Shown here: in pieces, positions 1 through 64,000 of the stretch
Position numbering within the stretch: position 1 is the stretch's first letter
How the letters are laid out: every line of letters begins with the position of its first letter
Virus record (IMG/VR): IMGVR_UViG_3300008050_000019
Origin: a virus
Direction: 5' to 3' (one strand)
Length of the DNA stretch: 64,000 nt
Translations under genes and position numbers: made by a program
The notes under the pieces: model-generated
The model's input: the letters and a program-made list of their open reading frames with translations, nothing else
What the model was told of the DNA's origin: nothing
Database searches by the model: none

Positions 1-216
1 TGCTACAGAGCCATCTGGGTAGTATGTTATTACAGCCGGCTTGTTATTGCGGTGGACCACAGAGTGTAACATATAAGTATGTTTTATAACATAACCCTCG
101 AGATGATACCAGATATCTGCGGGCCTATCTCCTGATTGGCATTCAGGGTTATTGAAGTGTGTGATTCTTTCTATTTGCCCAGTTAGGTAGTATTCTTTTT
201 TGGTAAATGGTTTCAC
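1..216 (-). CDS. MORN-variant repeat protein, N-terminal part (3' end beyond window)
   Basis: Frame is open from GTG 214-216 (AAGGAAA just upstream) to the window edge. Translation ...SGDRPADIWY...HRNNKPAVITYYPDGS resembles the repeats of 917..1387. Confidence 0.4.
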   Translation of the reverse strand, partial: MKPFTKKEYYLTGQIERITHFNNPECQSGDRPADIWYHLEGYVIKHTYMLHSVVHRNNKPAVITYYPDGSVA

Positions 217-227
217 ATATTTTCCTT

Positions 228-317
228 GTTCCCAGGCTCACCCCTAATAAACCAGATATTTTATCATATAACCCCTTATTTTAATAGGTCCAGTTTATTA
301 GGGGTGAGCCTGGGAAC
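228..317. repeat. Hairpin repeat element, copy 1 (25-bp perfect arms 228-252 / 293-317, 40-nt loop)
   Basis: GTTCCCAGGCTCACCCCTAATAAAC and its exact reverse complement. Core GGCTCAC..CT.ATAAAC is shared with the copies at 8537 and 28470. Confidence 0.85.
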
Positions 318-465
318 ACTGGTTAAACACCTGAATAAAAGATATAATCCTTATTCGATTTCGGTATCAGCTAAGTAAAGGTACATTGCAATTGAGGACC
401 TCACTTTACGAAATTTCTGGTGGATGTGATTCAATACAAACGTCATATGAAACTACTTTCTTAGC

Positions 466-756
466 TTAAGAATCTTCGACCATCTCAGTCGGATACCACA
501 AAGTATCAGGAGGTGAATCATCTTCATCACAATGCCCGACAAGAGCTCGAAAACTTTCGCGCTCAAGGACGCGATACTCAGCAAGATAGCCCTTCTGCAC
601 TTCTGCTAAGCTCAAGAATGCCTTCAACTCAGGAGTTCTTGCCATAGATAATGCATGTGCAATGATCTCTTCGTCAGTTTTCATTAAATTTAACCTCAAT
701 GATCTCTTGGACTCGGTGCAATGACCAGCCAGCTTTTCGTGCTGCAGCTGCTGCAT
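466..756 (-). CDS. hypothetical protein (alternative start MKTDEEII at 684)
   Basis: ORF track. The internal ATG at 684 forms an ATGA overlap with the stop of 674..886. Confidence 0.5.
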   Translation of the reverse strand: MQQLQHEKLAGHCTESKRSLRLNLMKTDEEIIAHALSMARTPELKAFLSLAEVQKGYLAEYRVLERESFRALVGHCDEDDSPPDTLWYPTEMVEDS

Positions 757-886
757 TCGTCAATAAGCCAAAAATGATAGTGTTAAGTAGGGTGGGACTA
801 GATGTAGCCCCAGTGTGGCCGAACTCTACACGTCCGGCCGCAGGTAGAACCGTTTGTTCCGTTTTCATATTAATATTATATAACAA
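674..886 (-). CDS. hypothetical protein
   Basis: ORF track. It competes with the N-terminus of 466..756, so only one arrangement can be right. Confidence 0.3.
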   Translation of the reverse strand: MLYNINMKTEQTVLPAAGRVEFGHTGATSSPTLLNTIIFGLLTNAAAAARKAGWSLHRVQEIIEVKFNEN

Positions 887-916
887 GCATAGAAACTTTA
901 TTACATAATATTAACA

Positions 917-1387
917 TCATTTAAAAAATTCTGAGTACTTTTTTCCGTCTCGGGTAAAATATGCTTCAACCGGTTGACCCGCTCTAGTGCTTCTTGCAGG
1001 ACCAGCCCACTCATAACTGCGGCATACACCATCGTCATAAAATGTCTCGTCTGCAGGTCCATCATCTCTAGAAAGCTTGCCCTTCATATAATATGAAGTA
1101 AAGTGTTTATTGCCGTTGCTATAGAATCCCTCTATTGCAGGACCTCCAATGCGGTGCAGGTGCCCAAACTGTTTGTACTCGCGCCTAAGTATTTCACCAC
1201 TTTTGTACCATATAATGGCAGGACCACCTTCACGATGAAGCTTGCCATTCACTCTGAATTCTTCTCTGTCGAGCCGGCCAACATGATCAAAATGACGCAC
1301 TGCAGGACCACCTTCACGATGAAGCTTGCCATTAAGCTTGTAGGTTTCTCGCTTTAGGGTCCCATCTTTATAAAATGCTTGTTCCAT
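917..1387 (-). CDS. MORN-variant (YwqK-like) repeat protein
   Basis: Repeated units of about 23 aa: NGKLHREGGPA, GHLHRIGGPA, KLSRDDGPA. Confidence 0.75.
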   Translation of the reverse strand: MEQAFYKDGTLKRETYKLNGKLHREGGPAVRHFDHVGRLDREEFRVNGKLHREGGPAIIWYKSGEILRREYKQFGHLHRIGGPAIEGFYSNGNKHFTSYYMKGKLSRDDGPADETFYDDGVCRSYEWAGPARSTRAGQPVEAYFTRDGKKYSEFFK

Positions 1388-1395
1388 ATTTAGAG

Positions 1396-1578
1396 CTAAT
1401 GCTTTCTGTCATCAGAAATGACTACGCCCGGGACTTCCCTTTCTCCGGATTTTAAGTTGAATTTGCTTAAAGTGACTTTAAGTCGCCTATCATCAATTAG
1501 TTTTTGTGCTTCCGCATTTGAGATATGACCAAAACATAACGCTGCCGCTATTGAAAAATCACCTGTAGGTATAGACAT
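1396..1578 (-). CDS. hypothetical protein
   Basis: ORF track, fits the collinear minus-strand array. Confidence 0.45.
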   Translation of the reverse strand: MSIPTGDFSIAAALCFGHISNAEAQKLIDDRRLKVTLSKFNLKSGEREVPGVVISDDRKH

Positions 1579-1592
1579 ATCTGGCCTCTAAC

Positions 1593-1955
1593 TTAGGTCA
1601 TCTGCTTGTTGGGTGAACCAGCGTACTTTGGAAGGTGGACGCCAAAATGGCGCAGAATGGATGAGGGTGACATTAGCCCAGCATTGGGAGCATTAAAGAA
1701 TGATTTCTCAAGCTGCTCAAGCTGCTCATTACTTAAAGTGGTTGAGATATCTGTCCAAGGGGATACGGCTCGGCCCAAGGCAATTGATCTACCAATTGCC
1801 TTGACAAAGATATCACCTGATGAGCAAATTGCAAATCCAACATTCCAAGTTTTTTCACTTACGGGGACAAATGCAATAGTAATCCTACTTGGCTTTGCGT
1901 TAAGTGGGCCTGGTGGCTGAGCAGTAATGCGTCGATAATAAGTTCGGCGTGACAT
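1593..1955 (-). CDS. hypothetical protein
   Basis: ORF track. The antisense ORF 1606..1920 is judged a shadow. Confidence 0.6.
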   Translation of the reverse strand: MSRRTYYRRITAQPPGPLNAKPSRITIAFVPVSEKTWNVGFAICSSGDIFVKAIGRSIALGRAVSPWTDISTTLSNEQLEQLEKSFFNAPNAGLMSPSSILRHFGVHLPKYAGSPNKQMT

Positions 1956-1962
1956 AATATTC

Positions 1963-2301
1963 CTATCTCTTCGAGACTAAGCGAAGGATCGCGTTTATTC
2001 CAGCTGTCATTTTTCTGACACCTGGTGGGTTATCTGAGTGTACTTTTATAATCGGTGGTATGAAATCGCTTGTTGCTACTTGCTCTTCTATCCATAAGAT
2101 AACGTCATTGCCCGTGCCATGCACATCATCTCCAAGATCATGATCAAGTGATACTTCACTTACTTTCTCAGTCTTTAATAACTGTATTACGTCTTCTGGC
2201 CAACGACAAAGCGTGTAACCAGGTGGGCATTTACGTTTATCATCAAGGAAAAGTTTCATATCAACCATGTATATGGTATTACGATATGAAACTTTAAACA
2301 C
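1963..2301 (-). CDS. cREC-like (cyclic-phosphate processing receiver) domain protein
   Basis: MKLFLDDKR...SLDHDLG...GTGNDV...KVHSDNPPG matches the remembered signature of the RNA-repair-associated receiver family. The likely true start is MKLFLDD at about 2256. Confidence 0.55.
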   Translation of the reverse strand: MFKVSYRNTIYMVDMKLFLDDKRKCPPGYTLCRWPEDVIQLLKTEKVSEVSLDHDLGDDVHGTGNDVILWIEEQVATSDFIPPIIKVHSDNPPGVRKMTAGINAILRLVSKR

Positions 2302-2310
2302 ATTTTTTAT

Positions 2311-2976
2311 TCAAAAATAGGCTTTAGGAAATCTTTTTCTACCGTATGCTAACCAAACTTTCTTTACTCGTTCAATCATTTCATCTGTTAAAACAGGATC
2401 TATATCAAACTCTTTCATTTGGTGTCTAACGCTGTCAAACTTCTTGTTTAAGAAGTAAGACGCAGGTACTCTAGCAGTTTTTGCTTGCTTGTAGATGCCT
2501 GAAACAAATGCAGCAACCTCACCCTTGTCTAAAAGATAAGCTTCCGCTTGTTTTAGCGTTTTTCTTCCATGCTCATACTCTATATCCCAACCTTGTTGGG
2601 CAGTATGCTCTAACTCATGTCTAATAATAGATTTCAGTTCAGGAATAAGAAGTTCCATGTCATCAAACATGGAAGTTTGATCATCATGCCAATCTTCCGA
2701 CACATCTATATTTATGAGTATGGACTTCTTCCCGTCATTTGTATGTTGACCATAAGCACCACTTAGCACAGGAGCCTTACCAGGCTTTAATGATGAGGTT
2801 ACCACAACAAAAATCGCATCGACATTTTCAATGTCAGATTTAAGCTTAAAGACATTTTTTTTCTTGAGCTTATTTTTGTATATAACTTTTATTTTTCTGA
2901 CGATTTGCCTTGATATATGTGTCGTTTCATTCTCAAAACGACCCTCAAGAAGGCATTGCTTTAACTCAAAAGACAT
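2311..2976 (-). CDS. hypothetical protein with HExxH motif (possible zinc metallopeptidase)
   Basis: IRHELEHTAQ motif. There is no other recognisable signature. Confidence 0.4.
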   Translation of the reverse strand: MSFELKQCLLEGRFENETTHISRQIVRKIKVIYKNKLKKKNVFKLKSDIENVDAIFVVVTSSLKPGKAPVLSGAYGQHTNDGKKSILINIDVSEDWHDDQTSMFDDMELLIPELKSIIRHELEHTAQQGWDIEYEHGRKTLKQAEAYLLDKGEVAAFVSGIYKQAKTARVPASYFLNKKFDSVRHQMKEFDIDPVLTDEMIERVKKVWLAYGRKRFPKAYF

Positions 2977-3000
2977 ATATACTATGTATGGTACATAATG

Positions 3001-3369
3001 CTAACTATTGCAATAACCCTCGCAACAAACCAAATCTCCATTACAAATCTCTGGATAAATCTCAGTTGCTAGGCATAGCAGAACGCATTGCGACAGGTTA
3101 CCTGCGTCTGGTGGTCCGACGTCAACTGGATTAGCATCTAATGCTCCAGCGTCTATGAAGCCGGCGTCTATGAAGCCGGCATCAATGAAGCCGACGTCTG
3201 GCATACCCCCGTCATATAAAACTTCTCCAGCATCTGGCATTACACTTGCATCATAAAACCTGGTGGGTCTTTGGGCGGAAATTGCTGAGCTGCATCCCCT
3301 TGACCCACATTCATCACAGGCAGCTAAAGACAGAAGCGCAAGCGCCATAAATAATTTTCGTTTAAACAT
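3001..3369 (-). CDS. secreted lipoprotein with DAGFI repeats and Cys-rich C-terminus
   Basis: Signal peptide plus lipobox MALALLSLAAC. Three 15-nt tandem repeats at 3151-3195 encode (F)IDAG units. Confidence 0.65.
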   Translation of the reverse strand: MFKRKLFMALALLSLAACDECGSRGCSSAISAQRPTRFYDASVMPDAGEVLYDGGMPDVGFIDAGFIDAGFIDAGALDANPVDVGPPDAGNLSQCVLLCLATEIYPEICNGDLVCCEGYCNS

Positions 3370-3745
3370 TTTTTCCTCTAAACCTACTTTTTCCCAACAA
3401 GCGAACGCCTAAATAAGCAATCCCTGCTCTGTATTTGTCAACTTTATCAACCTTAACTAAGATTGAGTAAAAAATTATGTCACATTCTTTTCTAGATAAG
3501 AAATACTCGCTTCCGTCTTTATAAAGTCTGTTATCTGAGTAGAGATAATCATGAGCACATGTACCGATCTTAGCATCAATACCAAGAAAGTTTCTTAGCC
3601 ATTGTGGTCCAGCTGCACCATTCCAAGGAAATTTCTTTGGGATGGTTACTATTCGCTCATCAATGGCCAATTTCAATTCTTTTTGTAGAATAAACTTTTT
3701 ATTATTTAGCTTAGAGTACAAAAATTTTGATGCTACTATCTTCAT
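3362..3745 (-). CDS. DUF1353-like protein
   Basis: AHDYLY motif. The track start (GTG 3749-3751) overlaps tRNA-Arg, so ATG at 3743-3745 is preferred. Confidence 0.45.
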   Translation of the reverse strand: MKIVASKFLYSKLNNKKFILQKELKLAIDERIVTIPKKFPWNGAAGPQWLRNFLGIDAKIGTCAHDYLYSDNRLYKDGSEYFLSRKECDIIFYSILVKVDKVDKYRAGIAYLGVRLLGKSRFRGKNV

Positions 3746-3748
3746 ATA

Positions 3749-3822
3749 CACTCCCTAGTGGATTCGAACCACTGACCTTGAGCTTAGAAGGCTCCTGCGC
3801 TATCCAGCTGCGCTAAGGGAGT
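3749..3822 (-). tRNA. tRNA-Arg (anticodon TCT)
   Basis: Hand-folded cloverleaf: acceptor ACTCCCT/AGGGAGT, D arm GCGC-AGCTGGATA-GCGC, anticodon loop CTTCTAA, T arm AGTGG-TTCGAAT-CCACT. Confidence 0.85.
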
Positions 3823-4125
3823 AAATTGGCGCCACATTTAAAGCGCCTGCATATAGAATAGAATCATGTAATATACTACCGGGCCTATATACTCCCGGCA
3901 GGTAACCTGTATATGGTAAACTTGACATTGCCACGATTTATTATATGGCGACTTCTAAATGTCATGTGTCAAGCTCATTACATGATAATGATAAAGCTAT
4001 GGCTTTAATGTTCTAAGTCAGCGCATAATATTAACCCTCGTATTAAACTAATTGATTCCTCACGCTCAATCAGACGTTCGGCGTGTCGCAACCACAACAG
4101 CTGGCTAAGTAGCGTACTAGCCATA

Positions 4126-4210
4126 TGCTCAGAGCGGGAGTCGAACCCGCACTCCCATTAAGGGCGACGGATTTTAAATCCGTTGCGTCTACCAATTCCG
4201 CCATCCAAGC
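4126..4210 (-). tRNA. tRNA-Leu (anticodon TAA), type II with long variable arm
   Basis: Acceptor GCTTGGA/TCTGAGC, anticodon arm ACGGA-TTTAAAA-TCCGT, T arm GCGGG-TTCGACT-CCCGC. Confidence 0.85.
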
Positions 4211-4414
4211 TAATTTTCATTCAAGGTTATTTATTCCTTGTTAAAATATAATACCACCCTTTGAATTCAAAGATACTGTTATTTTTCATTAATTTAAATC
4301 AGTCAAGCTTTCTTAAACCAAGAAGCAGGAAATGGCATTCCCATACCCACTAAGCCATAATATACAGAACTGGCCTTGGTAGTTCAATCTTTATTATCTC
4401 ACCCATCTGTGTTC

Positions 4415-4720
4415 CTAAATGCTTTTATTCAAAGTAAATTCTGTCTGAGCAGGAAACACGATCGTTTTAATTCTGTAAGACTGATTCTTAAGTGTGTAGT
4501 TAACAACAGATAAACGGCCAGCAGACACTAATTCATTAACAAAGACAATCATTTTGTTTGCATCTAAGCCGCTAGGAAGAATAATATTTTCGTCATTCAA
4601 GTAATGTACTGAAGTGGATGCCAGCACTGTCAGTGTCATGGGTCCTTCTATGGTCACCTTATCAACCAAATAGTTTTTGAAATCGGCCTTTGTAAAAAAG
4701 GTACTCTTTTTTTTGTTCAC
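4415..4720 (-). CDS. hypothetical protein
   Basis: ORF track. The start abuts the 3' end of tRNA-Arg(CCT). Confidence 0.6.
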   Translation of the reverse strand: MNKKKSTFFTKADFKNYLVDKVTIEGPMTLTVLASTSVHYLNDENIILPSGLDANKMIVFVNELVSAGRLSVVNYTLKNQSYRIKTIVFPAQTEFTLNKSI

Positions 4721-4721
4721 A

Positions 4722-4795
4722 CGCCTCCTAGTGGACTCGAACCACCAACCTTAGGTTTAGGAAACCTACGCGCTATCCAATTGCGCCAAGGAGGC
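4722..4795 (-). tRNA. tRNA-Arg (anticodon CCT)
   Basis: Acceptor GCCTCCT/AGGAGGC, anticodon arm TAGGT-TTCCTAA-ACCTA, T arm GGTGG-TTCGAGT-CCACT. Confidence 0.9.
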
Positions 4796-4797
4796 AA

Positions 4798-4905
4798 TAT
4801 TCCAGCCCGGCTTTGAACCAGGATCTCTCTATTACGAGCGCTTTGACCGCTAAAAGATAAGCTAAGTAACCAAACTTCCGCCCATTCTTTTTTAAGCTAC
4901 TGGAT
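4798..4905 (-). other. tRNA-like element, unresolved (canonical T arm; possible degenerate, interrupted or pseudo tRNA)
   Basis: The T arm CCTGG-TTCAAAG-CCGGG is followed by CTGGAAT. The only 5' partner (AATCCAG, 1 mismatch) lies about 105 nt away. An internal hairpin AGCG-GTCAAAG-CGCT would give anticodon CAA. No standard cloverleaf could be folded by hand. Confidence 0.3.
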
Positions 4906-4911
4906 TACTGA

Positions 4912-4984
4912 TACGGCTGGGTGGAATTGAACCACCGACGTCCACCTTATAAGGATGGCGCTCTTACCCCTGAGCTACAGCCGT
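4912..4984 (-). tRNA. tRNA-Ile (anticodon TAT)
   Basis: Acceptor ACGGCTG/CAGCCGT, anticodon arm CCATC-CTTATAA-GGTGG, T arm GGTGG-TTCAATT-CCACC. Confidence 0.85.
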
Positions 4985-4989
4985 TTACT

Positions 4990-5382
4990 TTAAATGCTAT
5001 CTAAAACAGTTTGCATTTTATCTCGTACATCATCGAGCATTTCATCAATGGGGTCCATCTTCGCTCTAAGCTTATCATGCACCATCTCTTTAGCAGCTTC
5101 TTGTACATGGCGATCATAATCTCCAACCATCATGTCAACTATGTCAAGAAAGCGAAATGATTTCCCGTTAATAGTAAGCTCAACAGCAAAATTCCCGCCT
5201 TTCTCTTTTGCATCAAGAGCAACAGCTTCAACAATGCTTCTGTCTGCACTTATTAGGTTAAGAATTATTGTACCATACACGTTTTTGGAAGAACCTAGAA
5301 CGTCAATAGTACTAAAAGATTCTACACCATCTTTGTATGTAACATCAAAGGCTCTTTTAGTTTTACTTTTAATTTCTTCCAT
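4990..5382 (-). CDS. hypothetical protein
   Basis: ORF track, embedded between tRNA genes. Confidence 0.65.
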   Translation of the reverse strand: MEEIKSKTKRAFDVTYKDGVESFSTIDVLGSSKNVYGTIILNLISADRSIVEAVALDAKEKGGNFAVELTINGKSFRFLDIVDMMVGDYDRHVQEAAKEMVHDKLRAKMDPIDEMLDDVRDKMQTVLDSI

Positions 5383-5401
5383 CTTCTTTCTTTCTTTTAA
5401 A

Positions 5402-5474
5402 TGGGCCCAGAGGGATTCGAACCCCCGACAAAGGAGATATGAGCTCCCGACTCTAACCGCTGAGCTATAGGCCC
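5402..5474 (-). tRNA. tRNA-Met (anticodon CAT; an Ile2/lysidine type cannot be excluded)
   Basis: Acceptor GGGCCTA/TGGGCCC, anticodon arm GGGAG-CTCATAT-CTCCT, T arm GGGGG-TTCGAAT-CCCTC. No initiator hallmarks. Confidence 0.85.
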
Positions 5475-5538
5475 GTGTAATTTATTTTATATATTGTATT
5501 GCCTGATTATTATAACACAGTATATTTTCTTGTGTCAC

Positions 5539-5889
5539 TTATTTTTTTCTAAATTTCATTAGTTTTTTGTAATGATGCGCTTTGTGGGCGCAAACTAGTT
5601 TGGTGTGCTCGATTTTATCTTCGTACAAACCGTCAGCCTTCATAAGAAGCTCAAGTGTTACAGTAAGGTTGCTGCCAGAACCAACGCCAGATAGAAAAGA
5701 AGTAAATTTCACCAAGTTTTCTGCAGTTTGGTTAGTAGCTGGACATGAATAGTATGTATTAACTACAGCTTTAAGCAATCCAGTTCGCTGGGCATCATCG
5801 AGCAAGATAATTGGGCCTTTCGCAGCAATTCGAACTGCATAATCTTGCCAAGATTCAATGATCAATTTTGCTGTATTGGTCCACCGCAT
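5539..5889 (-). CDS. hypothetical protein
   Basis: ORF track. Confidence 0.6.
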   Translation of the reverse strand: MRWTNTAKLIIESWQDYAVRIAAKGPIILLDDAQRTGLLKAVVNTYYSCPATNQTAENLVKFTSFLSGVGSGSNLTVTLELLMKADGLYEDKIEHTKLVCAHKAHHYKKLMKFRKK

Positions 5890-5899
5890 ATAGTAATTA

Positions 5900-5925
5900 T
5901 ATCACGCATTAAATCATTTAACACA
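5900..5925 (-). promoter_or_regulatory. promoter-like motif instance (plus-strand TATCACG-N12-TAACACA)
   Basis: Lies 11 nt upstream of the 5889 start. Same motif family as the repeats at 36215-36412. Confidence 0.35.
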
Positions 5926-5939
5926 TAAAGTTTACTGTG

Positions 5940-6368
5940 TTAATACATTGATGTTAGTGTTTCATAATCGCCCTTTGCCAAAAGGTAAAGTCTGTATTCT
6001 TCTTCTGATAGAGAGCGATCATTAATGAAAAACTCTTTATAGGAGCCTGCAATTATAGCAGGCCCATCCGCTCTATGTAATAGGCCATCTTTATAATAGT
6101 GCATGTATATAATAGCTCCACTAATATTAACGTATCGTATACGTGCGGGACCGCCGAATCTATGTTTTAAACCATGTTTATAATAAACTACATCTTTCTT
6201 GGCACCAGACATATAATAAGCTGCGTATGCTGGGCCACTCTCCCTGTGTAAGGCCCCACGTTCATCGACGTACCTACATAAGGTTTCATGTTGGCGATGA
6301 ATAATTTGAGATTTCTCTTTACCAAGCATGTAAATTATATTAGCACAGAAAATTTTCCATTTACACAC
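5940..6368 (-). CDS. MORN-variant repeat protein
   Basis: Repeats HRESGPA, HRFGGPA, HRADGPA. The start may be the internal MLGKEK. Confidence 0.7.
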   Translation of the reverse strand: MCKWKIFCANIIYMLGKEKSQIIHRQHETLCRYVDERGALHRESGPAYAAYYMSGAKKDVVYYKHGLKHRFGGPARIRYVNISGAIIYMHYYKDGLLHRADGPAIIAGSYKEFFINDRSLSEEEYRLYLLAKGDYETLTSMY

Positions 6369-6403
6369 ATGATTAACGTAAGTTCAAGCTTAACAAATGC
6401 ATA

Positions 6404-6865
6404 ATGTTAAGTATAATTAGTAACATGATTATAGTCTGGGAAGTTATAACTGGTGAAAATCATAATATTTTCGCCAGGCAGGAAGATGCTATTTTATTAC
6501 ATGGTATAGTAAAGCATATGGTCACATCTAATGGAAAAGTTCCAGAGGGGTACCCTTTAAGTGTTAATGAAAAGCATATATTTGGTATAGAATCAATTGT
6601 GCTAATGACCAGTGTTGCAAGTGTTTTAGCAGATTGGATGATGAACATAAGCATTGATCAGATTGCTGTCGGGTTCGAGGATGCAGTCTGGCCCCCAGAT
6701 ACTCCTTATGCTGGATACCCAGTTTTCACAGATGCGGAAAAAACTAATATACAGATTGCACGTGCACAAAAAAAGCTGCTTTCATCAATTGATGAAAGTG
6801 AAAGACTTCTTTTATTCAATACAACATTAACGACTGCACAATTATTTGCAACTGGTAGTAATTAA
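6404..6865 (+). CDS. hypothetical protein (plus-strand island)
   Basis: ORF track. Its stop overlaps the start of 6865..8523 (ATG at 6865). Confidence 0.55.
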   Translation: MLSIISNMIIVWEVITGENHNIFARQEDAILLHGIVKHMVTSNGKVPEGYPLSVNEKHIFGIESIVLMTSVASVLADWMMNISIDQIAVGFEDAVWPPDTPYAGYPVFTDAEKTNIQIARAQKKLLSSIDESERLLLFNTTLTTAQLFATGSN

Positions 6866-8523
6866 TGGCAGCTATTGATTTTAATCTGCGATGTTTTCGA
6901 GGAAGCGGTGGCGTGCTCGATTATGATACCGCTTCAACTTCATTAATGACAGGTTCGGTCGTCAGTTGCTCAGTTGATATTTATAACCGCAACGGTTCAC
7001 TACTTGCAGGCCCATTTCACTCCATAAGTGGTTCCGTAACGAAGATTTCTGCAGGAGGAACAGACACTTGGACATTTGATCCCGCTCATGCAGACGTTAT
7101 TGCTTCTACTAGATTGTCACGCCAGTTCGACGAACACCTTAGGTTCCGATTCACTGAAACTGTTCCTAGTGCGTCGTCTGTTGCAGATGTATGGGTAACT
7201 GTTAACAATCAAGACAAAATAGCCAGCGATTATCCGAACAAAAAGTTATTTTGTGATGGTTTCTTCGGAGATAATAACGCAAGTTATGCTACTCCAGAAT
7301 TTGGTAATGCTTCAAAGCTCAACCCTACACGCCAAGTTCGTGAAATGAGTGCCATGGCACCAAGTATTGGATCAACCCATTATATGATTGTGAACCAGGT
7401 TTATGGTGTAAGAACAGATACATTCACAGGAGTAACATTCGAGGGTGATCCTCTAGGTGCAATTGTCGCACGGGGTGGAAACACGCTGTCGCTTGATAAC
7501 TGTTACTTTAAGAATATGGATCTTCGCGGATTTCTTGGAGGAACGTACGATGGAACGTTTACTGTTGATGGCGGAAAGTTACAGACGGGCTTTAAGCATG
7601 CAAATGGTGTTTTAACATGCGTCAATGAAGTTGGGCTTGAGGGAGATATTGACCTTCAATCAACTACAATAATGATTGGTGATGTTAAAGGGACCGCCGC
7701 TGTCATAGACTGCTCAGCACCTTTAACAGATCTTATTCTCGGTATCGATAAGGGTGATATTCAATTAGATAATTTGGATTCTGGCATGAATGTTTCTATA
7801 ACAGGTGTCGGTGGGACGTTAAAGCTTCCTGTCGGCAATGCAAATCCAGCCAGTGTTAAGGTGGGTGGGTATATTATCATAACAGATGACTCAGACGTTC
7901 CGTGGGATAATCAAAATAATATTGGCGGCTGCGAAATCACCGCTTCCGTTATTGCATCAAGAACGAACGTTTTGACAAATCTTCCTGCGCAACAAGGGCC
8001 AGGACAGTGGGACACTACAAGTTCGCTGACAACTTCAAGCATAGGAACAAGTGTTTGGAATTCGCTGACGTCCTCATTCAGTACATCTGGATCTGCAGGT
8101 GAAATTCTTATTAATAACTTTTTGCTTGCTGGTGAAACTGCGACGGCGATGTCAGGGACTGCTGCAGGTGTCTGGGATGCGTTAACATCATCATTTAATA
8201 TATCTGGATCTGCAGGTGATGCACTAATTAATAGCTATCTCTTTGCGTCAGGAACAGCAGAGGCATTGTCAGGTACGGCAGCTGATGTGTGGGCAGTTCA
8301 ATCATCATCACTTACCGTACCTGGTTCAACTGGTATGATGCTTACCAATATATCATCTTCTGTTAACTTTATCGAAGGGATAGAGGGCGGAAGGTGGAAG
8401 ATAATTAGTAACCAGATGATATTTTATGGTACTGACAATACGACTGAAATTGCTAGATTTAATCTACTTGATGACTTGGGAGCGCCAACTACAGCGTCGC
8501 CATTTGAAAGAGTAAGAACATAA
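6865..8523 (+). CDS. tail-fibre-like protein with three 39-aa C-terminal tandem repeats
   Basis: Three exact-period 117-nt repeats begin at 8053, 8170 and 8287 (VW..LTSSF..SGSAG..LIN..L.A.GTA.A.SGTAA). The fibre-like call is an impression, not a motif match. Confidence 0.45.
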   Translation: MAAIDFNLRCFRGSGGVLDYDTASTSLMTGSVVSCSVDIYNRNGSLLAGPFHSISGSVTKISAGGTDTWTFDPAHADVIASTRLSRQFDEHLRFRFTETVPSASSVADVWVTVNNQDKIASDYPNKKLFCDGFFGDNNASYATPEFGNASKLNPTRQVREMSAMAPSIGSTHYMIVNQVYGVRTDTFTGVTFEGDPLGAIVARGGNTLSLDNCYFKNMDLRGFLGGTYDGTFTVDGGKLQTGFKHANGVLTCVNEVGLEGDIDLQSTTIMIGDVKGTAAVIDCSAPLTDLILGIDKGDIQLDNLDSGMNVSITGVGGTLKLPVGNANPASVKVGGYIIITDDSDVPWDNQNNIGGCEITASVIASRTNVLTNLPAQQGPGQWDTTSSLTTSSIGTSVWNSLTSSFSTSGSAGEILINNFLLAGETATAMSGTAAGVWDALTSSFNISGSAGDALINSYLFASGTAEALSGTAADVWAVQSSSLTVPGSTGMMLTNISSSVNFIEGIEGGRWKIISNQMIFYGTDNTTEIARFNLLDDLGAPTTASPFERVRT

Positions 8524-8536
8524 AGACGTAATCTCC

Positions 8537-8614
8537 AGGCTCACTCCTGATAAACCGGATATTTTATAATATAACCCCTTATTTTAATAAGGCCGGTTTA
8601 TCAGGAGTGAGCCT
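8537..8614. repeat. Hairpin repeat element, copy 2 (22-bp arms 8537-8558 / 8593-8614, 34-nt loop)
   Basis: AGGCTCACTCCTGATAAACCGG and its exact reverse complement. The loop is nearly identical to copy 1. It sits between convergent genes. Confidence 0.85.
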
Positions 8615-8651
8615 AGAAACAACCATGACACTTCATGATTAAAGGCAGGAA

Positions 8652-8960
8652 TCATTTATAATTATCAATGATAAATTGCTGCTGTGCGTACATCATTGAT
8701 TTAAGGCTACGGATATGTAATTCATATCGCTCTATTGTAGCCTCAACAATCTTTATAGGCGGAATGACGTCAATTTCAACTTCAACTCCCCGATCATATG
8801 CAGGGTCACCTCTGTAGGTGTATCCCTCTATGACATCGTCTATATAACAATCTTCAGATTCTTTGTAAAGAGAGGCATCGCCTGGATGAATCCAAGCATA
8901 CTCCCAGTCGACCGGACCAGAGCGAGAATTAACTTTGTAGCGTGTCCACACTACAGCCAC
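8652..8960 (-). CDS. hypothetical protein (GTG start)
   Basis: ORF track. Confidence 0.6.
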   Translation of the reverse strand: MAVVWTRYKVNSRSGPVDWEYAWIHPGDASLYKESEDCYIDDVIEGYTYRGDPAYDRGVEVEIDVIPPIKIVEATIERYELHIRSLKSMMYAQQQFIIDNYK

Positions 8961-9109
8961 TCATCACGAGTTGACGCAAATCTATCACGGTTTCTATAAA
9001 CCCACGCCTCAGCCTTTCTAACTCTTCTAAGGCCTAGCCAATTAGAAGCATCGTGTAAGCCAAATGCCGATATCCCTGTAAGGGTAAGGATGGTAAGAAA
9101 AATAGTCAT
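8951..9109 (-). CDS. small membrane protein (52 aa, below track cutoff)
   Basis: Hand translation MTIFLTILTLTGISAFGL.... GGAG lies 5 nt upstream of the ATG. The stop overlaps the start of 8652..8960. Confidence 0.35.
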   Translation of the reverse strand: MTIFLTILTLTGISAFGLHDASNWLGLRRVRKAEAWVYRNRDRFASTRDEWL

Positions 9110-9135
9110 AAAATCTCCAGTGAGTTGTTAACTCG

Positions 9136-9384
9136 TTAATGGGCAGCTTTGTTTGGTGCTAATTTGCAACACTGACGTGCCCTGTAGTTAAGGATATGAA
9201 CCCCAAATTTAGAATAAACCCAATGCACGTATGAGGTGGGCTCACCTCTAGCAGCATAGGATGAGGGTGGCAAAGCGTTTCGTAAAAGAACAATAATAAC
9301 ATCACCTTCACTAAAGAAGGCTTGCTTATACATGAACCGTTTCTGGGGTGTGAGGACTGCCCCAACTTCGAATGTATTACTCAT
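9136..9384 (-). CDS. hypothetical protein (GD[VLI] small-protein family?)
   Basis: ORF track, FSEGDVIIV motif. The alternative-frame ORF 9159..9365 is rejected. Confidence 0.5.
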   Translation of the reverse strand: MSNTFEVGAVLTPQKRFMYKQAFFSEGDVIIVLLRNALPPSSYAARGEPTSYVHWVYSKFGVHILNYRARQCCKLAPNKAAH

Positions 9385-9677
9385 GTCATGCCATCAAACA
9401 TAGAAGCAAATTTACTGTAATTTGCAATAACCCAATCACATGAATTAACCCAACCAGCAGGCGTTTCATAAACCTCATCAGCCCAGGGGTTTAAATACGT
9501 CAATAAAAAGATTGCTACGCCATGCTCAAAAGGTATTCCAGCATCTTTCCAGTCACGTTTGTATGAATAGCACTTATCAGCATGGCAACTTACTATACCT
9601 GGACATCGATTAAAGTCGCCGCCAGCTAGACTTAAAAAAGCAGGAAAATTTCTATCGAGCCATTTGTAGTGATTCAT
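9381..9677 (-). CDS. hypothetical protein
   Basis: ORF track, 4-nt overlap with the downstream gene. Confidence 0.6.
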   Translation of the reverse strand: MNHYKWLDRNFPAFLSLAGGDFNRCPGIVSCHADKCYSYKRDWKDAGIPFEHGVAIFLLTYLNPWADEVYETPAGWVNSCDWVIANYSKFASMFDGMT

Positions 9678-9684
9678 ATAAATA

Positions 9685-9711
9685 TATTATAACATCAGAT
9701 GACAGGATACA
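9685..9711 (-). promoter_or_regulatory. promoter-like motif variant (TATTATA-N13-GGATACA)
   Basis: Upstream of the 9677 start. Weaker match to the motif family. Confidence 0.25.
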
Positions 9712-9714
9712 CTT

Positions 9715-10002
9715 TTATTTTAACGATGAAATTAGCCTGTAGTATGACATGTCAGCTATAACATTAATAATACTACTCTGGTGAATAAAATGTGTTGATG
9801 TTGTGTTCCAGTGAAATGTGCCTGCGGGCTTAATATCAGCAAACAAAAATATAAGAGGTGAATTGACAGGGATAAGATCGTCAGAAGCATGGATCTTATT
9901 TTGAAATAGACCTACCTGTGAGCTATATAAATCGACAGCACTGATTAATACAACAACATCACCAAATTTTAATGGAGCACTTTTACAGTTATGCAAGCTC
10001 AC
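9715..10002 (-). CDS. hypothetical protein (GDL-family small protein)
   Basis: PLKFGDVVVL motif. Confidence 0.55.
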   Translation of the reverse strand: MSLHNCKSAPLKFGDVVVLISAVDLYSSQVGLFQNKIHASDDLIPVNSPLIFLFADIKPAGTFHWNTTSTHFIHQSSIINVIADMSYYRLISSLK

Positions 10003-10487
10003 TTCTCCCCCAGGGTGCGCCGGTATCTCTTAATGTCTGTTTCGCGAAGCTCATTGATAATACCACGTTCCTGTTCAGTAATACCCTCAGTAACATCTGG
10101 TACTGGCGCACTTTTCTTGACCTCAGGTTCTTCAATCTCTACGATATATAGCTTAAACTCTCTAACAAGCCTGCTTGACAATTTCGACTTAAGTATGCTT
10201 CCGAGCTTAAGTTCAAGACTGTAACCGACAAGTGCATCGTCATAGTCTGACATAGTTGTTTTATAATGTAAGTGCACAAGTGTGTCGTCATCAAGGTGGC
10301 ACATCTCATCCGCAACATGTTCTAAATGCTTATGCATTGTTAACGTAGACCAAGCGATATTGTTAAGTTCTGATGCTAAATGGTACTTAGTTTTGAACTT
10401 TTTCCGATCTCGAAAATATGAATTGTATATTACGACAGTCGTCACGCCAAGTGAATAAGCTGCGATAATCGCTGGTATAATAAACAT
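9999..10487 (-). CDS. hypothetical membrane-anchored protein
   Basis: N-terminal hydrophobic segment MFIIPAIIAAYSLGVTTVVIY. Confidence 0.65.
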   Translation of the reverse strand: MFIIPAIIAAYSLGVTTVVIYNSYFRDRKKFKTKYHLASELNNIAWSTLTMHKHLEHVADEMCHLDDDTLVHLHYKTTMSDYDDALVGYSLELKLGSILKSKLSSRLVREFKLYIVEIEEPEVKKSAPVPDVTEGITEQERGIINELRETDIKRYRRTLGEK

Positions 10488-10837
10488 TATTCTGATTCCG
10501 TGGTCTTAAGTTGGGCCATTTCAAGCTTGAGCAACCTAAGCTCTTCTTCTACACGGGTCAAGCGGTTAATCATGCGGTAATGTACCTGATGAGGCTTATC
10601 ATCTAACCAATCGCTGATTGCTGACTGCTTGTTCCCGTTACAAAAATGGTCCCAGTAACCGTCCAGTTCTTTAGAAGTAAGATCATCTCCGATGAACTCA
10701 TGCGTAACGTCAGGTAAGCGATCGCAGATCGCTTCCCAAAAAGCAGTCGTCTCGCCGCCGTGCACTCTTAGAAATTGAGACCACAAAGACGTATTTCTTC
10801 GTGAATCCTTCAGCCTAGGGTTTTCTTTAACTGACAT
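10487..10837 (-). CDS. hypothetical protein
   Basis: ORF track, tight junction with neighbours. Confidence 0.65.
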   Translation of the reverse strand: MSVKENPRLKDSRRNTSLWSQFLRVHGGETTAFWEAICDRLPDVTHEFIGDDLTSKELDGYWDHFCNGNKQSAISDWLDDKPHQVHYRMINRLTRVEEELRLLKLEMAQLKTTESE

Positions 10838-10849
10838 ATCATTGTTCCT

Positions 10850-11332
10850 TTAGATTATAAGTTTTTCAATGCGCGTAAATTTTTTATTTAGAGCATGTAA
10901 TGCTGTTTCTAAATCTTCTATACACTCGCTATCGAATGCGCCGCAAATGAATAACTGATCAGACAATTTCTCCATCCAAGGTTCCAAAAGAACTAGTTCT
11001 GAATGGGCTCCACTATATGTGAATTTGCTGCCTGTGTGCAGTGTGGTTATGTGACCGTTGACTAAACTTACTCGCTCTGCATCTGTTACTTGCTCGCTGT
11101 TAAAATTCCACCCATACTCATATGAGTGAACCACAGGAGAAAATCCAGACAATATACTTTGACTATCCTCCAACTCAAAAGACTCAAAATTTGTAACGAT
11201 AACATTATCATAATCGCTCGCGATTAAATGTTGATAAACATCAATCAGAACATGGGGGTATGATTTACCCTGTGCTGCCATACACTCAGCCCACATAGCT
11301 TGCATGTGATGTATAATGATTGTTTTTGTCAT
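10850..11332 (-). CDS. hypothetical protein
   Basis: ORF track. Confidence 0.65.
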   Translation of the reverse strand: MTKTIIIHHMQAMWAECMAAQGKSYPHVLIDVYQHLIASDYDNVIVTNFESFELEDSQSILSGFSPVVHSYEYGWNFNSEQVTDAERVSLVNGHITTLHTGSKFTYSGAHSELVLLEPWMEKLSDQLFICGAFDSECIEDLETALHALNKKFTRIEKLII

Positions 11333-12057
11333 TTTAGCTTCTCTAAACCACTCAGGCTAAGGATTCGTTGATCAAATGGTACATGAATAATTTTGCCATT
11401 TACGAAGATCACTGCGATATACCTGTGATGAAGAATCTTATCAAAGAACCACACCTTTCCCTTTCGGGGAGATTTTGTACACCCTAAATAGATAAAGGGA
11501 GTGCCACTCTTAATAGAGAATTCCTCATTGTTATACCCGCGCCGAGATTTACTAGAATAGTTCTCGCCGCTGGGGGTTTTACCATAATATAACTGTTCAC
11601 GAAGCTGGCCAATGGTATTAACCTTGATTGCGTCATTGATCTTAGTCTTTGATCTAAAATCACCACCAGGTGGTGATTTTTTTTCACTACGGCCCAGCCT
11701 ATCGTAATCAGCCAATAGCGTAGCAGCATACTCAGTGCCTTTAGCGTTGATAGAAATTCTATCTTTTTCCCATGTTATAAGATCCGCATATGCTCCACGA
11801 TAAAACTTTTTGTGCGTCGCCCGAGCGCCATAAAAACAACCTTTGTAGTTATAAAATGGCATAGAAGAGCCTGGTGCGTAAATTCCTTGCTGCTTTTTCC
11901 ACCGGCGATACGCATCGGCTATGTCCTTAACCTTTAGAGAAGCTTCTGGACCCATGGTTGCAATGTAGATTAAAAACCATTGCTGCGCCGAAATACCTTT
12001 TACACCTCTCGCAGAATAGACTAAAGAGTATGGATCAAAGTTAGTTATATCAGCCAT
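11329..12057 (-). CDS. hypothetical protein
   Basis: ORF track. The inner ORF 11484..11729 is rejected. Confidence 0.7.
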   Translation of the reverse strand: MADITNFDPYSLVYSARGVKGISAQQWFLIYIATMGPEASLKVKDIADAYRRWKKQQGIYAPGSSMPFYNYKGCFYGARATHKKFYRGAYADLITWEKDRISINAKGTEYAATLLADYDRLGRSEKKSPPGGDFRSKTKINDAIKVNTIGQLREQLYYGKTPSGENYSSKSRRGYNNEEFSIKSGTPFIYLGCTKSPRKGKVWFFDKILHHRYIAVIFVNGKIIHVPFDQRILSLSGLEKLK

Positions 12058-12100
12058 TAATTAATTTTACCACTTATAATCCGCGATTAGAACTCTTTTG

Positions 12101-12421
12101 TTACTTAGTGGCTACAACAATATTTCGCTTGCATCCTTTATCCCAAGCTCTCATTTTGCACTTGATACTCATATACGCTGGGCATCCAGTTTTTGCTGGA
12201 ATATTTGCATCGCATGTAAGATATCCGTCACCATCGGAATCATATGTTGTGCATGATACTCCCGTGACATCCTTTACACCTAATGTATGAAGATATGATC
12301 TTGCTTCCTTCTCAACTTCAGCTGCTGGCCAACGATTCCAAGTTATATACCCAAAAACCACTGCAGGCACTGGCGTTAAAACTAGAAGTACTAGTGCAGC
12401 TGCTATCACTTTATTTCTCAA
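12101..12421 (-). CDS. hypothetical secreted or membrane-anchored Cys-rich protein
   Basis: N-terminal hydrophobic VIAAALVLLVLTPVPAVVFGY. Confidence 0.6.
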   Translation of the reverse strand: MRNKVIAAALVLLVLTPVPAVVFGYITWNRWPAAEVEKEARSYLHTLGVKDVTGVSCTTYDSDGDGYLTCDANIPAKTGCPAYMSIKCKMRAWDKGCKRNIVVATK

Positions 12422-12432
12422 AATATTTTCTC

Positions 12433-12693
12433 CTAGGCGCTTGGCCTAATAAAGGCCTTAGGCCTGTTTTTTGTAACAAAAGATGCTTGCTTCCAGCCAT
12501 GGTCTAAACTCCAAACCTCAACAGACTCTTTGTCTGTCACATACATTAAAGAGTCTACATAATCATGTGGTCCGATCGCCCCTTGATCGAGGAACACTTC
12601 ATACATATCAAATGCTCTCTGTAATGCATCCGGCTCAGAGACTGCTTCTATTACATGCCTCTTGTTACCAAAGAATGTTACGTAAAAGCTCAT
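12433..12693 (-). CDS. hypothetical protein
   Basis: ORF track. Confidence 0.6.
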   Translation of the reverse strand: MSFYVTFFGNKRHVIEAVSEPDALQRAFDMYEVFLDQGAIGPHDYVDSLMYVTDKESVEVWSLDHGWKQASFVTKNRPKAFIRPSA

Positions 12694-12797
12694 GAAATCT
12701 TCTTTATGAATGAACTAATTATAAATGCTATATACACTGGATCAATTGCATAAGCAAATGTTAGTAATAACGCTATGTCATATTCCATTGAAATCAT
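12690..12797 (-). CDS. possible 35-aa hydrophobic micro-protein
   Basis: MISMEYDIALLLTFAYAIDPVYIAFIISSFIKKIS, with an ATGA stop/start overlap with 12433..12693. No clear SD. Confidence 0.25.
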   Translation of the reverse strand: MISMEYDIALLLTFAYAIDPVYIAFIISSFIKKIS

Positions 12798-12829
12798 TTT
12801 AATAATTTTATCACATTTATAATCTTTTA

Positions 12830-14218
12830 TTACCAAAGATCTTCTGAAAATAAATTTGGCGGGTGAGCCAGACTAAAAATCTGCTTTCCTGCGAGAGCTA
12901 TAATACCTGCCTCTTTACGATCTACGTACGTGCCACCGACTGTAACGAATCCTTGTCTTGGGCCGTGTAGTCTAGTCGTGTCTATACCCTTAGCATGCAT
13001 ATAATGGAGAATATTATGATGCCTGTTAGGCTGCGGAAGTGACCATACTTTTCCCGTCTCGTCTTTCACAGCAGCTTGCTTAATCATTGCAGCGCCCAAT
13101 AAGAGACGGAGCGCGGGCAGCTTTATATCATATTCAATTACTTTACGACGAATGTCTGCACCCACCTTATCTCCTGTAAAATGTGCCATTAACAATGGAA
13201 ACAGCTTCGGTTGTGCATAACTCTTCAGCGTATTAGCTAACTCTCCGCGTGTCCATGTATTATCATATAACACAGAAAAATCTGCAAGTGCATTGTCAAT
13301 GAGTGCCTTGTTTTCTTTGCGCATCTTGCAAATTGCGCTAAATGTTGGCTCGATGAAGTCAACGACTTCCCAATCATGTCCTGCAGCATACATATATGCA
13401 CTTAGCTTCTCTAAAGTGTCGATTTTATGTATTATGCAAAGTTCTTTGATATATTTTGGTGTTGCCTTCGAACGAAGATGGTGAAGTCTCATATACCATG
13501 AGCTTTTGAACTTCATCAATGTTACAGTACCAGCGGGACCTATCGCCCAGCCTACGACACCCTCAGAGTCATCAAATTCTCTGACGTCAGATTTTATCTT
13601 TTGAAGATCACCAGATAGTGTCTCATTGATTACAGGCGTTTTAATACCTGCATCACGAAAAAGCTCATCGCATAACCGAACTTCAAGAGCATCTCCATCC
13701 CATTTTACGCGAGCAAGACCCACGAGATCATGTTCATTGTACTTTATAATAATTCTATTTGAAGGTCCGACATACTCAAAAAGCATTGAACCCTCAGAAG
13801 ACCATGATGGGTCAAGAAGTAAAGGATACTTGGCAAGCACTTTTTCAACGCCCTTAGAAACATTCTCAGCCAGCACTTCACAGCCCCGTGTTCTAAAGTT
13901 GACGAGGCCGTCGATTACTGAGCGGATTATTAATGATCCGTCAAGCTTCTCTGGCAATATAACATTACCTGCAGCATGATAAGTATCAAACTCTTTATCA
14001 AGAGTAGGCCTTTCAGTGTAGTTGAAAAACTTTGGAAACCCAGAGGAAAGTATCGTTCCATCAGGGCGAGTCATGACAGAACGAAGGTGATATTCGTCTG
14101 GACCCCATTCGTGCATCACCTTATGTGGAACAATTACAACAACATCACCGATACCAGGAATGTGGCGGTTGTTTGTATAAAATCTTGACGTATCAATATT
14201 TGGTATATTTATCTTCAT
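12830..14218 (-). CDS. Rnl1-like RNA ligase with about 130-aa C-terminal extension
   Basis: Nucleotidyltransferase motif I EKLDGSL, motif IV EGVVGW, motif V MKFKSSWY. The track start (TTG at 14251) lies inside a hairpin, so ATG 14218 (MKINIP) is preferred. Confidence 0.6.
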   Translation of the reverse strand: MKINIPNIDTSRFYTNNRHIPGIGDVVVIVPHKVMHEWGPDEYHLRSVMTRPDGTILSSGFPKFFNYTERPTLDKEFDTYHAAGNVILPEKLDGSLIIRSVIDGLVNFRTRGCEVLAENVSKGVEKVLAKYPLLLDPSWSSEGSMLFEYVGPSNRIIIKYNEHDLVGLARVKWDGDALEVRLCDELFRDAGIKTPVINETLSGDLQKIKSDVREFDDSEGVVGWAIGPAGTVTLMKFKSSWYMRLHHLRSKATPKYIKELCIIHKIDTLEKLSAYMYAAGHDWEVVDFIEPTFSAICKMRKENKALIDNALADFSVLYDNTWTRGELANTLKSYAQPKLFPLLMAHFTGDKVGADIRRKVIEYDIKLPALRLLLGAAMIKQAAVKDETGKVWSLPQPNRHHNILHYMHAKGIDTTRLHGPRQGFVTVGGTYVDRKEAGIIALAGKQIFSLAHPPNLFSEDLW

Positions 14219-14253
14219 CGTTGGACCGAGTATTATTATAACTCGGTCCAACG
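14219..14253 (-). promoter_or_regulatory. 13-bp GC-rich stem-loop abutting the RNA ligase start codon
   Basis: CGTTGGACCGAGT / ACTCGGTCCAACG with a 9-nt loop and no U-tract. It lies between the stop at 14270 and the ATG at 14218. Confidence 0.45.
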
Positions 14254-14269
14254 ACTAAAGACACATATA

Positions 14270-15256
14270 TTATTCTTCTGTTTCTGGCCCTGTTTCTTCT
14301 ACTTCTGCATTTTCATCTGCATCATGCCAAATGATGCCTGGACAATACCCATCTTTAGCTGCCTTAACATACGTAATGAAAAATCCGATGAACTCTTTAA
14401 GCGCGGATGGCTTTGAATGATGGTTGTCCCTATATCGGTCATATAAGGTTATGCAAAGAGCAATTATCGCAATTATCGCAATTATCGCAGCAATAACCGC
14501 TGTAGACCAGATGATAATTGAAAAAAATGAGGGCCAAGTCATCTTTAAGATAAACGTGTATATGTCAGATCCAAACCGCATAAGTACAAACCCTATGAAA
14601 ATTCCCACAGCTGTACACACAACATAGGCAAGCCCATAGACAATATATCTTGTGTACTTTATGATGGTCATAAAAATGTTCATTCTGGTTGCAGCTGCTT
14701 TTTTAGCTTTCTCTTGTCTTGCTTTTGCTTCTTTAAATGACGCATTTAACCTCTCTTTAAATGGTCCTTTCAAAGCCTCGAAGATCTCTTTATGATCTTC
14801 ATTTTCATCCAGCCATATGTTTAGAATCCGTTGAAGAGCATGGCGGTTTATGACATCTCCGTCTTCATCTAGTTCATGAAATATACTATGGTATGTGTTA
14901 CACCAGCGAAAATCGTACACATTTAACAACCAGTGTATACGATACGCTTGCTGGTTGGTCATTGTACTAAGTTCTTTGATAATGAAATTCTCCGTATTTC
15001 TAGCTGTCCTTAATGCAACGGCAGTTGTGAACCAATCGACGCAGTTCGCAACCTGATCAATCCACCAGAAAAATACATCGCGAATAATTCTTAACATTAA
15101 AACTGCTGGCGACGCTAACATGCAAAATACCGTTAGCCAAAAATATGGACAAAGGTTGCCAAAATTCGGTGGGCTTTTAAAAGTCCACTGCTGGAGTCTA
15201 TGGTGCCAAGCACCTCTTGTCAAATTTACTATCATATAGTGATTCCTTTTGAGCAA
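14270..15256 (-). CDS. polytopic membrane protein
   Basis: Several long hydrophobic segments. An in-frame 9-nt tandem repeat (gcaattatc x3, 14460-14486) encodes AIIAIIAIIA. Confidence 0.7.
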   Translation of the reverse strand: MLKRNHYMIVNLTRGAWHHRLQQWTFKSPPNFGNLCPYFWLTVFCMLASPAVLMLRIIRDVFFWWIDQVANCVDWFTTAVALRTARNTENFIIKELSTMTNQQAYRIHWLLNVYDFRWCNTYHSIFHELDEDGDVINRHALQRILNIWLDENEDHKEIFEALKGPFKERLNASFKEAKARQEKAKKAAATRMNIFMTIIKYTRYIVYGLAYVVCTAVGIFIGFVLMRFGSDIYTFILKMTWPSFFSIIIWSTAVIAAIIAIIAIIALCITLYDRYRDNHHSKPSALKEFIGFFITYVKAAKDGYCPGIIWHDADENAEVEETGPETEE

Positions 15257-15729
15257 TCTGTATATTGTTTTATATCTTGTATTGTCACAGTGTCAACGTC
15301 AGGAAAAACACACGAGACAAGAATTTCTAATGCGTACGCTTGCACGATTGCAATGTGGTTTGCATAACACAACTCGTATCCGAACTCCCACCCTTGATCT
15401 GACATCGAGGGTGACATTTCGCCACAATGATTATTGTCACCATAATAAAATGCATTTAAAACGTTATGTAATGATTCTGACGTTACTACTGGAACCAGGG
15501 GGTTGCCGCAAGTAGAGCAAAATTTTGCAAATGAAGAATAGCTCTTCCCGCAATGCTCTGAGGTTAAATATCCCTCATTTACTTCTAAGTAAGATGAATA
15601 AAAATCCTTCATGAACATACGGAGCATATCGGTGACTGTGTCAAAGCCATCTTGGTGAGTGATACTAAGCTCAGTTATCGCACCAGTCTCCGCGTAGCCG
15701 GGTTTTAATAAAATTTGATGAACTCTCAT
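15232..15729 (-). CDS. hypothetical protein with zinc-ribbon-like CxxC..CxxC
   Basis: HCGKSYSSFAKFCSTCGNPL. Confidence 0.6.
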   Translation of the reverse strand: MRVHQILLKPGYAETGAITELSITHQDGFDTVTDMLRMFMKDFYSSYLEVNEGYLTSEHCGKSYSSFAKFCSTCGNPLVPVVTSESLHNVLNAFYYGDNNHCGEMSPSMSDQGWEFGYELCYANHIAIVQAYALEILVSCVFPDVDTVTIQDIKQYTDCSKGITI

Positions 15730-15743
15730 TGATTAATAAATTA

Positions 15744-15769
15744 TATTACGAATTATTCATTTTAACACA
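15744..15769 (-). promoter_or_regulatory. promoter-like motif instance (TATTACG-N12-TAACACA)
   Basis: Lies 15 nt upstream of the 15729 start. Confidence 0.4.
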
Positions 15770-16088
15770 ATCTATTAATCAATTTGTGTTTAAGCGGAAT
15801 CTTGTTATACCCTGCAATAACGCAAAATTTACCATCTACAAAAACAACAAAGTCATAACGTGACCATTTTTCGTTGTATGATCTTCCTGAGCCTATATAC
15901 ACCATGATACCTACATTAGGTCTGCAATCAGAAAAGAGCTTGTAAGTAGTGGGGATGTACACTTCATCTTCCCACCCAACTAGATCTCTTCTATAGAGAC
16001 GGTGGACAGAGTTACATTCATGTGCGTCAGATTTATTTTGCCACACATTCTCTTGCAGAATGAACAAATCACCAGGTTTTAAAGCCAT
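15762..16088 (-). CDS. GDL-family small protein
   Basis: N-terminus MALKPGDLFIL. Confidence 0.55.
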   Translation of the reverse strand: MALKPGDLFILQENVWQNKSDAHECNSVHRLYRRDLVGWEDEVYIPTTYKLFSDCRPNVGIMVYIGSGRSYNEKWSRYDFVVFVDGKFCVIAGYNKIPLKHKLINRLC

Positions 16089-16134
16089 AACTCACCTACT
16101 ATCTCGTAGTTAAAGTCTTCGTCGGCAACACCGC

Positions 16135-16350
16135 TTAATATACAAAATCTGCCGTTAAAAAAACTGTTTCTTCTAAGATAAAGAAATTGGCAGGCGAGCC
16201 CAAATAAAGCATGCAACTTGGGTTCACCAATCTTACGTCCCATGGAAGCTTTGCATATTTTCTGAAGAGTGTATCATGTGAATCATGTGAATTGGGTGAC
16301 ATGTACAGGGACTCCCGTGGTATGAATAAATCGCCGAACTTCAAAGACAC
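16135..16350 (-). CDS. GDL-family small protein (GTG start preferred)
   Basis: VSLKFGDLFI aligns with the N-terminus of paralogue 15762..16088. The track ATG at 16392 would overlap the deaminase gene by 52 nt. Confidence 0.45.
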   Translation of the reverse strand: MSLKFGDLFIPRESLYMSPNSHDSHDTLFRKYAKLPWDVRLVNPSCMLYLGSPANFFILEETVFLTADFVY

Positions 16351-16661
16351 AGTCGCACCTTCAGCCCCCTCTTTCGAATTTGCATACAACAAATCCTACA
16401 AGGCTCTATTGGCGCGCACACTCCATCAAGCGTCCACCTTAAAATCTCGATGATATCGCCCTTTTTCGCTAATGGCAAAACACACGTCTCTGCATGCCTT
16501 GTCTCAGTCCGATACCCTTTGAACAAGGGATGCGTTTGTGACGTATTAACACCAATGCTTATGGGCGTCCGCTTTCTCCATAGAATTGCTGCGATATGAT
16601 ATATTTGACCATTCGCTAATGCTAACTGTTTAGCATTTTTATAGATTGATGGATATCTCAT
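16341..16661 (-). CDS. cytidine/dCMP deaminase-like zinc protein
   Basis: HAE ... PCRIC (H-A-E and P-C-x-x-C zinc-binding pair) with typical spacing. Confidence 0.55.
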   Translation of the reverse strand: MRYPSIYKNAKQLALANGQIYHIAAILWRKRTPISIGVNTSQTHPLFKGYRTETRHAETCVLPLAKKGDIIEILRWTLDGVCAPIEPCRICCMQIRKRGLKVRLCL

Positions 16662-17584
16662 TACTTAAAGTCTTTTATGACGCCAGATTTAAGGCCTTGT
16701 GTGAATTTAGAAAAATAATCCTTAGGGTAATCTGCTACTGCATCAATAACATTTTCGTATGCAAATTCTCTCCACCACCCAGACGTTATGCTTGTACAGA
16801 CTTTTGATAGAGCAAGCATCCAAGCTTGTCTCTCAGACAAAACGCCCGGGTGCGGTACCAAGCTTCTTTCGATCGCTAATACTGCTGATTCTTCGATCAC
16901 GGATGCAAGCTTCAGGTCATTCGTTAAAGCATCAAACTTACTCTTATCAACAGCAACCTCTTGCCCATCTTTCTGGAAAAAAGTATATGCAGGGCGATTA
17001 TATAGCTTGACTGCGTCATGAATAGAATCATGGTCGTATTTATAATCAATCTGATCACGATTGAAGAATGCTTTTTTACTTTTATCTAGCGAGGGGAGAG
17101 GGTAGTTATACGTCTCTTTTTCTCGCAATTTTATAAAATCTACGTGTTCTGATTTAACAGTGGCTCCCATCGCCTTCATAAAATGATAGTGATGGACTGT
17201 TTTCCAAAAATGAGGATTATCTTTAAGATAACGATGAGATGACTTTAACGCAAACAGAAGGTCAATGCTTGGAACAAGCCCAAAGTCAGTTTGAAAAGAT
17301 GCTGTATCATTCTTAACAAGAGAATGAAGCATGCGCGAACTCTCTCTCTTAGAGACTAGCTCAAACTCAAGATTAACAGTGCCTTGAACTATCAGATTTC
17401 TCCCTAGGTGCAAATACACTTTTCTTGGTTTGATTGCACTTCTATTTTCTTCAATAAAATATCTTGCATCACTTTCTGTGCCGACAAAGTCAAAATCAGC
17501 ATCGTCTCGAATTTTAAATCTTTGTGATCTTAAAGCAAGGGCACGACTACCAACTAAAATTAGATTAGCAAACTTGTGAGGCAT
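16661..17584 (-). CDS. hypothetical protein (weak GS...DxD nucleotidyltransferase-like pattern)
   Basis: LVGSRAL...DDADFDFVG near the N-terminus. The NTase idea is speculative. Confidence 0.6.
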   Translation of the reverse strand: MPHKFANLILVGSRALALRSQRFKIRDDADFDFVGTESDARYFIEENRSAIKPRKVYLHLGRNLIVQGTVNLEFELVSKRESSRMLHSLVKNDTASFQTDFGLVPSIDLLFALKSSHRYLKDNPHFWKTVHHYHFMKAMGATVKSEHVDFIKLREKETYNYPLPSLDKSKKAFFNRDQIDYKYDHDSIHDAVKLYNRPAYTFFQKDGQEVAVDKSKFDALTNDLKLASVIEESAVLAIERSLVPHPGVLSERQAWMLALSKVCTSITSGWWREFAYENVIDAVADYPKDYFSKFTQGLKSGVIKDFK

Positions 17585-17849
17585 TCCAACCGCTACTTTC
17601 TTCTAAATCATAAACTTCAATGCCTGTTAGATTTGCAACAAATTTAAGGCTAATCCCTTCGAATATATCGAAGATTGGCGGAGAATGTACGAAACTACGC
17701 TGTGATACTCCTGACTCAAATGGAATCCCGTGTTCATTTGATATTGCAACTGCCTCCGCAAGAAGTAATTCTGCAGCGGCCACTCTATCGTTTATTTGCG
17801 TGCCCACGTCATCTAGCGTTTTTTTGAACAATGCTTGAAGGTTATCCAT
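17565..17849 (-). CDS. hypothetical protein
   Basis: ORF track. The start codon is embedded in a 39-bp palindrome. Confidence 0.55.
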   Translation of the reverse strand: MDNLQALFKKTLDDVGTQINDRVAAAELLLAEAVAISNEHGIPFESGVSQRSFVHSPPIFDIFEGISLKFVANLTGIEVYDLEESSGWNASQVC

Positions 17850-17878
17850 ATGATTTATTATAAATCATATGGATAACC
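17840..17878. promoter_or_regulatory. perfect 18-bp inverted repeat with 3-nt loop
   Basis: GGTTATCCATATGATTTA tta TAAATCATATGGATAACC. It covers the ATG (17847-17849) of the downstream gene and follows the rIIB stop. Confidence 0.6.
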
Positions 17879-17892
17879 ATTACAACTTATTA

Positions 17893-18900
17893 TTACCAAG
17901 TTTCCCTGATGCGTTTTATTAAAGCTTTTTTGCCCCCAGGGATAGAATTCGCAGTGCTAATCTTCAGATGTTTTCTAGCATATTCGCGCAATTGCTTGAG
18001 TGTAAAATCTTCGAGTGGGTAAATGGTAAACTTAGTCCAGTCTGGTTGAGTTGGCTTAACTACGGGGTGGCCGGCTGGCTGGCTGTGGATATCACTCGGA
18101 CGGCCAAGCTCAAAAGGATCACCACAATCACCATAATCATCACAATCATCGCAATCATCAATGCTCACATCATCATCTCTATATGACCATGTAACAGATG
18201 GCAGTGCTTGTGTATACTCATGCAAAACAGTATACTTACAAACTCTTACTTTCTGGTATGAACAATCATAGGGAACACAAACGACGTCAGCTGGATCCAC
18301 TTCACAGATCAGAATCCTACTTCCGTTACCAAAACCTTCAGCGTATTCAAGCGCGCCGACATGATATCCATAGCTGCATGCTGAGTTTGGGTCATCTGAA
18401 ATCTTGTTTCTGGGCATTTCATTCGTGCAGCCAGGCTTATTAGAGATCGTTTTTGTATGATGGTCAAGATAATCTTGTGTAACAGATTTGTACGCCAAAA
18501 ATGTCCCTTTATCCGTCAGGGGAATATTTTCATGCTCTAAAAATTTATATAGTTGCTCAATAGAGCGGGCGCTTGTATTATTATTCAACCGTATCCAGAA
18601 GTTCATGAATACATCTGGTGATGCGTCGTTCCTTACCATCGAAAGAATTCGTTGAGCCAGCTCAATTGGAATAGCTTCTTTTTTGTAAAGAATAGTATCA
18701 TCATCAGTTACTTCAAAATCACCTGATGCCCAGTTTTTAATTGCACTCTTTGGAGAGGCCAAAGAAAGTGCTTCATCCCAATCTTCTCGAAAGAGTGCAT
18801 CTCGCAATGAAGAAAAGTTATCATCTTCTCTATGTAAGGTCTCTAGTTCACCAGATGGTAATATTAATGTTATGACGTCGTTAGTTATGCTATATTTCAT
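17893..18900 (-). CDS. rIIB: rIIB-like protein
   Basis: The C-terminal half aligns by eye with T4 rIIB (..LAYKSV...SYGYHVG...ICEVDPADVVCVP...KVRVCKYTV..). Positioned directly downstream of rIIA, as in T4. Confidence 0.8.
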   Translation of the reverse strand: MKYSITNDVITLILPSGELETLHREDDNFSSLRDALFREDWDEALSLASPKSAIKNWASGDFEVTDDDTILYKKEAIPIELAQRILSMVRNDASPDVFMNFWIRLNNNTSARSIEQLYKFLEHENIPLTDKGTFLAYKSVTQDYLDHHTKTISNKPGCTNEMPRNKISDDPNSACSYGYHVGALEYAEGFGNGSRILICEVDPADVVCVPYDCSYQKVRVCKYTVLHEYTQALPSVTWSYRDDDVSIDDCDDCDDYGDCGDPFELGRPSDIHSQPAGHPVVKPTQPDWTKFTIYPLEDFTLKQLREYARKHLKISTANSIPGGKKALIKRIRETW

Positions 18901-18910
18901 GTATGCCTTG

Positions 18911-20902
18911 TTATGCTGCTTTTGCAGCGTCCTTTAATAGAATGTAATCCACCCAGTCTGTGATAGTACCCTCATTTACTTCACCAAAACACTTCATCAA
19001 AAGAGGGTAATCCGCAGAAAGCAAAGCTAGATAATCTTCATGTTCTGTTGGGTACACAATACCTTTACATTGTGATAAAAGATATTGAAAATTTGTCCAT
19101 TTCCATGAGATGCCTTTTGTCGCTGCATTTAGATACCTTGATAATATGTGTTCAGCAGGAAGTATAGATTTTGTACTTTTTAACAAAAGTGATGTTGCGT
19201 TTGTGTATCTCCAAGTGCTACTAATACGGTGGTTTTTCCAAGCGATATTTCTAAGTTCATCGATCACTAAAGGGTGCTTTTGTATTTCTTCATAGAAGGT
19301 AGCTCGCCATGCCGAATATGATATACCCTTTACGGTTCCAGGCTTTACCGGCGATTTTTCTGTAGATTTGTACCCGTAAATTTTTGGAAAATCAATGCCA
19401 AGTTTAGCTGCAACTTTCTTGTCTTTATCAATAATATCAAGATAATTTTTCATTTCATGGGGCACAAATCTACACAAAAGAAAGTATACGTCAGTATCTG
19501 CTTGTAGCGACACCCTGGGTATCCAGTTTTCTGATTGCAACGAGTAAACAGCTTGGGGCATAAGACGAAATGCCCTATGCCCATGTTTTGAGTTTGGTAC
19601 TTTCTTTGGTACATCTTTACCAGTCCAAGGTAAAGATGAAATTCTACTAATTGGTATACCTTCGCATCCTTGCTCTGCAACCAGAGATTCCAATTCAGCA
19701 AAAACATCATCTGCCGTGCATCCTGTTGCAGGTCGTAACGTAACAGCACCTGATGGTATCATGTACCCTTTAAGTGCTTTTCTTGTATCAATAATAATGA
19801 TCTGCGTTTGTTTTTTAGGAGGAAGTAGTGCTCTTTTTCCGTTAAAAGTTTTTGCTCTTTTGCATATAAAACTCTTCGGCTTAAAATTAAAGGGCAGTTT
19901 AATTCCAGCATTGCAAAACTTATAATAGAATATTTTCTTCTCCCAAGATGAACATTGAGAATTTTTAACTTTATGTAGTTTTGCTAGTAAATCTGTATAA
20001 AGGGTTGAAATTGTTTTCTTTAGTGCCGCCCTTGTTCTTGGAGTGTATTTTAACTCTTCTCTGTTTGCCGTGAAGTCCACTTCACCTATGTCAAAGAAAA
20101 ACCTGAATCTTGAGTACCAGCCGAAATCATAGTCATTGGTATTCATCACACTAGTAATTTCTTCTGATGAAACTTTGTATGAAATACCTCCCATAACTGC
20201 TTCATTATTGTTGGCCCGGCGTAAAAGTTCTGCTTTTGTACCCTTGAAAGTCACATCATCTAATCTATCAGATATAACGTCAGGGAGATTAAATTTAACG
20301 TTTGCGCTCATGTACTTAAATACATGTCCTGCTTTCAAAAGGAAGGCTCTGTGATCAGCTTGCTTTACAGGAATTGCAATCTCGACGCCTGTTATACCTA
20401 TATCACACTCATCTTCGTATAGCAAGCATAAAATGCCTTCATCTAATTCATCTAATGCAGCATTATATACACGCTTCATACCTTTGTGCCATGAAGTTAT
20501 GTTAAATGATGATGTATAAGAGAATGCAGCTTTTGACCCAATTCCAAGTGTACCAACTTGTTCATTAGTATCACGTTTAGTAGAAGAGCCATAACTAACG
20601 TAAACTCGTATACCTTCCTCTGATAGGCCGGGGCCGTTATCCCGTATCTTTAGAGTCGGTGTTAGTGCGGTTGGTAAGTTAACTTTAATGGGTATGTCTT
20701 CATTACCCGCTTCAGCATTTGCATCCCTAGCGTTAGCCCCATATTCACGTAACACCGCCAATATATTATCTGTATATAACTGATCTCTCATGATACGCAT
20801 CAAGTGTGCGTTATCACCGGCCTTATTAGAAATCTCGAAGCGTATTTCATCGCCGATACCAGTTGTCGTTAATGTTCTGTTTTCTAAATTAACTTTTGCC
20901 AT
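18911..20902 (-). CDS. rIIA: rIIA-like protein (GHKL/Bergerat ATPase fold N-terminus)
   Basis: LYTDNILAVLREYGANARDA...IRDNGPGLS...GTLGIGSKAAFSYTSSFNITSWHKG parallels the remembered T4 rIIA N-terminal region. Confidence 0.85.
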   Translation of the reverse strand: MAKVNLENRTLTTTGIGDEIRFEISNKAGDNAHLMRIMRDQLYTDNILAVLREYGANARDANAEAGNEDIPIKVNLPTALTPTLKIRDNGPGLSEEGIRVYVSYGSSTKRDTNEQVGTLGIGSKAAFSYTSSFNITSWHKGMKRVYNAALDELDEGILCLLYEDECDIGITGVEIAIPVKQADHRAFLLKAGHVFKYMSANVKFNLPDVISDRLDDVTFKGTKAELLRRANNNEAVMGGISYKVSSEEITSVMNTNDYDFGWYSRFRFFFDIGEVDFTANREELKYTPRTRAALKKTISTLYTDLLAKLHKVKNSQCSSWEKKIFYYKFCNAGIKLPFNFKPKSFICKRAKTFNGKRALLPPKKQTQIIIIDTRKALKGYMIPSGAVTLRPATGCTADDVFAELESLVAEQGCEGIPISRISSLPWTGKDVPKKVPNSKHGHRAFRLMPQAVYSLQSENWIPRVSLQADTDVYFLLCRFVPHEMKNYLDIIDKDKKVAAKLGIDFPKIYGYKSTEKSPVKPGTVKGISYSAWRATFYEEIQKHPLVIDELRNIAWKNHRISSTWRYTNATSLLLKSTKSILPAEHILSRYLNAATKGISWKWTNFQYLLSQCKGIVYPTEHEDYLALLSADYPLLMKCFGEVNEGTITDWVDYILLKDAAKAA

Positions 20903-20908
20903 ATTTCA

Positions 20909-20980
20909 TATGATCAGAGGGACTCGAACCCTCAACATACCAGCCTGTAGTGCTGGGCTCTACCATTGAGCTATGATCAC
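20909..20980 (-). tRNA. tRNA-Val (anticodon TAC), non-canonical details
   Basis: Acceptor GTGATCA/TGATCAT, anticodon arm CCAGC-ACTACAG-GCTGG, T arm GAGGG-TTCGAGT-CCCTC. C rather than U at position 33 and no clear nt 26 in the hand fold. Confidence 0.7.
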
Positions 20981-20982
20981 CC

Positions 20983-21345
20983 TTACCCTTTTCCGAACCC
21001 TTTCCATTCACCTGGTCTTGTCATAAAAAAGCTAGCTAATGCGGTACCTTCGTCTGGAGCTTTTTTTTCTGGTTGCTTAGGTGTCTCCCGAAACTTGTCA
21101 AAAGCAATATCGATTGCATCCTCTGTTAGATGTGATCCAGTTGGGGGTACTTGCCGTATAAAGTAAGTAACCACATCTACCACCTTTAAATCAGAAATAT
21201 TTCTGTTAGCTACAGCTTTAGTAGCTGCTACCCAGGAATCTGCATCAATGATCTCAGAGCAAAGAACCTCATGCCCACTCAAGTTTTCATAAACAAACCC
21301 CTTATGTCGTGTGTGCACTTCAGCACTGTATATTCCAAACTTCAT
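20983..21345 (-). CDS. hypothetical protein
   Basis: ORF track. The stop abuts the 5' end of tRNA-Val. Confidence 0.6.
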   Translation of the reverse strand: MKFGIYSAEVHTRHKGFVYENLSGHEVLCSEIIDADSWVAATKAVANRNISDLKVVDVVTYFIRQVPPTGSHLTEDAIDIAFDKFRETPKQPEKKAPDEGTALASFFMTRPGEWKGFGKG

Positions 21346-21380
21346 GTATTATTGTACCTTATATTAATTCTAAGAACACG

Positions 21381-21515
21381 CTATTTTTTTCTTTTTTTGA
21401 TGAACTCGCTCAAACTTGCATACGCCAAGACACAAAAAAGAGATGGAATTATTATCAAATAAAATATGGCGTAAAACGCATAATCTTGTGCCTTGGCTAT
21501 TATGCGTTTAATCAT
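21381..21515 (-). CDS. possible 44-aa membrane micro-protein
   Basis: MIKRIIAKAQDYAFYAIFYLIIIPSLFCVLAYASLSEFIKKRKK. The start overlaps the stop of 21508..22038. Confidence 0.25.
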   Translation of the reverse strand: MIKRIIAKAQDYAFYAIFYLIIIPSLFCVLAYASLSEFIKKRKK

Positions 21516-22038
21516 TTGACTTCGAGGCTGCGGCGGGAGTAATGGCTAACAACACAGGTTCGATGCGAAGTCTTTGAGGGTACGTTGTGTATATATATTC
21601 ACCCGTCCATTGGACATAGTTGCCGCTAGCTGTCCAGAAATAAATATACGGTGATGAACTGCCGTATGTCCCTTCATCACCTGGCGCGGGTACCACCAGG
21701 TGGCCATCGGAAGCGTAGTCAGGTGTGACAACACGCATAGTAGAAGTCAGCCTTTTGCTCCCTGAGCTAACCTTTCCCTTGACAACATGGTAAGCGATTG
21801 GTGCTCCAGATTGGCTGAATAGCGTGATATATCCCTGTAGGCCTGGATCTGACGTTAACTCTAAGCGCTTCTTCAAATTATCAACTTCAGCGTTTCCAGT
21901 AAATTTAACAGAGCGTGCCGCCTTTCTTGCCCTCTTTGCCTGGATTTGTTTCTGTGTCGGTGGCGTCCTGTCAGGGACGCATGCCGTGGATGCGCCACCA
22001 AACAACATAATAATTAATAGATTCATAAATCGATTCAT
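21508..22038 (-). CDS. secreted lipoprotein
   Basis: MNRFMNLLIIMLFGGASTAC signal peptide plus lipobox-like Cys. Confidence 0.65.
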   Translation of the reverse strand: MNRFMNLLIIMLFGGASTACVPDRTPPTQKQIQAKRARKAARSVKFTGNAEVDNLKKRLELTSDPGLQGYITLFSQSGAPIAYHVVKGKVSSGSKRLTSTMRVVTPDYASDGHLVVPAPGDEGTYGSSSPYIYFWTASGNYVQWTGEYIYTTYPQRLRIEPVLLAITPAAASKSND

Positions 22039-22448
22039 AGAACTTCACACTCTTTCATTTCTAGCTTCTCAGGTGTAGATCGACCTTTAAAAATGTTAAC
22101 GTTTGCTTTACGTGAATTTGCATTATACTTTGTAACTAGCATTCTGCACATTTGCTGCATGCCCACAAACTCGACCCTCAGTCTCCGGAGTTCTCCGGCG
22201 TCAGTTTCGGTCTCAATCAATGCACTATGTGCCCTAATATCAGACACTTTGGCTACGAATGACGCATGAACATCAAAAAACCACTCATAGTTTGTAATGA
22301 CATTATCAGTCTCGAATGTCTCGGTAACAACACGCGCTGGTGCTGTTGCCACTGCTCTGGATGCCGATGTATAATCGGTAATTATACCTAACATTCCGAT
22401 AATCACGAAAAAGGCAAATACGTATACTAAAATTCTTGAAATATCCAT
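22035..22448 (-). CDS. membrane-anchored hypothetical protein
   Basis: N-terminal TM ILVYVFAFFVIIGMLGII. Confidence 0.6.
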   Translation of the reverse strand: MDISRILVYVFAFFVIIGMLGIITDYTSASRAVATAPARVVTETFETDNVITNYEWFFDVHASFVAKVSDIRAHSALIETETDAGELRRLRVEFVGMQQMCRMLVTKYNANSRKANVNIFKGRSTPEKLEMKECEVL

Positions 22449-22494
22449 TTTACTCCTTAATTTAACCTCATTTAAATCTCAAATAGCAACTAAT

Positions 22495-23673
22495 TTATAA
22501 CCAGTCGCTCTTATCTTGCAAGCCTCTAACTGAGATCGCTACTGGAAACCGAGGAACATATTCTCTATTTGTCAACCCTTGGTAGCGAACAGTAACCATC
22601 TTTCCAATAACGGCATCTGGGTTTTTCCAAATCCATGCAAGCCTATCGAAACTGCCTTCTAATTTTGCTCTGAATGTTGCTCCGCCGCCGTTTGGGCCAA
22701 AATTAGAGCCGGTGGGGGTTTTTAACACAAAAGCACCTAGATGCCCCTTTAAAGCGCCGACGCCCTCTTTAACACCAACGACTTCAAACTCAGCGTCATC
22801 AAATTCTTTACGTTTTAGTAAATTATCTGTGCGTTTACCGCAATAAGGCATATGCGTATTACGAATCATGGTGCCTTCATATCCAGCAGATAGATAACCT
22901 GAATGTAACAATGTTACCTCGGCTTCATCTGGAACAGAGAATTTTGTTTCCACTACTACTACATGATTCGGTACCAGCTGCCCAAGAGCAGCTTTTGCCA
23001 TAAGAAACCTTTTGATAAAAGAGATATCCTGATTTAATGTACCAATTATCGGGCAATCATAAACATGATACTGTACTTGCTTTTGTTTTTCGTAATCAGC
23101 AGGAGTTGCATGCGCGTCTGTTTTTTTAACTGCCTTGATAATTGATTCAAAATCATCTTTTAAGTCATGAGAATAAAGCTCTCCATCAAGCATCGCTTCT
23201 GGATATTTTCGAAAAAAGGGTACAAGTGCCTTTCTGATGTGGGCACAAGCTTCGATAGGTTTTCTGCCCCGTGTGAAAAAGCCATCTTTAGTTGCCAAGC
23301 ATCTAATACCATCAAGTTTTGGCTGTGTAACGCACGGAAACTTAATTTTTCTCTTTTGATCTTCCCACTTCTTTGCGAGTATTGCAGTATACCCAGGTAG
23401 TGCTGCATCAGCGTTGGTGCCGATATCAGTGATGTCTTCAACATACTTCTTTCTGCTCTGTCTCAGAAGATTAGAATTCAGCTCTAGTGTTAGTTGTTCA
23501 TGTTGAGAACGGCCGGCCTTCGGTTTAATGTCTCGTGACGCCGATGTAGTCATCTTACCATTAAGTTTACCAGACACTGTCCAATATTTACACTCATCAG
23601 GTGAATGATGGATCTCCCAGACTTGAGTAGAACCCGTACTGTTAAGTTTAAATAATCGTTTATAAAGCATCAC
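22495..23673 (-). CDS. ATP-dependent DNA ligase
   Basis: Motif I PKLDGIRC, motif IV EGTMIR, motif V LLKRKEF, plus an OB-like C-terminus. Confidence 0.85.
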   Translation of the reverse strand: MMLYKRLFKLNSTGSTQVWEIHHSPDECKYWTVSGKLNGKMTTSASRDIKPKAGRSQHEQLTLELNSNLLRQSRKKYVEDITDIGTNADAALPGYTAILAKKWEDQKRKIKFPCVTQPKLDGIRCLATKDGFFTRGRKPIEACAHIRKALVPFFRKYPEAMLDGELYSHDLKDDFESIIKAVKKTDAHATPADYEKQKQVQYHVYDCPIIGTLNQDISFIKRFLMAKAALGQLVPNHVVVVETKFSVPDEAEVTLLHSGYLSAGYEGTMIRNTHMPYCGKRTDNLLKRKEFDDAEFEVVGVKEGVGALKGHLGAFVLKTPTGSNFGPNGGGATFRAKLEGSFDRLAWIWKNPDAVIGKMVTVRYQGLTNREYVPRFPVAISVRGLQDKSDWL

Positions 23674-23736
23674 TCACCACCCTTTAAAAGAAAAAAAGAA
23701 TCAATAACAATACCCAATGCCGCTTTATGTTCAAAG

Positions 23737-24093
23737 TTACTCAACCTTTTTTCGTTCGCATATATACTTGTAAACAGGGATTTTAATTTGGGGTACACCA
23801 TCCTCAACCTTCCCCGTCACAGAATTGATACAATCGATAGCTCTTTGTTCAGTCGGAATTTCAGAACCATCTATTTTTGATTTAATCGCCAGCCCAGTGC
23901 CGAAACCAAGAAATCCAGTGTCGGCCAAGCTAGTAAGTTGGTGCAACTTCAATTTATTTGTTGATGTTATCTCATATAATAAAGTCAAATCACTCGGTGA
24001 AGATTTTGACGTTATCTTAAGTGATGGACTTACGTCCGTATAGAGCATGTTTCCCATTCCTACCTTCTGTTTTTCCAGGCTGGACAAAACCAC
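23737..24093 (-). CDS. hypothetical protein (likely start at 24057, MGNMLY)
   Basis: ORF track. The internal start removes the overlap with 24060..24242. Confidence 0.55.
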   Translation of the reverse strand: MVLSSLEKQKVGMGNMLYTDVSPSLKITSKSSPSDLTLLYEITSTNKLKLHQLTSLADTGFLGFGTGLAIKSKIDGSEIPTEQRAIDCINSVTGKVEDGVPQIKIPVYKYICERKKVE

Positions 24094-24242
24094 CTGTCAT
24101 CGAACAAGCTATATGCCGTGATATCTTTAGAGCAATCATTGAATTCGTAACGAACAAATGACGTATATGCTGAGCCTGCTGCATAACCAGCTGGCACAAG
24201 CACGATGCTAAGCAACATGAATATTATTGTGTTATGACGCAT
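24060..24242 (-). CDS. small secreted protein
   Basis: Signal-peptide-like IIFMLLSIVLVPAGYAAG. Preferred over the alternative-frame ORF 24017..24199. Confidence 0.4.
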   Translation of the reverse strand: MRHNTIIFMLLSIVLVPAGYAAGSAYTSFVRYEFNDCSKDITAYSLFDDRWFCPAWKNRR

Positions 24243-24705
24243 TCGGCACCTGCAAAAGAAATGCTTCTACGTCATCAAGGAGTTCAAGATTTATGGCATA
24301 ATACTCGTCACACTCAGGTTCGATACTGTCAACCATAGCATCATAATCGCCACAATCATCGCATGTCCAGTTAACAAACTGTCCATAAAATCTATTATTT
24401 TGATGTTTTTGATACTTTGACAAAACAGAGCAAAGGATAGAGAGGGCTCTTTTTGATGCTGCAGTATTAACTATAGCTAAACCAGATTTAAGTACATCTG
24501 CCCTTAGATGGTATCTATTGTCTATCCACTGTGCCCACCCGCCATTAGTAACTTGGTAATTCATATGCCCAATAGACACTACATACTGATCAGGTATGGG
24601 TAATGCACCAATAAAATCAGTGTATGGCTTGCCTTTTAAATCACCGCTTGACCAACGAGTATGTGCAGTGTCCATTGCTTCCTGCATCTTCCTATAGTTT
24701 TTCAT
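24232..24705 (-). CDS. hypothetical protein (DMP19/DUF4375-like NGGWAQW motif)
   Basis: YQVTNGGWAQWIDN resembles the NGGxxQ(F/Y) signature. Weak. Confidence 0.5.
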   Translation of the reverse strand: MKNYRKMQEAMDTAHTRWSSGDLKGKPYTDFIGALPIPDQYVVSIGHMNYQVTNGGWAQWIDNRYHLRADVLKSGLAIVNTAASKRALSILCSVLSKYQKHQNNRFYGQFVNWTCDDCGDYDAMVDSIEPECDEYYAINLELLDDVEAFLLQVPNAS

Positions 24706-24719
24706 GGCTGCCTTCTTAT

Positions 24720-25223
24720 CTAGCTTGCGACTGCTGTATCGGTAACCTTGGTGTTGGGCTCGTCGGATGCTTCGGCTTCTGTAAGATGAACGGTCGAAGC
24801 ATCCATCTGTACTTGCAAAGCCTCTTTATCTGCAACAAGCGCTGCGAGCTTTACTTGTTGCACGGTGACGGCCTCCTCAGCACGTGTCAAGACGCCTTGG
24901 CGGTATGCGATTGCTGAGTCAGCTGCAGCAATCTTTTTCTCAAGGGAGCTGGTGCTGCTAGCAGACTTTGCACCAGTGTTGTACTTATCACTCGAATCAA
25001 AGTGTGTGTTATGCCCAACAACCTCCGTACCATCACTTAGCGCAAAGATAGGAAGGCCATTTCGACGCTCCTTGAAGAGCATATTATCCGATGGCTCTAC
25101 GACGCGCGACCCTTCAGTGATACGGCGACTAACTCTTAGCAAAGGACCATCTTCGCGGAGGGACATCTGAGTTAATAGGTTATACGTTTTTCCTGCTTCG
25201 AACTTCATTTTCTTGCCTTTCAT
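24720..25223 (-). CDS. hypothetical protein, paralogue of 25970..26776
   Basis: KKMKFEAGKTYNLL compares with KKKKFNEGDTFNVV. Both end in Ala-rich coiled-coil tails. Confidence 0.6.
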   Translation of the reverse strand: MKGKKMKFEAGKTYNLLTQMSLREDGPLLRVSRRITEGSRVVEPSDNMLFKERRNGLPIFALSDGTEVVGHNTHFDSSDKYNTGAKSASSTSSLEKKIAAADSAIAYRQGVLTRAEEAVTVQQVKLAALVADKEALQVQMDASTVHLTEAEASDEPNTKVTDTAVAS

Positions 25224-25257
25224 AATAAGGAATTATTCCTTGAATGTGATTAAATAA

Positions 25258-25284
25258 TATATCGAATAGGACTCAAATTACACA
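25258..25284 (-). promoter_or_regulatory. promoter-like motif variant (TATATCG-N13-TTACACA)
   Basis: In the 71-nt gap upstream of the 25223 start. Confidence 0.3.
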
Positions 25285-25294
25285 GGTATTTTAA

Positions 25295-25630
25295 CTATTT
25301 TTGTATAATCATCGCAACCATCTGTTTATGTTTGCATTCAGTATGGCGTCGACCAGAAGGGCACGTGCATGATACATTTTTACCGTTGTATGCAACACTA
25401 TACTCACCAAGTGACCCCTTCCAGCTAAACTTAGTAACAGCCCAAGAGCCATTAAGTTCTGGAGCTACAAAATATTCATCCCCATCATGAAGAAAATGAG
25501 GGTTCGCAACATTATGAATAGTCATAGACTCAAGTTTTATTCGGTCTGGAAAGCCAGACCTCTCCTTTCTTAGAGATTGCTTAATTGGCAACATACGAAA
25601 ACCCTCTTTTCGTGAGATAGCCCTCAGCAA
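25295..25630 (-). CDS. SWIM zinc-finger protein
   Basis: CTCPSGRRHTECKH fits C-x-C-x(n)-C-x-H. Confidence 0.5.
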   Translation of the reverse strand: MLRAISRKEGFRMLPIKQSLRKERSGFPDRIKLESMTIHNVANPHFLHDGDEYFVAPELNGSWAVTKFSWKGSLGEYSVAYNGKNVSCTCPSGRRHTECKHKQMVAMIIQK

Positions 25631-25784
25631 CTGCGCCTAAAACATAATCAAGCGCAGTACTATTACGAATGCCAAGCTCTTTTGCTAAAGCAGCAGCCAA
25701 TGTAAATCTGTTTAATGGGCCTTTTTCTTTTGAAATTCTTTTTAGAGTATCGACATGCTTATCTGGAAATCGTTTTTTTGCCAT
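25581..25784 (-). CDS. small putative DNA-binding (wHTH-like) protein
   Basis: ORF track. The helix-rich basic sequence gives only an impression of an HTH. Confidence 0.45.
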   Translation of the reverse strand: MAKKRFPDKHVDTLKRISKEKGPLNRFTLAAALAKELGIRNSTALDYVLGAVAEGYLTKRGFSYVAN

Positions 25785-25811
25785 TTAATTCCTTTGTGTG
25801 GAATTAAATTT

Positions 25812-25838
25812 TATCACGTAAGGATGACAATAGATACA
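25812..25838 (-). promoter_or_regulatory. promoter-like motif variant (TATCACG-N13-AGATACA)
   Basis: Upstream of the 25784 start. Confidence 0.3.
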
Positions 25839-25969
25839 TAATTTTATCATAAAGCTTTATTGCTATATCAATTGTATATGGGATACCCCATAAGAGCCCA
25901 AGAAAGAGTGCTACTTGTAGTACAAGTGGACCAAATGCGTAAATTATGTATGCGATTGCAGTTGTCACA

Positions 25970-34866: not shown

Positions 34867-36171
34867 TTACTCCGTTACTTCATTGTCTTCAGCAGTTTCG
34901 GTTGCCGGTTCAGCATCACCGTCAGTAAGAAGGTGCTTTTTTGCTAGGTCTGCGATGCCGGGCATCTTTTCCCCGATCTTTGTCGTAGCCAACATCCGCA
35001 TAAAGTGTGGACCGGCTTCAGGGTAGAAAACCTTGGCGTTGTTAAGGCTCGAGTTAATGATGCCGTTGAATAGTACAAAGCTAATTTCATCAGGTAATGT
35101 CTTCATTACGAATGCAAGGTTCTTTGCTTGCGGAACCGTTAGAGCGAGATCATCTTTCTCAACGTAAGCATTAAGCTTGTCTACAAGCGAAACAGACTCT
35201 TCTGGACGCAGTGCCTTAATTCTCTTCTCAGCGCGGTGCGCATCCTTAAGTAGCTCCTCAGGAGTGAGGATTGCATCTTGTTGCTCCATGAATTGGCTAA
35301 ATGCTCGAGCTGGAGTCGCACCGACGAAGCCCTTCATTACAGCATAAATAATATCCGGTTGTTGATCGATAAGACGACCTAGATTTCCGCGATTACGGAT
35401 AAGATGGTCACTTACCTTATGCCAGGAACGACGAGATGGTGTAATTTCCGTAGCATCCATCTGGGCCGCTTTTTCTGGTTTAACTTCAAAATGGCCTTCA
35501 TTACACTGCGAAATAAAGTCAATGACTTCATTACAAACCCACTGATTTCCGTACATCTCTCTTTGCTCATCGGTCATCCCTTCAGATGAGCGGCCCCAGT
35601 CCGTCCAATCTTTGAGATCAGGTTCAAGATCTGCAACCCAGAACCGATCGATGAATGCAGGATCCATCTGCGTAACATTATACTCCTTAGAGAAATTTAC
35701 AGCTGCGATGATCCGTGTTCCTTCATGGACCGTACGCCCATTTAGGCGGCCTTTCTCAACAAGCTCGAATGCAGCATTCTGCACTTCAGGTGTGCCACGG
35801 TTAATTTCATCAAGAAATAGTACGCAAGGCCGAAGTTGAGCCTCGAGAAACCAGTCAGGTGGAAGAAATTTCGTAACACGAAACCCACCAAGCTCCTCGT
35901 CATACTCAGACATCATCATTTGTTCGGACGTTAGGCCATCCTTAGGTGACTTTACCGCACCCCTGTCAGGAAGACCAATAATATCACCCTCGCTTAGCTG
36001 CGATACACGGCGTTCAATAACCGGAAGATTACCCCAAACCCGCGCCATTTGATAAGCAATTGCTGATTTACCGATTCCATGGGCCCCACGAATAAGTGCC
36101 GATTGGCGAGTGTCAAGAAATTTAAGTGCGTCAACCAGTCCACGGACTGTATAAGAAGATACTGCTGCCAT
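34867..36171 (-). CDS. MoxR/AAA_5-type AAA+ ATPase
   Basis: Walker A GAHGIGKSA, Walker B plus MoxR-type VLFLDEINRGTPEVQNAAFELV. Confidence 0.85.
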   Translation of the reverse strand: MAAVSSYTVRGLVDALKFLDTRQSALIRGAHGIGKSAIAYQMARVWGNLPVIERRVSQLSEGDIIGLPDRGAVKSPKDGLTSEQMMMSEYDEELGGFRVTKFLPPDWFLEAQLRPCVLFLDEINRGTPEVQNAAFELVEKGRLNGRTVHEGTRIIAAVNFSKEYNVTQMDPAFIDRFWVADLEPDLKDWTDWGRSSEGMTDEQREMYGNQWVCNEVIDFISQCNEGHFEVKPEKAAQMDATEITPSRRSWHKVSDHLIRNRGNLGRLIDQQPDIIYAVMKGFVGATPARAFSQFMEQQDAILTPEELLKDAHRAEKRIKALRPEESVSLVDKLNAYVEKDDLALTVPQAKNLAFVMKTLPDEISFVLFNGIINSSLNNAKVFYPEAGPHFMRMLATTKIGEKMPGIADLAKKHLLTDGDAEPATETAEDNEVTE

Positions 36172-36214
36172 TTTTTTCCTTTGTTAAAAACCATCTTGGT
36201 TGGATGATTTATTT

Positions 36215-36241
36215 TATTACGACGAAATTACATATAACACA
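36215..36241 (-). promoter_or_regulatory. promoter-like motif, proximal copy (minus sense ATGTGT-N17-TAATAA)
   Basis: TATTACG at 36215-36221, TAACACA at 36235-36241, about 44 nt upstream of the MoxR ATG. Confidence 0.45.
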
Positions 36242-36299
36242 TTTAATTTTCAATAATTTTGAAAGTGTTATATGATATATGCATTCCGTCCTTTTATAA

Positions 36300-36326
36300 T
36301 ATTACGTTAGAGTCTCAATTAACACA
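36300..36326 (-). promoter_or_regulatory. promoter-like motif, middle copy (CTGTGT-N17-TAATAT)
   Basis: TATTACG at 36300-36306, TAACACA at 36320-36326. Confidence 0.45.
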
Positions 36327-36385
36327 GTTAATTTTCAATGAATTATCAAAAATTTCTTTATTAATTGACTCCACCCTTTTTATAG

Positions 36386-36412
36386 TATTACGATGAAATC
36401 GCAATTAACACA
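36386..36412 (-). promoter_or_regulatory. promoter-like motif, distal copy (TTGTGT-N17-TAATAC)
   Basis: TATTACG at 36386-36392, TAACACA at 36406-36412. Confidence 0.45.
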
Positions 36413-36430
36413 AAAAAATAACGTATTATA

Positions 36431-36721
36431 TTATACTTTTTTCTTGCGTGAAACCCTTTTCTTTTTTACCGGGGCTGTAACAGGCTTCTGCACCAGTACA
36501 TCAACTAGTGTTTGTTTGGCAGGCTCATGAAGTAACTGCTTCTCTTTAAAATACGCAGAAACCTTAGCTTTCTCTATAAGTGTCAATTCAAGGCTTGCGC
36601 TCTGAAAATGTGCTAGTGCCGATGATATCGAGTCGAATTTTTTTGCACGTATATACGACTCTATGCTCATTTTCTTCCTTAAAAGAAAATCATTAAGTTT
36701 AGTTCCCATTTTGTTCTCCAA
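36431..36721 (-). CDS. hypothetical protein with basic C-terminus
   Basis: ORF track, KKKRVSRKKKV tail. Confidence 0.55.
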   Translation of the reverse strand: MENKMGTKLNDFLLRKKMSIESYIRAKKFDSISSALAHFQSASLELTLIEKAKVSAYFKEKQLLHEPAKQTLVDVLVQKPVTAPVKKKRVSRKKKV

Positions 36722-36980
36722 TTTGCATTGTGTCTTGCAAAAGTTCAGCTATAGACTTTTGAAAGTTCGGGTCTTGCGCTAATTTTGACGCGTCGCCCTC
36801 TACATTATAATAGTTCATAAGTTTAATAGCAAACTTCTCCATCGTACGTAGAATGCTATTGCGTACAGTAGAGTGACCAATGATAGTCCCAGCTGCTGTC
36901 ATATGCAAAGCTATCATTCTATAATCCATGCAGTCTTTTAGCGAAGTTGATATGGTTGAATACGTACTATCATTTTTCAT
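36699..36980 (-). CDS. hypothetical protein
   Basis: ORF track. Confidence 0.55.
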   Translation of the reverse strand: MKNDSTYSTISTSLKDCMDYRMIALHMTAAGTIIGHSTVRNSILRTMEKFAIKLMNYYNVEGDASKLAQDPNFQKSIAELLQDTMQIGEQNGN

Positions 36981-37155
36981 CTTTCTTTTTCTCGTCTTTA
37001 TTTTTGTTTTCTGGCCAATAACCTTTCTCTTTAAGAACTGACACGCTAAACTTTACTGTTTCAGTTGCTGCGTCTAACGCGACCTTTACAACAAAAGTCT
37101 CTGCTGCCTTTACAGCAAGCTTTTTTGCTAAATCGCCGAAAATAACATTAAGCAC
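36970..37155 (-). CDS. hypothetical protein
   Basis: ORF track. Its start overlaps the sigma gene stop by 8 nt. Confidence 0.45.
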   Translation of the reverse strand: MLNVIFGDLAKKLAVKAAETFVVKVALDAATETVKFSVSVLKEKGYWPENKNKDEKKKDEK

Positions 37156-37999
37156 ATGAAGCCTTCATCTTCTCTAACTCTTTAGAGGAGATTGGAAACT
37201 TTTTATGATCTTTTGGATTTTCCGTTAAACCAAATCTCATTCTAAGTATCTTTTCTTCTCTAGGGTTTAGTGAGTTTAAAACCCCAGATAAGAGAGCAGT
37301 AAGTTCTTTTTTATTAATTAAATCAAGTGGGGATTCTGAGTCGACGTCTTCTATTACATCTTTTAATGTTCTTGAGTCAGCGCCATCTGAGCCAATGGGC
37401 TTATCAATAGATACCAGCAAAGGAATACCTGAAATTGCTGATTGGACTGTCGTTTCAGTCACCCCTATTATCGATGCAAGCTCGGCGCAGGTAGGTTCTT
37501 GTGCATGCAGTTCAATGAATTCATCACGTGCCAATTGTATTCGAACGTAAACGTCAGTAACCCTACCAGAGGTCTTTATCTGCTTACTTTGTGATGCAAC
37601 TTCGCGCCCGATATTTTGGCGAATCCACCAAGTTGCATATGTTGAGAATCTAAACCCTTTTCTCCAATCAAATAACTCAGTAGCTCTGATTAAACCAATA
37701 TTGCCTGCTGCGATTAAGTCATCAAGACTGCAGCCTCTATTTTGGAACCTTTTTGCTATCGAGACAACTAAGCGTAAGTTAGATTCTATCATCTTATTCT
37801 TAGCTCTTGATTTCTCACTTTTGCTAATTGCTTTTGAAGATTCTATTCTTATTTCGCCATCAGGCTCTCTTGTATATTTAACATCCTCAAAGCCCTCAAT
37901 TTTTTGAGAAAGAATAATTTCTTGTTCTTTTGTAAGCAAAGGTCTTTTACCAATCTGTTTAAGATAAAATCCTACGCCACCACTATCTTGTTTAGCCAC
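37148..37999 (-). CDS. sigma-70 family RNA polymerase sigma factor (region 4.2 apparently missing)
   Basis: Region 2 NLRLVVSIAKRF...DLIAAGNIGLIRATELFDWRKGFRFSTYATWWIRQ and region 4.1 EKILRMRFGL are present. The sequence ends 25 aa later without the TRERIRQIE-type recognition helix. Confidence 0.85.
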   Translation of the reverse strand: MAKQDSGGVGFYLKQIGKRPLLTKEQEIILSQKIEGFEDVKYTREPDGEIRIESSKAISKSEKSRAKNKMIESNLRLVVSIAKRFQNRGCSLDDLIAAGNIGLIRATELFDWRKGFRFSTYATWWIRQNIGREVASQSKQIKTSGRVTDVYVRIQLARDEFIELHAQEPTCAELASIIGVTETTVQSAISGIPLLVSIDKPIGSDGADSRTLKDVIEDVDSESPLDLINKKELTALLSGVLNSLNPREEKILRMRFGLTENPKDHKKFPISSKELEKMKASCA

Positions 38000-38017
38000 T
38001 ATTTCAAATTTTCCTGC

Positions 38018-38476
38018 TTAACCCTTTCTTAAAAGTGCTTTCTTTAATTGTTGCTTTTGCTTTTCTTCTTTTTTTCTTAAAATTTCTCTTGACTTAGCCT
38101 TTGATTTTTCAATATTAGCCTGTAATCTTTGCTGTGTAGATTTTTGTAGTTCAATCTTTGCATATGGTGCTACTTTAACTGCATATGCAAAGATTGCAGT
38201 CTTATCTATAAGAGAAACAAGAGTGTCATATGCAACACGATAAATTTCTTCTGTTTTTTCTATTTCAAGCAACCTTTTTTCGAAGGTTGCTTGTATAGTA
38301 AATGTCGCGTCTATTCTCAGCTGAGTTTGCTTTATACCCTGCGCTTGCGATAGCGCAGTTTGTCTGTAAGAATACGTGTCATTTGTCGCGTTGAATGCCC
38401 ATTGTGACACAAGATCCAAATTATCATCTAATGCTTGTATTTGTAACAATTCTTTTGGTTCTTTTATTCCATACAC
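38018..38476 (-). CDS. hypothetical coiled-coil protein
   Basis: ORF track. Confidence 0.6.
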   Translation of the reverse strand: MYGIKEPKELLQIQALDDNLDLVSQWAFNATNDTYSYRQTALSQAQGIKQTQLRIDATFTIQATFEKRLLEIEKTEEIYRVAYDTLVSLIDKTAIFAYAVKVAPYAKIELQKSTQQRLQANIEKSKAKSREILRKKEEKQKQQLKKALLRKG

Positions 38477-38517
38477 GATATGTTAATATTAACATTATAT
38501 TTTTTGCATTTACACGT

Positions 38518-38877
38518 TTATATTTCTTTTATAAAAACAAACACCCTGCCACGTTCATTCCTTAAACCATTTGTGTCTCTAAATTCTCTAGCGACAGAAG
38601 AAGAAATTTCCATCACTATACCTTCATTTTTTGCAAAGATACCAGCAGCATTCTTTGCAAAATCCCTCTTCAGACTAGGGATTTTGCTTAATGCCGATGT
38701 GCCTCGCTTCTTATATAACAATGCATACTTTATTACTTTTTGATGATCACCGGTAGGCATAGGATTACAAATATCAACGTAATTAATCCCATCTATTTTA
38801 TCATCTTCTTGTAAAGAATCATATGCTTCACCCGACGATGATCCAAATGCAATGGAGCAAACTATATTTTTGTTCAT
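38518..38877 (-). CDS. hypothetical protein
   Basis: ORF track. The antisense ORF 38480..38743 is rejected. Confidence 0.6.
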   Translation of the reverse strand: MNKNIVCSIAFGSSSGEAYDSLQEDDKIDGINYVDICNPMPTGDHQKVIKYALLYKKRGTSALSKIPSLKRDFAKNAAGIFAKNEGIVMEISSSVAREFRDTNGLRNERGRVFVFIKEI

Positions 38878-39160
38878 TGTTATATTATTCTCTATTTAGT
38901 TTTTAAGTTTAAATTGAGTAATCTTTTATTAACTCGCTTGTATTAGAACCATATGTCCAAATTTGTCCTGAGATCCATTAGCAAAAAATTCGCTAAATGG
39001 CTACTACCATATTATGCGTCTGAGTATCTATTTTGGCGAATTTGAATATCATGGAAAATATACAACTCGAACATGTGCAAGATTAATCCTGCTCTTTTCT
39101 GGATGATTTTATATCATCACTAGGATGGTAATAGGTTAAAAATTACGATGAACTAGTAAT

Positions 39161-39442
39161 TCAATCAAGTTGTGATACTAACTCAATGTCTATAACTTCA
39201 ATGCTACGAGTTTCACCCATAGGCATCTTTTTAATGAGACCTCTTTTACCATCCCCGTTTTCTTCGTCGACACCTAAAAATAGAAAGTACGTGCCCTTCT
39301 CGATGGGTACTGCTCCTTTAAACCAATCGTATGGGTGTTTTTCCTTTCCTTCATCATTTCCAAAAATAAACCCGTCTGATCGTGAAACTAAATCTTTAAC
39401 TGTCATAACCATATCGCCAAGTCTAAAACTACTTTTTACCAT
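39161..39442 (-). CDS. GDL-family small protein
   Basis: FRLGDMVMTV motif. Confidence 0.55.
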   Translation of the reverse strand: MVKSSFRLGDMVMTVKDLVSRSDGFIFGNDEGKEKHPYDWFKGAVPIEKGTYFLFLGVDEENGDGKRGLIKKMPMGETRSIEVIDIELVSQLD

Positions 39443-39680
39443 CGCCTTTTTTTGCCTTTTTTAAGAAAAGAATATCTTCTCGTGATATTTTTTCTATTCT
39501 ATTATCTACATAGACGTTGCAGAAGGGTCCATGAGCCCATACATCATAACGTCTATGAAATGTCATGTTTGTTTTACCAGAATTAAAACCCTCTTGTAAC
39601 GAGAGAATTATTCCTATTTTATTTAATGATGATATCACAATAAGATCACCAATTTCATATAAAGTTTTATCTACACACAT
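39429..39680 (-). CDS. GDL-family small protein
   Basis: YEIGDLIVIS motif. Confidence 0.55.
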   Translation of the reverse strand: MCVDKTLYEIGDLIVISSLNKIGIILSLQEGFNSGKTNMTFHRRYDVWAHGPFCNVYVDNRIEKISREDILFLKKAKKGDGKK

Positions 39681-41532
39681 TTGAAAAAATTCCCCTTAGA
39701 ATGTTTGTGTATCGGGACGCATTTAGAGGATATAGTTCTATCAATCTTGCCACATCATTAAAGACTATAGAATCCCATTGCAGAAAGAACTGTGTTTGTG
39801 TTATTATATACATTTCGTATGCATCCCCTGGTGTGCATATACCTACACCACAGTTGCTCGTATTTAGCGCTACATCACTTTCATTGAACCCAGCAACTGT
39901 CTGGGCTGCTTCGTCTGTAATAAGAATGATGTAAGGGTATGCCCCTGTTGATGTTACAGTAGATTCTCTCCAATTGATAAGTGCTGGATTTGTGCTGTTC
40001 GCTAAATCATGAACTACATCGTATGAAGGCTCTACACCTGGATATGATGCGGTAAGATTGTTCAATGCTGCAGAAAATACAGTAAAATCAACGAGATTTA
40101 CTAGTACATTATAATTATCTCTTCTACCAGGAAATACAACTAAACCAAACCTATGTTCTGTCCCTTGAAAGTCTGCAACATAATTACTTATCCCTGCTTG
40201 CAGAGCGAACATAGCTTGTGTCATTGAACCTGAGCCATCTATCACAAAAATTATATCTACCTTATCATGTGGTGTAAGATCCTCATCGATGAGCCCATCA
40301 CAGTCATTGTCAACCCCATCACAAGATTCTTGCTCAGGATAAACTGGTCCAATGCAGCTTGACCAAATGCCTGAAGTGCATGTTCTCTCGCCTAAAACGC
40401 ATTGTCCGATACCAGCCGTAGCAGGATCTCCGCATGCGTCTGTTAACTCATCGATTGTGCCGTCGCAATCATCATCCCAGTTATTACACACTTCGGGCTC
40501 GGTAGCAAAAGAATAACATGTACCCCATACACCATTAGAATCGCATATTGAAATGCCGGTACCGCAATTGATAAGCTCTCCCGTAGCGTGATCTAAGACA
40601 TTTTGTCGGCATACTCTAGCGTCACCGACTGTACATGCACAATCTTCATCGATTATCCCATCACAGTCATTATCAAAACCATCACATATTTCTCGTACTG
40701 GTTTTCTAGCATTACACCCTATCCAGTTGCCCACGTTGCAACTTTCTATACCACTTTCACATGAGGTTCTGCATAACCTCTCAAGCCCTTCATCAATTGC
40801 ACCATTACAGTCATTATCAAAACCATCGCAAATTTCAGGCGAAGGGTGTACAGCACCAACGCAATATGTTTCTTCTGATGTACATATTTGAGTGCCAAGT
40901 TGACACAAACCAACTTCACTTGACGGGCCGCATGAATCTAAAATTTCTTCGTCAGTAATACCATCACAATTATTATCAAAACCATCGCAAGTTTCTGGTG
41001 TCGGCAAAATAACGCCTGTACATTGTCCCCACACACCATGAGTACACCTTTGTTTTCCAGTTCTGCAAACGCTAGGGCTAATATAACTGTCGACAGCTGG
41101 ACCAGTCCAGCAATCCCGTGAATAATTGTCAATTACACCATTACAGTCATTATCAAAACCATCGCAGATTTCTATCCCGCCTGGGTTTATTTCGGCTATA
41201 TTGTCGTTACAATCGTTATCACAAGAGTTGTAGCCATCACCATCACCATCATGTCCTTCGTCAACTAAACCATCGCAGTCATTGTCCAAACCATCACAGA
41301 TTTCATTAACTTGTCCGATGAACCCTTCACAAAATGCCATTTCATTTTTAGCATCGCATGAAGTAATCCCCTTTTGGCAAGTGCCAATAGAATCTTTAAG
41401 ATTATCTGTTATTATTTTTCCGTTATTTATTATACACGGGCGTGGGGACTGACATACTCTCGATAAGTTATCATCTTCACATGCAGCAATAAAAAGCAGG
41501 GAGATAGATAAAAGTATATATTTCAACTTCAT
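39667..41532 (-). CDS. secreted lipoprotein with 7-8 MopE-type CDGxDNDCDGxxDE modules and a C-terminal VWA domain
   Basis: Signal peptide plus lipobox LLFIAAC. Modules CDGLDNDCDGLVDE, CDGFDNDCNGVIDN, CDGFDNNCDGITDE and others. VWA MIDAS VIDGSGSM. Confidence 0.8.
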   Translation of the reverse strand: MKLKYILLSISLLFIAACEDDNLSRVCQSPRPCIINNGKIITDNLKDSIGTCQKGITSCDAKNEMAFCEGFIGQVNEICDGLDNDCDGLVDEGHDGDGDGYNSCDNDCNDNIAEINPGGIEICDGFDNDCNGVIDNYSRDCWTGPAVDSYISPSVCRTGKQRCTHGVWGQCTGVILPTPETCDGFDNNCDGITDEEILDSCGPSSEVGLCQLGTQICTSEETYCVGAVHPSPEICDGFDNDCNGAIDEGLERLCRTSCESGIESCNVGNWIGCNARKPVREICDGFDNDCDGIIDEDCACTVGDARVCRQNVLDHATGELINCGTGISICDSNGVWGTCYSFATEPEVCNNWDDDCDGTIDELTDACGDPATAGIGQCVLGERTCTSGIWSSCIGPVYPEQESCDGVDNDCDGLIDEDLTPHDKVDIIFVIDGSGSMTQAMFALQAGISNYVADFQGTEHRFGLVVFPGRRDNYNVLVNLVDFTVFSAALNNLTASYPGVEPSYDVVHDLANSTNPALINWRESTVTSTGAYPYIILITDEAAQTVAGFNESDVALNTSNCGVGICTPGDAYEMYIITQTQFFLQWDSIVFNDVARLIELYPLNASRYTNILRGIFSNVCR

Positions 41533-41570
41533 ATATACTAACGTATATACGAAAAGTACCTATACGTTAA

Positions 41571-41741
41571 TTAACTGTGTGTATCTTCTGTTGATTGCTC
41601 TGTTTTTTTCCTAAGCATTGAAACTACGGTAGCTAGGACAACTGTAAGAGCTAGGAAAAAACTGCCTGTACCAAATTGCCCAATGCCAAATGATATAGCA
41701 GAAAGGATACAATATATAATCATCGCTGGATAAATAATCAT
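41571..41741 (-). CDS. 56-aa membrane micro-protein (below track cutoff)
   Basis: MIIYPAMIIYCILSAISFGIGQFGTGSFFLALTVVLATVVSMLRKK.... ATGA overlap with the upstream micro-ORF. Confidence 0.4.
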   Translation of the reverse strand: MIIYPAMIIYCILSAISFGIGQFGTGSFFLALTVVLATVVSMLRKKTEQSTEDTHS

Positions 41742-41905
41742 AATTCGATCCTAATAATTTTAGATTCTTCTGGTGTTCTATCTTCTATAGGTTCATCATC
41801 ACAGGGTAATGGAATTTGTATATATAACCGTTGTGGTTGCTCTTTCTGCTCTTCGCGAAGTTTGCTTAATGCATCAATTAACCATGCTGGTGTATAATTA
41901 CTCAT
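41738..41905 (-). CDS. 55-aa hypothetical protein (below track cutoff)
   Basis: MSNYTPAWLIDALSKLREEQKEQ.... AGGA lies 7 nt upstream of the ATG. Confidence 0.4.
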   Translation of the reverse strand: MSNYTPAWLIDALSKLREEQKEQPQRLYIQIPLPCDDEPIEDRTPEESKIIRIEL

Positions 41906-41948
41906 ATTGTGTCCTAATAATATTATTACTATATGTTAACATAGTACA

Positions 41949-42233
41949 CTAGCGACGAGCACTAATTTTACCCTTTATTTCGCCTAATTTTCCAATTATT
42001 ATGATGTTTTGTTCAACAATTCTTTCTAATTTTTCGTCTTGCTTAGCAACGTCTTTTTCCAAATTAGCGATTCGTGCTTCAAGGACTCGCCCGTCTTCTC
42101 TAGAAAGATAATTCTTGGCGCCCATATCATTAACATAAGCAATGGCACCACCAGTTGCTATTACTATCGCAACTATCCAGCTCCCGAAATTCTTAAAGAG
42201 CGTTAGTGTATTATAGGACGTCATCTTGGGCAT
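41949..42233 (-). CDS. N-terminal TM plus coiled-coil protein (i-spanin-like architecture)
   Basis: TM WIVAIVIATGGAIAYV followed by a heptad-like segment. Confidence 0.5.
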   Translation of the reverse strand: MPKMTSYNTLTLFKNFGSWIVAIVIATGGAIAYVNDMGAKNYLSREDGRVLEARIANLEKDVAKQDEKLERIVEQNIIIIGKLGEIKGKISARR

Positions 42234-42492
42234 CTAGTATTTCCTCTATTTCCTCTATTTCCTTTAAAATCTCTTTTGTTTGGCTGCGAGCATGCTGTGT
42301 GGCATTAGCTGTTTGTGGCACATCAATTTGGAGTGTTCTTCTTGCCATCACGTAACTATTTTTATGTTCCTGAGTATATTGGTATGTTTGTGCAATATTA
42401 ATCTGGTTCAACGCTTCCGACTCCGGGTGTCCTTTGTCACATGAGACTATAGGTAAGACAAGCAAGACGATTGTTAGTATTTTATAACGCAC
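42211..42492 (-). CDS. small lipoprotein (o-spanin-like architecture)
   Basis: Lipobox LLVLPIVSC. Overlaps the next gene by 23 nt. Confidence 0.5.
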   Translation of the reverse strand: MRYKILTIVLLVLPIVSCDKGHPESEALNQINIAQTYQYTQEHKNSYVMARRTLQIDVPQTANATQHARSQTKEILKEIEEIEEILDAQDDVL

Positions 42493-42533
42493 TAATATAT
42501 CCTGATAATAAGTAGTAAGCCTTATTGATTTGG

Positions 42534-43199
42534 TTAATTTATATGCACAAAAGAGCCGAATCGGTCTTTTATTAATAGCTCCAATTCGCCCTTTTCAATA
42601 AGAGGATGAATCACAGACAAGTAGCTATCGCCCTTTTTTGTTACTTCATCACTAAATGTTGCAGCATTATTAAGTGTTAACCAATTAAGAGCTAATTTAA
42701 GATCATTGGCATAAGCAGCAGTCATATTGACCGCTTTGCTAACTGATTCTCGTAAACCATGACGTCGCCGTTGTTTCTGTGCTGCAGAACTAGTAGTAAT
42801 AACAGACTCAGCCCAAGCTAATCCAGGTCGTAGGTGTGGAATCGCAATATTCTTAGCCGAAGAAATAGAAATCCACTTTGAAGAAGCGTGCTCGTATTTC
42901 TTTGTATGTGGATTCTTTGATATTTTTGCAGGCTGTATAGTAACACCAATGAACAATATAGTCTTTGTGCCATTATGACTTATCATACCCCACGGAAATT
43001 TTACATTAGAAATGCCAGCTTCTTCTTGTGTTTCTCGGGCTGCTGCACCAAATGCATCTTCTCCAGGGTCAATTTTCCCCTTGGGTAAGTCCCACCTTCC
43101 ATCGTGCGTTTTTAAGCATAGCACATGAGGCTTGTTTTTCAAAAACTTAATAAGTACAATGCCTGCGCTCTTTGTTTTAAACGCTTCTAAAAGGTTCAT
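42534..43199 (-). CDS. Nudix hydrolase with extra C-terminal domain
   Basis: Complete Nudix box GKIDPGEDAFGAAARETQEEAGI. Confidence 0.8.
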   Translation of the reverse strand: MNLLEAFKTKSAGIVLIKFLKNKPHVLCLKTHDGRWDLPKGKIDPGEDAFGAAARETQEEAGISNVKFPWGMISHNGTKTILFIGVTIQPAKISKNPHTKKYEHASSKWISISSAKNIAIPHLRPGLAWAESVITTSSAAQKQRRRHGLRESVSKAVNMTAAYANDLKLALNWLTLNNAATFSDEVTKKGDSYLSVIHPLIEKGELELLIKDRFGSFVHIN

Positions 43200-43212
43200 A
43201 CTTATTAAGTAT

Positions 43213-45031
<1,819 letters not shown>

Positions 45032-45073
45032 GTTACAAACTATAATACATAAATATGCGTGTTTGTATCATGT

Positions 45074-45898
45074 CTAAATTGAATTATGTTGTAAGTTACC
45101 GAACGTTTTTGTGTACTTAGCCCAAGTTGAGTCTTTGGTCATTGAGTTAAATTCGAATCCTACGAATTTTGCTTTGACAACATCCCAAGAAGCATGGCCT
45201 TTAGTTGTTTCAATTTCCGCCCATTCTTCATCAGGTAAAATATGAAACCTGATTAAGGTCTTACAAAGCTCATAGAGTTCACGGGCTTCTTTTCTAGACA
45301 ACTTCTGATCAAAGAGGATAGGATTATTTAACATTGCTTGCGCTGTCTTAGAACCTATCCCAAAAACACCTGGGATATTATCCGACCCGTCGCCCACAAG
45401 CGCTTTCCACTTAACATAATCATATGTAGGAGCCGAAACAAACTCTTTTTTCATGGGATTCCATAAAGTAACGTTATTATACAGTTGCAACAGCTGGATG
45501 AAGTCTGTGTCATTCGACACGACGGTTACGTCATCATTCGGATGTAGTCTGCTAATGATGTTTGATACTATATCATCTCCCTCGTAATTGGGATGCCTTA
45601 AAACTGTAATAGGGAAATCACGTAATATGCTAAAGATTTCATCTTTCTGGCGAGAAAAAGAGTCATATTCTTCACTTTCCATAGGAACACGTGTTCCTTT
45701 ATATTCTTCAAAGATTTCTAAACGCTTTACAGGAACACCTTCACTTGTTAGGTAACAAACGTCAGGTTTATGTTTCTCAATGATGGGTCTTAAGCCCCGA
45801 AAGAAGTTAAAACAAATAGGCCAATTGCCTTTTGAGTATCCGCTGCGGGCGCGGTGAATGAGGTTATAGCCGTCTAAAATTAAAACTCGTTTTCCCAT
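45074..45898 (-). CDS. 5'-3' exonuclease / flap endonuclease (PIN-like plus H3TH)
   Basis: VLILDGYNLIHRA, YEGDD, GDGSDNIPGVFGIGSKTA. Confidence 0.9.
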   Translation of the reverse strand: MGKRVLILDGYNLIHRARSGYSKGNWPICFNFFRGLRPIIEKHKPDVCYLTSEGVPVKRLEIFEEYKGTRVPMESEEYDSFSRQKDEIFSILRDFPITVLRHPNYEGDDIVSNIISRLHPNDDVTVVSNDTDFIQLLQLYNNVTLWNPMKKEFVSAPTYDYVKWKALVGDGSDNIPGVFGIGSKTAQAMLNNPILFDQKLSRKEARELYELCKTLIRFHILPDEEWAEIETTKGHASWDVVKAKFVGFEFNSMTKDSTWAKYTKTFGNLQHNSI

Positions 45899-45950
45899 AA
45901 ATTATTATAATTCGAAAGAAAACATTTTTACACTCTTATGTATTGAAGTT

Positions 45951-46289
45951 TTAATCAGCTAGCTTTAGGCCAATGGCAGCACCACGTTTACAAAACGTCC
46001 ATTTAGCGGTGACTTCGCCCCGCTTTAAATAGGATTCAGTCACAAGAGTATAGAAGTCAACCAAAAACATGTGATAATAGTTTCCTCTTAGATCTTCTAA
46101 AGTAAAACCTACTGAGGATCTGCCCTTCGAGTAGGAAATAATCTTCATTGTCGCATCGAACTCGAAGTTCTCTTTCCATGTTACAGGTTCATCACGTCTC
46201 GACTTATGATTATATGCACTTGATGCATTTTTCGCTGCCCCATGTACAACTTGCCCGTCATCTAAAATTGCAACTTTCCATTTTGCCAT
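45951..46289 (-). CDS. hypothetical protein
   Basis: ORF track. Confidence 0.6.
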   Translation of the reverse strand: MAKWKVAILDDGQVVHGAAKNASSAYNHKSRRDEPVTWKENFEFDATMKIISYSKGRSSVGFTLEDLRGNYYHMFLVDFYTLVTESYLKRGEVTAKWTFCKRGAAIGLKLAD

Positions 46290-46298
46290 AATGTATTA

Positions 46299-46325
46299 TA
46301 TCACACAGGAAATTTTAATACACTA
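46299..46325 (-). promoter_or_regulatory. promoter-like motif variant (TATCACA-N13-TACACTA)
   Basis: 10 nt upstream of the 46289 start. Confidence 0.3.
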
Positions 46326-46739
46326 TCCTTTATACACAAGATCTTGCAGCGATGCGTAGTTGAATCCATCACCCGCTAATCCCTCAGTCTTTTCTTTGAC
46401 CCACTTCCCCAAACCTTGCATAATCATTCTTTTCATTTCTTCGAGATTCTCTTCGTCAGCAGCTCTATCAAACTCAGTGGTATCATGCACAATGTCATAA
46501 GCATCAATTCCCCACCGCCCAAAAATATCCTCAAGTTCAGTTTTGTCTGTTGCGACAGTGATATCATGGTTAAGTTTTTCAATGCCAGCAGCAAAATCTG
46601 TTTTCGCCGAGTCAAAAGTTGAAGATCTGACATCTTCTATTTCTGCTCTAACATCACCCTGATTGTTCGTTTTTGGTCCCCTCATTTTATAATTCCAGAC
46701 CAACTCTTCGTTGATAAATTTCTTTAAAATATCACTCAT
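46323..46739 (-). CDS. hypothetical protein
   Basis: ORF track. Confidence 0.6.
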   Translation of the reverse strand: MSDILKKFINEELVWNYKMRGPKTNNQGDVRAEIEDVRSSTFDSAKTDFAAGIEKLNHDITVATDKTELEDIFGRWGIDAYDIVHDTTEFDRAADEENLEEMKRMIMQGLGKWVKEKTEGLAGDGFNYASLQDLVYKG

Positions 46740-46743
46740 AATA

Positions 46744-47577
46744 TTAACACGGGCTCCTACCTGATGCTGTAATTCTTCTAACTAATGGGTACATTTCACG
46801 AAACCTATTTAAATCTTTACCCCGAGCGTCAAGTCTTGGTGGTCTTCTTTTAAATGGGTATAGTTTTTTTGTTCTACTTAATGGCACGGCGGCTGTAGTA
46901 AAATCATTTATGAATGCATCTCCGACTAAACTGCTTGTGATTTGCTGGGACTGCAATTGCATAACTCTGACTAGCTCTTTTTTATCTTGCTCATCTAGCA
47001 GAATTCCCTCTACGTACTTTACATCTTGATCATGCGCGCATCCAGTTGACCATGTTATACCTAAATCTAGGGTTTCTCTTAAAACCTGTCTATTTGAATC
47101 GTCAATATACGCAAGATACAGCCGATTTGGCGCTGCTCCAGTTCTTGCATCGATGATAAAAGGATCTAGCCCTTTAAAAGGCAGCTCTGTCTTACTTGAT
47201 GCTGTTTTTGTTACAGTATTATAATCAATAGTCAGGATGGTATCAACGTCAGTATTTCTACCAGCGATGCTGTTCCAATAAAATCTAATAATCGGATCGC
47301 CACCGGCATCAATTTCTGACTGAGATGATATTGTTATCGCGGAAATGAACCTGAATACTTCATGAAGTAACTCAATTACTGTTGCTTTTACGTTAAAGAA
47401 ATTTGGGCCAGTGAGCGACCGCTTAACATCTGCGACGGTATAAATCTCCATCTCACGCAGGGGAGAACCTTTGTGGTTTTTTGACGCAAAAATAAATGAG
47501 TCATTCCCGGCTCGAGTGATAACGCATTCATCGACTCGTGCGGATGACGTAACTAATTGTGGAGAGCTAAATGCCAT
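46744..47577 (-). CDS. hypothetical protein
   Basis: ORF track. Confidence 0.65.
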   Translation of the reverse strand: MAFSSPQLVTSSARVDECVITRAGNDSFIFASKNHKGSPLREMEIYTVADVKRSLTGPNFFNVKATVIELLHEVFRFISAITISSQSEIDAGGDPIIRFYWNSIAGRNTDVDTILTIDYNTVTKTASSKTELPFKGLDPFIIDARTGAAPNRLYLAYIDDSNRQVLRETLDLGITWSTGCAHDQDVKYVEGILLDEQDKKELVRVMQLQSQQITSSLVGDAFINDFTTAAVPLSRTKKLYPFKRRPPRLDARGKDLNRFREMYPLVRRITASGRSPC

Positions 47578-47596
47578 TACTATTAAGTATACTACA

Positions 47597-47791
47597 TTAT
47601 AGTTTTAAACTAGCAATTACAGTAACACAGACCTGATGAACTGGAATGTTGTAAATATAGCCATCAATCATAACTGCATGGTGTGGAACAAATCCATAAA
47701 GTGTTTTTTCTACGTAAATACCGCATTCGGAATCTACGTGTTTAGAAAGTTTAAGTTCAACTAAATCACCAAATGAAAAATTTAACTGCAT
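47597..47791 (-). CDS. GDL-family small protein, tandem array member
   Basis: FSFGDLVEL ... IDGYIYNIPVHQV. Confidence 0.6.
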   Translation of the reverse strand: MQLNFSFGDLVELKLSKHVDSECGIYVEKTLYGFVPHHAVMIDGYIYNIPVHQVCVTVIASLKL

Positions 47792-48015
47792 TATTCACTC
47801 AGCCTAGTCAACAAAACTAAATCTACATCATGTACAGGAATGTTATACAGATTACCTTCAATCATAAGCTTATATTGATCTGCATCAACCCATGAACCTG
47901 TGGAGTATGATTCTTGTACAAAGACGCAGCCACGAAAACGCTCTATATATATACCAAATAACGCCCCGATTCCAACAGGTAATATTCCAACTAAATCGCC
48001 AAAGAAGAAATCCAT
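47791..48015 (-). CDS. GDL-family small protein, tandem array member
   Basis: FFFGDLVGI ... IEGNLYNIPVHDV. Clear paralogue of 47597..47791. Confidence 0.6.
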   Translation of the reverse strand: MDFFFGDLVGILPVGIGALFGIYIERFRGCVFVQESYSTGSWVDADQYKLMIEGNLYNIPVHDVDLVLLTRLSE

Positions 48016-48082
48016 TTATTTAATTATAAAATATTAAATGAATAAAATACACTCGTTTATAACGCCACTTTAGTCACTCATA

Positions 48083-48322
48083 TCATGATTTATTAATACT
48101 GCTTATAACTTTAACACAATTTCTTGGAGATAAAACCAATATAGGGCCACCAGCAAAGAACCGATACGCTCCGTCATTCCTGCACCCTAAAAAAATGGCG
48201 ATTGTCTGATCACCAAAATGGTTTATTTCAACAAGATCACCAAACTTTAGTAAAGGCGGATATACAACGTCACCTGAAGGGAAGCAGATCGTGCAAGGGC
48301 TACTTATACACCCATGAGCCAT
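48083..48322 (-). CDS. GDL-family small protein, tandem array member
   Basis: LLKFGDLVEI. Confidence 0.5.
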   Translation of the reverse strand: MAHGCISSPCTICFPSGDVVYPPLLKFGDLVEINHFGDQTIAIFLGCRNDGAYRFFAGGPILVLSPRNCVKVISSINKS

Positions 48323-48323
48323 A

Positions 48324-48428
48324 TTAACCTTCCTGCTTGTCTATACAACATAAAACAATTAACATACATTCACTCTTAGGGATATCATAGATTTCACCAT
48401 CAGCAGAAATGTTGCTAGATTTCTCGCT
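48324..48428 (-). pseudogene. truncated remnant of a GDL-family paralogue
   Basis: A startless 34-codon frame reads ...SADGEIYDIPKSECMLIVLCC and matches the C-terminal IDGYIYNIPVH block. It is cut off by the 3' end of the 1298-aa gene. Confidence 0.35.
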
Positions 48429-51400
48429 TCACCTTAATATATCTCTCGGTTCTAAACAGTCTATTATTCGTAATATCTGTATCATTATAGAATATATGTC
48501 CGGTTATTGGGCATATATAAACTTGCCCAACGCCAGCGCCACCTGAAGGAGGGAATTCTGCCTGATCTTCAGAGCCGCCCTCATCATCTCTTGGTCTGAC
48601 ATCAGCATTTCTAACAATTTCCCAGGCTTCGTTCGTTTTCCCTAATTTAACTGCTGTTGCAAGAGTTAATTGCGTTGAAGAATCGACGGAAGCAATAACA
48701 TGTTCGTCAGTGATGATGCTACTTTCGACTACCCTAAATAAATCATTTACTGCAAATGATCCAGTCGCAAATGTATTACCTCCTGTGGCAGTAACCTGAT
48801 TTACAGCAGGCCCAGTTGAAAATGATGTTCCTGAATCTTGAATGAAAACGGCTCTGACTATATGGTTTGCCATGTAGTTGGTATCATTAGCAGTCAATAA
48901 CCTTTGATTATCACTATATCCGATATTGTCACCAGCAGCGTTCAAGGCGAAATTACCAGCCATATTAGGTGTTACAGCTGCTGTGCCCTGCCATTGGTAA
49001 AAAGCAAGTTTCCAATATCGTCTGGCACTATTTGTGCCGAATGATCCACTTCCACCTAATAATTCTAAATCAATAACAACTTCGTTAGGTGACGTTGCAA
49101 ATGAATCATTTGCAGCGGAGTCATCATGGAATGCATCGGTTCGCAAGTTCCATGCTGGATGATCTTCATTAGACTGGTACGATGAACGTAGAGTCCAGCT
49201 GCCAGAACCAGCAGCGTCAGTTGCGCTGTATAAGTCCATTTTAACATCTGCATATGTTGCAGCAGGCATTGCTTCCCATGCAAACCCCAATTTTGAAGTG
49301 ATTATATCTGCTTGTAGATCAATACCTGTTTGGAATCCAGCAGTTGTTGTTAATGTCCCGCCACTGCCTCCGATGGTCTGCGTGTTGTTTGTTCCGTCAA
49401 GCAGTAGTCTTCTCTGGTATGCAGCAAGCATTGCTGATGAGCTAGCAGCTAGCACAAAAATGTCATCAGATGTTACTGACGCTAATGAAGCAACATCCAG
49501 AAACCCGCCAACGCACGAATGTGATTCCGCAGTCTTAACAGATAAGGCTTCAGCAAGCGGCGATTCTATCAATTCGGTTTTTTGCGCAAAAATATCATAG
49601 CCCCAAGTAATTTCTTGCGTCGAGTCTTTAACAAGGCCTATTGATACAGGGAATGTGTAATATTCATCTTGAACAAATTCACTTCCACCAGTACCAGATC
49701 CAGAAAATGCTACTTCGACGCCATTTGCAAGTTTCTCTGAGCTAGAGTGTACTAGTTTTGTCGATGCAGCCGCCCTGTGATGAACTCTGCTTCTATACCA
49801 AGTTGATGATCCTGTGCTCCATTGCCATGATGTTGGGGTAGAAAAAACAAGGTCATGCCTTCCTATCGCAGCTCCATTTCTAGGCCTAAATATATATGCG
49901 ACCCCGCTATCATCAGTAAACCAATTGTAGCCATGACATTCAGTAGCCTCAGCCGCCTGCCAAGAACCTGGACTTCCCCCTATAGTACCTGTAGCGTCGA
50001 ATTCCTCACCGATACAGGTCCAGTTAAAGCTAGACACTTCTGATGTACCTGAATTAACAATCTGTATAGTATTATTATCCAAGACGCCAGTCACGACAAA
50101 AGAGCCGCTATTAATACTATTGGAGGTAGTTGACAATACTATCCTTTTACCAACATGATGCTCTGTAAAATCATCGGCTGGAATAACGACTTCTTGGACA
50201 AATTTGCCTCCTATGATCGTTGGTGAAGACATTGATGTTCCAGTGCCTGATCCAGATACAACCTTTCCATTCGGCTCAAGCAAGCCGATTGTTGATGCGG
50301 TGTCTGCAGAGAACCACGCTGCACCACCTGGAGCGACGGACACATGGTATGATACATCAGTCAGGCCATCATCGAGCGTGTCACCATAAAATCCTACGCC
50401 TATGTTATTTGATCCAGACAGCCATGAATCGATTGGGATTCGTGTGATATTTTTTGAAATGAATTGATTATCACCATTCTGTGTTGCAAGCCAAATGTCA
50501 TCGCTTTCTGGATCACCTGTATCTTTTCTATTTATGATAAGCGTGTTAATTGAACCAGACTGGCCGGCGACTCCAGCATTGAGACCTAAATGTATAAACC
50601 CGGCAGCATTGACTTCTGCTGTTGTATGCATACTATAATATGCATGTGAGAAGTCGCTGCCTTGTATGCTATTTAATCTCTGAATTCCTGTTGTATTGTT
50701 ACCTGCTGTCTGTGTAGATACCCAATATACATTTCCGCTTGAATCAACATCAATCAATGTACCATGGTTATTTCTAACCGCACTGGACCCTCTTGGTACA
50801 AATCCTGCTAAACCGCGAACAGAATCACTGTCAATCGTATTAAAATCTGAGCCTGCATCGCTAACTGTTACGACCGAACCACTTATAATCCCCGTCGATG
50901 TAAATACGTCAATGTATGACAATCCATCACGATGTAATGCCCAGACTCTATCTAGCTCTGCTGCGTTAGTATGAAGCCCTGACTTATCAATAGCAATACC
51001 CAGGGTATTATTGCTTTGTAGTCCGGCTACATCATAGATACCGCTTGCAGTTGTCCCTATAACATTTAACACTGCATCACCGGCAGCATCTATCATTATC
51101 AACGCACCTACGTCGGTGCCTGTATCATTAGTATCACCATCACTATCACATGCAAGATATAAATACCCGTTCCGGCCAGGCTTCAAGTCTCTGAATTGGA
51201 CGTTAGTTGGTAATGTGGGAAAAGCTGACAAAGCTTCTGTTGATATTGAGTCGCTTGCATCTTTCCTCGATGGCGTCTCACCAGTAAATCTTTTCCATGC
51301 CCATAGAGATCGTGAAGTTGTTGCATTCGCGTGATCATTAGTGGCCCTATCAGTTACTGTCCACCAAATCTTCCCTGATTTCCGGGGTGATGATCCAGAA

Positions 51401-52311
51401 CCAGCAGCCAAGCCATCAAAGCACATACCTGATATTATACTTGACACAGAGCTTGCGTTTGATGCTTGCGTCGGATAATCTATGACATATGGCACTTGAG
51501 TAGGCGCAGGAGTATCTGTATCACAGAATAAAGTCTGGATGTTGACGAACCCTCGTGATGTTGACGAGGCATTATACCGATCAGATAAAGTTTCAGCAGA
51601 GGTATAGCCGTCAGCCTCCGCAGCACCAGGAGCAAAAGCACCTACATAATATGGTTGTCTTATGAAGTAGTACTCAGCGTCATCACCCGCGCCATTTAAA
51701 TCGCCTGTTTTTGTAGCGAAAATTGAGTAAATATAGTGACCTTCTTCGCCCGTATTGGAGCCAGAAATTGCAGGACTGCCATTAGAGCCAGTGGCAAAAT
51801 CAAGGCATCCACTGCTAAACACTGATCCTACACCGAGCGGTGTAACAGCTGTTTCATTAAAAAATGCCTCACGCCCTGAGGGGTGTCCAAAAACGCTACC
51901 AATCTGCTTGAAATTGATATCGGTACTTGAAACAGCCGCATCGGGTGTCGTTGTAGTTGCCCGAGCGCTGATTCTTCCTTGAGCGTATGCGATCTGCGAT
52001 GGTTGCGCTGGGGCAAGGTTCGTAGTTGTTATGAATCTTCGAAGCCTCATGTATTGGCCTATGGAAGACAGGGCTGGCATTGAATTGTTTAAGCGCACAT
52101 TATAGTAGCTTAACTCTAAAGGTGATGTGCCCGACGCTTCATTTAGAATATGGTCTCCCTTGAACAACAGATCGCCATCGATAGCCACTGTTGATAATGC
52201 AGTTCCAGCAACCAATGAACGAAAAGCTCTTTCTGCCTCGTACTTATAAAGTACATTAGGTTTATAGACCCATGTCCCGTCGTCAAGTTTGATTTTTAAA
52301 TAGCCCTTCAT
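48415..52311 (-). CDS. very large (1298 aa) Ser/Thr/Gly/Ala-rich putative virion or fibre protein
   Basis: Longest ORF in the window, with composition typical of phage fibre or baseplate proteins. No specific motif recognised. Confidence 0.7.
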   Translation of the reverse strand: MKGYLKIKLDDGTWVYKPNVLYKYEAERAFRSLVAGTALSTVAIDGDLLFKGDHILNEASGTSPLELSYYNVRLNNSMPALSSIGQYMRLRRFITTTNLAPAQPSQIAYAQGRISARATTTTPDAAVSSTDINFKQIGSVFGHPSGREAFFNETAVTPLGVGSVFSSGCLDFATGSNGSPAISGSNTGEEGHYIYSIFATKTGDLNGAGDDAEYYFIRQPYYVGAFAPGAAEADGYTSAETLSDRYNASSTSRGFVNIQTLFCDTDTPAPTQVPYVIDYPTQASNASSVSSIISGMCFDGLAAGSGSSPRKSGKIWWTVTDRATNDHANATTSRSLWAWKRFTGETPSRKDASDSISTEALSAFPTLPTNVQFRDLKPGRNGYLYLACDSDGDTNDTGTDVGALIMIDAAGDAVLNVIGTTASGIYDVAGLQSNNTLGIAIDKSGLHTNAAELDRVWALHRDGLSYIDVFTSTGIISGSVVTVSDAGSDFNTIDSDSVRGLAGFVPRGSSAVRNNHGTLIDVDSSGNVYWVSTQTAGNNTTGIQRLNSIQGSDFSHAYYSMHTTAEVNAAGFIHLGLNAGVAGQSGSINTLIINRKDTGDPESDDIWLATQNGDNQFISKNITRIPIDSWLSGSNNIGVGFYGDTLDDGLTDVSYHVSVAPGGAAWFSADTASTIGLLEPNGKVVSGSGTGTSMSSPTIIGGKFVQEVVIPADDFTEHHVGKRIVLSTTSNSINSGSFVVTGVLDNNTIQIVNSGTSEVSSFNWTCIGEEFDATGTIGGSPGSWQAAEATECHGYNWFTDDSGVAYIFRPRNGAAIGRHDLVFSTPTSWQWSTGSSTWYRSRVHHRAAASTKLVHSSSEKLANGVEVAFSGSGTGGSEFVQDEYYTFPVSIGLVKDSTQEITWGYDIFAQKTELIESPLAEALSVKTAESHSCVGGFLDVASLASVTSDDIFVLAASSSAMLAAYQRRLLLDGTNNTQTIGGSGGTLTTTAGFQTGIDLQADIITSKLGFAWEAMPAATYADVKMDLYSATDAAGSGSWTLRSSYQSNEDHPAWNLRTDAFHDDSAANDSFATSPNEVVIDLELLGGSGSFGTNSARRYWKLAFYQWQGTAAVTPNMAGNFALNAAGDNIGYSDNQRLLTANDTNYMANHIVRAVFIQDSGTSFSTGPAVNQVTATGGNTFATGSFAVNDLFRVVESSIITDEHVIASVDSSTQLTLATAVKLGKTNEAWEIVRNADVRPRDDEGGSEDQAEFPPSGGAGVGQVYICPITGHIFYNDTDITNNRLFRTERYIKVKREI

Positions 52312-52323
52312 GTGCTGTCCCTT

Positions 52324-52893
52324 TTATAGATCAAGTGTAAATGTTACACGATATTGCACATCAGCTGCTTGAGATGTACCTTGTATAATTGTACTGCTAA
52401 GCAAAGTATAAGCACAGATTCCGTGAATAGCATACTCATTTGCGTTATAAGAACTCAGTGTAGTTAACCCGACGATGTTTATATCTCTGGCAACAGTAGG
52501 CGCAGAAAACTGTACTGTCCTTGTCTGTACGAGTGTTGATGCATCAAGTGTAGTTGTATCTGGCGCTTTTACCTGGCTAGGTGTTTGACTGTCATAAACA
52601 TGCTGTAGTGATGTTCGTGCGACATTTGATGGTACAGTACCTTGGTGGATGAACACTTTGATTAAAGAACCAAATGCTGTCCCGCCGGCAATCATTCGAC
52701 GTGTTTGATCTGTGATCGTATTAGATTGCCACCCACTGTCAAGGGAGTAGTCACCCCTTGTTATAATGGCTTCGCGTATATCTTCGTACTTCCATGTAGG
52801 ATGCATTTTTGATGCTTCATCAATCACACGTTGATCAATAAGTTTAATCCTTGCTTGTCCTTTGATGTTAAATGAATTTACTGTAATCGACAT
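52324..52893 (-). CDS. hypothetical (likely structural) protein
   Basis: ORF track, tight spacing in the structural-looking block. Confidence 0.6.
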   Translation of the reverse strand: MSITVNSFNIKGQARIKLIDQRVIDEASKMHPTWKYEDIREAIITRGDYSLDSGWQSNTITDQTRRMIAGGTAFGSLIKVFIHQGTVPSNVARTSLQHVYDSQTPSQVKAPDTTTLDASTLVQTRTVQFSAPTVARDINIVGLTTLSSYNANEYAIHGICAYTLLSSTIIQGTSQAADVQYRVTFTLDL

Positions 52894-52895
52894 AG

Positions 52896-53960
52896 TTACC
52901 CAATAATTATTGAACCAAAGGCTGTTCCTGAAATAAACCGACCTATTCCTTTGCCCCAGGACGTCTGTGTATAAGTATCAACTATAGGTTGTGTTGAACC
53001 AGATTTAACTTGTACTATGCCATATTCACTTACCACCGTCGCAGGCGAAAACATTCCTTTACCGAAGGCTGTCTGTATGTAGTCATCTGTCGGGGGAATT
53101 ACATTAACTGGGCGTGTCTCTACAACAGTTATATTTCTAGAACTAGGAAACATCGAAGAGTTGAATCTAGAGCTTAACCTTGATGTGTTAGCTGCGGGCT
53201 CACTTATACCGTCACTTTCAATCGTGTCAAAAGGCGCTTTTATTTTACCTTCAATCAGCTGCGTCGAATTTGGTCCTTTAAAATTTACTTGCGTAACAAA
53301 ATACTTCGCAGCCTGTGAAGGAATTTCAAATTCATAAATGTGGGGATCAAGTTTCACGAATGGAACGAGTGTGCTATTAAATCTAACCAATTTACCTGTT
53401 CCATGCAATTTTCCATACACATTAAAACCTGCAATATTAAGATTTAGATTCGACAATGATGATGGCAAAGCTCGCCACCGAATCATCATTGTCGAAGACG
53501 GCGTCGGCGACGCCGCAACAGCAATAGCGCTGATGGGTTTTGTTGCATCAGCATGAATAGGCATATTACCGATGACTTTTCCGGCTTCGAGTTGTTTTAC
53601 GCTATCATTAACAGGTGCACTAAATACTGCAAGTTGCAGGTTGTCTATTATAGTGGCAGTCTGAGCGACTTGAGTTGCAGGAGCATCATTTTCATCAAGT
53701 GTAATAAGATAAAGATTTTCATTAAGCACGTAACAAAAGATCCAAGTGCCTTCAATGGGATCAAAGAAAATCTCTGGGCGCTCACCTTCTGCTAAAAGCC
53801 TAACTTCACTCTCTAGTGTACCATTAATATCACGTTGGACAAAGATTGATGTACCAGTAAGATACGGCCTTTCATAAACGTACCATATAATTGAAGCGTC
53901 AGAATTTGATGCGACCGATATTTTTCCTACGTCACTAGTGAATGTTATCTGAGTCGCCAT
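52896..53960 (-). CDS. hypothetical (likely structural) protein
   Basis: ORF track. Confidence 0.65.
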   Translation of the reverse strand: MATQITFTSDVGKISVASNSDASIIWYVYERPYLTGTSIFVQRDINGTLESEVRLLAEGERPEIFFDPIEGTWIFCYVLNENLYLITLDENDAPATQVAQTATIIDNLQLAVFSAPVNDSVKQLEAGKVIGNMPIHADATKPISAIAVAASPTPSSTMMIRWRALPSSLSNLNLNIAGFNVYGKLHGTGKLVRFNSTLVPFVKLDPHIYEFEIPSQAAKYFVTQVNFKGPNSTQLIEGKIKAPFDTIESDGISEPAANTSRLSSRFNSSMFPSSRNITVVETRPVNVIPPTDDYIQTAFGKGMFSPATVVSEYGIVQVKSGSTQPIVDTYTQTSWGKGIGRFISGTAFGSIIIG

Positions 53961-53965
53961 ATGAA

Positions 53966-54124
53966 TTATTCAGTTGGAATGCTGCCTTCTCTGTTATAAA
54001 TAAAGACGATACCACATACTTCGCATGTATGCTTTTCATAATAAACATTATTGTCTGCGGGATCTTGCTCGTATGTTATCGTCCAGCGAGTCTGGTGTCT
54101 ATGCTGCCCTCTAGTTGTTTCCAT
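53966..54124 (-). CDS. 52-aa protein with CxxC (below track cutoff)
   Basis: METTRGQHRHQTRWTITYEQDPADNNVYYEKHTCEVCGIVFIYNREGSIPTE fills the 53961-54158 gap. Confidence 0.35.
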   Translation of the reverse strand: METTRGQHRHQTRWTITYEQDPADNNVYYEKHTCEVCGIVFIYNREGSIPTE

Positions 54125-54158
54125 CTACTAACCTACACAAATAAAGTGCGTTGATAAA

Positions 54159-54620
54159 TTACGAAATGATATTAACCTTAGCGTTTGTTGTTGACCCATC
54201 AGGTAACATAATCTCTGTCATGTTATCGTTTACCGGAATCATTGGTAAAGACATTTGAGCATCAGTTTCTTCGCCGATGTCGTCTATGCTTAAACCATCA
54301 TGCTCAATAGCCTCTTGCGTAGTACCACCAAAAGCCCTTAAAGCAACAGCACTTGTTTTTTTAATAATGCTTGCAATGCCCTTTTTTGCATTATCTACCA
54401 TTGATGCCTGTGCATCAGCGAGCGATAAATAAACAGTACCCTTTATTGTTTCAAGTACTTTGGGCTTAGATTCTTTTTTTGGAACTCTAATGACATGCTG
54501 TATCGTAGTGCCATCAAGAGTCTCACTTACTCTGCGTTCAATGACCTGAACAGGTACAACACCAGCCACATTACTAGGTATAATGAACAAAACTTGTCCG
54601 ATGTTGTAGTTTGCACTCAT
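54159..54620 (-). CDS. hypothetical protein
   Basis: ORF track. Confidence 0.65.
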   Translation of the reverse strand: MSANYNIGQVLFIIPSNVAGVVPVQVIERRVSETLDGTTIQHVIRVPKKESKPKVLETIKGTVYLSLADAQASMVDNAKKGIASIIKKTSAVALRAFGGTTQEAIEHDGLSIDDIGEETDAQMSLPMIPVNDNMTEIMLPDGSTTNAKVNIIS

Positions 54621-54625
54621 TTATG

Positions 54626-54814
54626 CTACCCTTGTTCTCCAGCTTCCCGAGCAAGATCAGAAGAAAGCACAAGAATACTTTCACCAGACGCTCTTTTATA
54701 TTCCGACAGATCAAACTCTGCTAACTTATTTTTTAGCTTTGTTTCATTCTTATACCCACCGTATGTTTCATAAACGCTTATTAATCTATCGATTGTTGTT
54801 GAGTGTAATTTCAT
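54626..54814 (-). CDS. hypothetical protein
   Basis: ORF track. Confidence 0.5.
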   Translation of the reverse strand: MKLHSTTIDRLISVYETYGGYKNETKLKNKLAEFDLSEYKRASGESILVLSSDLAREAGEQG

Positions 54815-54822
54815 GTTATATC

Positions 54823-55200
54823 CTACATCAAGCCTTTGGCTGATTTTTTCATTTCCTTTTCTGCGACTTTATCTCTAACTGATTGTGAGATTTTTGCACC
54901 AGCAATCGCTGCTTTTGTTAAGGGTTCTAACCCTAAAGCTTCTCTAACATCATCATAAGCTTCCGCTGATAACTTGCTTTTAAGAACTTCCATTTGTGCA
55001 TATTGTCTTAAATCCCAGTGAACGATTGGTAAATCTTCACCGCTAGGACCCGGCTCAAACTGTCCAGTATCACATGCTTCCCATACAAGCAAAAACCTAG
55101 GCATTTGCTCTTTCGGCGGAACATGAATTAAAGGAAGATTTCCCAGTTGCCCATCATCATCTTCTTCATAAGAAATTTCCCATTGCCATTTATTTAGCAT
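54823..55200 (-). CDS. hypothetical protein
   Basis: ORF track. Confidence 0.6.
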   Translation of the reverse strand: MLNKWQWEISYEEDDDGQLGNLPLIHVPPKEQMPRFLLVWEACDTGQFEPGPSGEDLPIVHWDLRQYAQMEVLKSKLSAEAYDDVREALGLEPLTKAAIAGAKISQSVRDKVAEKEMKKSAKGLM

Positions 55201-55230
55201 TAAGAATCGTACAATACTTACTATGTTTTG

Positions 55231-56220
55231 TTAACTAAGCATTGATTCTATTCTATCAATTGCATTTTCATACGCGTGGATAATATCTGCAGATTCTGGA
55301 ACGTCAAGACTATTAAACTCTTTTAAACCAAGCGTCAATGACTCTATCAAGGATTGTAGTTGTCCATCCTTTACTTGCGTCAAAAGAGCGCCCAGGGCAG
55401 AATCTCGTTGATCACCTTCCACGCCTTCAAGGGGCGTGGTATCGATCTTCTTCTTTAGAATACTTTCTGCATCACCAATAGTCTCTGCACCCGAAATTTT
55501 CTTTGCCAATTCCAAAACATCATTCAAGGTTGTATTAATGATACTCTTGATGTCAGAATTTAAGTTTCTTACTAAATTAGAACTTGTTATAGACTTTGTA
55601 ATCTCTTTGTTATTAAGAAGATCAGCAATAGCATCAGATTCAGAAGACTCATGAAGCAGTGCCCTATTAAGACTCCTAGATTCACCTAGCCCGAACGTTT
55701 TCCGAATCTCAGATGTTTTCGATGTTATAGAGCTATCATGGCCCGCAAGTGCATCGATAAGCTCTAATGAAGCCTTAGGGCCAGCCTCGGCGACTTTGAC
55801 GGTAAGCATAGCGATAGGGTTTAGTAGGAATGCGATTAATTCGCCTTCTTTTTTAAAAACCATTCTTGCTTTTTCTATGATTGCGCCATACTTTCTCTCT
55901 ATAGATTGCATACGCTGGTCTTCATTGCTGAAAATGTTTTCGTATCTTGTCGAAAGACCAGGAATGATCAGTGACGGTAACCCTTTTAGTATGACAGCGA
56001 GTGCGGACCGTGCTTTACTGCTTACCTTTGCAACAGAGCCCAGGGCAACCTTCGTTGCGTTTGTCCATGGTTCTATGAAAACTTTCTTAAAATCAGCAGC
56101 ATTCCCTAAATCAACATCACCAAATTCATCGCCGTATTCTTTAACAAGCTTTTTTCTGTCTCTTTCACGTGCATCTTGTAATGAAATGCGTATGCTATTT
56201 TTGAATTGGGTTTCATCCAT
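55231..56220 (-). CDS. hypothetical protein
   Basis: ORF track. The antisense 179-aa ORF is rejected. Confidence 0.7.
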   Translation of the reverse strand: MDETQFKNSIRISLQDARERDRKKLVKEYGDEFGDVDLGNAADFKKVFIEPWTNATKVALGSVAKVSSKARSALAVILKGLPSLIIPGLSTRYENIFSNEDQRMQSIERKYGAIIEKARMVFKKEGELIAFLLNPIAMLTVKVAEAGPKASLELIDALAGHDSSITSKTSEIRKTFGLGESRSLNRALLHESSESDAIADLLNNKEITKSITSSNLVRNLNSDIKSIINTTLNDVLELAKKISGAETIGDAESILKKKIDTTPLEGVEGDQRDSALGALLTQVKDGQLQSLIESLTLGLKEFNSLDVPESADIIHAYENAIDRIESMLS

Positions 56221-56222
56221 AG

Positions 56223-57035
56223 CTATAAATAGGCGTCTGCAGGCGCATCTTCCATCATCTTATTTGCAGGCATCATTAATAGCTTCCCTGTTTTATCTCT
56301 CCAATAAGAGCGAACCTTTTTTTCGAAATCATTAAAGGGATAATGGTTCTTAGTTTTAGGGTCTCTTGTGGTAAATTGTTTTCTGTCAACGGGCGGCAAA
56401 GAAAGCAGAATTTGTTTCTTTGCCGCCAACCAATCCTCAGAATTTGGCATCATGTCGGACACGAAATCAAGTGCACCGACAACATTCACACTAAGCTGTG
56501 TAGTGCCACCAAGAATTTGCCAGACTCTTGAGCCATCTATCTCATTGGGTAATGACTGCACAAACATCTTCTTGTTATCAGTTGATAAAAATTCCCTCAT
56601 CCGGGTGCCAGATATGTCATTCTTACCCGTTCTTTCAACAGAGACAAACTCTACGCCAATATTATTATGTAACCACCCGAAATACTTTTCGCGGCTGTTC
56701 ATTGGGAACCTTCGTTGTATATCTATAGGGTCAGAATATACGCTATACTTTGTTGTAAGTTTCTCTTCATTAGCGAACCCGAGTGTTTCGTAAATATGTC
56801 TAATAGGTACTTTTACGAAGCTTACTTTAACATTTTGAGGAAGGTTGGGCATGATACATTCATTCCACACTAACTCCATATCTACTCCCTTAATATGAAA
56901 TTCACCTGGCTTGCATCTATCAGCAAGCGAAACAATAACCTCAACATAATCGTTATCACTAGATGCTAGCTTTATTAGGTTCCAATGCCCTACGTGAAAT
57001 GGTTTACAACTCGCTGCTATTAATCCAATTTTCAT
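56223..57035 (-). CDS. NMNAT-like nucleotidyltransferase (HxGH / ISxTxxR family)
   Basis: GLIAASCKPFHVGH (PxHxGH) and DISGTRMR (ISxTxxR). Confidence 0.55.
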   Translation of the reverse strand: MKIGLIAASCKPFHVGHWNLIKLASSDNDYVEVIVSLADRCKPGEFHIKGVDMELVWNECIMPNLPQNVKVSFVKVPIRHIYETLGFANEEKLTTKYSVYSDPIDIQRRFPMNSREKYFGWLHNNIGVEFVSVERTGKNDISGTRMREFLSTDNKKMFVQSLPNEIDGSRVWQILGGTTQLSVNVVGALDFVSDMMPNSEDWLAAKKQILLSLPPVDRKQFTTRDPKTKNHYPFNDFEKKVRSYWRDKTGKLLMMPANKMMEDAPADAYL

Positions 57036-58312
57036 TTTTGTTTCTTTACTCTTTTGAATGCTTTAAAGTCTAGACCGTACTTTTTTCTTACTGCTGTTTT
57101 TCTTGACTGGAGGGTTGTTTTCTTTAGAGAAAGAAGCTCACAAAGTTCATTAAGTGATTGTGAATTATTCCATTGCAGTTGAAAACGCTTACCCTCAGAT
57201 GCTTTTCTTTGTTCATCTCTGCTTCTTTTTAAGAGCTTGCCCGTATTTACGCTTAGATACTTAAAGTCTTTCGCAATCTTTAGTTTAATAACTTTGAGCA
57301 TTTTTTCAATGTGTATATCTCTATCAATAATTTTTCTGTGTACTCTTTCGCATATCCCAGAAACATATCTTCCAGTCTCTATAGTTCCTTTAGGAAATCC
57401 CTCTGATATTGCATAAAAGCACTGATCTTCTTTTAGAGAAAATTTTGCTCTACCATTTTTTGAACTTAGAAATCCTTTAACATCACCGATTGTACTACAG
57501 TCGGTTAACACACTGTTTAGTTCCTCTTCGAAAGCTATAGCTGCAGCTTTTAATGATAGATAATAATCATCAAGATTTTCTTGCTCAGAAGATACAAGAG
57601 CGCATGCTGCGCCGTAATATCTGTCAATGACTACTTTTTCAAGTTGTATATTGTTCTTGACATCATTTACGCCAAGAGAATTAAGGTTTGCATTTTTACA
57701 TGTGTTGATGATACAATTGATCACGCCAGCGCCGGAATCCCACGTCCCCGTTCTTCCTAATCTGTATGAGCTTGATATATCCATATCTTTAACATGAATG
57801 TTTTCGCCGTCGACACAAAAATCGTAAGCGCCACCTGGATCTGCATAGAGTGTATCATTGCTGAATAGCAACGCAAATAACACTTCATATCTGCCTACTG
57901 CGTTACCCGTAGTTTGATTAATGACGTCTGCTAACGGGCATAAACATTTTGGAATAGTATATTCACTAGGCTTGCTTATATCAAGTTCGAGACTCAATAC
58001 ACTTGAAACAAGTTCAGCCGGTGTATGAACAGCAATATCATTAAGCACAAGCAAGATTTTCTCTCTAAGCTCCGGGAAAAAATTTATTCTTTTAGCAAGC
58101 TTCAAAAACAAGGATCTTCTATCTGCATTTATAAATAACTCTTGTAGTTCATTTAAAGTACATGATTCATCATATTTTTTGAAACCTGATTCGTGTAGGA
58201 GAGTTGTTATTGCCTTTATGGTGTCGTCGTTATTTGCTGTGTAACCGATTTTCTCAATATACACTTCATTCTTCCCATTAAAGGATATCGTTATATTGTC
58301 CATTATGGACAA
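57032..58312 (-). CDS. hypothetical protein
   Basis: ORF track. Confidence 0.7.
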   Translation of the reverse strand: MSIMDNITISFNGKNEVYIEKIGYTANNDDTIKAITTLLHESGFKKYDESCTLNELQELFINADRRSLFLKLAKRINFFPELREKILLVLNDIAVHTPAELVSSVLSLELDISKPSEYTIPKCLCPLADVINQTTGNAVGRYEVLFALLFSNDTLYADPGGAYDFCVDGENIHVKDMDISSSYRLGRTGTWDSGAGVINCIINTCKNANLNSLGVNDVKNNIQLEKVVIDRYYGAACALVSSEQENLDDYYLSLKAAAIAFEEELNSVLTDCSTIGDVKGFLSSKNGRAKFSLKEDQCFYAISEGFPKGTIETGRYVSGICERVHRKIIDRDIHIEKMLKVIKLKIAKDFKYLSVNTGKLLKRSRDEQRKASEGKRFQLQWNNSQSLNELCELLSLKKTTLQSRKTAVRKKYGLDFKAFKRVKKQK

Positions 58313-58344
58313 TTATATTGATTAAAGTAATTAGATATTACTTG

Positions 58345-58959
58345 TTAATACACTAATTTTCTTTTGCCAGTTTCATCTTTAACAGGTTTACCATTGATTG
58401 CATTGATCACCACGGTTTCAACAGAGTGCATTTTCTTTGTTAATTTCGCTACTAGATCAACATATTCCAGCCTATGAAGATGGCCAGGATCAAAAGTAAT
58501 AACAATCTGCATTATTCTATGACCCCCCTTTGTTCTTTCAATAGCACCATTTTGGATGACAGTCGAGATGCCCTTAATAATCCTAATCCCAGTAACAACT
58601 TCTTCGACTTTCATTCCTTTACTTAGAACAAGCTTCGCAGAAGCAGTATCAAGCATCTTTAATGCACCTAAAGCTTCAGAAATCTGTTCATCAGTATCTG
58701 GCTGTCGGTACTTTTTTATTTGAGCCTTAAGGTGCTGGCATGATCTAGCATAATTTGACCTTGCTGCAGTTGCCAGCTTCTGTTGATTTCTTAATCTTAG
58801 TAAACCAGTAAGAATAGACTCCATCTCTTCAACATGTTCGGAAGAACCATACGCAGATGATGTCCCATCAGACAAAGTAACATCTGCATAGTTTTGAGAA
58901 CGCTCAGAAATTACTTGCTCACTAATTATTTTTTTTAAAATTCCAAATTCTAGCTTCAT
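58345..58959 (-). CDS. hypothetical protein
   Basis: ORF track. Confidence 0.65.
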   Translation of the reverse strand: MKLEFGILKKIISEQVISERSQNYADVTLSDGTSSAYGSSEHVEEMESILTGLLRLRNQQKLATAARSNYARSCQHLKAQIKKYRQPDTDEQISEALGALKMLDTASAKLVLSKGMKVEEVVTGIRIIKGISTVIQNGAIERTKGGHRIMQIVITFDPGHLHRLEYVDLVAKLTKKMHSVETVVINAINGKPVKDETGKRKLVY

Positions 58960-58988
58960 ACTCTATCCCAAAGATAAGTATTATCCTG

Positions 58989-59171
58989 CTAATCTTTAAT
59001 CTTAAATTTCATCCAGTGAATCAAATACTTCATCATCTGCTCTGATGGCAGATTAGTACCCTGCATCCATGATACAACTTCGCCAACAGTTACAGCGGCA
59101 CTTGCAGCGAGCTCAGTCAATGTAACATGTGCTGTAACTGTATTTAGTAACTCTATAAACTCTTCTTGCAT
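58989..59171 (-). CDS. hypothetical protein
   Basis: ORF track. Confidence 0.5.
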   Translation of the reverse strand: MQEEFIELLNTVTAHVTLTELAASAAVTVGEVVSWMQGTNLPSEQMMKYLIHWMKFKIKD

Positions 59172-59210
59172 AGATCATTATAACAATCTATGCAAGAGTG
59201 TATAAAGTTA

Positions 59211-59480
59211 TTATTTCTGCTTTTTTGCTCGGGCCTTGAGAGCTTTCTTGTCGCTCTTAGCTGGAGCATTTTTCTTTGCCTTAGGCGCAGGCGAGGGTGC
59301 AGCGTCGCGACGCTTGATCTGTGCTTCAAGGCGTGCTTTTTCTTTGGCACTTTCACCTGGGGTAAACGTAAGCTTTAGAAGACGATCTTCTAGAGATAGC
59401 GCATTATGCTCTGCATTACGCTCAGCAGCATCCGTTTGACGCTGTTGTTTCCGACCGAAAAAATTCTTTTGACCTGCCAT
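59211..59480 (-). CDS. Lys/Ala-rich basic protein
   Basis: C-terminal APSPAPKAKKNAPAKSDKKALKARAKKQK. Preferred over the overlapping frames 59153..59356 and 59236..59439. Confidence 0.5.
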   Translation of the reverse strand: MAGQKNFFGRKQQRQTDAAERNAEHNALSLEDRLLKLTFTPGESAKEKARLEAQIKRRDAAPSPAPKAKKNAPAKSDKKALKARAKKQK

Positions 59481-59481
59481 A

Positions 59482-59664
59482 TTAGCTATGCTCTCTCTCT
59501 ACTGCTAGTCGAACTTCATCAATAAAATATTGCCTAATAAGTTTTGGGTCGACCGCATCTGTTAAGGGAATATCATATGCAGCTCTAATCTTCACTAGAA
59601 TCTGTTCTGTATATTCAATGTCTAAAACGTTTCCGTTAGGAAGTTCGAATGATATAAAAGCCAT
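59482..59664 (-). CDS. hypothetical protein
   Basis: ORF track. Confidence 0.5.
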   Translation of the reverse strand: MAFISFELPNGNVLDIEYTEQILVKIRAAYDIPLTDAVDPKLIRQYFIDEVRLAVEREHS

Positions 59665-59727
59665 AATAAATTTTATACCATATTATTTTTTGTTAAATAA
59701 TAATATTACATTTAATTTCAAATAACA

Positions 59728-60402
59728 CTAAGATATGAGCATTTGTTTCATTCGAAATTGAGCGCTTTCACCGACCCTTTTTCCAGCGGAGATTGGTGGT
59801 GCTCTATTTTCTTTCTCTTTCTTTCTCATGCCAGCATCTTTGGACACTTGGTTTGTTTGGCGAGCTTGATGAAGTTTGTCTTTCTCTTTTCTGTCTTTCT
59901 CTAATGACGTAACACGCTGCATCTTTACAGAATATGGTTCATCATCTGGATCTTTTACGCGCTTCCCATCAGCTTCATGAGCAACTATATGCCCAATAGA
60001 CTCAAGAAACCCAAAAAGAGCAAATCTCTCAGATGATTCCATGCCATCAAGATATTGTTTCATTTCATCTTTAATTTTAGAGTCATCAAGTGACTTACCC
60101 GATCTGACAATATTTAATTTATCCTGAATGTCATCAAACGTTATTTCTTCCGGGACATCGGGCGACGACTGTTCACCACTTTTTTCTTGAGAAGGAACTT
60201 CCTCACTCTGAGCTTCGTGTTCATTTTGGGATTTAGTTTCTTTTTGTGGTAAGCTTTCTATTGATGCTTGCAGTTGATCTTGGCGGCGGCCTTCACGATC
60301 CTTCTCAGCCTGCATCTCTTGATCATGAATCGCATCGCCCACAGAGACTCTGACTATCTCATGCAGGTGTCTCGTTAGTATTTGATCTGGAGTCAGCTTC
60401 AT
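59728..60402 (-). CDS. hypothetical acidic/charged protein (start moved to MKLTPDQ)
   Basis: ATG at 60402 sits directly after the stop (60404) of the upstream gene. The track start at 60543 would overlap by 140 nt. Confidence 0.6.
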   Translation of the reverse strand: MKLTPDQILTRHLHEIVRVSVGDAIHDQEMQAEKDREGRRQDQLQASIESLPQKETKSQNEHEAQSEEVPSQEKSGEQSSPDVPEEITFDDIQDKLNIVRSGKSLDDSKIKDEMKQYLDGMESSERFALFGFLESIGHIVAHEADGKRVKDPDDEPYSVKMQRVTSLEKDRKEKDKLHQARQTNQVSKDAGMRKKEKENRAPPISAGKRVGESAQFRMKQMLIS

Positions 60403-60403
60403 T

Positions 60404-60868
60404 TTAGTGCCGTGTTCTATTAGAGGCATGATCCATATATCGATCAGCAGACCTGTTTGCTGATCTGGCTGCATAGTCTCTTTGTCTCTTTTTTGCGGCC
60501 TCATCTGCAGAAAGGATATTATCCATATGCTTATTAAATGCAACCTGACAACTCTCAGTTAATCTTAATGGGGTACCTAAAATTTCGTCATCCTCATCCA
60601 TATCTTCCAATGAAGAAGACTCATTTAAAACAAGCCTCAAATTATCGATATCCAGGCTTTCATTTTTGGATGCCGCAGAGTCTCTCCACTTTTGTGCCAT
60701 GCCATCTAAAGCTGATTCTGCTGCTGCGATTGCCGAAGCGACGGCAGCAGGCTCACCATAATCTGTATTTGATGTATAATCACGTAATATATCAAGGATA
60801 TTACCGACTTCCGTACGTGCGTCGCTTAAATGTTGTCTAGCTTTGTCAAAATGCTCATCAATAGTCAT
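60404..60868 (-). CDS. hypothetical protein
   Basis: ORF track, GAGGA SD upstream. Confidence 0.6.
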   Translation of the reverse strand: MTIDEHFDKARQHLSDARTEVGNILDILRDYTSNTDYGEPAAVASAIAAAESALDGMAQKWRDSAASKNESLDIDNLRLVLNESSSLEDMDEDDEILGTPLRLTESCQVAFNKHMDNILSADEAAKKRQRDYAARSANRSADRYMDHASNRTRH

Positions 60869-61060
60869 ATCTTAGTCCTCTATAATATTTATCCAACCCT
60901 TCAGCGAAAAACCCATAAGTTGTGAATTATTTTTAATTGACTTAGAGGTTCTTGTTAACAGCCAGTTTTCCTGGGTTCACATCTTATATACTATATTAGT
61001 ATATATGATAGGTTCTATGGATAATATTTCTAGGCATGATATGCACCCTGGTTAACGCTT

Positions 61061-61477
61061 CTATATATCATCAAAAAAATCATCAGGTAGCATATGCACT
61101 TTGATAACATCTCTAACTAGATTTGATAATACTTCGCTTATTCCCGTGATATGTTTACACTCTTCTCTCGCATCTGAGAACTGCGTAAAGAAAATTGGCG
61201 AAGAAGATGATAGTGGCACGCCAGAAGCTCCTAACACTTTATAGTCAAGGCTACGAACAGCATATTCCAGTTTGTTTAGTTTACTTGACAGATCTCGTCT
61301 ATAGCCAATGACAGCCAATAGCTCTTTCGCCGCAATATAAGCCTCTACATCAGGATAGTCACCAGTTTCTTCCTTAGCAGCATTTTGATCAGAAATACAA
61401 GTCTCCGCGGCATCAATTTTTTTCCTCCAACCAGAACCGCATATGTCTTTAAAAGACTCGCACGTAAAAATGTTCAT
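61061..61477 (-). CDS. hypothetical protein
   Basis: ORF track. Confidence 0.6.
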   Translation of the reverse strand: MNIFTCESFKDICGSGWRKKIDAAETCISDQNAAKEETGDYPDVEAYIAAKELLAVIGYRRDLSSKLNKLEYAVRSLDYKVLGASGVPLSSSSPIFFTQFSDAREECKHITGISEVLSNLVRDVIKVHMLPDDFFDDI

Positions 61478-61478
61478 C

Positions 61479-62090
61479 TTAAAATTGTCCCGTGTACTTT
61501 CCGCTTTTTGTTAGCTCACGTCTTTTTTTGTTCCATGGGTTTCGAAGCTCGGCACGGAATCTGTCAAAGAGAAGCCACCCTTGTGGTTTGGTTTTTGCTT
61601 CGTCCCAAAAAGTTAGAAGATAGTGCTGGAATTTCGGCGATTGCACGATTGCCGCTGGGACGTCTTTATGTTCCGTTAAAAATGCTACTTCATCATGCGA
61701 CAACGTTCTTGTGCCGAGTATAATCTCTTTATACTCTTCGATAGCATGCGATACTACATTAAGCAAGTCTTTGCGGTTTAACGTTTGAAGTGATTTATCA
61801 CAAAGACGCTCACCATGCTTTTCTTCGAATGCAGAAGCTGCTTCTGCAATAAGCTCATCGCATTCTTCTGGTGTACATAATGATGTAATCATCACAAGCT
61901 TGTCCCAGGCTCGGGCTACTGCGAGGCGTCCAGAAGATGGCGAGCCAGTTTGACCTTCGGGAGCTAACTCATTTGCAATGTCTTCATATGTTGCGAGTGC
62001 TGGTAATGCGTCTAATGCTTCGGTATTAAGTGATGTAGTCATGCTCATTATTTCCTTTAAAGGATTAAATTTCCTAAAAAATAATAACAC
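61479..62090 (-). CDS. hypothetical protein (likely start 62048, MSMTTS, with AGGAA SD)
   Basis: ORF track. Confidence 0.65.
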   Translation of the reverse strand: MLLFFRKFNPLKEIMSMTTSLNTEALDALPALATYEDIANELAPEGQTGSPSSGRLAVARAWDKLVMITSLCTPEECDELIAEAASAFEEKHGERLCDKSLQTLNRKDLLNVVSHAIEEYKEIILGTRTLSHDEVAFLTEHKDVPAAIVQSPKFQHYLLTFWDEAKTKPQGWLLFDRFRAELRNPWNKKRRELTKSGKYTGQF

Positions 62091-62130
62091 AATATTATAA
62101 AAATAAAAACAGTTATTTTCCTTATTTAAC

Positions 62131-62574
62131 TCAGTTTATTTTTGATAATGCATATGCACCACCAAGAATGCTTCCTGCTCCAAGTGCATACCACAAAACA
62201 TTTTCCCACCATATATTTTGCGTGTTTAACTTATCTTCAAGCATCTCGATGTACTTGTCCTTAATCTTAAGTCTCTCTGCAGACGATAAAGATAAACTGT
62301 CATATGCAGCAGCTGTAGTAGCTGTAGCGTACTTTAATTTAGCTCCCTGAAGTCCTAGGGCTAATCTTAATTCGCTTGCTGCTTTGTCATTTAAGAGCAA
62401 AGATTTTGCTCGTTCCTCAGCGAATGCCCTATTGTCGTATAGCACACCATCAAATGGAGCGATGGCACCTTCTTTTATGATCGCAACTCGAGGTTTTGAA
62501 GTATCTTGTGCTAATGATGGCGCAGAGCTAAGAAGCAGTAAAGCTATAACAAATTTTTGCGTTGCTTTATTCAT
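62131..62574 (-). CDS. secreted protein with C-terminal TM
   Basis: Signal peptide VIALLLLSSAPSLAQD and C-terminal VLWYALGAGSILGGAYAL. Confidence 0.6.
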   Translation of the reverse strand: MNKATQKFVIALLLLSSAPSLAQDTSKPRVAIIKEGAIAPFDGVLYDNRAFAEERAKSLLLNDKAASELRLALGLQGAKLKYATATTAAAYDSLSLSSAERLKIKDKYIEMLEDKLNTQNIWWENVLWYALGAGSILGGAYALSKIN

Positions 62575-62962
62575 TTACTATCGTAATATCATACCCAGTT
62601 TCATTTTCCAACTCAGAAGCCAAAGCCTCAGGGTTGTCTTTAAATTTCTTAATAATATTATTAACCAGCTTTCTCTTCTTCTTATCGTAGAGCTTATTAT
62701 CATTCTTGTATGCTTCTTCAACTTTGCGTGTGGTTGCTTGAAATTGCTTAAATGCGGTTGCACGATCTTGAAGCTCTTTTTCGTGAGCTGAGTTGATAAC
62801 TTTTAGTTCTTTTTCATGGGCATTTTTTGCAGTTTTTATAGCTGATTTTAAATTTGGGCCATTTTGCTTTTTTAACATAAAAAACATAAAAATAAGAAGC
62901 CCGGAGATAGGAATCAACCAATAATGCTTGAACCAACTAAATGCTTTTTTTAGTGCTAACAT
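62567..62962 (-). CDS. N-terminal TM plus coiled-coil protein
   Basis: WLIPISGLLIFMFFML followed by a Lys/Glu-rich helical region. Confidence 0.6.
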   Translation of the reverse strand: MLALKKAFSWFKHYWLIPISGLLIFMFFMLKKQNGPNLKSAIKTAKNAHEKELKVINSAHEKELQDRATAFKQFQATTRKVEEAYKNDNKLYDKKKRKLVNNIIKKFKDNPEALASELENETGYDITIVNE

Positions 62963-63301
62963 TTATTTTTTCGTATCAATAGCTTTTGCAGCAACAGCTT
63001 TTATCTTCATCTTTACGAGTGTGATAATTGTAGTGTTTAACACACCCCCCATAAGCCCCAGACCTGCGCCTACTGGCGTACTTACAAGTAAAAAACCCAT
63101 GCCTCCGCCAATAACGATAGCGCCACCTCTAAGAACGATAGACCACCACCAGGGTGACTTACCTGACTTTTCTTTAATAGCATCTTTACGAGAAACTAGC
63201 GCACCACGTATTACTTGCGTAACTCCCCAACTTACGACGCCTGATATCGCTATTACCAGCAGGATCGTCGTTAATGTGCCTAAGGCACCTATTTCTAACA
63301 T
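62963..63301 (-). CDS. small polytopic membrane protein (holin-like topology)
   Basis: Three hydrophobic segments and a charged C-terminus. Confidence 0.55.
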   Translation of the reverse strand: MLEIGALGTLTTILLVIAISGVVSWGVTQVIRGALVSRKDAIKEKSGKSPWWWSIVLRGGAIVIGGGMGFLLVSTPVGAGLGLMGGVLNTTIITLVKMKIKAVAAKAIDTKK

Positions 63302-63316
63302 AATACTTCCTCAAGC

Positions 63317-63601
63317 CTAATCATTAAATGGGCTCTCTCTTTCTATCTCATTAAACAGAGATTCAGCGTCAGTTGTTGTTAATTTTACTGGAGTTTTTTC
63401 GCGCTTTCTTTCCGCAAGGTTATCCAAAATTTTAATCATTTTCGGGTTTTCCTGGATACATAGCGCTGATAGTTCTTCCAATACTTCCTGCATAGACAGG
63501 CCCTTTCTAAAGCATAAAACACGAAATTCGGCATGAGTTTGAGGTAAAAGCTTAATATGGATGCCTTTTCTGATGTCGATTTCTGATGGGCGGCGTGACA
63601 T
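63317..63601 (-). CDS. putative ribbon-helix-helix DNA-binding protein
   Basis: IHIKLLPQTHAEFRVLCFRKGLSMQEVLEEL resembles a beta-strand plus two-helix RHH pattern. Confidence 0.45.
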   Translation of the reverse strand: MSRRPSEIDIRKGIHIKLLPQTHAEFRVLCFRKGLSMQEVLEELSALCIQENPKMIKILDNLAERKREKTPVKLTTTDAESLFNEIERESPFND

Positions 63602-64000
63602 TATACTCCCCCGATACCTGATGCACCAGCGCCGACAGCCATTGGTTTCTCTCGTGGTTCTTCAAGTGATTCGCGATCTAAAATTATATCAAACTCTCTT
63701 TCCAAGATTTCTTCAAACTCAGTTGCGACTGTGTGACTGTAGTTTTGCTCTAAATAATTACGAGCCCTATTCGCAATAGCTATAGGCATATCTAGTAGAC
63801 TATGATAATTCGTAGCAAGACGAGACACTTTACCCGCGAATTTATGAAGATCTATTGCTGGCTGGAGTGGATCGGAATCTTCTTCAACTGAGAAGTCGTC
63901 ATCCGTTGTTAAGTCTGGTTCTTCCTCTTCCTCTGGCTCGTCCGTTGCGTCAGCTGGAGCTTCTTCGGGATCTACAGGCTCTTCCTCTTTTGCAAACTCA
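63601..64000 (-). CDS. hypothetical protein with acidic N-terminal region (5' end beyond window)
   Basis: The frame of track ORF 63601..63828 stays open with no stop to position 64000 (...EEPDLTTDDDFSVEEDSDPLQPAIDLHKFAGK-VSRLATNYH). Confidence 0.55.
   Translation of the reverse strand, partial: EFAKEEEPVDPEEAPADATDEPEEEEEPDLTTDDDFSVEEDSDPLQPAIDLHKFAGKVSRLATNYHSLLDMPIAIANRARNYLEQNYSHTVATEFEEILEREFDIILDRESLEEPREKPMAVGAGASGIGGV

What the first reader, a model, noticed from the sequence alone, without database searches (positions are those of the whole stretch)
4796..4911. 115-nt gap between two tRNAs holds a canonical T arm but no foldable cloverleaf
Minus-strand CCTGG-TTCAAAG-CCGGG followed by CTGGAAT-A looks like a genuine tRNA 3' half, ending 2 nt before the next tRNA. 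The only matching 5' acceptor strand (AATCCAG, one mismatch) is about 105 nt upstream. An internal AGCG-GTCAAAG-CGCT hairpin would give anticodon CAA (Leu, type II). The D-arm region, however, does not fold. The element could be an interrupted (intron-containing) tRNA, a highly unusual tRNA, a tRNA-derived regulatory RNA or a decayed pseudogene.
Basis: seen in the sequence. Interest (0 to 1): 0.5.

Follow-up and report, generated by a model that had tools for sequence, protein, structure and literature searches.

The report
tRNA-like element in phage tRNA operon
Between two tRNA genes of an uncultured marine jumbo phage lies a ~109-nt tRNA-derived element. It keeps the tRNA's acceptor stem and T arm, but a long hairpin replaces its core. 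It resembles phage T4's 'species 1' RNA, whose function is unknown, and is neither a working nor an interrupted tRNA.

Summary
On the minus strand at 4798-4906 there is a canonical T arm (CCTGG-TTCAAAG-CCGGG). A 7-nt strand follows it and pairs 6/7 with AATCCAG at the 5' end of the gap. The unit sits 5 nt after tRNA-Ile(tat) and 2 nt before tRNA-Arg(cct).

The T-arm motif occurs 7 times in the window: the six tRNAs plus this element (0.63 expected by chance).

It is not a tRNA. ARAGORN (default, intron and relaxed modes) and every Rfam model (E<=10) fail to call it. Calls for an 'interrupted tRNA-Leu(CAA)' appear only after artificial deletions, and shuffled controls produce them just as often.

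The predicted fold is an acceptor helix, a long hairpin (where a tRNA's D arm would be), a weakly structured linker and the T arm. Phage T4 species 1 RNA (rnaC) has the same layout, and I show that the rnaC layout is supported by covariation. However, an rnaC covariance model matches only the T arm here, so the element is not a sequence member of that family.

No homologue of the element was found in any collection searched, so function cannot be separated from decay. Similar orphan T arms occur in 5 of 7 other phage tRNA-array regions surveyed.

Verdict: a real, tRNA-derived, non-decoding tRNA-like element. It is a new member of a known but poorly understood kind, of modest interest.

The parts
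4907..4911 (-). 5-nt spacer (TCAGT) between the end of tRNA-Ile(tat) and the element. Its last base is U at position -1.
4900..4906 (-). 5' acceptor-like strand, AATCCAG
   Evidence: Pairs 6/7 with 4799-4805 (A.A at 2:71). Pair probabilities are 0.87-1.0 for five pairs. It is the only >=6/7 Watson-Crick partner inside the gap.
4898..4899 (-). UA dinucleotide, in the position of tRNA residues 8-9
   Evidence: sequence
4849..4897 (-). Long imperfect hairpin occupying the D-arm position. Its core is 4852-4891 and its apical loop is UUGGUU.
   Evidence: MFE and partition function give core pair probabilities of 0.8-0.99. Stability is only at the 8th percentile of 49-nt genome windows. No covariation test is possible.
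4837..4851 (-). It competes with the base of the long hairpin.
   Evidence: Pair probabilities are 0.09-0.20. It is not supported as an anticodon arm.
4823..4836 (-). Linker with no stable stem, in the position of a variable region. It holds the 3' arm of a weak alternative CUC/GAG hairpin whose 5' arm (4836-4838) overlaps the AGCG/CGCU hairpin.
   Evidence: CUC/GAG pair probabilities 0.53-0.57
4806..4822 (-). Canonical T arm, CCUGG-UUCAAAG-CCGGG. G53, U54, U55, C56, A58 and C61 are all present; there is one U.G pair.
4799..4805 (-). 3' acceptor-like strand, CTGGAAT
4798..4798 (-). Discriminator-position A. No CCA is encoded, as for the five tRNAs of this cluster.
4796..4797 (-). 2-nt spacer (UU) before G+1 of tRNA-Arg(cct)
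4912..4984 (-). Upstream neighbour tRNA-Ile(tat), in the same transcription unit
   Evidence: 67.3 bits
4722..4795 (-). Downstream neighbour tRNA-Arg(cct)
   Evidence: 65.2 bits
5509..5538 (-). Promoter-like site GTGACA-18-TGnTATAAT (11/12) upstream of tRNA-Met. It is the likely start of the operon that contains the element.
   Evidence: a consensus match only

Best explanation
The element is a tRNA-derived, non-decoding, tRNA-like RNA gene of about 109 nt. It is embedded in the phage's tRNA operon: tRNA-Met, ORF, tRNA-Ile, element, tRNA-Arg, and so on.

Only the acceptor-stem/T-arm 'minihelix' half of a tRNA survives. The D-arm and anticodon-arm core is replaced by a long imperfect hairpin and a weakly structured linker.

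Shown here: the motif content, the pairing, the position, the failure of all tRNA models and the predicted fold.

Inferred from established tRNA biochemistry (my own knowledge): the acceptor/T-arm stack is the part recognised by RNase P, the 3'-trimming exonucleases, the CCA-adding enzyme, and TrmA and TruB. The element should therefore be cut out of the polycistronic transcript like its neighbours. RNase P would cut after U(-1) at 4907/4906. RNase P cleavage at tRNA-Arg would leave a 2-nt trailer, which would be trimmed, and CCA would be added. The product would be a discrete, tRNA-mimicking small RNA that cannot decode.

In layout and genomic setting this is the same kind of molecule as phage T4 species 1 RNA (rnaC). 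I consider it most likely a stable tRNA mimic of that type. Its downstream role is unknown. The speculative options are a decoy or partner for tRNA-binding enzymes, or simple punctuation of the transcript.
For: - The T-arm motif is found only at the six tRNAs and here.
- The acceptor helix and T arm have pair probabilities near 1.
- The unit is placed exactly, 5 nt after one tRNA and 2 nt before the next, on the same strand, downstream of a strong promoter-like site.
- No ORF lies in the gap.
- No tRNA, tmRNA or other Rfam model fits.
- The long-hairpin fold is 12 kcal/mol better than a cloverleaf-type fold.
- T4 rnaC has the same parts in the same order: a 7-bp acceptor-like helix with mismatches, a long hairpin, a second hairpin and a canonical T arm. 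That layout is backed by 19 of 46 pairs with compensatory changes across five Tevenvirinae.
- In Klebsiella phage KaAlpha, rnaC fills a 148-nt gap between tRNA-Trp and tRNA-Gly.
- The T arm is flawless and the acceptor stem is 6/7 paired, while the core is unrecognisable. Uniform neutral decay would not be expected to give this.
Against: - No homologue of the element exists in any collection searched, so neither conservation nor covariation can be shown.
- All six contigs that carry it are 100% identical over the parts they share.
- The fold is not exceptionally stable: z = -1.3, and the 7th-8th percentile of genome windows. T4 rnaC has z = -4.6.
- The acceptor stem has an A.A mismatch and the T stem a U.G pair.
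- There are no expression data.
- Degenerate T-arm elements are common in phage tRNA arrays. This would also fit frequent gene death.
Confidence: 0.5

Rival explanations
1. It is an inert relic: a tRNA gene destroyed by an internal insertion or rearrangement (a pseudogene or recombination scar). It is still transcribed as operon spacer. Its RNA has no function and is degraded; at most it separates the two flanking tRNAs.
For: - The element has no detectable homologue.
- Internal structure is no better than the 8th percentile of genome windows.
- There are mismatches in the acceptor stem and T stem.
- Orphan T arms that neither ARAGORN nor Rfam calls are frequent in other phage tRNA arrays: 7 in about 59 kb against about 0.17 expected. 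Their lengths range from 76 to 129 nt, which looks like a continuum of tRNA decay.
Against: - The T arm matches every conserved position and the acceptor strands still pair 6/7, although about 77 nt between them bear no trace of the D or anticodon arms.
- The spacing to both neighbours is like that of a real tRNA gene.
- T4 rnaC shows that this architecture can be conserved and functional.
- With an intact minihelix, the RNA would still be processed like a tRNA.
Confidence: 0.36
2. It is a real decoding tRNA of unusual form. One version is a type II tRNA-Leu(CAA), or a suppressor, with a ~27-nt intervening sequence between the D and anticodon arms that is removed by cleavage and the phage's own RNA ligase. 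The other version is a tRNA with a giant D arm.
For: - The GUCAAAG loop has U33 and A37 in the right places.
- Deleting 26-27 nt at gap positions 34-61 makes ARAGORN call an 84-85-nt tRNA-Leu(caa) at default stringency.
- The phage encodes a T4 Rnl1-like RNA ligase and a cREC cyclic-phosphate-processing domain protein.
Against: - The deletion-scan result is at chance level: 66 of 120 shuffled cores give at least one call, and 27 of 120 give at least 21.
- The best models keep a D stem with non-canonical pairs, a D loop without G18-G19, an unstructured 13-nt 'variable arm', and G32/G38.
- Rfam tRNA and tRNA-Sec models give nothing at E<=10.
- An intron at position 26-29 and of this size is not a known bacterial or phage tRNA intron type (my own knowledge).
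- The AGCG/CGCU hairpin has a pairing probability of <=0.2.
Confidence: 0.06
3. It is a cis-acting processing or regulatory module. A tRNA-like decoy site inside the precursor sets the order or efficiency of RNase P and RNase E cleavage, and so the yield of tRNA-Ile(tat) and tRNA-Arg(cct).
For: The minihelix sits within 2-5 nt of both neighbours. Most spacers seen in the phage tRNA arrays surveyed are only 1-10 nt, so 115 nt is an unusual investment.
Against: There is no direct evidence. Neighbouring tRNAs in other arrays mature without such modules. This rival is not clearly distinguishable from the main explanation without experiments.
Confidence: 0.05
4. It is a chance resemblance: an ordinary intergenic spacer that happens to contain a T-arm-like hairpin.
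For: Folding energy alone is not significant.
Against: The motif expectation is 0.63 per window, and this match sits between two tRNAs, on their strand, in tRNA register, with a matching acceptor strand at the far end of the gap.
Confidence: 0.02

Closest known systems
Phage T4 species 1 RNA (rnaC / RNAC) and its Tevenvirinae homologues
   Same: - It lies in a phage tRNA cluster, on the tRNA strand, abutting tRNAs.
- It has no ORF.
- It has a canonical T arm followed by a 7-nt strand that pairs, with internal mismatches, with the 5' end.
- A long hairpin occupies the D-arm position.
- No CCA is encoded.
- ARAGORN does not call it and it has no Rfam family.
- Its function is still unknown (PMC3014915, PMC9697503, PMC12685909).
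   Different: - There is no sequence relationship. The rnaC covariance model matches only the T arm (6.1 bits, E 0.7), and the non-T-arm part aligns no better than 43% of shuffles.
- rnaC is 137-139 nt and has a well-formed second hairpin with an invariant CGUCAA loop. Here the second hairpin is weak.
- rnaC folds far better than chance (z -4.6, against -1.3 here) and has covariation support. This element has neither.
Degenerate or pseudo-tRNAs and orphan T-arm elements in phage tRNA arrays
   Same: Each has a canonical T arm plus acceptor pairing next to real tRNAs, and tRNA finders reject it. I found seven such elements in five of seven surveyed phage array regions. One example is a 90-nt acceptor + long hairpin + T-arm element in Pseudoalteromonas phage XG4 (L029 9794-9883).
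   Different: Three of the six orphans with a matching acceptor strand are 76-83 nt and close to a cloverleaf. At 109 nt this element is far too long, and its core has no cloverleaf remnant. There is no sequence similarity to any of them.
Type II tRNA-Leu(CAA)
   Same: It shares discriminator A73, a 7-nt loop reading GUCAAAG (U33, CAA, A37), and 13-14 nt between that hairpin and the T arm.
   Different: It has no D arm, no G18-G19 and no variable-arm stem. About 27 extra nt lie before the 'anticodon' stem. All tRNA models fail, and the interrupted-tRNA reading is at chance level.
tRNA-like domains of other non-coding RNAs: the tmRNA tRNA-like domain, bacterial and phage Y RNA (YrlA), and RNase-P-processed mimics such as mascRNA
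   Same: These use an acceptor/T-arm mimic to engage tRNA enzymes while carrying a non-tRNA body (my own knowledge; PMC4201824 for Y RNAs).
   Different: - No match to tmRNA, YrlA or mascRNA models. The only hit is tmRNA_permuted at 9.3 bits and E 7.6, which is noise.
- ARAGORN tmRNA mode is negative.
- No ORF or tag is present.
- In YrlA the RNA ends lie in the Ro-binding stem, not in the acceptor mimic (my own knowledge).
- No Ro60/TROVE protein was seen among the ORFs scanned.

Membership tests
Canonical tRNA (Rfam RF00005 / ARAGORN) | A cloverleaf with a D arm, an anticodon arm with a 7-nt loop, and a T arm, at 70-95 nt, scoring above model thresholds | tested here: not met
   ARAGORN default, -i, -ps and -i -ps find nothing. 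Rfam finds no tRNA hit in the gap even at E<=10. The element is 109 nt, and a cloverleaf-type fold is 12 kcal/mol worse than the MFE.
Canonical tRNA (Rfam RF00005 / ARAGORN) | A canonical T arm plus a 7-bp acceptor stem and a discriminator base | tested here: met
   CCUGG-UUCAAAG-CCGGG, with acceptor pairing of 6/7 and A73.
Intron-containing (interrupted) tRNA | Removing one internal segment restores a tRNA that scores better than chance. For bacteria and phages, the intron is a group I intron of >200 nt in the anticodon loop. | tested here: not met
   The whole element is 109 nt. The deletion scan gives 21 calls in 2530 variants. Shuffled cores give at least 1 call in 66 of 120 and at least 21 calls in 27 of 120.
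T4 species 1 RNA (rnaC) family | Lies in a phage tRNA cluster, co-oriented with and abutting tRNAs, and non-coding | tested here: met
   rnaC context.
T4 species 1 RNA (rnaC) family | Architecture: an acceptor-like helix with mismatches, a long hairpin, a second hairpin and a canonical T arm | tested here: inconclusive
   The acceptor helix, long hairpin and T arm are predicted. The second hairpin is weak (p<=0.2, or 0.5 for an alternative). With one sequence only, no covariation test is possible.
T4 species 1 RNA (rnaC) family | Conserved sequence blocks (5' CGRTTCGAGGA, the TAGCGTCAACTA loop, 3' CGTTYCGTACAA) and a match to a family covariance model | tested here: not met
   Model R1, built from five homologues, matches only the T arm: 6.1 bits, E 0.7, like ordinary tRNA T arms. 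The local alignment score is no better than 428 of 1000 shuffles.
T4 species 1 RNA (rnaC) family | Accumulates as a stable, discrete small RNA during infection | not testable with these tools
   The phage is uncultured and no expression data are available here.
tmRNA | A tRNA-like domain with a G.U alanine identity pair, plus a tag ORF and pseudoknots | tested here: not met
   ARAGORN -m finds none. Rfam gives only tmRNA_permuted at 9.3 bits against a gathering score of 47. The 3:70 pair is U-A.
Bacterial/phage Y RNA (YrlA) with Ro60 | A match to the YrlA model and a nearby Ro60/TROVE gene | tested here: not met
   No Rfam hit at E<=10. No TROVE domain was seen in the 30 ORFs scanned with Pfam. 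The rest of the ~308-kb genome was not available.
tRNA-Sec | An 8/5 or 9/4 acceptor/T arrangement, a long D stem, a long variable arm and a UCA anticodon, matching RF01852 | tested here: not met
   No RF01852 hit at E<=10.

The most novel reading that the evidence does not exclude
The element is a trans-acting tRNA mimic made by the phage's tRNA operon. One possibility is that a CCA-tailed acceptor/T-arm minihelix on a non-decoding body works as a decoy or inhibitor for host defence enzymes that target tRNA, such as anticodon nucleases and toxins that modify the acceptor end. The other is that it is the RNA partner of the phage's own RNA-repair or RNP machinery; an Rnl1-like ligase, a cREC protein and a vault-protein-like / MoxR / vWA gene set are all in the same window. 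On this reading, T4 RNAC and the orphan T-arm elements in other phage arrays would be members of one widespread, unrecognised functional class.
Probability: 0.1. Interest if true: 0.75.

Novelty: new member of a known kind. Interest (0 to 1): 0.3.

Why it matters
Phage tRNA arrays are normally annotated only for what tRNA finders accept. This case, T4 rnaC, and the seven orphan T arms in five of seven other arrays surveyed show that such arrays regularly carry tRNA-shaped RNAs that cannot decode.

The function of T4 species 1 RNA has been unknown for about fifty years. If these elements are a common class of tRNA mimics, they would bear on how phages interact with host tRNA-processing and tRNA-targeting defence enzymes. 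If they are only relics, they record fast birth and death of phage tRNA genes.

This single, homologue-less example in an uncultured phage cannot decide between the two.

Tried and rejected
1. **Normal tRNA misfolded by hand.** Rejected.

2. **tRNA with an intron.** ARAGORN -i finds nothing except a forced low-stringency call. The exhaustive deletion scan looked positive, but shuffled controls show it is chance.

3. **Insertion flanked by the 7-nt direct repeat TAGCTTA.** Removing 35 nt leaves 74 nt, but by inspection this forms no cloverleaf, and such a repeat is expected by chance in 115 nt. This deletion was not among the ARAGORN-positive variants.

4. **L006 as a natural variant with a different 5' end.** Rejected. 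Its first 61 nt belong to a scaffold-like CDS of another phage (L019), joined at a shared 17-mer. It is a chimeric contig.

5. **Searches for homologues.** All failed:
   - megablast and blastn against GenBank phages;
   - IMG/VR patterns for the element and for both flanking tRNAs (the six hits are CDS chance matches);
   - flanking proteins, which find only themselves;
   - an 80% relative of the 552-aa ORF, which exists but whose loci carry no tRNAs and share only two genes with the window;
   - a GTDB genome scan for the T arm plus acceptor strand, which hit only a CDS.

6. **Sequence membership in the T4 rnaC family.** Rejected. The TAGCG(G)TCAA resemblance to the invariant rnaC loop is not significant.

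7. **tmRNA, Y RNA, tRNA-Sec.** No model hits.

8. **Small ORF in the gap.** None.

Full report
**Observation**

- a T arm, CCTGG-TTCAAAG-CCGGG (4822-4806);
- the strand CTGGAAT (4805-4799), the discriminator-position A (4798), and two U before the next tRNA;
- at the other end of the gap, 5 nt after tRNA-Ile, AATCCAG (4906-4900), which pairs with CTGGAAT except for an A.A at position 2:71;
- an AGCG-GTCAAAG-CGCT hairpin at 4851-4837.

The T-arm motif GGTTCRANNCC occurs seven times in the 64-kb window, always on the minus strand: the six tRNAs and this site. Shuffles give 0.63 on average. AATCCAG is the only >=6/7 Watson-Crick partner inside the gap. No ORF of 20 aa or more lies in the gap.

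**It is not a tRNA**

- ARAGORN finds nothing in the gap in default, intron, relaxed, or intron + relaxed modes. Only at -i -ps80 does it force a 'tRNA-Stop(tta) with a 24-nt intron', which has a D stem and anticodon stem containing non-canonical pairs.
- Rfam cmscan of 4700-5000 at E<=10 reports the two flanking tRNAs. In the gap it reports no tRNA, tRNA-Sec, tmRNA or Y RNA. The only hit is a 9.3-bit, E = 7.6 match to tmRNA_permuted, which is noise.

**The interrupted-tRNA idea was tested exhaustively**

I deleted every internal segment of 5-59 nt, giving 2530 variants, and ran ARAGORN at default stringency. There were 21 calls, including an 84-85-nt tRNA-Leu(caa) after removal of 26-27 nt.

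This looks like support until it is controlled. I kept the acceptor strands and the T arm and shuffled the inner 75 nt, preserving dinucleotides. At least one call appeared in 66 of 120 shuffles, and at least 21 calls in 27 of 120. Any sequence that carries a good minihelix yields such 'tRNAs', so the reading has no support.

**Fold**

The MFE and partition function give four parts:
- the acceptor helix (five pairs at p 0.87-1.0);
- the T arm (p 0.96-1.0 for four of five stem pairs, 0.54 for the outermost);
- a long imperfect hairpin with its core at 4852-4891 (p 0.8-0.99), capped by a UUGGUU loop;
- a weakly structured 26-nt stretch.

A cloverleaf-style fold scores -16.8 against -29.2 kcal/mol.

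Stability is unremarkable: z = -1.3 against shuffles, and the 7th-8th percentile of equal-length windows of this genome. Only the acceptor helix and the T arm are therefore firmly supported. The long hairpin is a prediction.

**Context**

- All tRNAs and ORFs from 5538 down to about 1960 are on the minus strand.
- A strong promoter-like site, GTGACA-18-TGnTATAAT, lies just upstream of tRNA-Met.
- None of the five tRNAs in the cluster encodes CCA.
- The window belongs to an uncultured jumbo phage. An identical region is found on a 308,593-bp ENA contig and in JGI and Logan assemblies.
- The window encodes rIIA, DNA ligase, GroEL, a sigma-70-family factor, a T4 Rnl1-like RNA ligase and a cREC domain protein.
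- Its best matches among cultured phages are only 35-39% identical over half of rIIA.

**No comparators**

- The element and its flanks have no near or distant DNA match in GenBank phages.
- IMG/VR holds neither the element nor either flanking tRNA. A looser two-anchor pattern hit only coding sequences.
- The flanking ORFs have no homologues other than themselves among 5.8 billion proteins.
- An 80%-identical relative of the 552-aa ORF exists, but its loci share only two genes with the window and carry no tRNAs.
- A scan of 185,579 species genomes for the T arm plus acceptor strand found one coding-sequence chance hit. The element is therefore not a recent copy of a known bacterial tRNA.
- All six contigs that carry the element are 100% identical over the parts they share.
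- One of them, L006, seemed to have a different 5' end. Those 61 nt come from a scaffold-like gene of another phage (L019), joined at a shared 17-mer, so L006 is a chimera.

Conservation and covariation therefore cannot be assessed.

**Closest known**

Phage T4 encodes two small stable RNAs of unknown function in its tRNA region (PMC3014915, PMC9697503, PMC12685909). The record annotates rnaC (species 1 RNA) at 70908-71046, next to tRNA-Arg and rnaD.

Read in the same way, rnaC has the same parts in the same order:
- a 7-bp acceptor-like helix with two U.U mismatches;
- two unpaired bases;
- a long hairpin;
- a second hairpin;
- a canonical T arm, CCGGG-UUCGAAU-CCCGG;
- the 3' strand and a discriminator.

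ARAGORN does not call it, and it has no Rfam family; its best hit is tRNA-Sec at 17.5 bits, below threshold.

I collected divergent homologues from four other Tevenvirinae. In the five-sequence alignment, 19 of 46 predicted pairs show compensatory changes, including pairs in the acceptor helix and the T stem. In Klebsiella phage KaAlpha the homologue fills a 148-nt gap between tRNA-Trp and tRNA-Gly, which is the same situation as here.

This is a resemblance in design, not membership. A covariance model of the family matches only the T arm of our element (6.1 bits, E 0.7), just as it does for ordinary tRNAs. The rest of the element aligns to rnaC no better than 43% of shuffles.

**How common are such things**

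I scanned seven phage tRNA-array regions (about 59 kb) for canonical T arms that ARAGORN does not assign to a tRNA. There were seven, in five of the seven regions, against about 0.17 expected. None of the six that lie in the regions scanned with Rfam reaches the tRNA gathering score.

For six of the seven a matching acceptor strand gives a unit of 76 to 129 nt. They range from near-cloverleaves to an acceptor + long hairpin + T-arm element in a marine Pseudoalteromonas phage, L029 9794-9883. The element studied here belongs to a recurrent but largely unannotated population of tRNA-shaped non-tRNAs in phage arrays.

**Mechanism**

Shown: the element is tRNA-derived, it retains only the minihelix half, and it sits in tRNA register inside a tRNA operon.

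Inferred from textbook tRNA biochemistry (my own knowledge, not tested here): the acceptor/T-arm coaxial stack is the main determinant for RNase P, 3' trimming, CCA addition, and TrmA and TruB. U at -1 is a favoured RNase P context. The transcript should therefore be cut into a discrete RNA of about 109 nt (+CCA) that mimics a tRNA but cannot decode.

- I put 0.5 on this RNA being a stable T4-RNAC-type tRNA mimic.
- I put 0.36 on it being an inert relic. The intact T arm against an unrecognisable core, and the T4 precedent, argue against this. The weak fold statistics, the mismatches, the absence of homologues and the abundance of degenerate elements argue for it.
- I put 0.06 on an unusual or interrupted decoding tRNA.
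- I put 0.05 on a purely cis-acting processing module.
- I put 0.02 on chance.

**Novelty and score**

This is a new member of a known kind: tRNA-like or degenerate tRNA elements in phage tRNA clusters, with T4 species 1 RNA as the archetype. A specialist would not be surprised. A single homologue-less copy in an uncultured phage does not make the old question of what RNAC does more testable.

Interest is 0.3. The most novel reading not excluded is a trans-acting tRNA decoy or RNP partner, as part of a widespread class. I give it about 0.1 probability.

Noticed in passing
window 30704-33280 (-), with 33433-34866 (-), 34867-36171 (-) and 39667-41532 (-): An 858-aa ORF matches the Pfam major-vault-protein domains MVP_shoulder (3.8e-19) and Vault_3 (2.5e-8). 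Beside it are a DUF2201 metallopeptidase/VWA-like protein and a MoxR-type AAA_5 ATPase. Further on is a protein with MopE repeats and a weak, sub-threshold VWA match. A vault-protein-like / MoxR / vWA gene set in a jumbo phage is unusual.
   Followed up: no
window 1963-2301 (-) and 12830-14251 (-); L032 5995-6339; L030 3849-4973: A cREC_REC (cyclic-phosphate-processing receiver) gene lies 1.4 kb from the tRNA cluster, and a T4 Rnl1-like RNA ligase lies 9 kb away. In Morganella phage vB_Mm5 a cREC gene sits inside the tRNA array. In Microcystis phage Mel-JY01 an RNA ligase abuts tRNA-Leu. RNA-repair genes and tRNA arrays appear to be linked repeatedly.
   Followed up: partly
L027 1724-1740 and 6636-6652; L028 1377-1393; L029 7473-7489 and 9859-9875; L015 553-569; L031 7636-7652: Seven canonical T arms in other phages' tRNA arrays are not called as tRNAs by ARAGORN, against about 0.17 expected. 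Rfam also rejects the six that were scanned. Six have matching acceptor strands giving units of 76-129 nt. One (L029 9794-9883) folds as acceptor helix + long hairpin + T arm.
   Followed up: partly
L007 1909-2047 (T4 rnaC); L015-L018: T4 species 1 RNA has a tRNA-like four-helix layout, with 19 of 46 pairs showing compensatory changes across five Tevenvirinae. It has no Rfam family. In several GenBank records its homologues are unannotated or overlapped by 'hypothetical protein' or 'tRNA-Lys' features. Enterobacter phage IME523 has a second orphan T-arm unit directly after its rnaC homologue.
   Followed up: partly
L006 1-78 versus L019 and window 4880-4896: The ENA contig k141_535100 is a chimera. 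Its first 61 nt come from a scaffold-like gene of another phage (Ga0255047_10084446), joined to this phage at a shared 17-mer, CTTAAAAAAGAATGGGC. The gene caller then produced a false 79-aa ORF that runs through the element and tRNA-Arg.
   Followed up: yes
window 3824-4125 (-) and 4211-4414 (-): Two further non-coding gaps of 302 and 204 nt lie inside the tRNA cluster, with no ORF of >=50 aa. The 302-nt gap folds slightly better than shuffles (z -1.65, 2 of 100). The other does not. Neither contains a T arm.
   Followed up: partly
window 6404-8523 (+) versus L008-L014: The 153-aa and 552-aa ORFs have relatives of 51-85% amino-acid identity in another uncultured phage lineage found in the same and other marine samples. 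The surrounding genes are entirely different and there are no tRNAs, a sharp mosaic boundary next to the tRNA cluster.
   Followed up: partly
window 37148-37999 (-), 43213-44874 (-), 18911-20902 (-), 20909-20980 (-): The window encodes a sigma-70-family factor, a GroEL chaperonin and an rIIA homologue. A lone tRNA-Val(tac) lies 6 nt upstream of the rIIA start.
   Followed up: no

What the first reader, a model, noticed from the sequence alone, without database searches (positions are those of the whole stretch)
12830..14253. Rnl1-like RNA ligase with an unexplained C-terminal domain; scattered RNA-repair-associated genes
Motifs I, IV and V (KLDGSL, EGVVGW, KFKSSWY) indicate an Rnl1-type ligase. 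The last 130 aa or so (...GKVWSLPQPNRHHNILHYMHAKGIDTTRLHGPRQGFVTVGGTYVDRKEAG...) match nothing I recognise. The window also contains a cREC receiver-domain protein (1963..2301), a family I remember as linked to cyclic-phosphate RNA repair, along with a deaminase-like protein and the tRNA island. No Pnkp-type kinase/phosphatase partner is visible. The extra domain or a neighbouring gene may therefore supply the end-healing activity against a host anticodon nuclease.
Basis: partly seen in the sequence, partly recalled or inferred. Interest (0 to 1): 0.5.

Follow-up and report, generated by a model that had tools for sequence, protein, structure and literature searches.

The report
RNA ligase fused to Arn.3-like domain
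A marine jumbo-phage gene encodes a complete T4-type tRNA-repair ligase with one copy of a widespread phage domain of unknown function (the T4 Arn.3 family) fused to its end, and this rare fusion is the first clue that the domain works in nucleic-acid end repair.

Summary
The ORF is real. It lies on the minus strand at 12830..14251; the true start is ATG 14218, giving 462 aa. The identical protein occurs in five independent assemblies, including a 308,593-bp contig.

Residues 1-377 are a full Rnl1-type ligase. All nucleotidyltransferase motifs are present, as is the helical C-domain that T4 Rnl1 uses for tRNA.

Only the last 85 aa (378-462) are extra, not about 130. They are not unrecognisable: they belong to Pfam PF26092 (T4_Y16D), the T4 Arn.3 family. 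This family has at least 11,000 sequence clusters, is almost entirely viral, is usually an 85-aa standalone protein, and has no known function. Its predicted fold (pLDDT 92) matches no solved structure.

The fusion is rare:
- None of 92 Rnl1 homologues carries it.
- None of 83 related Rnl1 loci has an Arn.3-like domain within 10 kb.

Standalone Arn.3-like genes nevertheless recur near RNA-repair genes (Pnkp, Rnl1, Thg1-like, cREC) and near NAD/ADP-ribose genes (NADAR, NadR-like).

cREC at 1963..2301 is confirmed. The window has no Pnkp-type kinase or phosphatase.

The Arn.3 domain cannot be a kinase, and it co-occurs with full Pnkp elsewhere. It is therefore at most an accessory end-processing module. 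Its chemistry is untested.

The parts
12830..14218 (-). Whole gene: Rnl1::Arn.3-like fusion protein, 462 aa plus stop codon (start ATG 14218; the TTG at 14251 listed by the ORF finder is probably not used)
   Evidence: (identical 462-aa product called in five assemblies)
13469..14218 (-). Rnl1 nucleotidyltransferase domain (about aa 1-250). Motif I is K91 in EKLDGSL. E148, E219-G220 (motif IV) and K236/K238 (motif V) are invariant across 74 clade members
   Evidence: pLDDT above 90
13088..13468 (-). Rnl1-type all-helical C-terminal domain (about aa 251-377), the counterpart of the T4 Rnl1 tRNA-specificity domain
   Evidence: phrog_562 to profile position 356 of 377; T4 Rnl1 residues to 355 of 375; homologues end at aa 365-388; Foldseek to 2c5u_A over 378 columns
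12833..13087 (-). Arn.3-like domain (PF26092 T4_Y16D), aa 378-462. It starts at Met378 with MIKQAAV, like the N-terminus of standalone members. Motifs: NRHH, QGFVT, DRKEA, GKQ, and LFSEDLW at the extreme C-terminus
   Evidence: phrog_839; pLDDT 92
14223..14249 (-). Perfect 11-bp-stem hairpin (loop TATAATAAT) ending 2 nt upstream of the start codon. Either a terminator for the upstream gene or a translational element; its role is unknown
   Evidence: 0 of 100 shuffles give a match
1963..2301 (-). cREC (cyclic-phosphate-processing receiver-like) protein, a predicted RNA-end or ADPr cyclic phosphodiesterase. It is the probable end-healing component present in the window, 10.5 kb from the ligase
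   Evidence: PF20274, 93 bits; cREC recurs in 16 of 83 loci of this Rnl1 clade; PMC7824862
3748..5474 (-). tRNA island: Arg-TCT, Leu-TAA, Arg-CCT, Ile-TAT, Met-CAT

Best explanation
Shown.
- The gene encodes a complete, apparently catalytically competent T4 Rnl1-type RNA ligase (aa 1-377: adenylyltransferase domain plus helical tRNA-specificity domain).
- It is joined in frame to one copy of the Arn.3/T4_Y16D domain (aa 378-462).
- The junction looks like the loss of a stop codon between an rnlA gene and a downstream arn.3-like gene. The extra domain begins with Met-Ile-x-x-Ala-Ala-Val, as free-standing members do.

Inferred from established T4 biology. The ligase part seals 3'-OH/5'-PO4 breaks in tRNA anticodon loops made by host anticodon nucleases. 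It works through the lysyl-AMP, then AppRNA, then phosphodiester pathway.

Inferred from context; weakest step. The Arn.3-like domain is a small accessory module of nucleic-acid end repair. It is a two-layer alpha/beta fold with conserved polar residues (His, Arg, Gln, Ser-Glu-Asp). This set of residues is of the kind used by metal-independent phosphoryl-transfer enzymes. I propose that it binds or cleans an RNA terminus or a nucleotide-derived adduct before or after sealing. Candidates are a 2',3'-cyclic, 2'- or 3'-phosphate, or an AMP or ADP-ribose cap.

It is not a substitute for Pnkp. The 5'-kinase step must come from elsewhere, either from the 244 kb of the genome not seen here or from the host. 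Cyclic-phosphate opening more probably falls to the cREC protein at 1963..2301.
For: Ligase identity and completeness.

Identity of the extra domain:
- Precomputed Pfam hit to PF26092.
- phrog_839.
- hhalign to T4 Arn.3: probability 97.2%, E 3.5e-11.
- Profile search placing the domain at P0001 377-462.
- All family-invariant residues retained.
- Confident model: pLDDT 92, pTM 0.82.

Links to RNA repair:
1. The fusion itself.
2. Phage pT24: Pnk, then an Arn.3-like gene 4 bp downstream, then a hypothetical gene, then a homing-endonuclease-like gene, then RNA ligase.
3. L137: Pnkp, Thg1-like, RNA ligase (PF09414), Rnl1, SNF2, Arn.3-like, ASCH.
4. L108: Rnl1 0.8 kb from an Arn.3-like gene, with cREC 3.9 kb away.
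5. L047 and L062/63: Rnl1 1.7-2.7 kb away, with a Pnk-type kinase next to it.
6. Thg1-like genes 3.4-3.6 kb away in FLC9-like jumbo phages.
7. TROVE/Ro60 4.6 kb away in L096.

Counts: over 131 non-redundant Arn.3 loci, Rnl1 is within 10 kb in 7, and 5 of those are within 3.3 kb. That is about 4 per Mb. In the phage database the figure is roughly 0.24 per Mb (543 records in 2.3 Gb), but the two counts used methods of different sensitivity.

Nucleotide/NAD context: NADAR abutting or within 1.5 kb in 5 clusters, NadR-like within 1 kb in four loci (two non-redundant clusters), a fusion to dATP/dGTP pyrophosphohydrolase, and copies in ART-bearing polyvalent proteins.

Precedent from my own knowledge: Rnl1-type ligases fused to end-healing modules exist (fungal and plant Trl1; baculovirus ORF86).
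Against: - From the ligase side, the link is exceptional. None of 92 sequence homologues carries the domain. None of 83 related Rnl1 loci has an Arn.3-like domain within 10 kb, while 35 have a Pnk-type kinase and 16 have cREC. The three closest relatives' neighbourhoods also lack it.
- About 95% of Arn.3 loci show no RNA-repair gene nearby. Neighbourhoods are very diverse, typical of early or accessory regions.
- In T4 and Acj61 the gene sits in the arn operon or in a DNA-modification cluster.
- The pT24 adjacency may partly reflect old synteny with topoisomerase II genes.
- The fusion is seen in a single phage lineage only (100% identical copies), so its persistence under selection is not shown.
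- The Arg of RHH and the terminal SEDLW motif degenerate in polyvalent-protein repeats.
- The distance statistics rest on single-digit counts.
Confidence: 0.45

Rival explanations
1. Incidental fusion of two independent functions. The Arn.3-like domain is a general counter-defence or host-takeover module, for example an inhibitor of a host nuclease or a binder (sponge) of a nucleotide signal, NAD or ADP-ribose derivative. It happened to lie downstream of rnlA and became fused by loss of a stop codon. It does not act on the ligase's substrate.
For: - The fusion occurs in one lineage only, and the domain starts with the native Met-Ile N-terminus.
- The family is overwhelmingly standalone, with at least 11,048 clusters.
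- It occurs in 3-5 tandem copies in giant polyvalent proteins carrying ART-PolyVal.
- In T4 it lies in the operon with the anti-McrBC gene arn (bioRxiv 10.64898/2026.06.19.733364).
- Neighbours include Acb3, NADAR and NadR-like genes.
- None of 83 Rnl1 loci has it.
Against: - RNA-repair genes recur close to it in at least six independent lineages, including a gene abutting Pnkp and a full repair island.
- Residues are strongly conserved in a pattern typical of catalysis or specific ligand binding.
Confidence: 0.3
2. The extra domain is the end-healing enzyme that replaces Pnkp in this phage: it converts 2',3'-cyclic phosphate/5'-OH breaks into ligatable ends.
For: - No Pnkp-type kinase or phosphatase in the 64-kb window.
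- About 40% of related Rnl1 loci have a Pnk-type kinase within 7 kb, and this one does not.
- The conserved His/Arg/Glu set could support phosphoesterase chemistry.
Against: - No P-loop, so no 5'-kinase. No DxDxT (HAD) and no paired HxT/S (2H) motifs (sequence).
- It co-occurs with bifunctional Pnkp in pT24, L137 and T4.
- 244 kb of the genome were not examined.
- cREC is present in the window and is the more usual partner in this clade.
Confidence: 0.1
3. A non-catalytic RNA- or tRNA-binding add-on that alters the substrate specificity of the ligase. It may be a derived, zinc-less relative of the cytidine-deaminase fold that grips an anticodon-loop base.
For: - The strand/helix order (beta-beta-alpha-beta-beta-alpha) equals the deaminase core, with the conserved motifs at the two helix N-termini.
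Against: - There is no sequence relationship to deaminases, including the one in the window.
- T4-type Rnl1 already has its own tRNA-specificity domain, and it is present here.
Confidence: 0.08
4. The C-terminal region is simply the normal Rnl1 C-domain and there is no extra domain.
Against: - Residues 378-462 match PF26092/T4 Arn.3.
- Homologous ligases end at aa 365-388.
- T4 Rnl1 is fully accounted for before residue 380.
Confidence: 0.01

Closest known systems
Bacteriophage T4 RNA ligase 1 (RnlA, gp63; PDB 2C5U, 5TT6, 9DO4)
   Same: - Same two-domain layout: adenylyltransferase domain plus helical C-domain.
- The clade profile aligns to T4 residues 49-355 (E 9.4e-30).
- Foldseek aligns 378 columns to the 375-residue structure.
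- Motif I Lys and the motif IV and V residues are conserved.
   Different: - Only about 21-25% identity.
- Far below NCBIfam's equivalog cut-off: 54.7 against 242 bits.
- Carries an 85-aa C-terminal Arn.3-like domain that T4 Rnl1 lacks.
- Genomic setting differs: no adjacent pseT.
T4 Arn.3 (gene arn.3, Y16D_BPT4; Pfam PF26092 T4_Y16D; phrog_839)
   Same: - The C-terminal 85 aa are homologous to T4 Arn.3 residues 57-152 (hhalign probability 97.2%).
- The motifs AA(I/V), RH, QGF, R-x-EA, GQ and the terminal SEDL(W/Y) are shared.
   Different: - T4 Arn.3 is a free 152-aa protein with its own N-terminal region, encoded in the arn operon.
- Here the domain is covalently attached to a ligase.
- The function of the family is unknown (bioRxiv 10.64898/2026.06.19.733364, June 2026).
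Multifunctional tRNA ligases with fused end-healing modules (fungal and plant Trl1 LIG-KIN-CPD; baculovirus AcNPV ORF86 ligase-kinase-phosphatase)
   Same: - An Rnl1-type ligase domain with further domains fused to its C-terminus.
- Trl1 ligase domains are the next-best structural matches after T4 Rnl1.
   Different: The fused modules there are a P-loop kinase plus a 2H or HAD phosphoesterase. The domain here has none of their motifs and an unrelated fold. The comparison with ORF86 rests on my own knowledge.
Phage Rnl1 + Pnk-type kinase + cREC gene sets (predicted RNA-repair systems of Iyer, Burroughs, Aravind and co-workers)
   Same: - The window has Rnl1 and cREC.
- Related Rnl1 loci carry kinase-cREC gene pairs (PMC7824862, PMC9503650).
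   Different: - In this window no kinase was found.
- cREC is 10.5 kb from the ligase and sits next to an HExxH protein rather than a kinase.
- The Arn.3-like domain is not part of those described systems.

Membership tests
Rnl1 (T4 RnlA-type ATP-dependent RNA ligase) | Covalent nucleotidyltransferase motifs, with the motif I lysine (KxDG) and the motif IV (EG) and motif V (KxK) residues | tested here: met
   EKLDGSL (K91), E219-G220 and K236/K238 align to T4 K99, E227-G228 and K240/K242. They are invariant in 74 clade members.
Rnl1 (T4 RnlA-type ATP-dependent RNA ligase) | Match to Pfam RNA_lig_T4_1 (PF09511) above the gathering score | tested here: met
   34.6 bits against a cut-off of 28.3, E 2.3e-8.
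Rnl1 (T4 RnlA-type ATP-dependent RNA ligase) | Rnl1-specific all-helical C-terminal domain (tRNA specificity in T4) | tested here: met
   The profile aligns to T4 Rnl1 up to residue 355 of 375. phrog_562 is matched to profile position 356 of 377. The AF2 model has helices at 240-381 with pLDDT above 90, and Foldseek covers the whole of 2c5u_A.
Rnl1 (T4 RnlA-type ATP-dependent RNA ligase) | NCBIfam equivalog TIGR02308 score above the curated cut-off (same function as T4 RnlA) | tested here: not met
   54.7 bits against 242.25. This is a divergent clade, so it is a family member but not an established equivalog.
Rnl1 (T4 RnlA-type ATP-dependent RNA ligase) | ATP-dependent sealing of 3'-OH/5'-PO4 RNA, with preference for broken tRNA anticodon loops | not testable with these tools
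   Needs biochemistry.
Arn.3 / T4_Y16D (PF26092) | Significant match to the family model and to T4 Arn.3 itself | tested here: met
   Precomputed PF26092 hit on the exact protein. hhalign to T4 Arn.3: probability 97.2%, E 3.5e-11. Profile hit at E 1e-23 over aa 377-462. The tool's own Pfam copy lacks this model.
Arn.3 / T4_Y16D (PF26092) | Conserved motifs: AA(I/V), (R)H, QGF(V)T, R-x-EA, GQ, and C-terminal (L)FSEDL(W/Y) | tested here: met
   All invariant columns of 50- and 51-sequence alignments are present in the window protein.
Pnkp-type end-healing enzyme (kinase + HAD phosphatase), as a reading of the extra domain | P-loop GxxxxGK(S/T) kinase motif and DxDxT HAD phosphatase motif | tested here: not met
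   Neither motif occurs in aa 378-462 (sequence). Searches seeded with T4, pT24 and L137 Pnkp, and an HMM of 24 clade kinases, find nothing in this ORF.
2H phosphoesterase (cyclic phosphodiesterase), as a reading of the extra domain | Two HxT/S motifs in a duplicated fold | tested here: not met
cREC (PF20274), for ORF 1963..2301 | Match to cREC_REC above the cut-off, with receiver-like acidic residues | tested here: met
   93.2 bits against 27, E 1.6e-26. The LFLDD and SLDHD acidic motifs are visible. Enzymatic activity is only predicted in the literature (PMC7824862).

The most novel reading that the evidence does not exclude
The Arn.3/T4_Y16D family (at least 11,000 clusters, including a T4 gene whose function has never been found) is a new, structurally unprecedented class of small metal-independent enzyme that acts on nucleic-acid termini. 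It might remove a 2'- or 3'-phosphate, open a cyclic phosphate, or strip an AMP or ADP-ribose cap from RNA or DNA ends so that polynucleotide ligases can seal them. This would explain three things at once: its fusion to Rnl1, its placement next to Pnkp, DNA ligase, Thg1-like and cREC genes, and its recurrent pairing with NADAR, NadR-like and ART domains.
Probability: 0.25. Interest if true: 0.75.

Novelty: new variant of a known kind. Interest (0 to 1): 0.5.

Why it matters
Arn.3 is encoded by T4, the best-studied phage, and by thousands of other phages, yet it has no assigned function or recognisable fold. A natural fusion to a tRNA-repair ligase, together with several repair-island neighbourhoods, narrows the search to a few defined substrates (RNA ends with specific phosphate or nucleotide adducts). 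These can be tested with standard oligonucleotide assays and with T4 genetics.

If the domain proves to be an end-processing enzyme, it would add a new step or a new enzyme class to phage RNA repair and to the contest with host anticodon nucleases or nucleic-acid ADP-ribosyltransferases.

If it proves unrelated, the ORF is simply a divergent Rnl1 with an incidental passenger domain.

Tried and rejected
1. Nucleotide search of the region against 50,697 phage records found no match. The phage has no close sequenced relative.
2. The tool's Pfam copy gave no hit for the C-terminal 80 aa. The family name came only from precomputed annotations.
4. The AFDB Foldseek library was unavailable. BFVD returned only uncharacterised family members.
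5. The 'putative polynucleotide kinase' annotation of the homologue in Acinetobacter phage Lazarus is isolated among 205 records and was not relied on.
6. A combined MAFFT alignment of ligases and Arn.3 proteins misaligned the short sequences. The full-length model therefore has a low-confidence C-terminus, and no inference was drawn on how the domains pack.
7. A search for the same phage in IMG/VR found nothing.
8. Fusion partners of other Arn.3 proteins (P0176, P0190, P0206, P0212, P0236, P0238 and others) gave no Pfam hits. None is an Rnl1.
9. The literature has no functional data for arn.3. The 2016 RNA-repair survey by Burroughs and Aravind is not held in the library.
10. The rest of the 308-kb contig could not be read, so the absence of Pnkp, RtcB, 2H or KptA from the genome is not established.
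Full report
**1. The observation**

The minus-strand ORF 12830..14251 is real. Its mechanical TTG start lies inside a perfect 11-bp hairpin (14223..14249) that ends 2 nt before an ATG at 14218. The product from that ATG (462 aa, P0001) is exactly the protein called in five independent assemblies. These include a 308,593-bp ENA contig and two JGI marine samples. The window is therefore part of a marine jumbo-phage genome with no close sequenced relative. The genome carries rIIA/rIIB, a DNA ligase, a GroEL-like chaperonin and a sigma factor.

**2. The ligase part**

- Pfam RNA_lig_T4_1 is matched above its cut-off.
- PHROG 562 ('RNA ligase and tail fiber protein attachment catalyst') is matched over aa 48-367, covering profile positions 49-356 of 377.
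- A profile of 74 members of this ligase clade hits T4 Rnl1 (2C5U) at E 9.4e-30 over T4 residues 49-355 of 375.
- The invariant columns of that alignment include the motif I lysine (K91 in EKLDGSL), E148, E219-G220 and K236/K238. These align with the T4 active-site residues.
- An AlphaFold model has pLDDT above 90 from residue 1 to about 381, with helices filling 240-381. Foldseek aligns it to T4 Rnl1 over 378 columns, followed by fungal Trl1 ligase domains.
- Homologous ligases end at P0001 positions 365-388.

Residues 1-377 are thus a whole Rnl1, including the C-domain that gives T4 Rnl1 its tRNA preference (the latter from the literature on T4 Rnl1, my own knowledge). The protein is divergent. 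It scores far below NCBIfam's equivalog cut-off.

**3. The extra domain**

Only residues 378-462 are additional. They match phrog_839 and the precomputed Pfam family PF26092 'T4_Y16D'. tblastn hits include genes annotated arn.3. A 50-sequence profile aligns to residues 57-152 of T4 Arn.3 with probability 97.2%.

The family has sharply conserved motifs: AA(I/V), (N)RHH, QGFVT, GRFVDRKEA, GQ, and LFSEDL(W/Y). The last motif usually forms the very C-terminus. All are intact here.

- A whole-library profile search finds 11,048 clusters at E ≤ 1e-3. Most are free-standing proteins of 82-120 aa.
- With one peptide pattern, only 14 loci were recovered from 185,579 species genomes, so the family is essentially viral.
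- With a family alignment, AlphaFold gives a confident model (pLDDT 92, pTM 0.82) with the order beta-beta-alpha-beta-beta-alpha and a short C-terminal helix.
- A June 2026 preprint states that the functions of arn.1 to arn.4 are unknown.

**4. How common the fusion is**

It is very rare.

- None of 92 Rnl1 homologues (41% identity or less) carries PF26092.
- None of the top 150 or 120 Arn.3 family hits other than P0001 is a ligase.
- None of 80 IMG/VR loci of this ligase clade extends past residue 380.
- None of 83 such loci has an Arn.3-like domain within 10 kb.
- Three related phages that share the MVP-like, DUF7275 and ATPase genes have a plain Rnl1.

The domain starts at Met378 with MIKQAAV, the typical N-terminus of free-standing members. 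There is no obvious ribosome-binding site upstream. This points to fusion of two adjacent genes by loss of a stop codon.

**5. Evidence for a functional link to RNA repair**

From the Arn.3 side there is recurrent, minority evidence.

- In Tenacibaculum phage pT24 the order is Pnk, Arn.3-like (4 bp downstream), a hypothetical gene, a T5orf172 gene, then RNA ligase.
- In metagenomic locus L137 the order is Pnkp (HAD_PNKP + AAA_33), Thg1-like, RNA ligase (PF09414), Rnl1, SNF2, Arn.3-like, ASCH.
- In L108, Rnl1 lies 0.8 kb from an Arn.3-like gene and cREC lies 3.9 kb away.
- In L047 and L062/63, Rnl1 lies 1.7-2.7 kb away, with a Pnk-type kinase beside the ligase.
- FLC9-like jumbo phages have a Thg1-like gene 3.4-3.6 kb away.
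- L096 has TROVE/Ro60 nearby.

Over 131 non-redundant loci, Rnl1 occurs within 10 kb in 7, and 5 of these are within 3.3 kb. That is about 4 Rnl1 genes per Mb. The phage database gives roughly 0.24 per Mb (543 of 50,697 records). This comparison is crude, because the two counts used methods of different sensitivity.

A second recurrent theme is nucleotide/NAD metabolism:

- NADAR abuts the gene or lies within 1.5 kb in five clusters.
- NadR-like genes lie within 1 kb in four loci (two non-redundant clusters).
- An ATP-dependent DNA ligase overlaps the start of the gene in one lineage.
- There are fusions to a dATP/dGTP pyrophosphohydrolase domain.
- Three to five tandem copies occur in giant polyvalent proteins carrying ART-PolyVal.

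Most loci, however, show only small unannotated early-type genes. In T4 and Acj61 the gene sits in the arn operon or in a DNA-modification cluster.

**6. End healing in this phage**

No Pnkp-type kinase or HAD phosphatase, RtcB or 2H enzyme was found in the window. This rests on Pfam for 41 selected ORFs, mostly the larger ones, plus precomputed annotations, and on Pnkp-seeded and clade-kinase HMM searches of the six-frame translation. The one marginal P-loop hit is RadA/Sms-like.

cREC (1963..2301) is present beside the tRNA island. In the 83 related ligase loci:

- A 135-195-aa Pnk-type kinase lies within 7 kb in 35.
- cREC lies within 8 kb in 16.
- The kinase usually lies directly upstream of cREC.

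This supports the published prediction that cREC is a cyclic-phosphate-processing partner of RNA ligases (PMC7824862, PMC9503650). In the window, the gene upstream of cREC is instead an HExxH protein. Whether a kinase lies in the 244 kb not seen is unknown.

**7. Mechanism**

Shown: an intact Rnl1 plus an intact Arn.3-like domain in one polypeptide.

Inferred from T4: the ligase reseals tRNA broken by host anticodon nucleases.

Inferred from context, weakly: the Arn.3-like domain is an accessory of end repair. Its most widely conserved polar residues are one His at the N-terminus of helix 1, an Arg at the N-terminus of helix 2, Gln, and Ser-Glu-(Asp). Residues of this kind are used by metal-independent phosphoryl-transfer enzymes. 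This fits a role in trimming or uncapping an end. No fold match supports it.

The domain cannot be the kinase. It co-occurs with full Pnkp in pT24, L137 and T4, so it does not generally replace Pnkp. The main rival is that it is an independent counter-defence module and the fusion is incidental.

**8. Comparison and novelty**

The ligase is a new, divergent member of the Rnl1 family. The extra domain is a member of a catalogued but uncharacterised family. The combination is, as far as these searches reach, unique. Overall this is a new variant of a known kind.

Its value lies in giving the Arn.3 family a concrete, testable hypothesis. I score interest at 0.5. The most novel reading is that Arn.3 is a new class of nucleic-acid end-processing enzyme. 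I give this reading about 0.25 probability and an interest of 0.75 if true.

Noticed in passing
window 30704..36171 (-): A major-vault-protein-like ORF (858 aa; MVP_shoulder E 3.8e-19, Vault_3) is followed by a DUF2201 metallopeptidase/VWA protein and an AAA_5 (MoxR-like) ATPase. A related phage (L093) also encodes the MVP-like protein, about 6 kb from its Rnl1. A phage-encoded vault-like/VWA/MoxR set is unusual and may be an RNP or RNA-quality-control system.
   Followed up: partly
loci L192-L271 (e.g. L225 +3475/+3921, L208, L235, L257 relative to Rnl1): In this Rnl1 clade a 135-195-aa Pnk-type P-loop kinase lies within 7 kb of the ligase in 35 of 83 loci, and cREC within 8 kb in 16 of 83. 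The kinase gene usually lies directly upstream of cREC. This looks like a split end-healing module in which cREC takes the place of the HAD phosphatase domain of Pnkp.
   Followed up: partly
window 14223..14249: A perfect 11-bp inverted repeat (GGACCGAGT...ACTCGGTCC core, loop TATAATAAT) lies 2 nt before the ligase start codon. It occurs once in the window. It is not followed by a T-run.
   Followed up: partly
window 2311..2976 (-): A 221-aa protein with an HELEH (HExxH zincin-like) motif lies directly upstream of cREC, where related phages have a Pnk-type kinase. It has no Pfam, PHROG or NCBIfam match.
   Followed up: partly
window 16341..16661 (-): A minimal 106-aa cytidine-deaminase-fold protein has intact HAE and PCxxC motifs, but its Pfam score is below the cut-off. 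It lies next to a DUF7277/DUF7275 protein (16661..17584), which also recurs near the Rnl1 of a related phage (L092).
   Followed up: partly
locus L137 (Ga0184615_10000875) 2383..9482: A compact RNA-repair island: Pnkp (HAD_PNKP + AAA_33), Thg1-like 3'-5' polymerase, RNA ligase (PF09414), Rnl1, SNF2 helicase, Arn.3-like, ASCH.
   Followed up: partly
proteins P0288, P0290 (locus L095 1619..2350); P0143, P0144, P0146, P0149, P0199, P0251: Other architectures of the Arn.3-like domain. One is an N-terminal dATP/dGTP pyrophosphohydrolase (PF04447) fusion. Another is 3-5 tandem, partly degenerate copies inside 1,240-3,544-aa polyvalent proteins, one of which carries ART-PolyVal. Some members have N-terminal transmembrane segments (P0103, P0190, P0238).
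   Followed up: partly
window 24232..24705, 29431..30264, 37148..37999, 39667..41532, 42534..43199, 43213..44874, 45074..45898, 48415..52311, 56223..57035: Other gene content:
- DMP19-like (DNA-mimic family) protein
- RadA/Sms-like ATPase
- sigma-70-type factor
- secreted protein with seven MopE-type metal-binding repeats plus VWA
- Nudix hydrolase
- GroEL-type chaperonin
- FEN/5'-3' exonuclease
- a 1,298-aa ORF with no family match
- a protein with a weak NMN-adenylyltransferase-like N-terminus
   Followed up: no
window 20909..20980 (-): A lone tRNA-Val(TAC) lies between the rIIA gene and a small ORF, about 15 kb from the five-tRNA island. No tRNA-Lys (the classical PrrC target) is encoded in the window.
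   Followed up: no

Follow-up and report, generated by a model that had tools for sequence, protein, structure and literature searches.

A probable tandem array of three phage promoters in the spacer upstream of a MoxR–VWA gene pair

The window, the whole 64,000-nt stretch of viral DNA analysed here, is coding almost wholly on its minus strand. A gap of 259 nt (36172–36430) lies upstream of a gene for a MoxR-type AAA+ ATPase, bordered by the stop codon of the upstream ORF (36431–36433) and by the MoxR ATG at 36171; its length, recomputed from these ORF borders, agreed with that given in the first-pass annotation. This spacer is 76% A+T and holds the repeats that are the subject of this report. 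The surrounding genes and signals, in minus-strand order, are:

37148–37999, minus strand: phage sigma factor, RpoD-like but with region 4.2 cut short; candidate factor for recognising the promoter class described below
36699–36980, minus strand: conserved 93-aa helix-turn-helix protein, its gene lying after sigma and before the array
36171–36181, minus strand: Shine–Dalgarno-like AAAGGA and the start of the MoxR ATG, as read from the sequence
34867–36171, minus strand: MoxR-type AAA+ ATPase (Pfam AAA_5, PHROG 1297), the first gene after the array
33433–34866, minus strand: DUF2201 metallopeptidase/VWA gene (Pfam DUF2201_N and DUF2201), abutting MoxR (34867/34866)
33395–33426, minus strand: terminator-like hairpin after VWA and before MVP, with 12 pairs, 7 of them G-C
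30704–33280, minus strand: MVP-like gene

The repeats had originally been placed upstream of a MoxR-VWA-MVP cluster. We confirmed these genes and their order, and the array certainly faces MoxR and VWA; its direct reach may be confined to these two, because the terminator-like hairpin separates VWA from MVP. This hairpin is the likely 3′ limit of the array-driven unit. A TTGTAA-N18-TAAAAT site precedes the MVP gene, which may depend on read-through or on a promoter of its own. A MoxR-vWA(metallopeptidase) pair has been described in the group 2.2 jumbo phages, where it is thought to aid virion assembly (PMC7824862), and the window fits the description of that group.

The pattern TATTACG-N13-TAACACA, reported to occur three times in the gap, had exact plus-strand matches in the 64-kb window only at 36215–36241, 36300–36326 and 36386–36412, and allowing two mismatches added no further sites. 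A repeat search returned three 34-nt copies at 36208, 36293 and 36379, with a period of 85 and 86 bp. Tandem Repeats Finder reported no repeat at the array. The units had been described as 85–86 bp repeats; this holds for their spacing, but the part conserved in all three is only a core of ∼36 bp. The three cores, with their elements as read on the minus strand, are:

36377–36412, minus strand: core of unit 3, the most upstream (TGTGTT 36407–36412; CGTAA 36388–36392; −10 TACTAT 36382–36387)
36291–36326, minus strand: core of unit 2 (TGTGTT 36321–36326; CGTAA 36302–36306; −10 TATTAT 36296–36301)
36206–36241, minus strand: core of unit 1, the proximal one (TGTGTT 36236–36241; CGTAA 36217–36221; −10 TAAAAT 36211–36216)
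36242–36253, minus strand: 12-mer ATTGAAAATTAA upstream of the unit 1 −35, with a second copy at 36327–36338 upstream of unit 2

Pairwise identity between the units was 64–81% over the core, and 23 of the 36 core columns were the same in all three, where chance would give 0.115 per column at 76% A+T (P ∼1e-13). The flanks were 20–44% identical against a chance expectation of 32%, except in the 24-nt stretches that precede units 1 and 2, where 17 positions agreed (71%, P = 1e-4). The 12-mer common to units 1 and 2, TTAATTTTCAAT, had been pointed out before, and the sharing was seen again in the repeat search. The ATTGAAAATTAA 12-mer is A/T-rich and contributes to the loops and inner stems of the hairpins. 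Two sets of small ORFs in the spacer were considered as genes and dismissed. Those on the minus strand, of 13 and 19 codons, are not conserved between units and have the shared 12-mer in different reading frames; those on the plus strand, of 45–49 aa, are opposed in direction to all the neighbouring genes.

On the minus strand, each unit reads TGTGTT-N14-CGTAA-TAnnAT. All three have the bipartite form of a sigma-70-family promoter, TGTGTT-N19-TAAAAT, -TATTAT or -TACTAT, with T1, A2, A5 and T6 in every −10 hexamer. The first-pass annotation had read xTGTGT-N17-TAATA(A/T/C). Its TGTGT is retained here as the −35-like block, but its −10 hexamer lacks the near-invariant final T, and we placed the −10 3 nt further downstream, at N19 from TGTGTT. 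Because of this shift in register, TATTACG comprises the TA of the −10 and the reverse complement of a ‘−16’ element, cGTaa. The new register is backed by five other promoters with an unambiguous TATAAT at N18 or N19, and the N19 spacing recurs in eight of the nine relatives examined below; the best hexamer was chosen within 17–20 nt, so that such spacing statistics are partly circular.

Conservation between the units is concentrated in the promoter determinants: 15 of 15 determinant columns were invariant, compared with 8 of the 21 other core columns (Fisher P = 9e-5). The latter figure is still above chance (P = 0.0016), which argues for common descent of the units. Start points predicted from sigma-70-type geometry lie near 36375 for unit 3, 36289 for unit 2 and 36204 for unit 1 on the minus strand, leaving a predicted leader of about 33 nt for unit 1. 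Three other types of site were considered and rejected. A plus-strand promoter would have to use the inverted AGTGTT near 36265, but there is no −10 at N18/19 from it, and the TATAAT is 25 nt away. The CRP-like site TGTGA-N6-TCACA lacks its second half-site and the ECF-type promoter ..AAC-N16/17-CGT.. has the wrong spacing, both as judged by eye.

The same elements are found across the window. The loose pattern nGTGTw-N15-19-TAwwwT had 24 matches, 23 of them on the coding (minus) strand, and about 20 of the 24 were intergenic, where intergenic DNA makes up 8% of the window. A stricter pattern matched 20 times in the sense and 3 times in the antisense orientation, where shuffled sequences averaged 4.6. 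These sites mostly lie 35–70 nt upstream of start codons and give the consensus wGTGTw-N18/19-(cGTaa)TAwwAT. When 21 sites were aligned on the −10, the most frequent bases were C at −17 (9/21), G at −16 (14/21), T at −15 (16/21), T at −12 (20/21), A at −11 (20/21), A at −8 (17/21) and T at −7 (19/21). The −35 block is wGTGTw, not the canonical TTGACA, to which it comes closest as gTGttA at 18-nt spacing. The pattern TTGACA-N16-18-TAnnnT had 20 plus-strand and 21 minus-strand matches in the window, mostly intragenic and with no strand or intergenic bias. Our search of the literature found no description of this promoter class or of transcription in this phage clade.

A matrix trained on 13 other promoters, with the three units left out, was used to score 128,000 positions on both strands. 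Unit 2 scored 26.0 (rank 3), unit 1 25.7 (rank 5) and unit 3 24.8 (rank 7), all with a spacer of 19, and no plus-strand position equalled the weakest unit.

The array could owe its appearance to chance resemblance in A+T-rich DNA, given that simple sigma-70 scans yield many matches here on both strands. Shuffled sequence contained a mean of 0.65 matches to TATTACG-N13-TAACACA, and 3 of 100 shuffles reached three matches, scattered somewhere in the 64 kb. Chance does not account for the three-way identity of 23 of 36 columns (P ∼1e-13), nor for ranks of 3, 5 and 7 among 128,000. The spacer was the same, base for base, in two further independent assemblies (JGI 3300025133 and Logan SRR5467136), so that all three agree and an assembly artefact is ruled out. 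Chance and artefact are effectively refuted, and the array is confirmed as a real feature.

We then read the sequence upstream of MoxR in nine relatives (L003, L004/5, L006-8, L023, L024, L025, L026/7, L031 and L032), whose MoxR proteins are 47–60% identical and whose GC contents range from 0.34 to 0.64. Each of the nine had exactly one (T/C/A)GTG(T/C)w-N18/19-(T/G)AnnAT site, 24–100 nt upstream of the MoxR start (67–100 nt in eight of nine), in a spacer of roughly 70–180 nt. Unit 1, at 70 nt from the MoxR ATG, lies within the range of those eight. Wherever the contig was long enough, gene order was also kept: sigma, two small ORFs, the spacer, MoxR, DUF2201/VWA and, further on, MVP. The class is sense-biased in the relatives as well, in samples from sewage, forest soil and other sites. 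The repeats had been called promoter-like in the minus sense, and this is borne out by the class match across the window, by matrix ranks within the top 10 and by a class site before every MoxR orthologue examined. From the sequence evidence, we put the probability that the units are three copies of this phage's standard sigma-70-family-type promoter at roughly three in four.

Because each of the nine relatives has a single copy, the ancestral state would be one promoter and the triplication lineage-specific. The closest relative is L003, whose single copy aligns at about 75% over the core to unit 2, the most similar of the three units. Tandem triplication of a spacer that carried the promoter probably gave rise to the three copies. 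The constant period of 85/86 bp and the similarity outside the motif are signs of head-to-tail duplication, yet the other flanks are at chance level. After triplication, selection would keep the promoter determinants while the rest drifted. A MoxR protein search of the databases returned no relative between 60% and 100% identity, and a search of IMG/VR with the MoxR protein found no relatives. A motif scan of IMG/VR gave 14 single scattered matches and no triple array, about the number expected by chance on a rough estimate. Among 50,697 phage records there was no near-identical DNA, and the sigma factor was at most 38.6% identical to anything there.

The triplicate arrangement had also been taken to suggest multi-input control or an operator array. 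Under such a scheme, the core or long imperfect palindromes would bind a phage regulator, for example the 93-aa HTH protein, for cooperative repression or activation. The 85/86 bp spacing is in helical phase, a conserved HTH protein gene adjoins the array, and an inverted TAACAC...GTGTTA arrangement is seen in units 1 and 2 as well as in two further promoters, near 5925 and 15769. However, the same determinants recur in all three units, and no conserved position is spare for a separate operator: every position conserved in all three belongs to the promoter consensus or is T10 or G11, both frequent in the class at large. The distance between inverted partners is not fixed (12, 15 and 24 nt), most class promoters have no such partner, and the palindromes pair better as RNA, with G-U pairs, than as DNA. 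Palindromic half-sites of fixed spacing and specific to this locus, as expected of an operator, were not found; the motif is that of a general promoter. We therefore regard an operator array as decidedly unlikely, and the suggestion of multi-input control is not upheld.

Direct repeats in a 76% A+T region also call to mind iterons or another replication or packaging signal. The motif, however, fronts many genes, always in the sense orientation, and cumulative GC skew shows no inflection at the array. The 85-bp spacing and the architecture of the copies are unlike iteron arrays of 17–22 bp, and no replication initiator gene is adjacent. A role of this kind is very improbable indeed.

Folding of the spacer transcript predicted three hairpins in the sense direction:

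36402–36449, minus strand: hairpin bridging the end of the upstream ORF and the TGTGT of unit 3 (z −3.3 for the 86-nt piece)
36308–36373, minus strand (sense transcript): hairpin A, opening ∼2 nt downstream of the start predicted for unit 3
36221–36290, minus strand (sense transcript): hairpin B, beginning at the predicted unit 2 start

Hairpin A had a folding energy of −16.6 kcal/mol in the sense direction (z −4.4), compared with −8.1 in the antisense (z −1.3); for hairpin B the values were −22.7 kcal/mol (z −6.0) and −15.8 (z −4.2). The extra stability of the sense strand is accounted for by G-U pairs. The 3′ arm of hairpin A is formed by the −35 and spacer of unit 2 and that of hairpin B by the −35 and spacer of unit 1. 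The arms of the two hairpins differ in sequence, yet both pair. The whole sense leader also folded better than shuffled sequences (z −4.2), and the single-copy spacers of the relatives had no overall structure (z −0.8 to +0.6). Hairpins A and B were rejected as intrinsic terminators, as they are A/U-rich, are followed by UAACGUAAUA and GUAAUAAAAU with no U-run, and were not called by the terminator scan. Inside the 36402–36449 hairpin is a short stem that leads into a T7 run; the scan made no call here either, and this could possibly be a weak terminator of the sigma operon. A search of 35900–36800 against Rfam 15 gave only a chance snoRNA match inside the MoxR gene (13 bits, E = 0.97). Our best guess, by analogy, is that hairpins A and B would act as a 5′-terminal stabiliser or an RNase III-type processing site.

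These hairpins bring in the serious alternative to three working promoters, namely that only unit 1 works as a promoter. Units 2 and 3 would then be kept as a structured leader, their hairpins lying in read-through transcripts from the sigma operon and serving in RNase III-type processing, as a 5′ stabiliser or as an attenuator, or they would be sites for parking or decoying polymerase. Unit 1 lies 70 nt from the start codon, like the single copy of the relatives; the two long hairpins are strand-specific, highly significant and absent from the relatives' spacers; and a further hairpin links unit 3 to the end of the upstream ORF. Against this, units 2 and 3 keep 15 of 15 determinants and score as high as unit 1, which is unexpected without selection for promoter function, and the hairpins are not intrinsic terminators, having no U-run, and have no Rfam match. 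We consider it unlikely that unit 1 acts alone.

In the preferred reading, with three working promoters, the holoenzyme would load at each of the three copies. RNA polymerase has a footprint of roughly 75 bp. The spacing of 85/86 bp, about eight helical turns, would be just above that footprint, and with three start points the single operon would be transcribed at a higher level. Hairpin A would open the unit 3 transcript and hairpin B the unit 2 transcript, and these leader hairpins would serve as 5′-end stabilisers or processing sites. Very strong expression from the array, as originally proposed, is plausible, and the array is probably there because the MoxR-VWA chaperone pair is needed in large amounts. 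Upstream copies could also interfere with downstream ones by occlusion instead of adding output. We note too that a pure ‘more promoters’ model leaves the long hairpins unexplained.

All these phages have a gene for an RpoD-like sigma factor, located two or three genes before the spacer on its upstream side. In the window, alignments of this protein to RpoD/SigA models and to solved structures end at RMRFGLTEN, equivalent to about residues 569–572 of the 613 in Escherichia coli RpoD. Only 22 residues follow, with a tail, DPxDHxxFPITxxELxxL, that is conserved in six relatives; this is too short to hold the full region 4.2 HTH that reads TTGACA. The truncation of region 4.2 fits the non-canonical −35. 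The sense bias of the class across GC contents of 0.34–0.64 and at varied sites speaks for a phage-borne specificity factor and against many host sigma-70s. The most likely reader would be the host core polymerase with the phage's own sigma factor. In a published description, group 2.2 jumbo phages combine the host polymerase with sigma factors of their own (PMC7824862).

The 93-aa protein is a possible accessory factor, which we offer as a lead only. It has 114 homologues, matches no Pfam family and contains an HTH-like motif, GHSTVRNxVLRTMEKFA. An AlphaFold model built with an 85-sequence alignment had a pLDDT of 84.5 (the single-sequence model, at 54, was unusable), and its fold matches were weak. 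In an hhalign comparison with a small region-4 alignment the HTH was in register, but the match was weak (E = 0.64), and a profile search of the PDB with the protein gave spurious matches only. It is conceivable, though rather unlikely, that TGTGTw is read by this HTH protein and not by sigma region 4.2, the two polypeptides making up a ‘split’ sigma; in that case the array would serve for high-capacity loading of this phage-specific holoenzyme, with hairpins that add stabilisation or processing at the RNA level. If this were true, a split sigma would define a promoter class across an uncultured jumbo phage clade with hosts of very different GC content.

It was the occurrence of three near-perfect copies side by side that made the phage promoter consensus readable. 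That consensus is conserved in an uncultured jumbo phage clade with GC contents of 0.34–0.64, every member of which encodes a sigma factor whose −35-reading domain is truncated. The result is a testable promoter model for annotating transcription units in these genomes and for reconstituting phage-sigma-dependent transcription in vitro. The locus also offers a natural comparison of one copy with three for the evolution of promoter dosage.

Tandem promoters before a single unit are known from the early A1-A2-A3 promoters of phage T7 and from rrn P1-P2 of E. coli; those of T7 were reportedly described by Dunn and Studier in 1983. The array has the same organization, with three top-scoring sites in the same direction, no gene between them and a single 259-nt spacer. 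As in T7 A1-A3 and rrn P1-P2, promoters of sigma-70-family type follow one another about 85–125 bp apart and face one downstream unit. In contrast to both systems, the copies in the array are homologous to each other, and would be the products of duplication. They also have a non-canonical −35, TGTGTT, probably read by a phage sigma and not by host sigma-70, and the hairpins between the promoters use the −35 and spacer of the next promoter as their 3′ arm.

In some sigma-70 promoters the −10 is extended on its upstream side, as in the extended −10 TGn and the Gram-positive ‘−16 region’ TRTG. Like these, the class has two blocks 17–19 bp apart, a TAnnnT in which A2 and T6 are conserved, and a conserved dinucleotide immediately before the −10. 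It differs in having wGTGTw instead of TTGACA, and in that its cGTaa element (G-16, T-15) is one position off the canonical T-15 G-14.

Promoter classes specified by phages include the middle promoters of T4 (MotA box and AsiA) and those that depend on SPO1 gp28 or gp33/34. As in T4 middle promoters, SPO1 and the group 2 jumbo phages (PMC7824862), the class appears to have a phage-specific upstream element in place of the host −35, with TAnnnT kept, and the phage encodes its own sigma. The class element occupies positions −37 to −32, upstream of the −30 centre of the MotA box, and the sigma factor here is RpoD-like through region 4.1 with a shortened region 4.2. No MotA or AsiA homologue came up among the genes identified.

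At the RNA level, the ompA leader is a 5′-terminal stem-loop that stabilises its mRNA, and RNase III processing hairpins occur in phage early mRNAs. Units 3 and 2 resemble these in having predicted stem-loops 0–2 nt from their predicted 5′ ends. The 5′ ends in the array are predictions, however, and its A/U-rich stems contain many G-U pairs. In T7, transcripts undergo processing at RNase III hairpins (PMC6938266); there, as in the array, structured RNA follows the promoters. By its organization, the array is a predicted set of tandem promoters, a known device in a new instance. Its added interest lies in copies that are homologous duplicates, in a clade-specific class with an unusual −35 and in transcripts of the two upstream copies, which would open with hairpins formed in part by the next promoter.

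Across the window, the start codon lies just 4–10 nt past the −10 hexamer in 9 of 13 promoters outside the MoxR array that belong to the wGTGTw class (wGTGTw-N18/19-(cGTaa)TAwwAT, where wGTGTw is the predicted −35-like block), a spacing from which leaderless or nearly leaderless mRNAs would follow for many first genes of transcription units. Examples of these promoters are:

−35-like blocks at 48053, 46324, 45934, 30651, 29415, 15769, 9713, 5925 and 2302, minus strand

The MoxR gene, in contrast, has a predicted leader of ∼33 nt, which contains AAAGGA. In several of the relatives that carry a single promoter copy upstream of MoxR (L003, L006, L023, L024 and L031), a short hairpin of 6–7 bp follows shortly after the predicted −10. 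This hints that a 5′-proximal stem-loop may recur in the MoxR leader, although the MoxR spacers of the relatives, taken whole, had no significant structure overall.

Strong terminator-like hairpins were found on both sides of the MVP-like gene:

30653–30689, minus strand, 16 pairs, 3′ of the MVP gene
33395–33426, minus strand, 12 pairs, between the VWA and MVP genes

The T-run of the hairpin at 30653–30689 leads directly into the next TGTGTT promoter, which is a tight packing of predicted terminator and promoter. Two related long palindromes occupy separate intergenic regions:

8524–8651, intergenic palindrome
28406–28601, intergenic palindrome

The palindromes read GGCTCACT(C/T)CT(G/A)ATAAAC ... 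GTTTAT(C/T)AG(G/A)AGTGAGCC and may terminate transcription in both directions or be copies of a dispersed repeat. A degenerate stretch resembling the tandem promoter units of the MoxR spacer was located at the upstream end of a 283-nt spacer, which precedes the gene block that includes the phage sigma factor:

39132–39167, minus strand, unit-like stretch TGATTGAATTACTAGTTCATCGTAATTTTTAACC

It has TTCATCGTAAT in common with unit 3, the most upstream of the tandem cores, and lacks GTGT.

The sigma factor itself (37148–37999, minus strand), the candidate reader of the wGTGTw class, is RpoD-like up to and including region 4.1 and ends 22 residues past RMRFGL. Comparison with the sigma genes of L004, L006, L023, L024, L025 and L026 showed a conserved tail, DPxDHxxFPITxxELxxL, which, judged by its length, is too short to form a normal region 4.2 HTH. 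A frameshift was rejected as the cause of the truncation because the whole clade shares it.

All six tRNA genes (Arg-tct, Leu-taa, Arg-cct, Ile-tat, Met-cat and Val-tac) lie on the coding strand, and most of these tRNAs read A/U-ending codons:

3748–5474 and 20909–20980, minus strand, six tRNA genes

A further repeat array lies within a gene (39667–41532, minus strand) that is syntenic in relatives:

40280–41308, minus strand, seven diverged 54-nt repeats

The encoded 621-aa protein additionally has a VWA domain, and the seven repeats match seven MopE-type metal-binding motifs in it.

Follow-up and report, generated by a model that had tools for sequence, protein, structure and literature searches.

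The window analyzed here is the whole 64,000-nucleotide stretch of the viral record IMGVR_UViG_3300008050_000019, which carries on its minus strand a complete gene (positions 39667–41532, with the stop codon at 39667–39669) for a 621-aa lipoprotein; all features of this protein given below lie on the same strand. The product has three parts, namely a lipoprotein signal, a stalk of MopE-type Cys/Asp modules, and a C-terminal VWA domain, as judged from the ORF, Pfam matches, full-length homologues, and an AF2 model (pLDDT 88). In this model of the full protein, 584 of 621 residues have a pLDDT of at least 70, whereas the pTM is only 0.47, which indicates that the modules are predicted confidently and that their mutual arrangement is loosely defined. 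Scans of the lipoprotein revealed no PHROG family at E<0.1 and no NCBIfam family.

Two plus-strand ORFs inside the gene, a His-rich one of 63 aa (41118–41309) and a second of 65 aa (40761–40958), are not genes. An initial annotation of this DNA had regarded the His-rich plus-strand ORFs as antisense artefacts of the repeats, and rightly so: 16 His codons lie opposite D/G/N codon pairs in the lipoprotein gene. Upstream, the TAGTATA motif just ahead of the start codon shows no enrichment (9 occurrences against an expected 9.5), and the hairpin directly preceding the ATG lacks significance (z=-1.2).

Architecture of the encoded protein

Based on its sequence and on family statistics, the protein begins with a signal peptide (residues 1–17, 41482–41532) that has K2 and K4 in the n-region and the hydrophobic core ILLSISLLFIA. 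The lipobox I-A-A-C occupies residues 15–18 (41479–41490), and the invariant Cys18 is the predicted lipid acceptor and first mature residue. The basic n-region, the hydrophobic h-region, and a lipobox within about 35 residues ([LVI][ASTVI][GAS]C) that characterize SPII signals are thus all present. The same pattern extends throughout the family: in 118 of 121 sequences a Cys comes after a hydrophobic stretch, with the three exceptions resembling truncated start calls, and K/R is found in the n-region of 116. Of the 118, 111 carry G/A/S at position -1, and L/F prevails at position -3; one or more acidic residues occur within positions +2 to +5 in 109, whereas basic residues are found there in just 4. 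Lipoboxes also open the proteins of the distant subfamily and the short variants. From this canonical, family-wide lipobox, lipidation and signal cleavage can be predicted. The segment that follows (residues 19–76, 41305–41478) comprises an acidic post-Cys stretch (C-E-D-D-N) and an N-terminal Cys-rich part in which C27, C33, C52, and C68 are invariant.

Residues 77–420 (40273–41304) form an array of seven MopE-type modules, delineated by PF11617, a regex map, the invariant module Cys, and the AF2 model. Each module consists of a beta-hairpin stretch with three Cys, followed by an E-x-C-D-G-x-D-N-D-C-D-G-x-x-D-E loop. In the Pfam scan, PF11617 (Cu-binding_MopE, putative metal-binding motif) was matched in seven stretches with 133 bits (E=4e-39), above its gathering cutoff of 27 bits, and two distant homologues (L044 and L028) reached 62–64 bits. 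The regex map places the module cores at residues 79–92 (CDGLDNDCDGLVDE, 41257–41298), 123–136 (41125–41166), 182–195 (40948–40989), 235–248 (40789–40830), 283–296 (40645–40686), 349–362 (CNNWDDDCDGTIDE, 40447–40488), and 404–417 (40282–40323); the seventh is the most conserved (column conservation 0.79) and directly abuts the VWA domain. An extended degenerate segment (residues 95–122, DGDGDGYNSCDNDCNDNIAEINPGGIEI, 41167–41250) was recognized by phmmer and the family profile, its best Pfam stretch being residues 107–135.

Short beta-hairpins with pLDDT values of 80–95 recur across the stalk modules in the AF2 model. The stalk contains 43 Cys, and the whole protein contains 46 besides Cys18; in an alignment of 56 sequences, all stalk-module Cys are invariant, and Cys438 and Cys495 in the VWA domain are both present in 43 sequences, both missing in 13, and never found singly. 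Such invariance, together with the perfect co-variation of the one optional pair, supports the predicted oxidative folding of the protein. Residues 95–142 (the degenerate segment plus core 2) gave a weak and short phmmer match to residues 6–53 of MopE (PDB 2VOV, E=0.012), and the family profile matched chain residues 4–44 of the same entry, again weakly and over a short stretch (E=3e-3). This N-terminus of MopE is the sole solved chain that is related in sequence to the stalk, whose modules are assigned to no solved fold by fold searches because all top matches come from the VWA part. A Pfam scan listing matches at E<=1, with filters that drop most matches above ~0.1, detected no TSP_3 or EGF family. 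By analogy, the D/N-rich loops of the modules probably bind Ca2+ and not copper.

The C-terminal region (residues 421–621, 39670–40272) is an integrin I-domain-like VWA domain with an alpha/beta Rossmann-like fold, a C561–C566 loop, and an invariant C-terminal C620. Against solved VWA structures, the family profile matched the integrin alpha-X I-domain (E=4.9e-6) and 27 additional chains (26 integrin, 1 ITIH4). The single sequence narrowly missed the Pfam gathering thresholds (VWA, 22.8 versus 23.8 bits; VWA_2, 22.4 versus 27), while precomputed PF00092/PF13519 matches exist for a few homologues. The MIDAS motif D432-G-S434-G-S436 (40225–40239) aligns to integrin DGSGS, and D432, S434, and S436 are invariant in the 56 sequences. 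Also invariant are E501 in G-x-E-P-S-Y-D (40030–40032), which occupies the position of the alpha-I MIDAS Thr and aligns to the first Thr of GFTYTATA in 1N3Y, and the fifth MIDAS residue D540 in I-T-D-E (39913–39915), which aligns to ITDG of integrin I-domains. The D-x-S-x-S ... T ... D pattern is thereby present with an invariant Glu in place of Thr at the fourth position, which we take to be a MIDAS of the beta-integrin type. By column conservation, the VWA domain is as conserved as the stalk, which fits a conserved ligand and speaks against a fast-evolving phage receptor as its target.

What the initial annotation had observed at this locus is therefore confirmed, although its interpretation, discussed below, is supported only in part. 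The lipoprotein signal (LLFIAAC) is real, the proposed seven to eight MopE-type modules correspond to seven modules plus one degenerate segment, and the VWA domain (VIDGSGSM) is established by profile matches, fold, and an invariant MIDAS. The Pfam search that it had suggested recovers the MopE family but not, for the single sequence, VWA.

Distribution and genomic context

Full-length homologue clusters number more than 120; the best 120 are all full-length (584–663 aa), 41–52% identical, and of metagenomic origin, and the contigs that carry them are phage-like and up to about 210 kb long, complete ones measuring about 206–210 kb. Samples rich in such contigs include those behind GCA_902726365.1, and related contigs came from marine, estuarine, and other metagenomes. 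The lipoprotein gene was found on 54 IMG/VR viral contigs, and shorter and more distant versions occur in other phage lineages, the distant ones on contigs as long as about 281 kb. When this VWA subtype was searched for exhaustively, no more than 192 cluster representatives emerged, and every full-length member has the domain at its C-terminus in the same architecture. In the closest subfamily, the gene lies in a conserved neighbourhood, GroEL ... gene ... MoxR-AAA/DUF2201. Considering that identities of 28–52% are accompanied by synteny kept in the close subfamily, a long residence in phages is indicated, and on these sequence comparisons the gene is conserved across many large phages and not recently borrowed from a host. 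The view that this is not a normal phage protein has thus not been sustained.

No match was obtained when 30–50 kb of the window (megablast) and the lipoprotein (tblastn) were compared with 50,697 deposited phage records. In tblastn searches with GroEL and rIIA, deposited phages provided distant relatives only, with identities of at most 49% and 39%, respectively, and with mixed hosts, which implies that there is no cultured relative and no clue to the host. Our literature search on phage MopE/VWA lipoproteins found nothing relevant.

The identifiable neighbours of the lipoprotein gene are non-structural and include GroEL, NUDIX, a sigma factor, MoxR, rIIA/B, ligases, and an exonuclease. Neither glt nor agl was encountered among the annotated ones. 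Among related loci, the small ORFs on either side of the gene show no conservation. Across 15 of these loci, no co-conserved partner gene adjoins it, and no TM, coiled-coil, or lipoprotein ORF is consistently upstream. Just upstream of the gene, the window contains an ORF for a small lipoprotein and another of the TM/coiled-coil type, and on related contigs peptidoglycan hydrolases (Amidase_2 and VanY) are encoded no more than 10 kb away from it.

Given the non-structural neighbours and the neighbourhood kept in the close subfamily, the lipoprotein is probably a protein of the infected cell rather than of the virion. An alternative is a virion-associated adhesin or receptor-binding accessory, whose stalk and VWA domain would sit on the surface of the tail or capsid and attach to the host or to particles extracellularly. 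This idea is difficult to reconcile with an SPII lipobox whose acceptor Cys is invariant or nearly so across the family, and with a co-varying disulfide that implies folding outside the cytoplasm, since the virions of tailed phages are assembled inside it. VWA domains are present in phage virion proteins, such as the "virion structural protein" of Pseudomonas phage PaMx28 (BFVD matches), and disulfide- and Ca-stabilized modules would be well suited to conditions outside the cell. It is also possible for the structural genes of a jumbo phage to be dispersed, so that gene context argues only weakly against a virion role. With every identifiable neighbour non-structural and no match to a PHROG structural family, we regard a virion adhesin as improbable.

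Cellular relatives and the host

A genome scan with the full protein, in which generic repeats dominate, gave 79 loci representing the best 80 of 554 confirmed matches. Among the loci listed, 77 of 79 are repeat-only matches, mostly from Myxococcota, Bradymonadia, or Polyangia, which agrees with the statement of the initial annotation that such repeats abound in Myxococcota and their relatives. The whole architecture was present in only two of the 79 listed loci, both of which look like mis-binned phage contigs. In other words, similarity to cellular genomes is limited to the generic repeat region (residues about 20–460), and such likeness names no host: MopE-type repeats point to Myxococcota only because this phylum is rich in them, and not because the gene originated there.

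These data bear directly on the proposal that the gene is a recently acquired cellular adhesin (a moron), whose nearest cellular relatives would place the host in Myxococcota or Bdellovibrionota. In addition to the taxonomy of the listed repeat matches, it might draw on the fact that Myxococcus possesses the lipoprotein VWA adhesins CglB and CglD. Nevertheless, the full architecture resides almost exclusively on phage-like contigs, the VWA subtype was found in only the 192 cluster representatives mentioned above, and the deep divergence with synteny in the close subfamily does not suit a recent arrival. The GC content of the gene (0.407) equals the gene mean of the phage (0.407), and its codon usage is also phage-like. 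A host origin has accordingly little probability, and the suggestions of the initial annotation that the protein is host-derived and a clue to host identity are not upheld. The best matches are indeed other phage proteins without host-lineage bias, but the contexts in which they occur are non-structural, and there is strong support for the signal peptide.

The acidic residues at positions +2 to +5 resemble the Bacteroidota lipoprotein export signal, and could merely reflect the acidic composition of the protein. A Bacteroidota host was considered and gained no support from two further checks: Shine-Dalgarno use in the phage is merely weak, and TAnnTTTG, the -7 element of Bacteroidota, shows no enrichment (74 occurrences against an expected 68 +/- 8).

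Proposed mechanism and biological role

We favour, with some reserve, a description of the protein as an exported, lipid-anchored, disulfide-rich stalk with an integrin-like VWA head, which is made in the infected cell and is not a part of the virion. The SPII signal would direct the protein to Sec, Cys18 would be diacylglycerylated, and the signal would be cut before this residue. In the oxidizing extracytoplasmic space, the 46 remaining Cys would form disulfides, and the seven tandem Cys/Asp modules, with loops that probably bind Ca2+, would become a stiff, elongated stalk. This stalk would present the C-terminal VWA domain, whose intact MIDAS may grip an acidic group of the ligand via a divalent cation. 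Taken together, a lipid anchor, a stalk, and a MIDAS head suggest a binding module that resembles integrins and is anchored in a membrane, at the surface of the infected cell's envelope or within it.

Of all parts of this explanation, we are least sure of the biological role. The most likely one, although we put it at somewhat less than an even chance, is that the protein masks or sequesters a conserved envelope component or receptor, which would exclude superinfecting phages or prevent progeny from becoming attached to debris, in the manner of T5 Llp. Altered adhesion of the infected cell comes second and is a rather doubtful candidate. Of the "host-derived adhesin or surface remodeller" that was originally suggested, the adhesin or remodeller is still the most plausible role, while the host derivation is not retained. 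The MopE+VWA unit of the phage lipoprotein also forms the end of a cellular surface protein of 3,263 aa (T4SS_pilin/TIG/Big_5), and this adhesive use of the unit counts for an adhesin-like reading. It is conceivable, if unlikely, that these large uncultured phages display an integrin-like adhesin of their own on the infected cell and thereby reprogram its adhesion, for instance to neighbouring hosts, particles, or biofilm matrix for transmission. In that case, the order of lipid anchor, Ca2+/disulfide stalk, and MIDAS head would have evolved in phages, convergently with metazoan integrins and CglD.

A function in lysis, with the protein serving as an oversized outer-membrane spanin-like tether across the periplasm, is very improbable. 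The protein is a lipoprotein, and by our own estimate its seven-module stalk could plausibly span the periplasm, but its 621 aa greatly exceed the size of the small lipoproteins that o-spanins are described to be, and a disulfide-locked stalk would be ill-suited to the conformational collapse of spanins. The hydrolases on related contigs and the two small ORFs upstream of the gene in the window are compatible with a lysis function, whereas no TM or coiled-coil partner is conserved alongside the gene in the 15 related loci. To our knowledge, VWA domains are not known in spanins. The scavenging of copper or another metal in the manner of MopE, suggested by the Pfam family name and by discussion of the Asp-rich N-terminal MopE segment as a possible weak Cu(II) site, is equally remote, considering that the Cu(I) site of MopE* lies outside the aligned region (chain residues 4–53 only), that neither His nor Trp is conserved in the core motif of the modules, and that scavenging leaves the invariant MIDAS head unexplained.

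If the proposed membrane-anchored binding module is correct, an exported integrin-like binding protein has been maintained across great evolutionary distances in a widespread group of uncultured large phages, and a new architecture would be added to the few phage proteins that act on the exterior of the infected cell. The family has gone unrecognized by phage and prokaryote annotation, as no PHROG family, NCBIfam model, deposited phage carrier, or describing paper could be found. It may also provide a test system, with an invariant MIDAS that can be mutated, a 43-Cys stalk that can be reduced, and a predicted Ca2+ dependence. For host prediction, it offers a caution that MopE-type repeats mislead toward Myxococcota.

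Comparison with known systems

MopE shares PF11617 with the repeat cores of the phage protein, and residues 95–142 of the latter align to the Asp-rich N-terminus of MopE*. However, MopE combines one copy of the motif with a beta-rich copper domain, whereas in the phage protein seven copies, each framed by disulfides, are joined to a VWA domain. MopE* binds Cu(I) with high affinity through His132, His203, and kynurenine-130 (Trp130), none of which has a counterpart in the phage lipoprotein. As the N-terminus of the MopE crystal structure is given as Gly47, the segment that matches the modules appears not to be resolved in it. The VWA domains of integrins (I-domains) and of the bacterial adhesin tips Mfa5, LapA, PilB, RrgA, and SpaC are only 10–19% identical to the phage VWA and sit on pili, RTX adhesins, or heterodimers instead of a lipid-anchored MopE stalk.

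Several small phage proteins act at the envelope; T5 Llp and phi80/N15 Cor block FhuA. Ltp of Streptococcus thermophilus phage TP-J34 is described as a surface-exposed superinfection-exclusion lipoprotein (PMC3952083). Like the protein studied here, Llp, Cor, and Ltp are phage-encoded, non-structural, lipobox-bearing, and exported to the envelope, but they are small, have neither MopE nor VWA regions, and show no sequence relationship to it (no PHROG match).

The closest functional analogues are CglD and CglB of Myxococcus xanthus, an analogy of architecture only, drawn from their descriptions. CglB, an adhesin with an alpha-I-domain-like VWA, is a lipoprotein located at the outer membrane or cell surface and rich in Cys (17, with many structural disulfides), and its MIDAS is essential, as the mutation D56A abolishes function. 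By description it resembles the phage protein, yet it has 416 aa, a beta-jellyroll domain, no MopE modules, and Thr at the fourth MIDAS position as opposed to the invariant E501. CglD, a beta-integrin-like surface lipoprotein of gliding motility, has acidic DxDxDG repeats predicted to bind Ca2+, a Cys-rich stalk with disulfides that cause a DTT-sensitive mobility shift, and a VWA domain with a functional MIDAS, and therefore the same order of lipid anchor, Ca/Cys stalk, and VWA, from which a common logic of anchor, spacer, and metal-dependent head may be surmised. It differs in its length of 1,130 aa and in COMP/thrombospondin and EGF-like repeats in place of PF11617, the phage lipoprotein having no TSP_3 or EGF Pfam match. 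Finally, CglD is a partner of the cellular Glt gliding machinery, whereas the lipoprotein gene described here is carried by phages.

Architecture of the predicted lipoprotein

The ORF at 39667..41532 on the minus strand is real and encodes a protein of 621 aa, for which NCBIfam and PHROGs hold no family. The initial annotation had described MopE-type modules, which was borne out: a motif map revealed seven canonical cores (E-x-C-D-G-x-D-N-D-C-D/N-G-x-x-D-E; residues 79, 123, 182, 235, 283, 349 and 404), each preceded by a three-Cys stretch, as well as one degenerate segment around C104/C108, and Pfam family PF11617 (Cu-binding_MopE) matched seven stretches at 133 bits (cutoff 27; E=4e-39). The His-rich plus-strand ORFs within the gene are, as was also proposed, antisense by-products of GAT-rich Asp/Gly/Asn codons. 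The stalk (residues 19-420) is composed of 13% Asp, 12% Gly and 11% Cys, and the whole protein has 47 Cys (the lipid acceptor and 46 others). All stalk Cys are invariant in a 56-sequence alignment of the family (A1). Two optional Cys in the VWA domain (438 and 495, query numbering), both absent from the protein itself, occur together in 43 sequences, are both missing in 13 and are single in none; such an all-or-none pair is the signature of a real disulfide, which points to folding outside the cytoplasm.

In the N-terminus (MKLKYILLSISLLFIAAC), a basic n-region precedes a hydrophobic core, after which comes the lipobox I-A-A-C18. The proposed lipoprotein signal is upheld by the family, since a hydrophobic region followed by Cys was found in 118 of 121 sequences and C18 is invariant in A1; the remaining three look like truncated start calls. 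Among the 118 sequences, position -1 is G, A or S in 111, position -3 is mostly L or F, K/R is present in the n-region of 116, and acidic residues occupy positions +2 to +5 in 109, as opposed to basic ones in just 4. Lipoboxes also open distant-subfamily proteins and short variants.

Although Pfam VWA and VWA_2 scored slightly under their cutoffs (22.8 versus 23.8 bits and 22.4 versus 27 bits, respectively), the A1 profile matched the integrin alpha-X I-domain (E=4.9e-6) and 27 further VWA chains (26 integrin and one ITIH4), so that the VWA domain claimed at the outset is, judged by sequence comparison, real. The same profile also matched MopE (2VOV, E=3e-3). An AlphaFold2 model generated from A1 had a mean pLDDT of 88, with pLDDT of at least 70 in 584 of 621 residues; its pTM was merely 0.47, as expected for a beads-on-a-string protein. 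The MIDAS residues D432, S434, S436 and D540 are invariant in A1, and so is E501, which is aligned to the MIDAS Thr of alpha-I domains; Glu at this position is the beta-integrin form of MIDAS. Conservation of the VWA domain is uniformly high across the family, which argues for a conserved ligand.

Homologous family and its distribution

A large protein search yielded 5,872 matches, most of which are presumably due to MopE repeats. The best 120 clusters, all of metagenomic origin and located on contigs of up to ~210 kb, consist of full-length proteins (584-663 aa) with 41-52% identity. In IMG/VR, 54 loci with 28-50% identity were detected on contigs of up to 281 kb. Distant members share the same plan, namely a lipobox, MopE modules and a VWA domain with DWSGSM, INWR and (T/S)DE. 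An exhaustive VWA-only HMMER search of 1.84 billion cluster representatives gave only 192 matches (62 at E<=1e-10), in which the VWA domain of full-length members (about 585-740 aa) was C-terminal without exception. A second tier of 380-420 aa comprises short versions of the lipobox/MopE/VWA design, two of which lie on phage-like contigs that also encode DnaB, HNH, RNA ligase and a RecA-like protein. A closely related VWA domain (34% identity, E=1.5e-10) was found in a 3,263-aa cellular-type surface protein with a T4SS_pilin N-terminus, TIG and Big_5 (related locus L142, 117-9908, plus strand), whose C-terminal end is a MopE module plus VWA; thus, this unit also forms the far end of a giant surface protein. 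A TSP3_bac domain lies in a separate gene two genes downstream.

Two contigs (206 and 210 kb) keep the order ClpP, Amidase_2, GroEL, small ORFs and the lipoprotein gene, with DUF2201 nearby. Of 61 related loci, 19 also carry GroEL, 18 the MoxR AAA protein and 16 DUF2201, in the close subfamily only, and the small flanking ORFs are not conserved. The peptidoglycan hydrolases VanY and Amidase_2, as well as ClpP, are encoded within 10 kb of a homologue on related contigs (L004, 12194-12841; L001, 3339-4268), and no homologues of the three were identified among the window ORFs scanned.

Genomic setting and origin

The window appears to be a piece of a large phage, with almost every gene on the same strand. 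Its genes include rIIA, rIIB, DNA ligase, RNA ligase, 5'-3' exonuclease, GroEL, NUDIX, a sigma-70-type factor and a MoxR-type AAA protein paired with DUF2201, along with six tRNAs. As no capsid or terminase gene was found within its 64 kb, the viral assignment rests on these genes and the IMG/VR relatives. The lipoprotein gene lies between NUDIX/GroEL and the sigma factor, i.e., among non-structural genes, and a virion adhesin is a less well supported reading of its product.

A MoxR-type AAA_5 ATPase (434 aa) and, right after it, a DUF2201 metallopeptidase/VWA-like protein (477 aa) are encoded at 33433-36171 (minus strand); this pair is co-conserved with the lipoprotein gene, within 10 kb, in 16-18 related loci. 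It adjoins a gene for an 858-aa protein without a PHROG family (30704-33280, minus strand), which is a phage-encoded major-vault-protein-like protein according to Pfam (MVP_shoulder, E=3.8e-19; Vault_3, E=2.5e-8). At 41949-42492 (minus strand), two small ORFs share 23 nt: one encodes a predicted lipoprotein of 93 aa (MRYKILTIVLLVLPIVSC...), the other a 94-aa product whose N-terminus has a hydrophobic segment and whose C-terminal part is charged and resembles a coiled coil. Their arrangement recalls spanins, yet the lipoprotein gene comes first, and the 94-aa ORF has homologues in only three loci. A third predicted lipoprotein (3001-3369, minus strand; 122 aa, 9 Cys; MFKRKLFMALALLSLAACDEC...) resembles the 621-aa protein after the Cys, and blastp matched it once, to a locus of an Archangium MAG. 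The largest ORF (48415-52311, minus strand; 1,298 aa) has no match at all in Pfam or PHROG. Five tRNAs, Arg(TCT), Leu(TAA), Arg(CCT), Ile(TAT) and Met(CAT), are clustered at 3748-5474 (minus strand), and tRNA-Val(TAC) lies at 20909-20980 (minus strand), directly upstream of the rIIA start codon. For most window genes, no Shine-Dalgarno sequence could be recognised up to 20 nt from the start, and several genes overlap or abut; this may reflect the way in which the host initiates translation.

The initial annotation regarded the protein as possibly host-derived and as a clue to host identity. A survey of GTDB (one genome per species) listed 79 loci, from the 80 best of 554 confirmed matches. In 77 of those listed, the match was confined to residues about 20-460; most belong to Myxococcota, Bradymonadia or Polyangia, so the initial annotation was correct about the abundance of MopE repeats in Myxococcota and relatives. 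Otherwise, these loci have no gene in common with the window beyond generic similarities to sigma-70 and a single match to a small Cys-rich lipoprotein, and generic repeats give no clue to the host. The whole architecture was found in only two of the loci listed, L060, which also carries GroEL, MoxR and DUF2201, and L061, with a phage-type sigma factor immediately downstream; both appear to be phage contigs that ended up in MAG bins. Moreover, the GC content of the gene is 0.407, equal to the average for window genes (0.407 +/- 0.032), with which it also agrees in codon usage. Hence, a recent host-derived moron is less well supported; the gene has long resided in phages and does not reveal which host they infect.

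Proposed role and comparison with known systems

At the sequence level, the protein combines a conserved SPII signal, seven Asp-rich modules that are framed by disulfides and make up the stalk, and a C-terminal VWA domain with an intact MIDAS. It would be exported and lipidated and would fold oxidatively, the last step being backed by the Cys co-variation; the D/N loops of the stalk modules probably bind Ca2+, and the VWA head would bind its ligand in a metal-dependent manner. For the phage, two uses are most plausible: the protein could mask a conserved component or receptor of the envelope, in the manner of the small phage lipoproteins Llp, Cor and Ltp, or it could alter adhesion of the infected cell. 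A spanin-like lysis tether is less well supported. The same applies to a copper scavenger, and copper binding should not be assumed because the Cu(I) site of MopE* consists of His132, His203 and kynurenine-130, whereas its Asp-rich N-terminal segment, the part aligning with the phage protein, contains no His; this segment appears to be unresolved in the crystal structure.

MopE and VWA domains were known before, as were a bacterial precedent for the architectural logic and phage lipoproteins acting as remodellers of the cell surface. The novelty lies in the union of a lipid anchor, a MopE stalk and VWA in one large, conserved and unannotated phage family, of which no description was found in the literature searched. 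The closest worked-out analogue of the phage protein is Myxococcus xanthus CglD. This surface lipoprotein combines Ca2+ repeats of the DxDxDG type, a stalk rich in Cys and a VWA domain with a MIDAS, and its importance for gliding is Ca2+-dependent; CglB is a second analogue.
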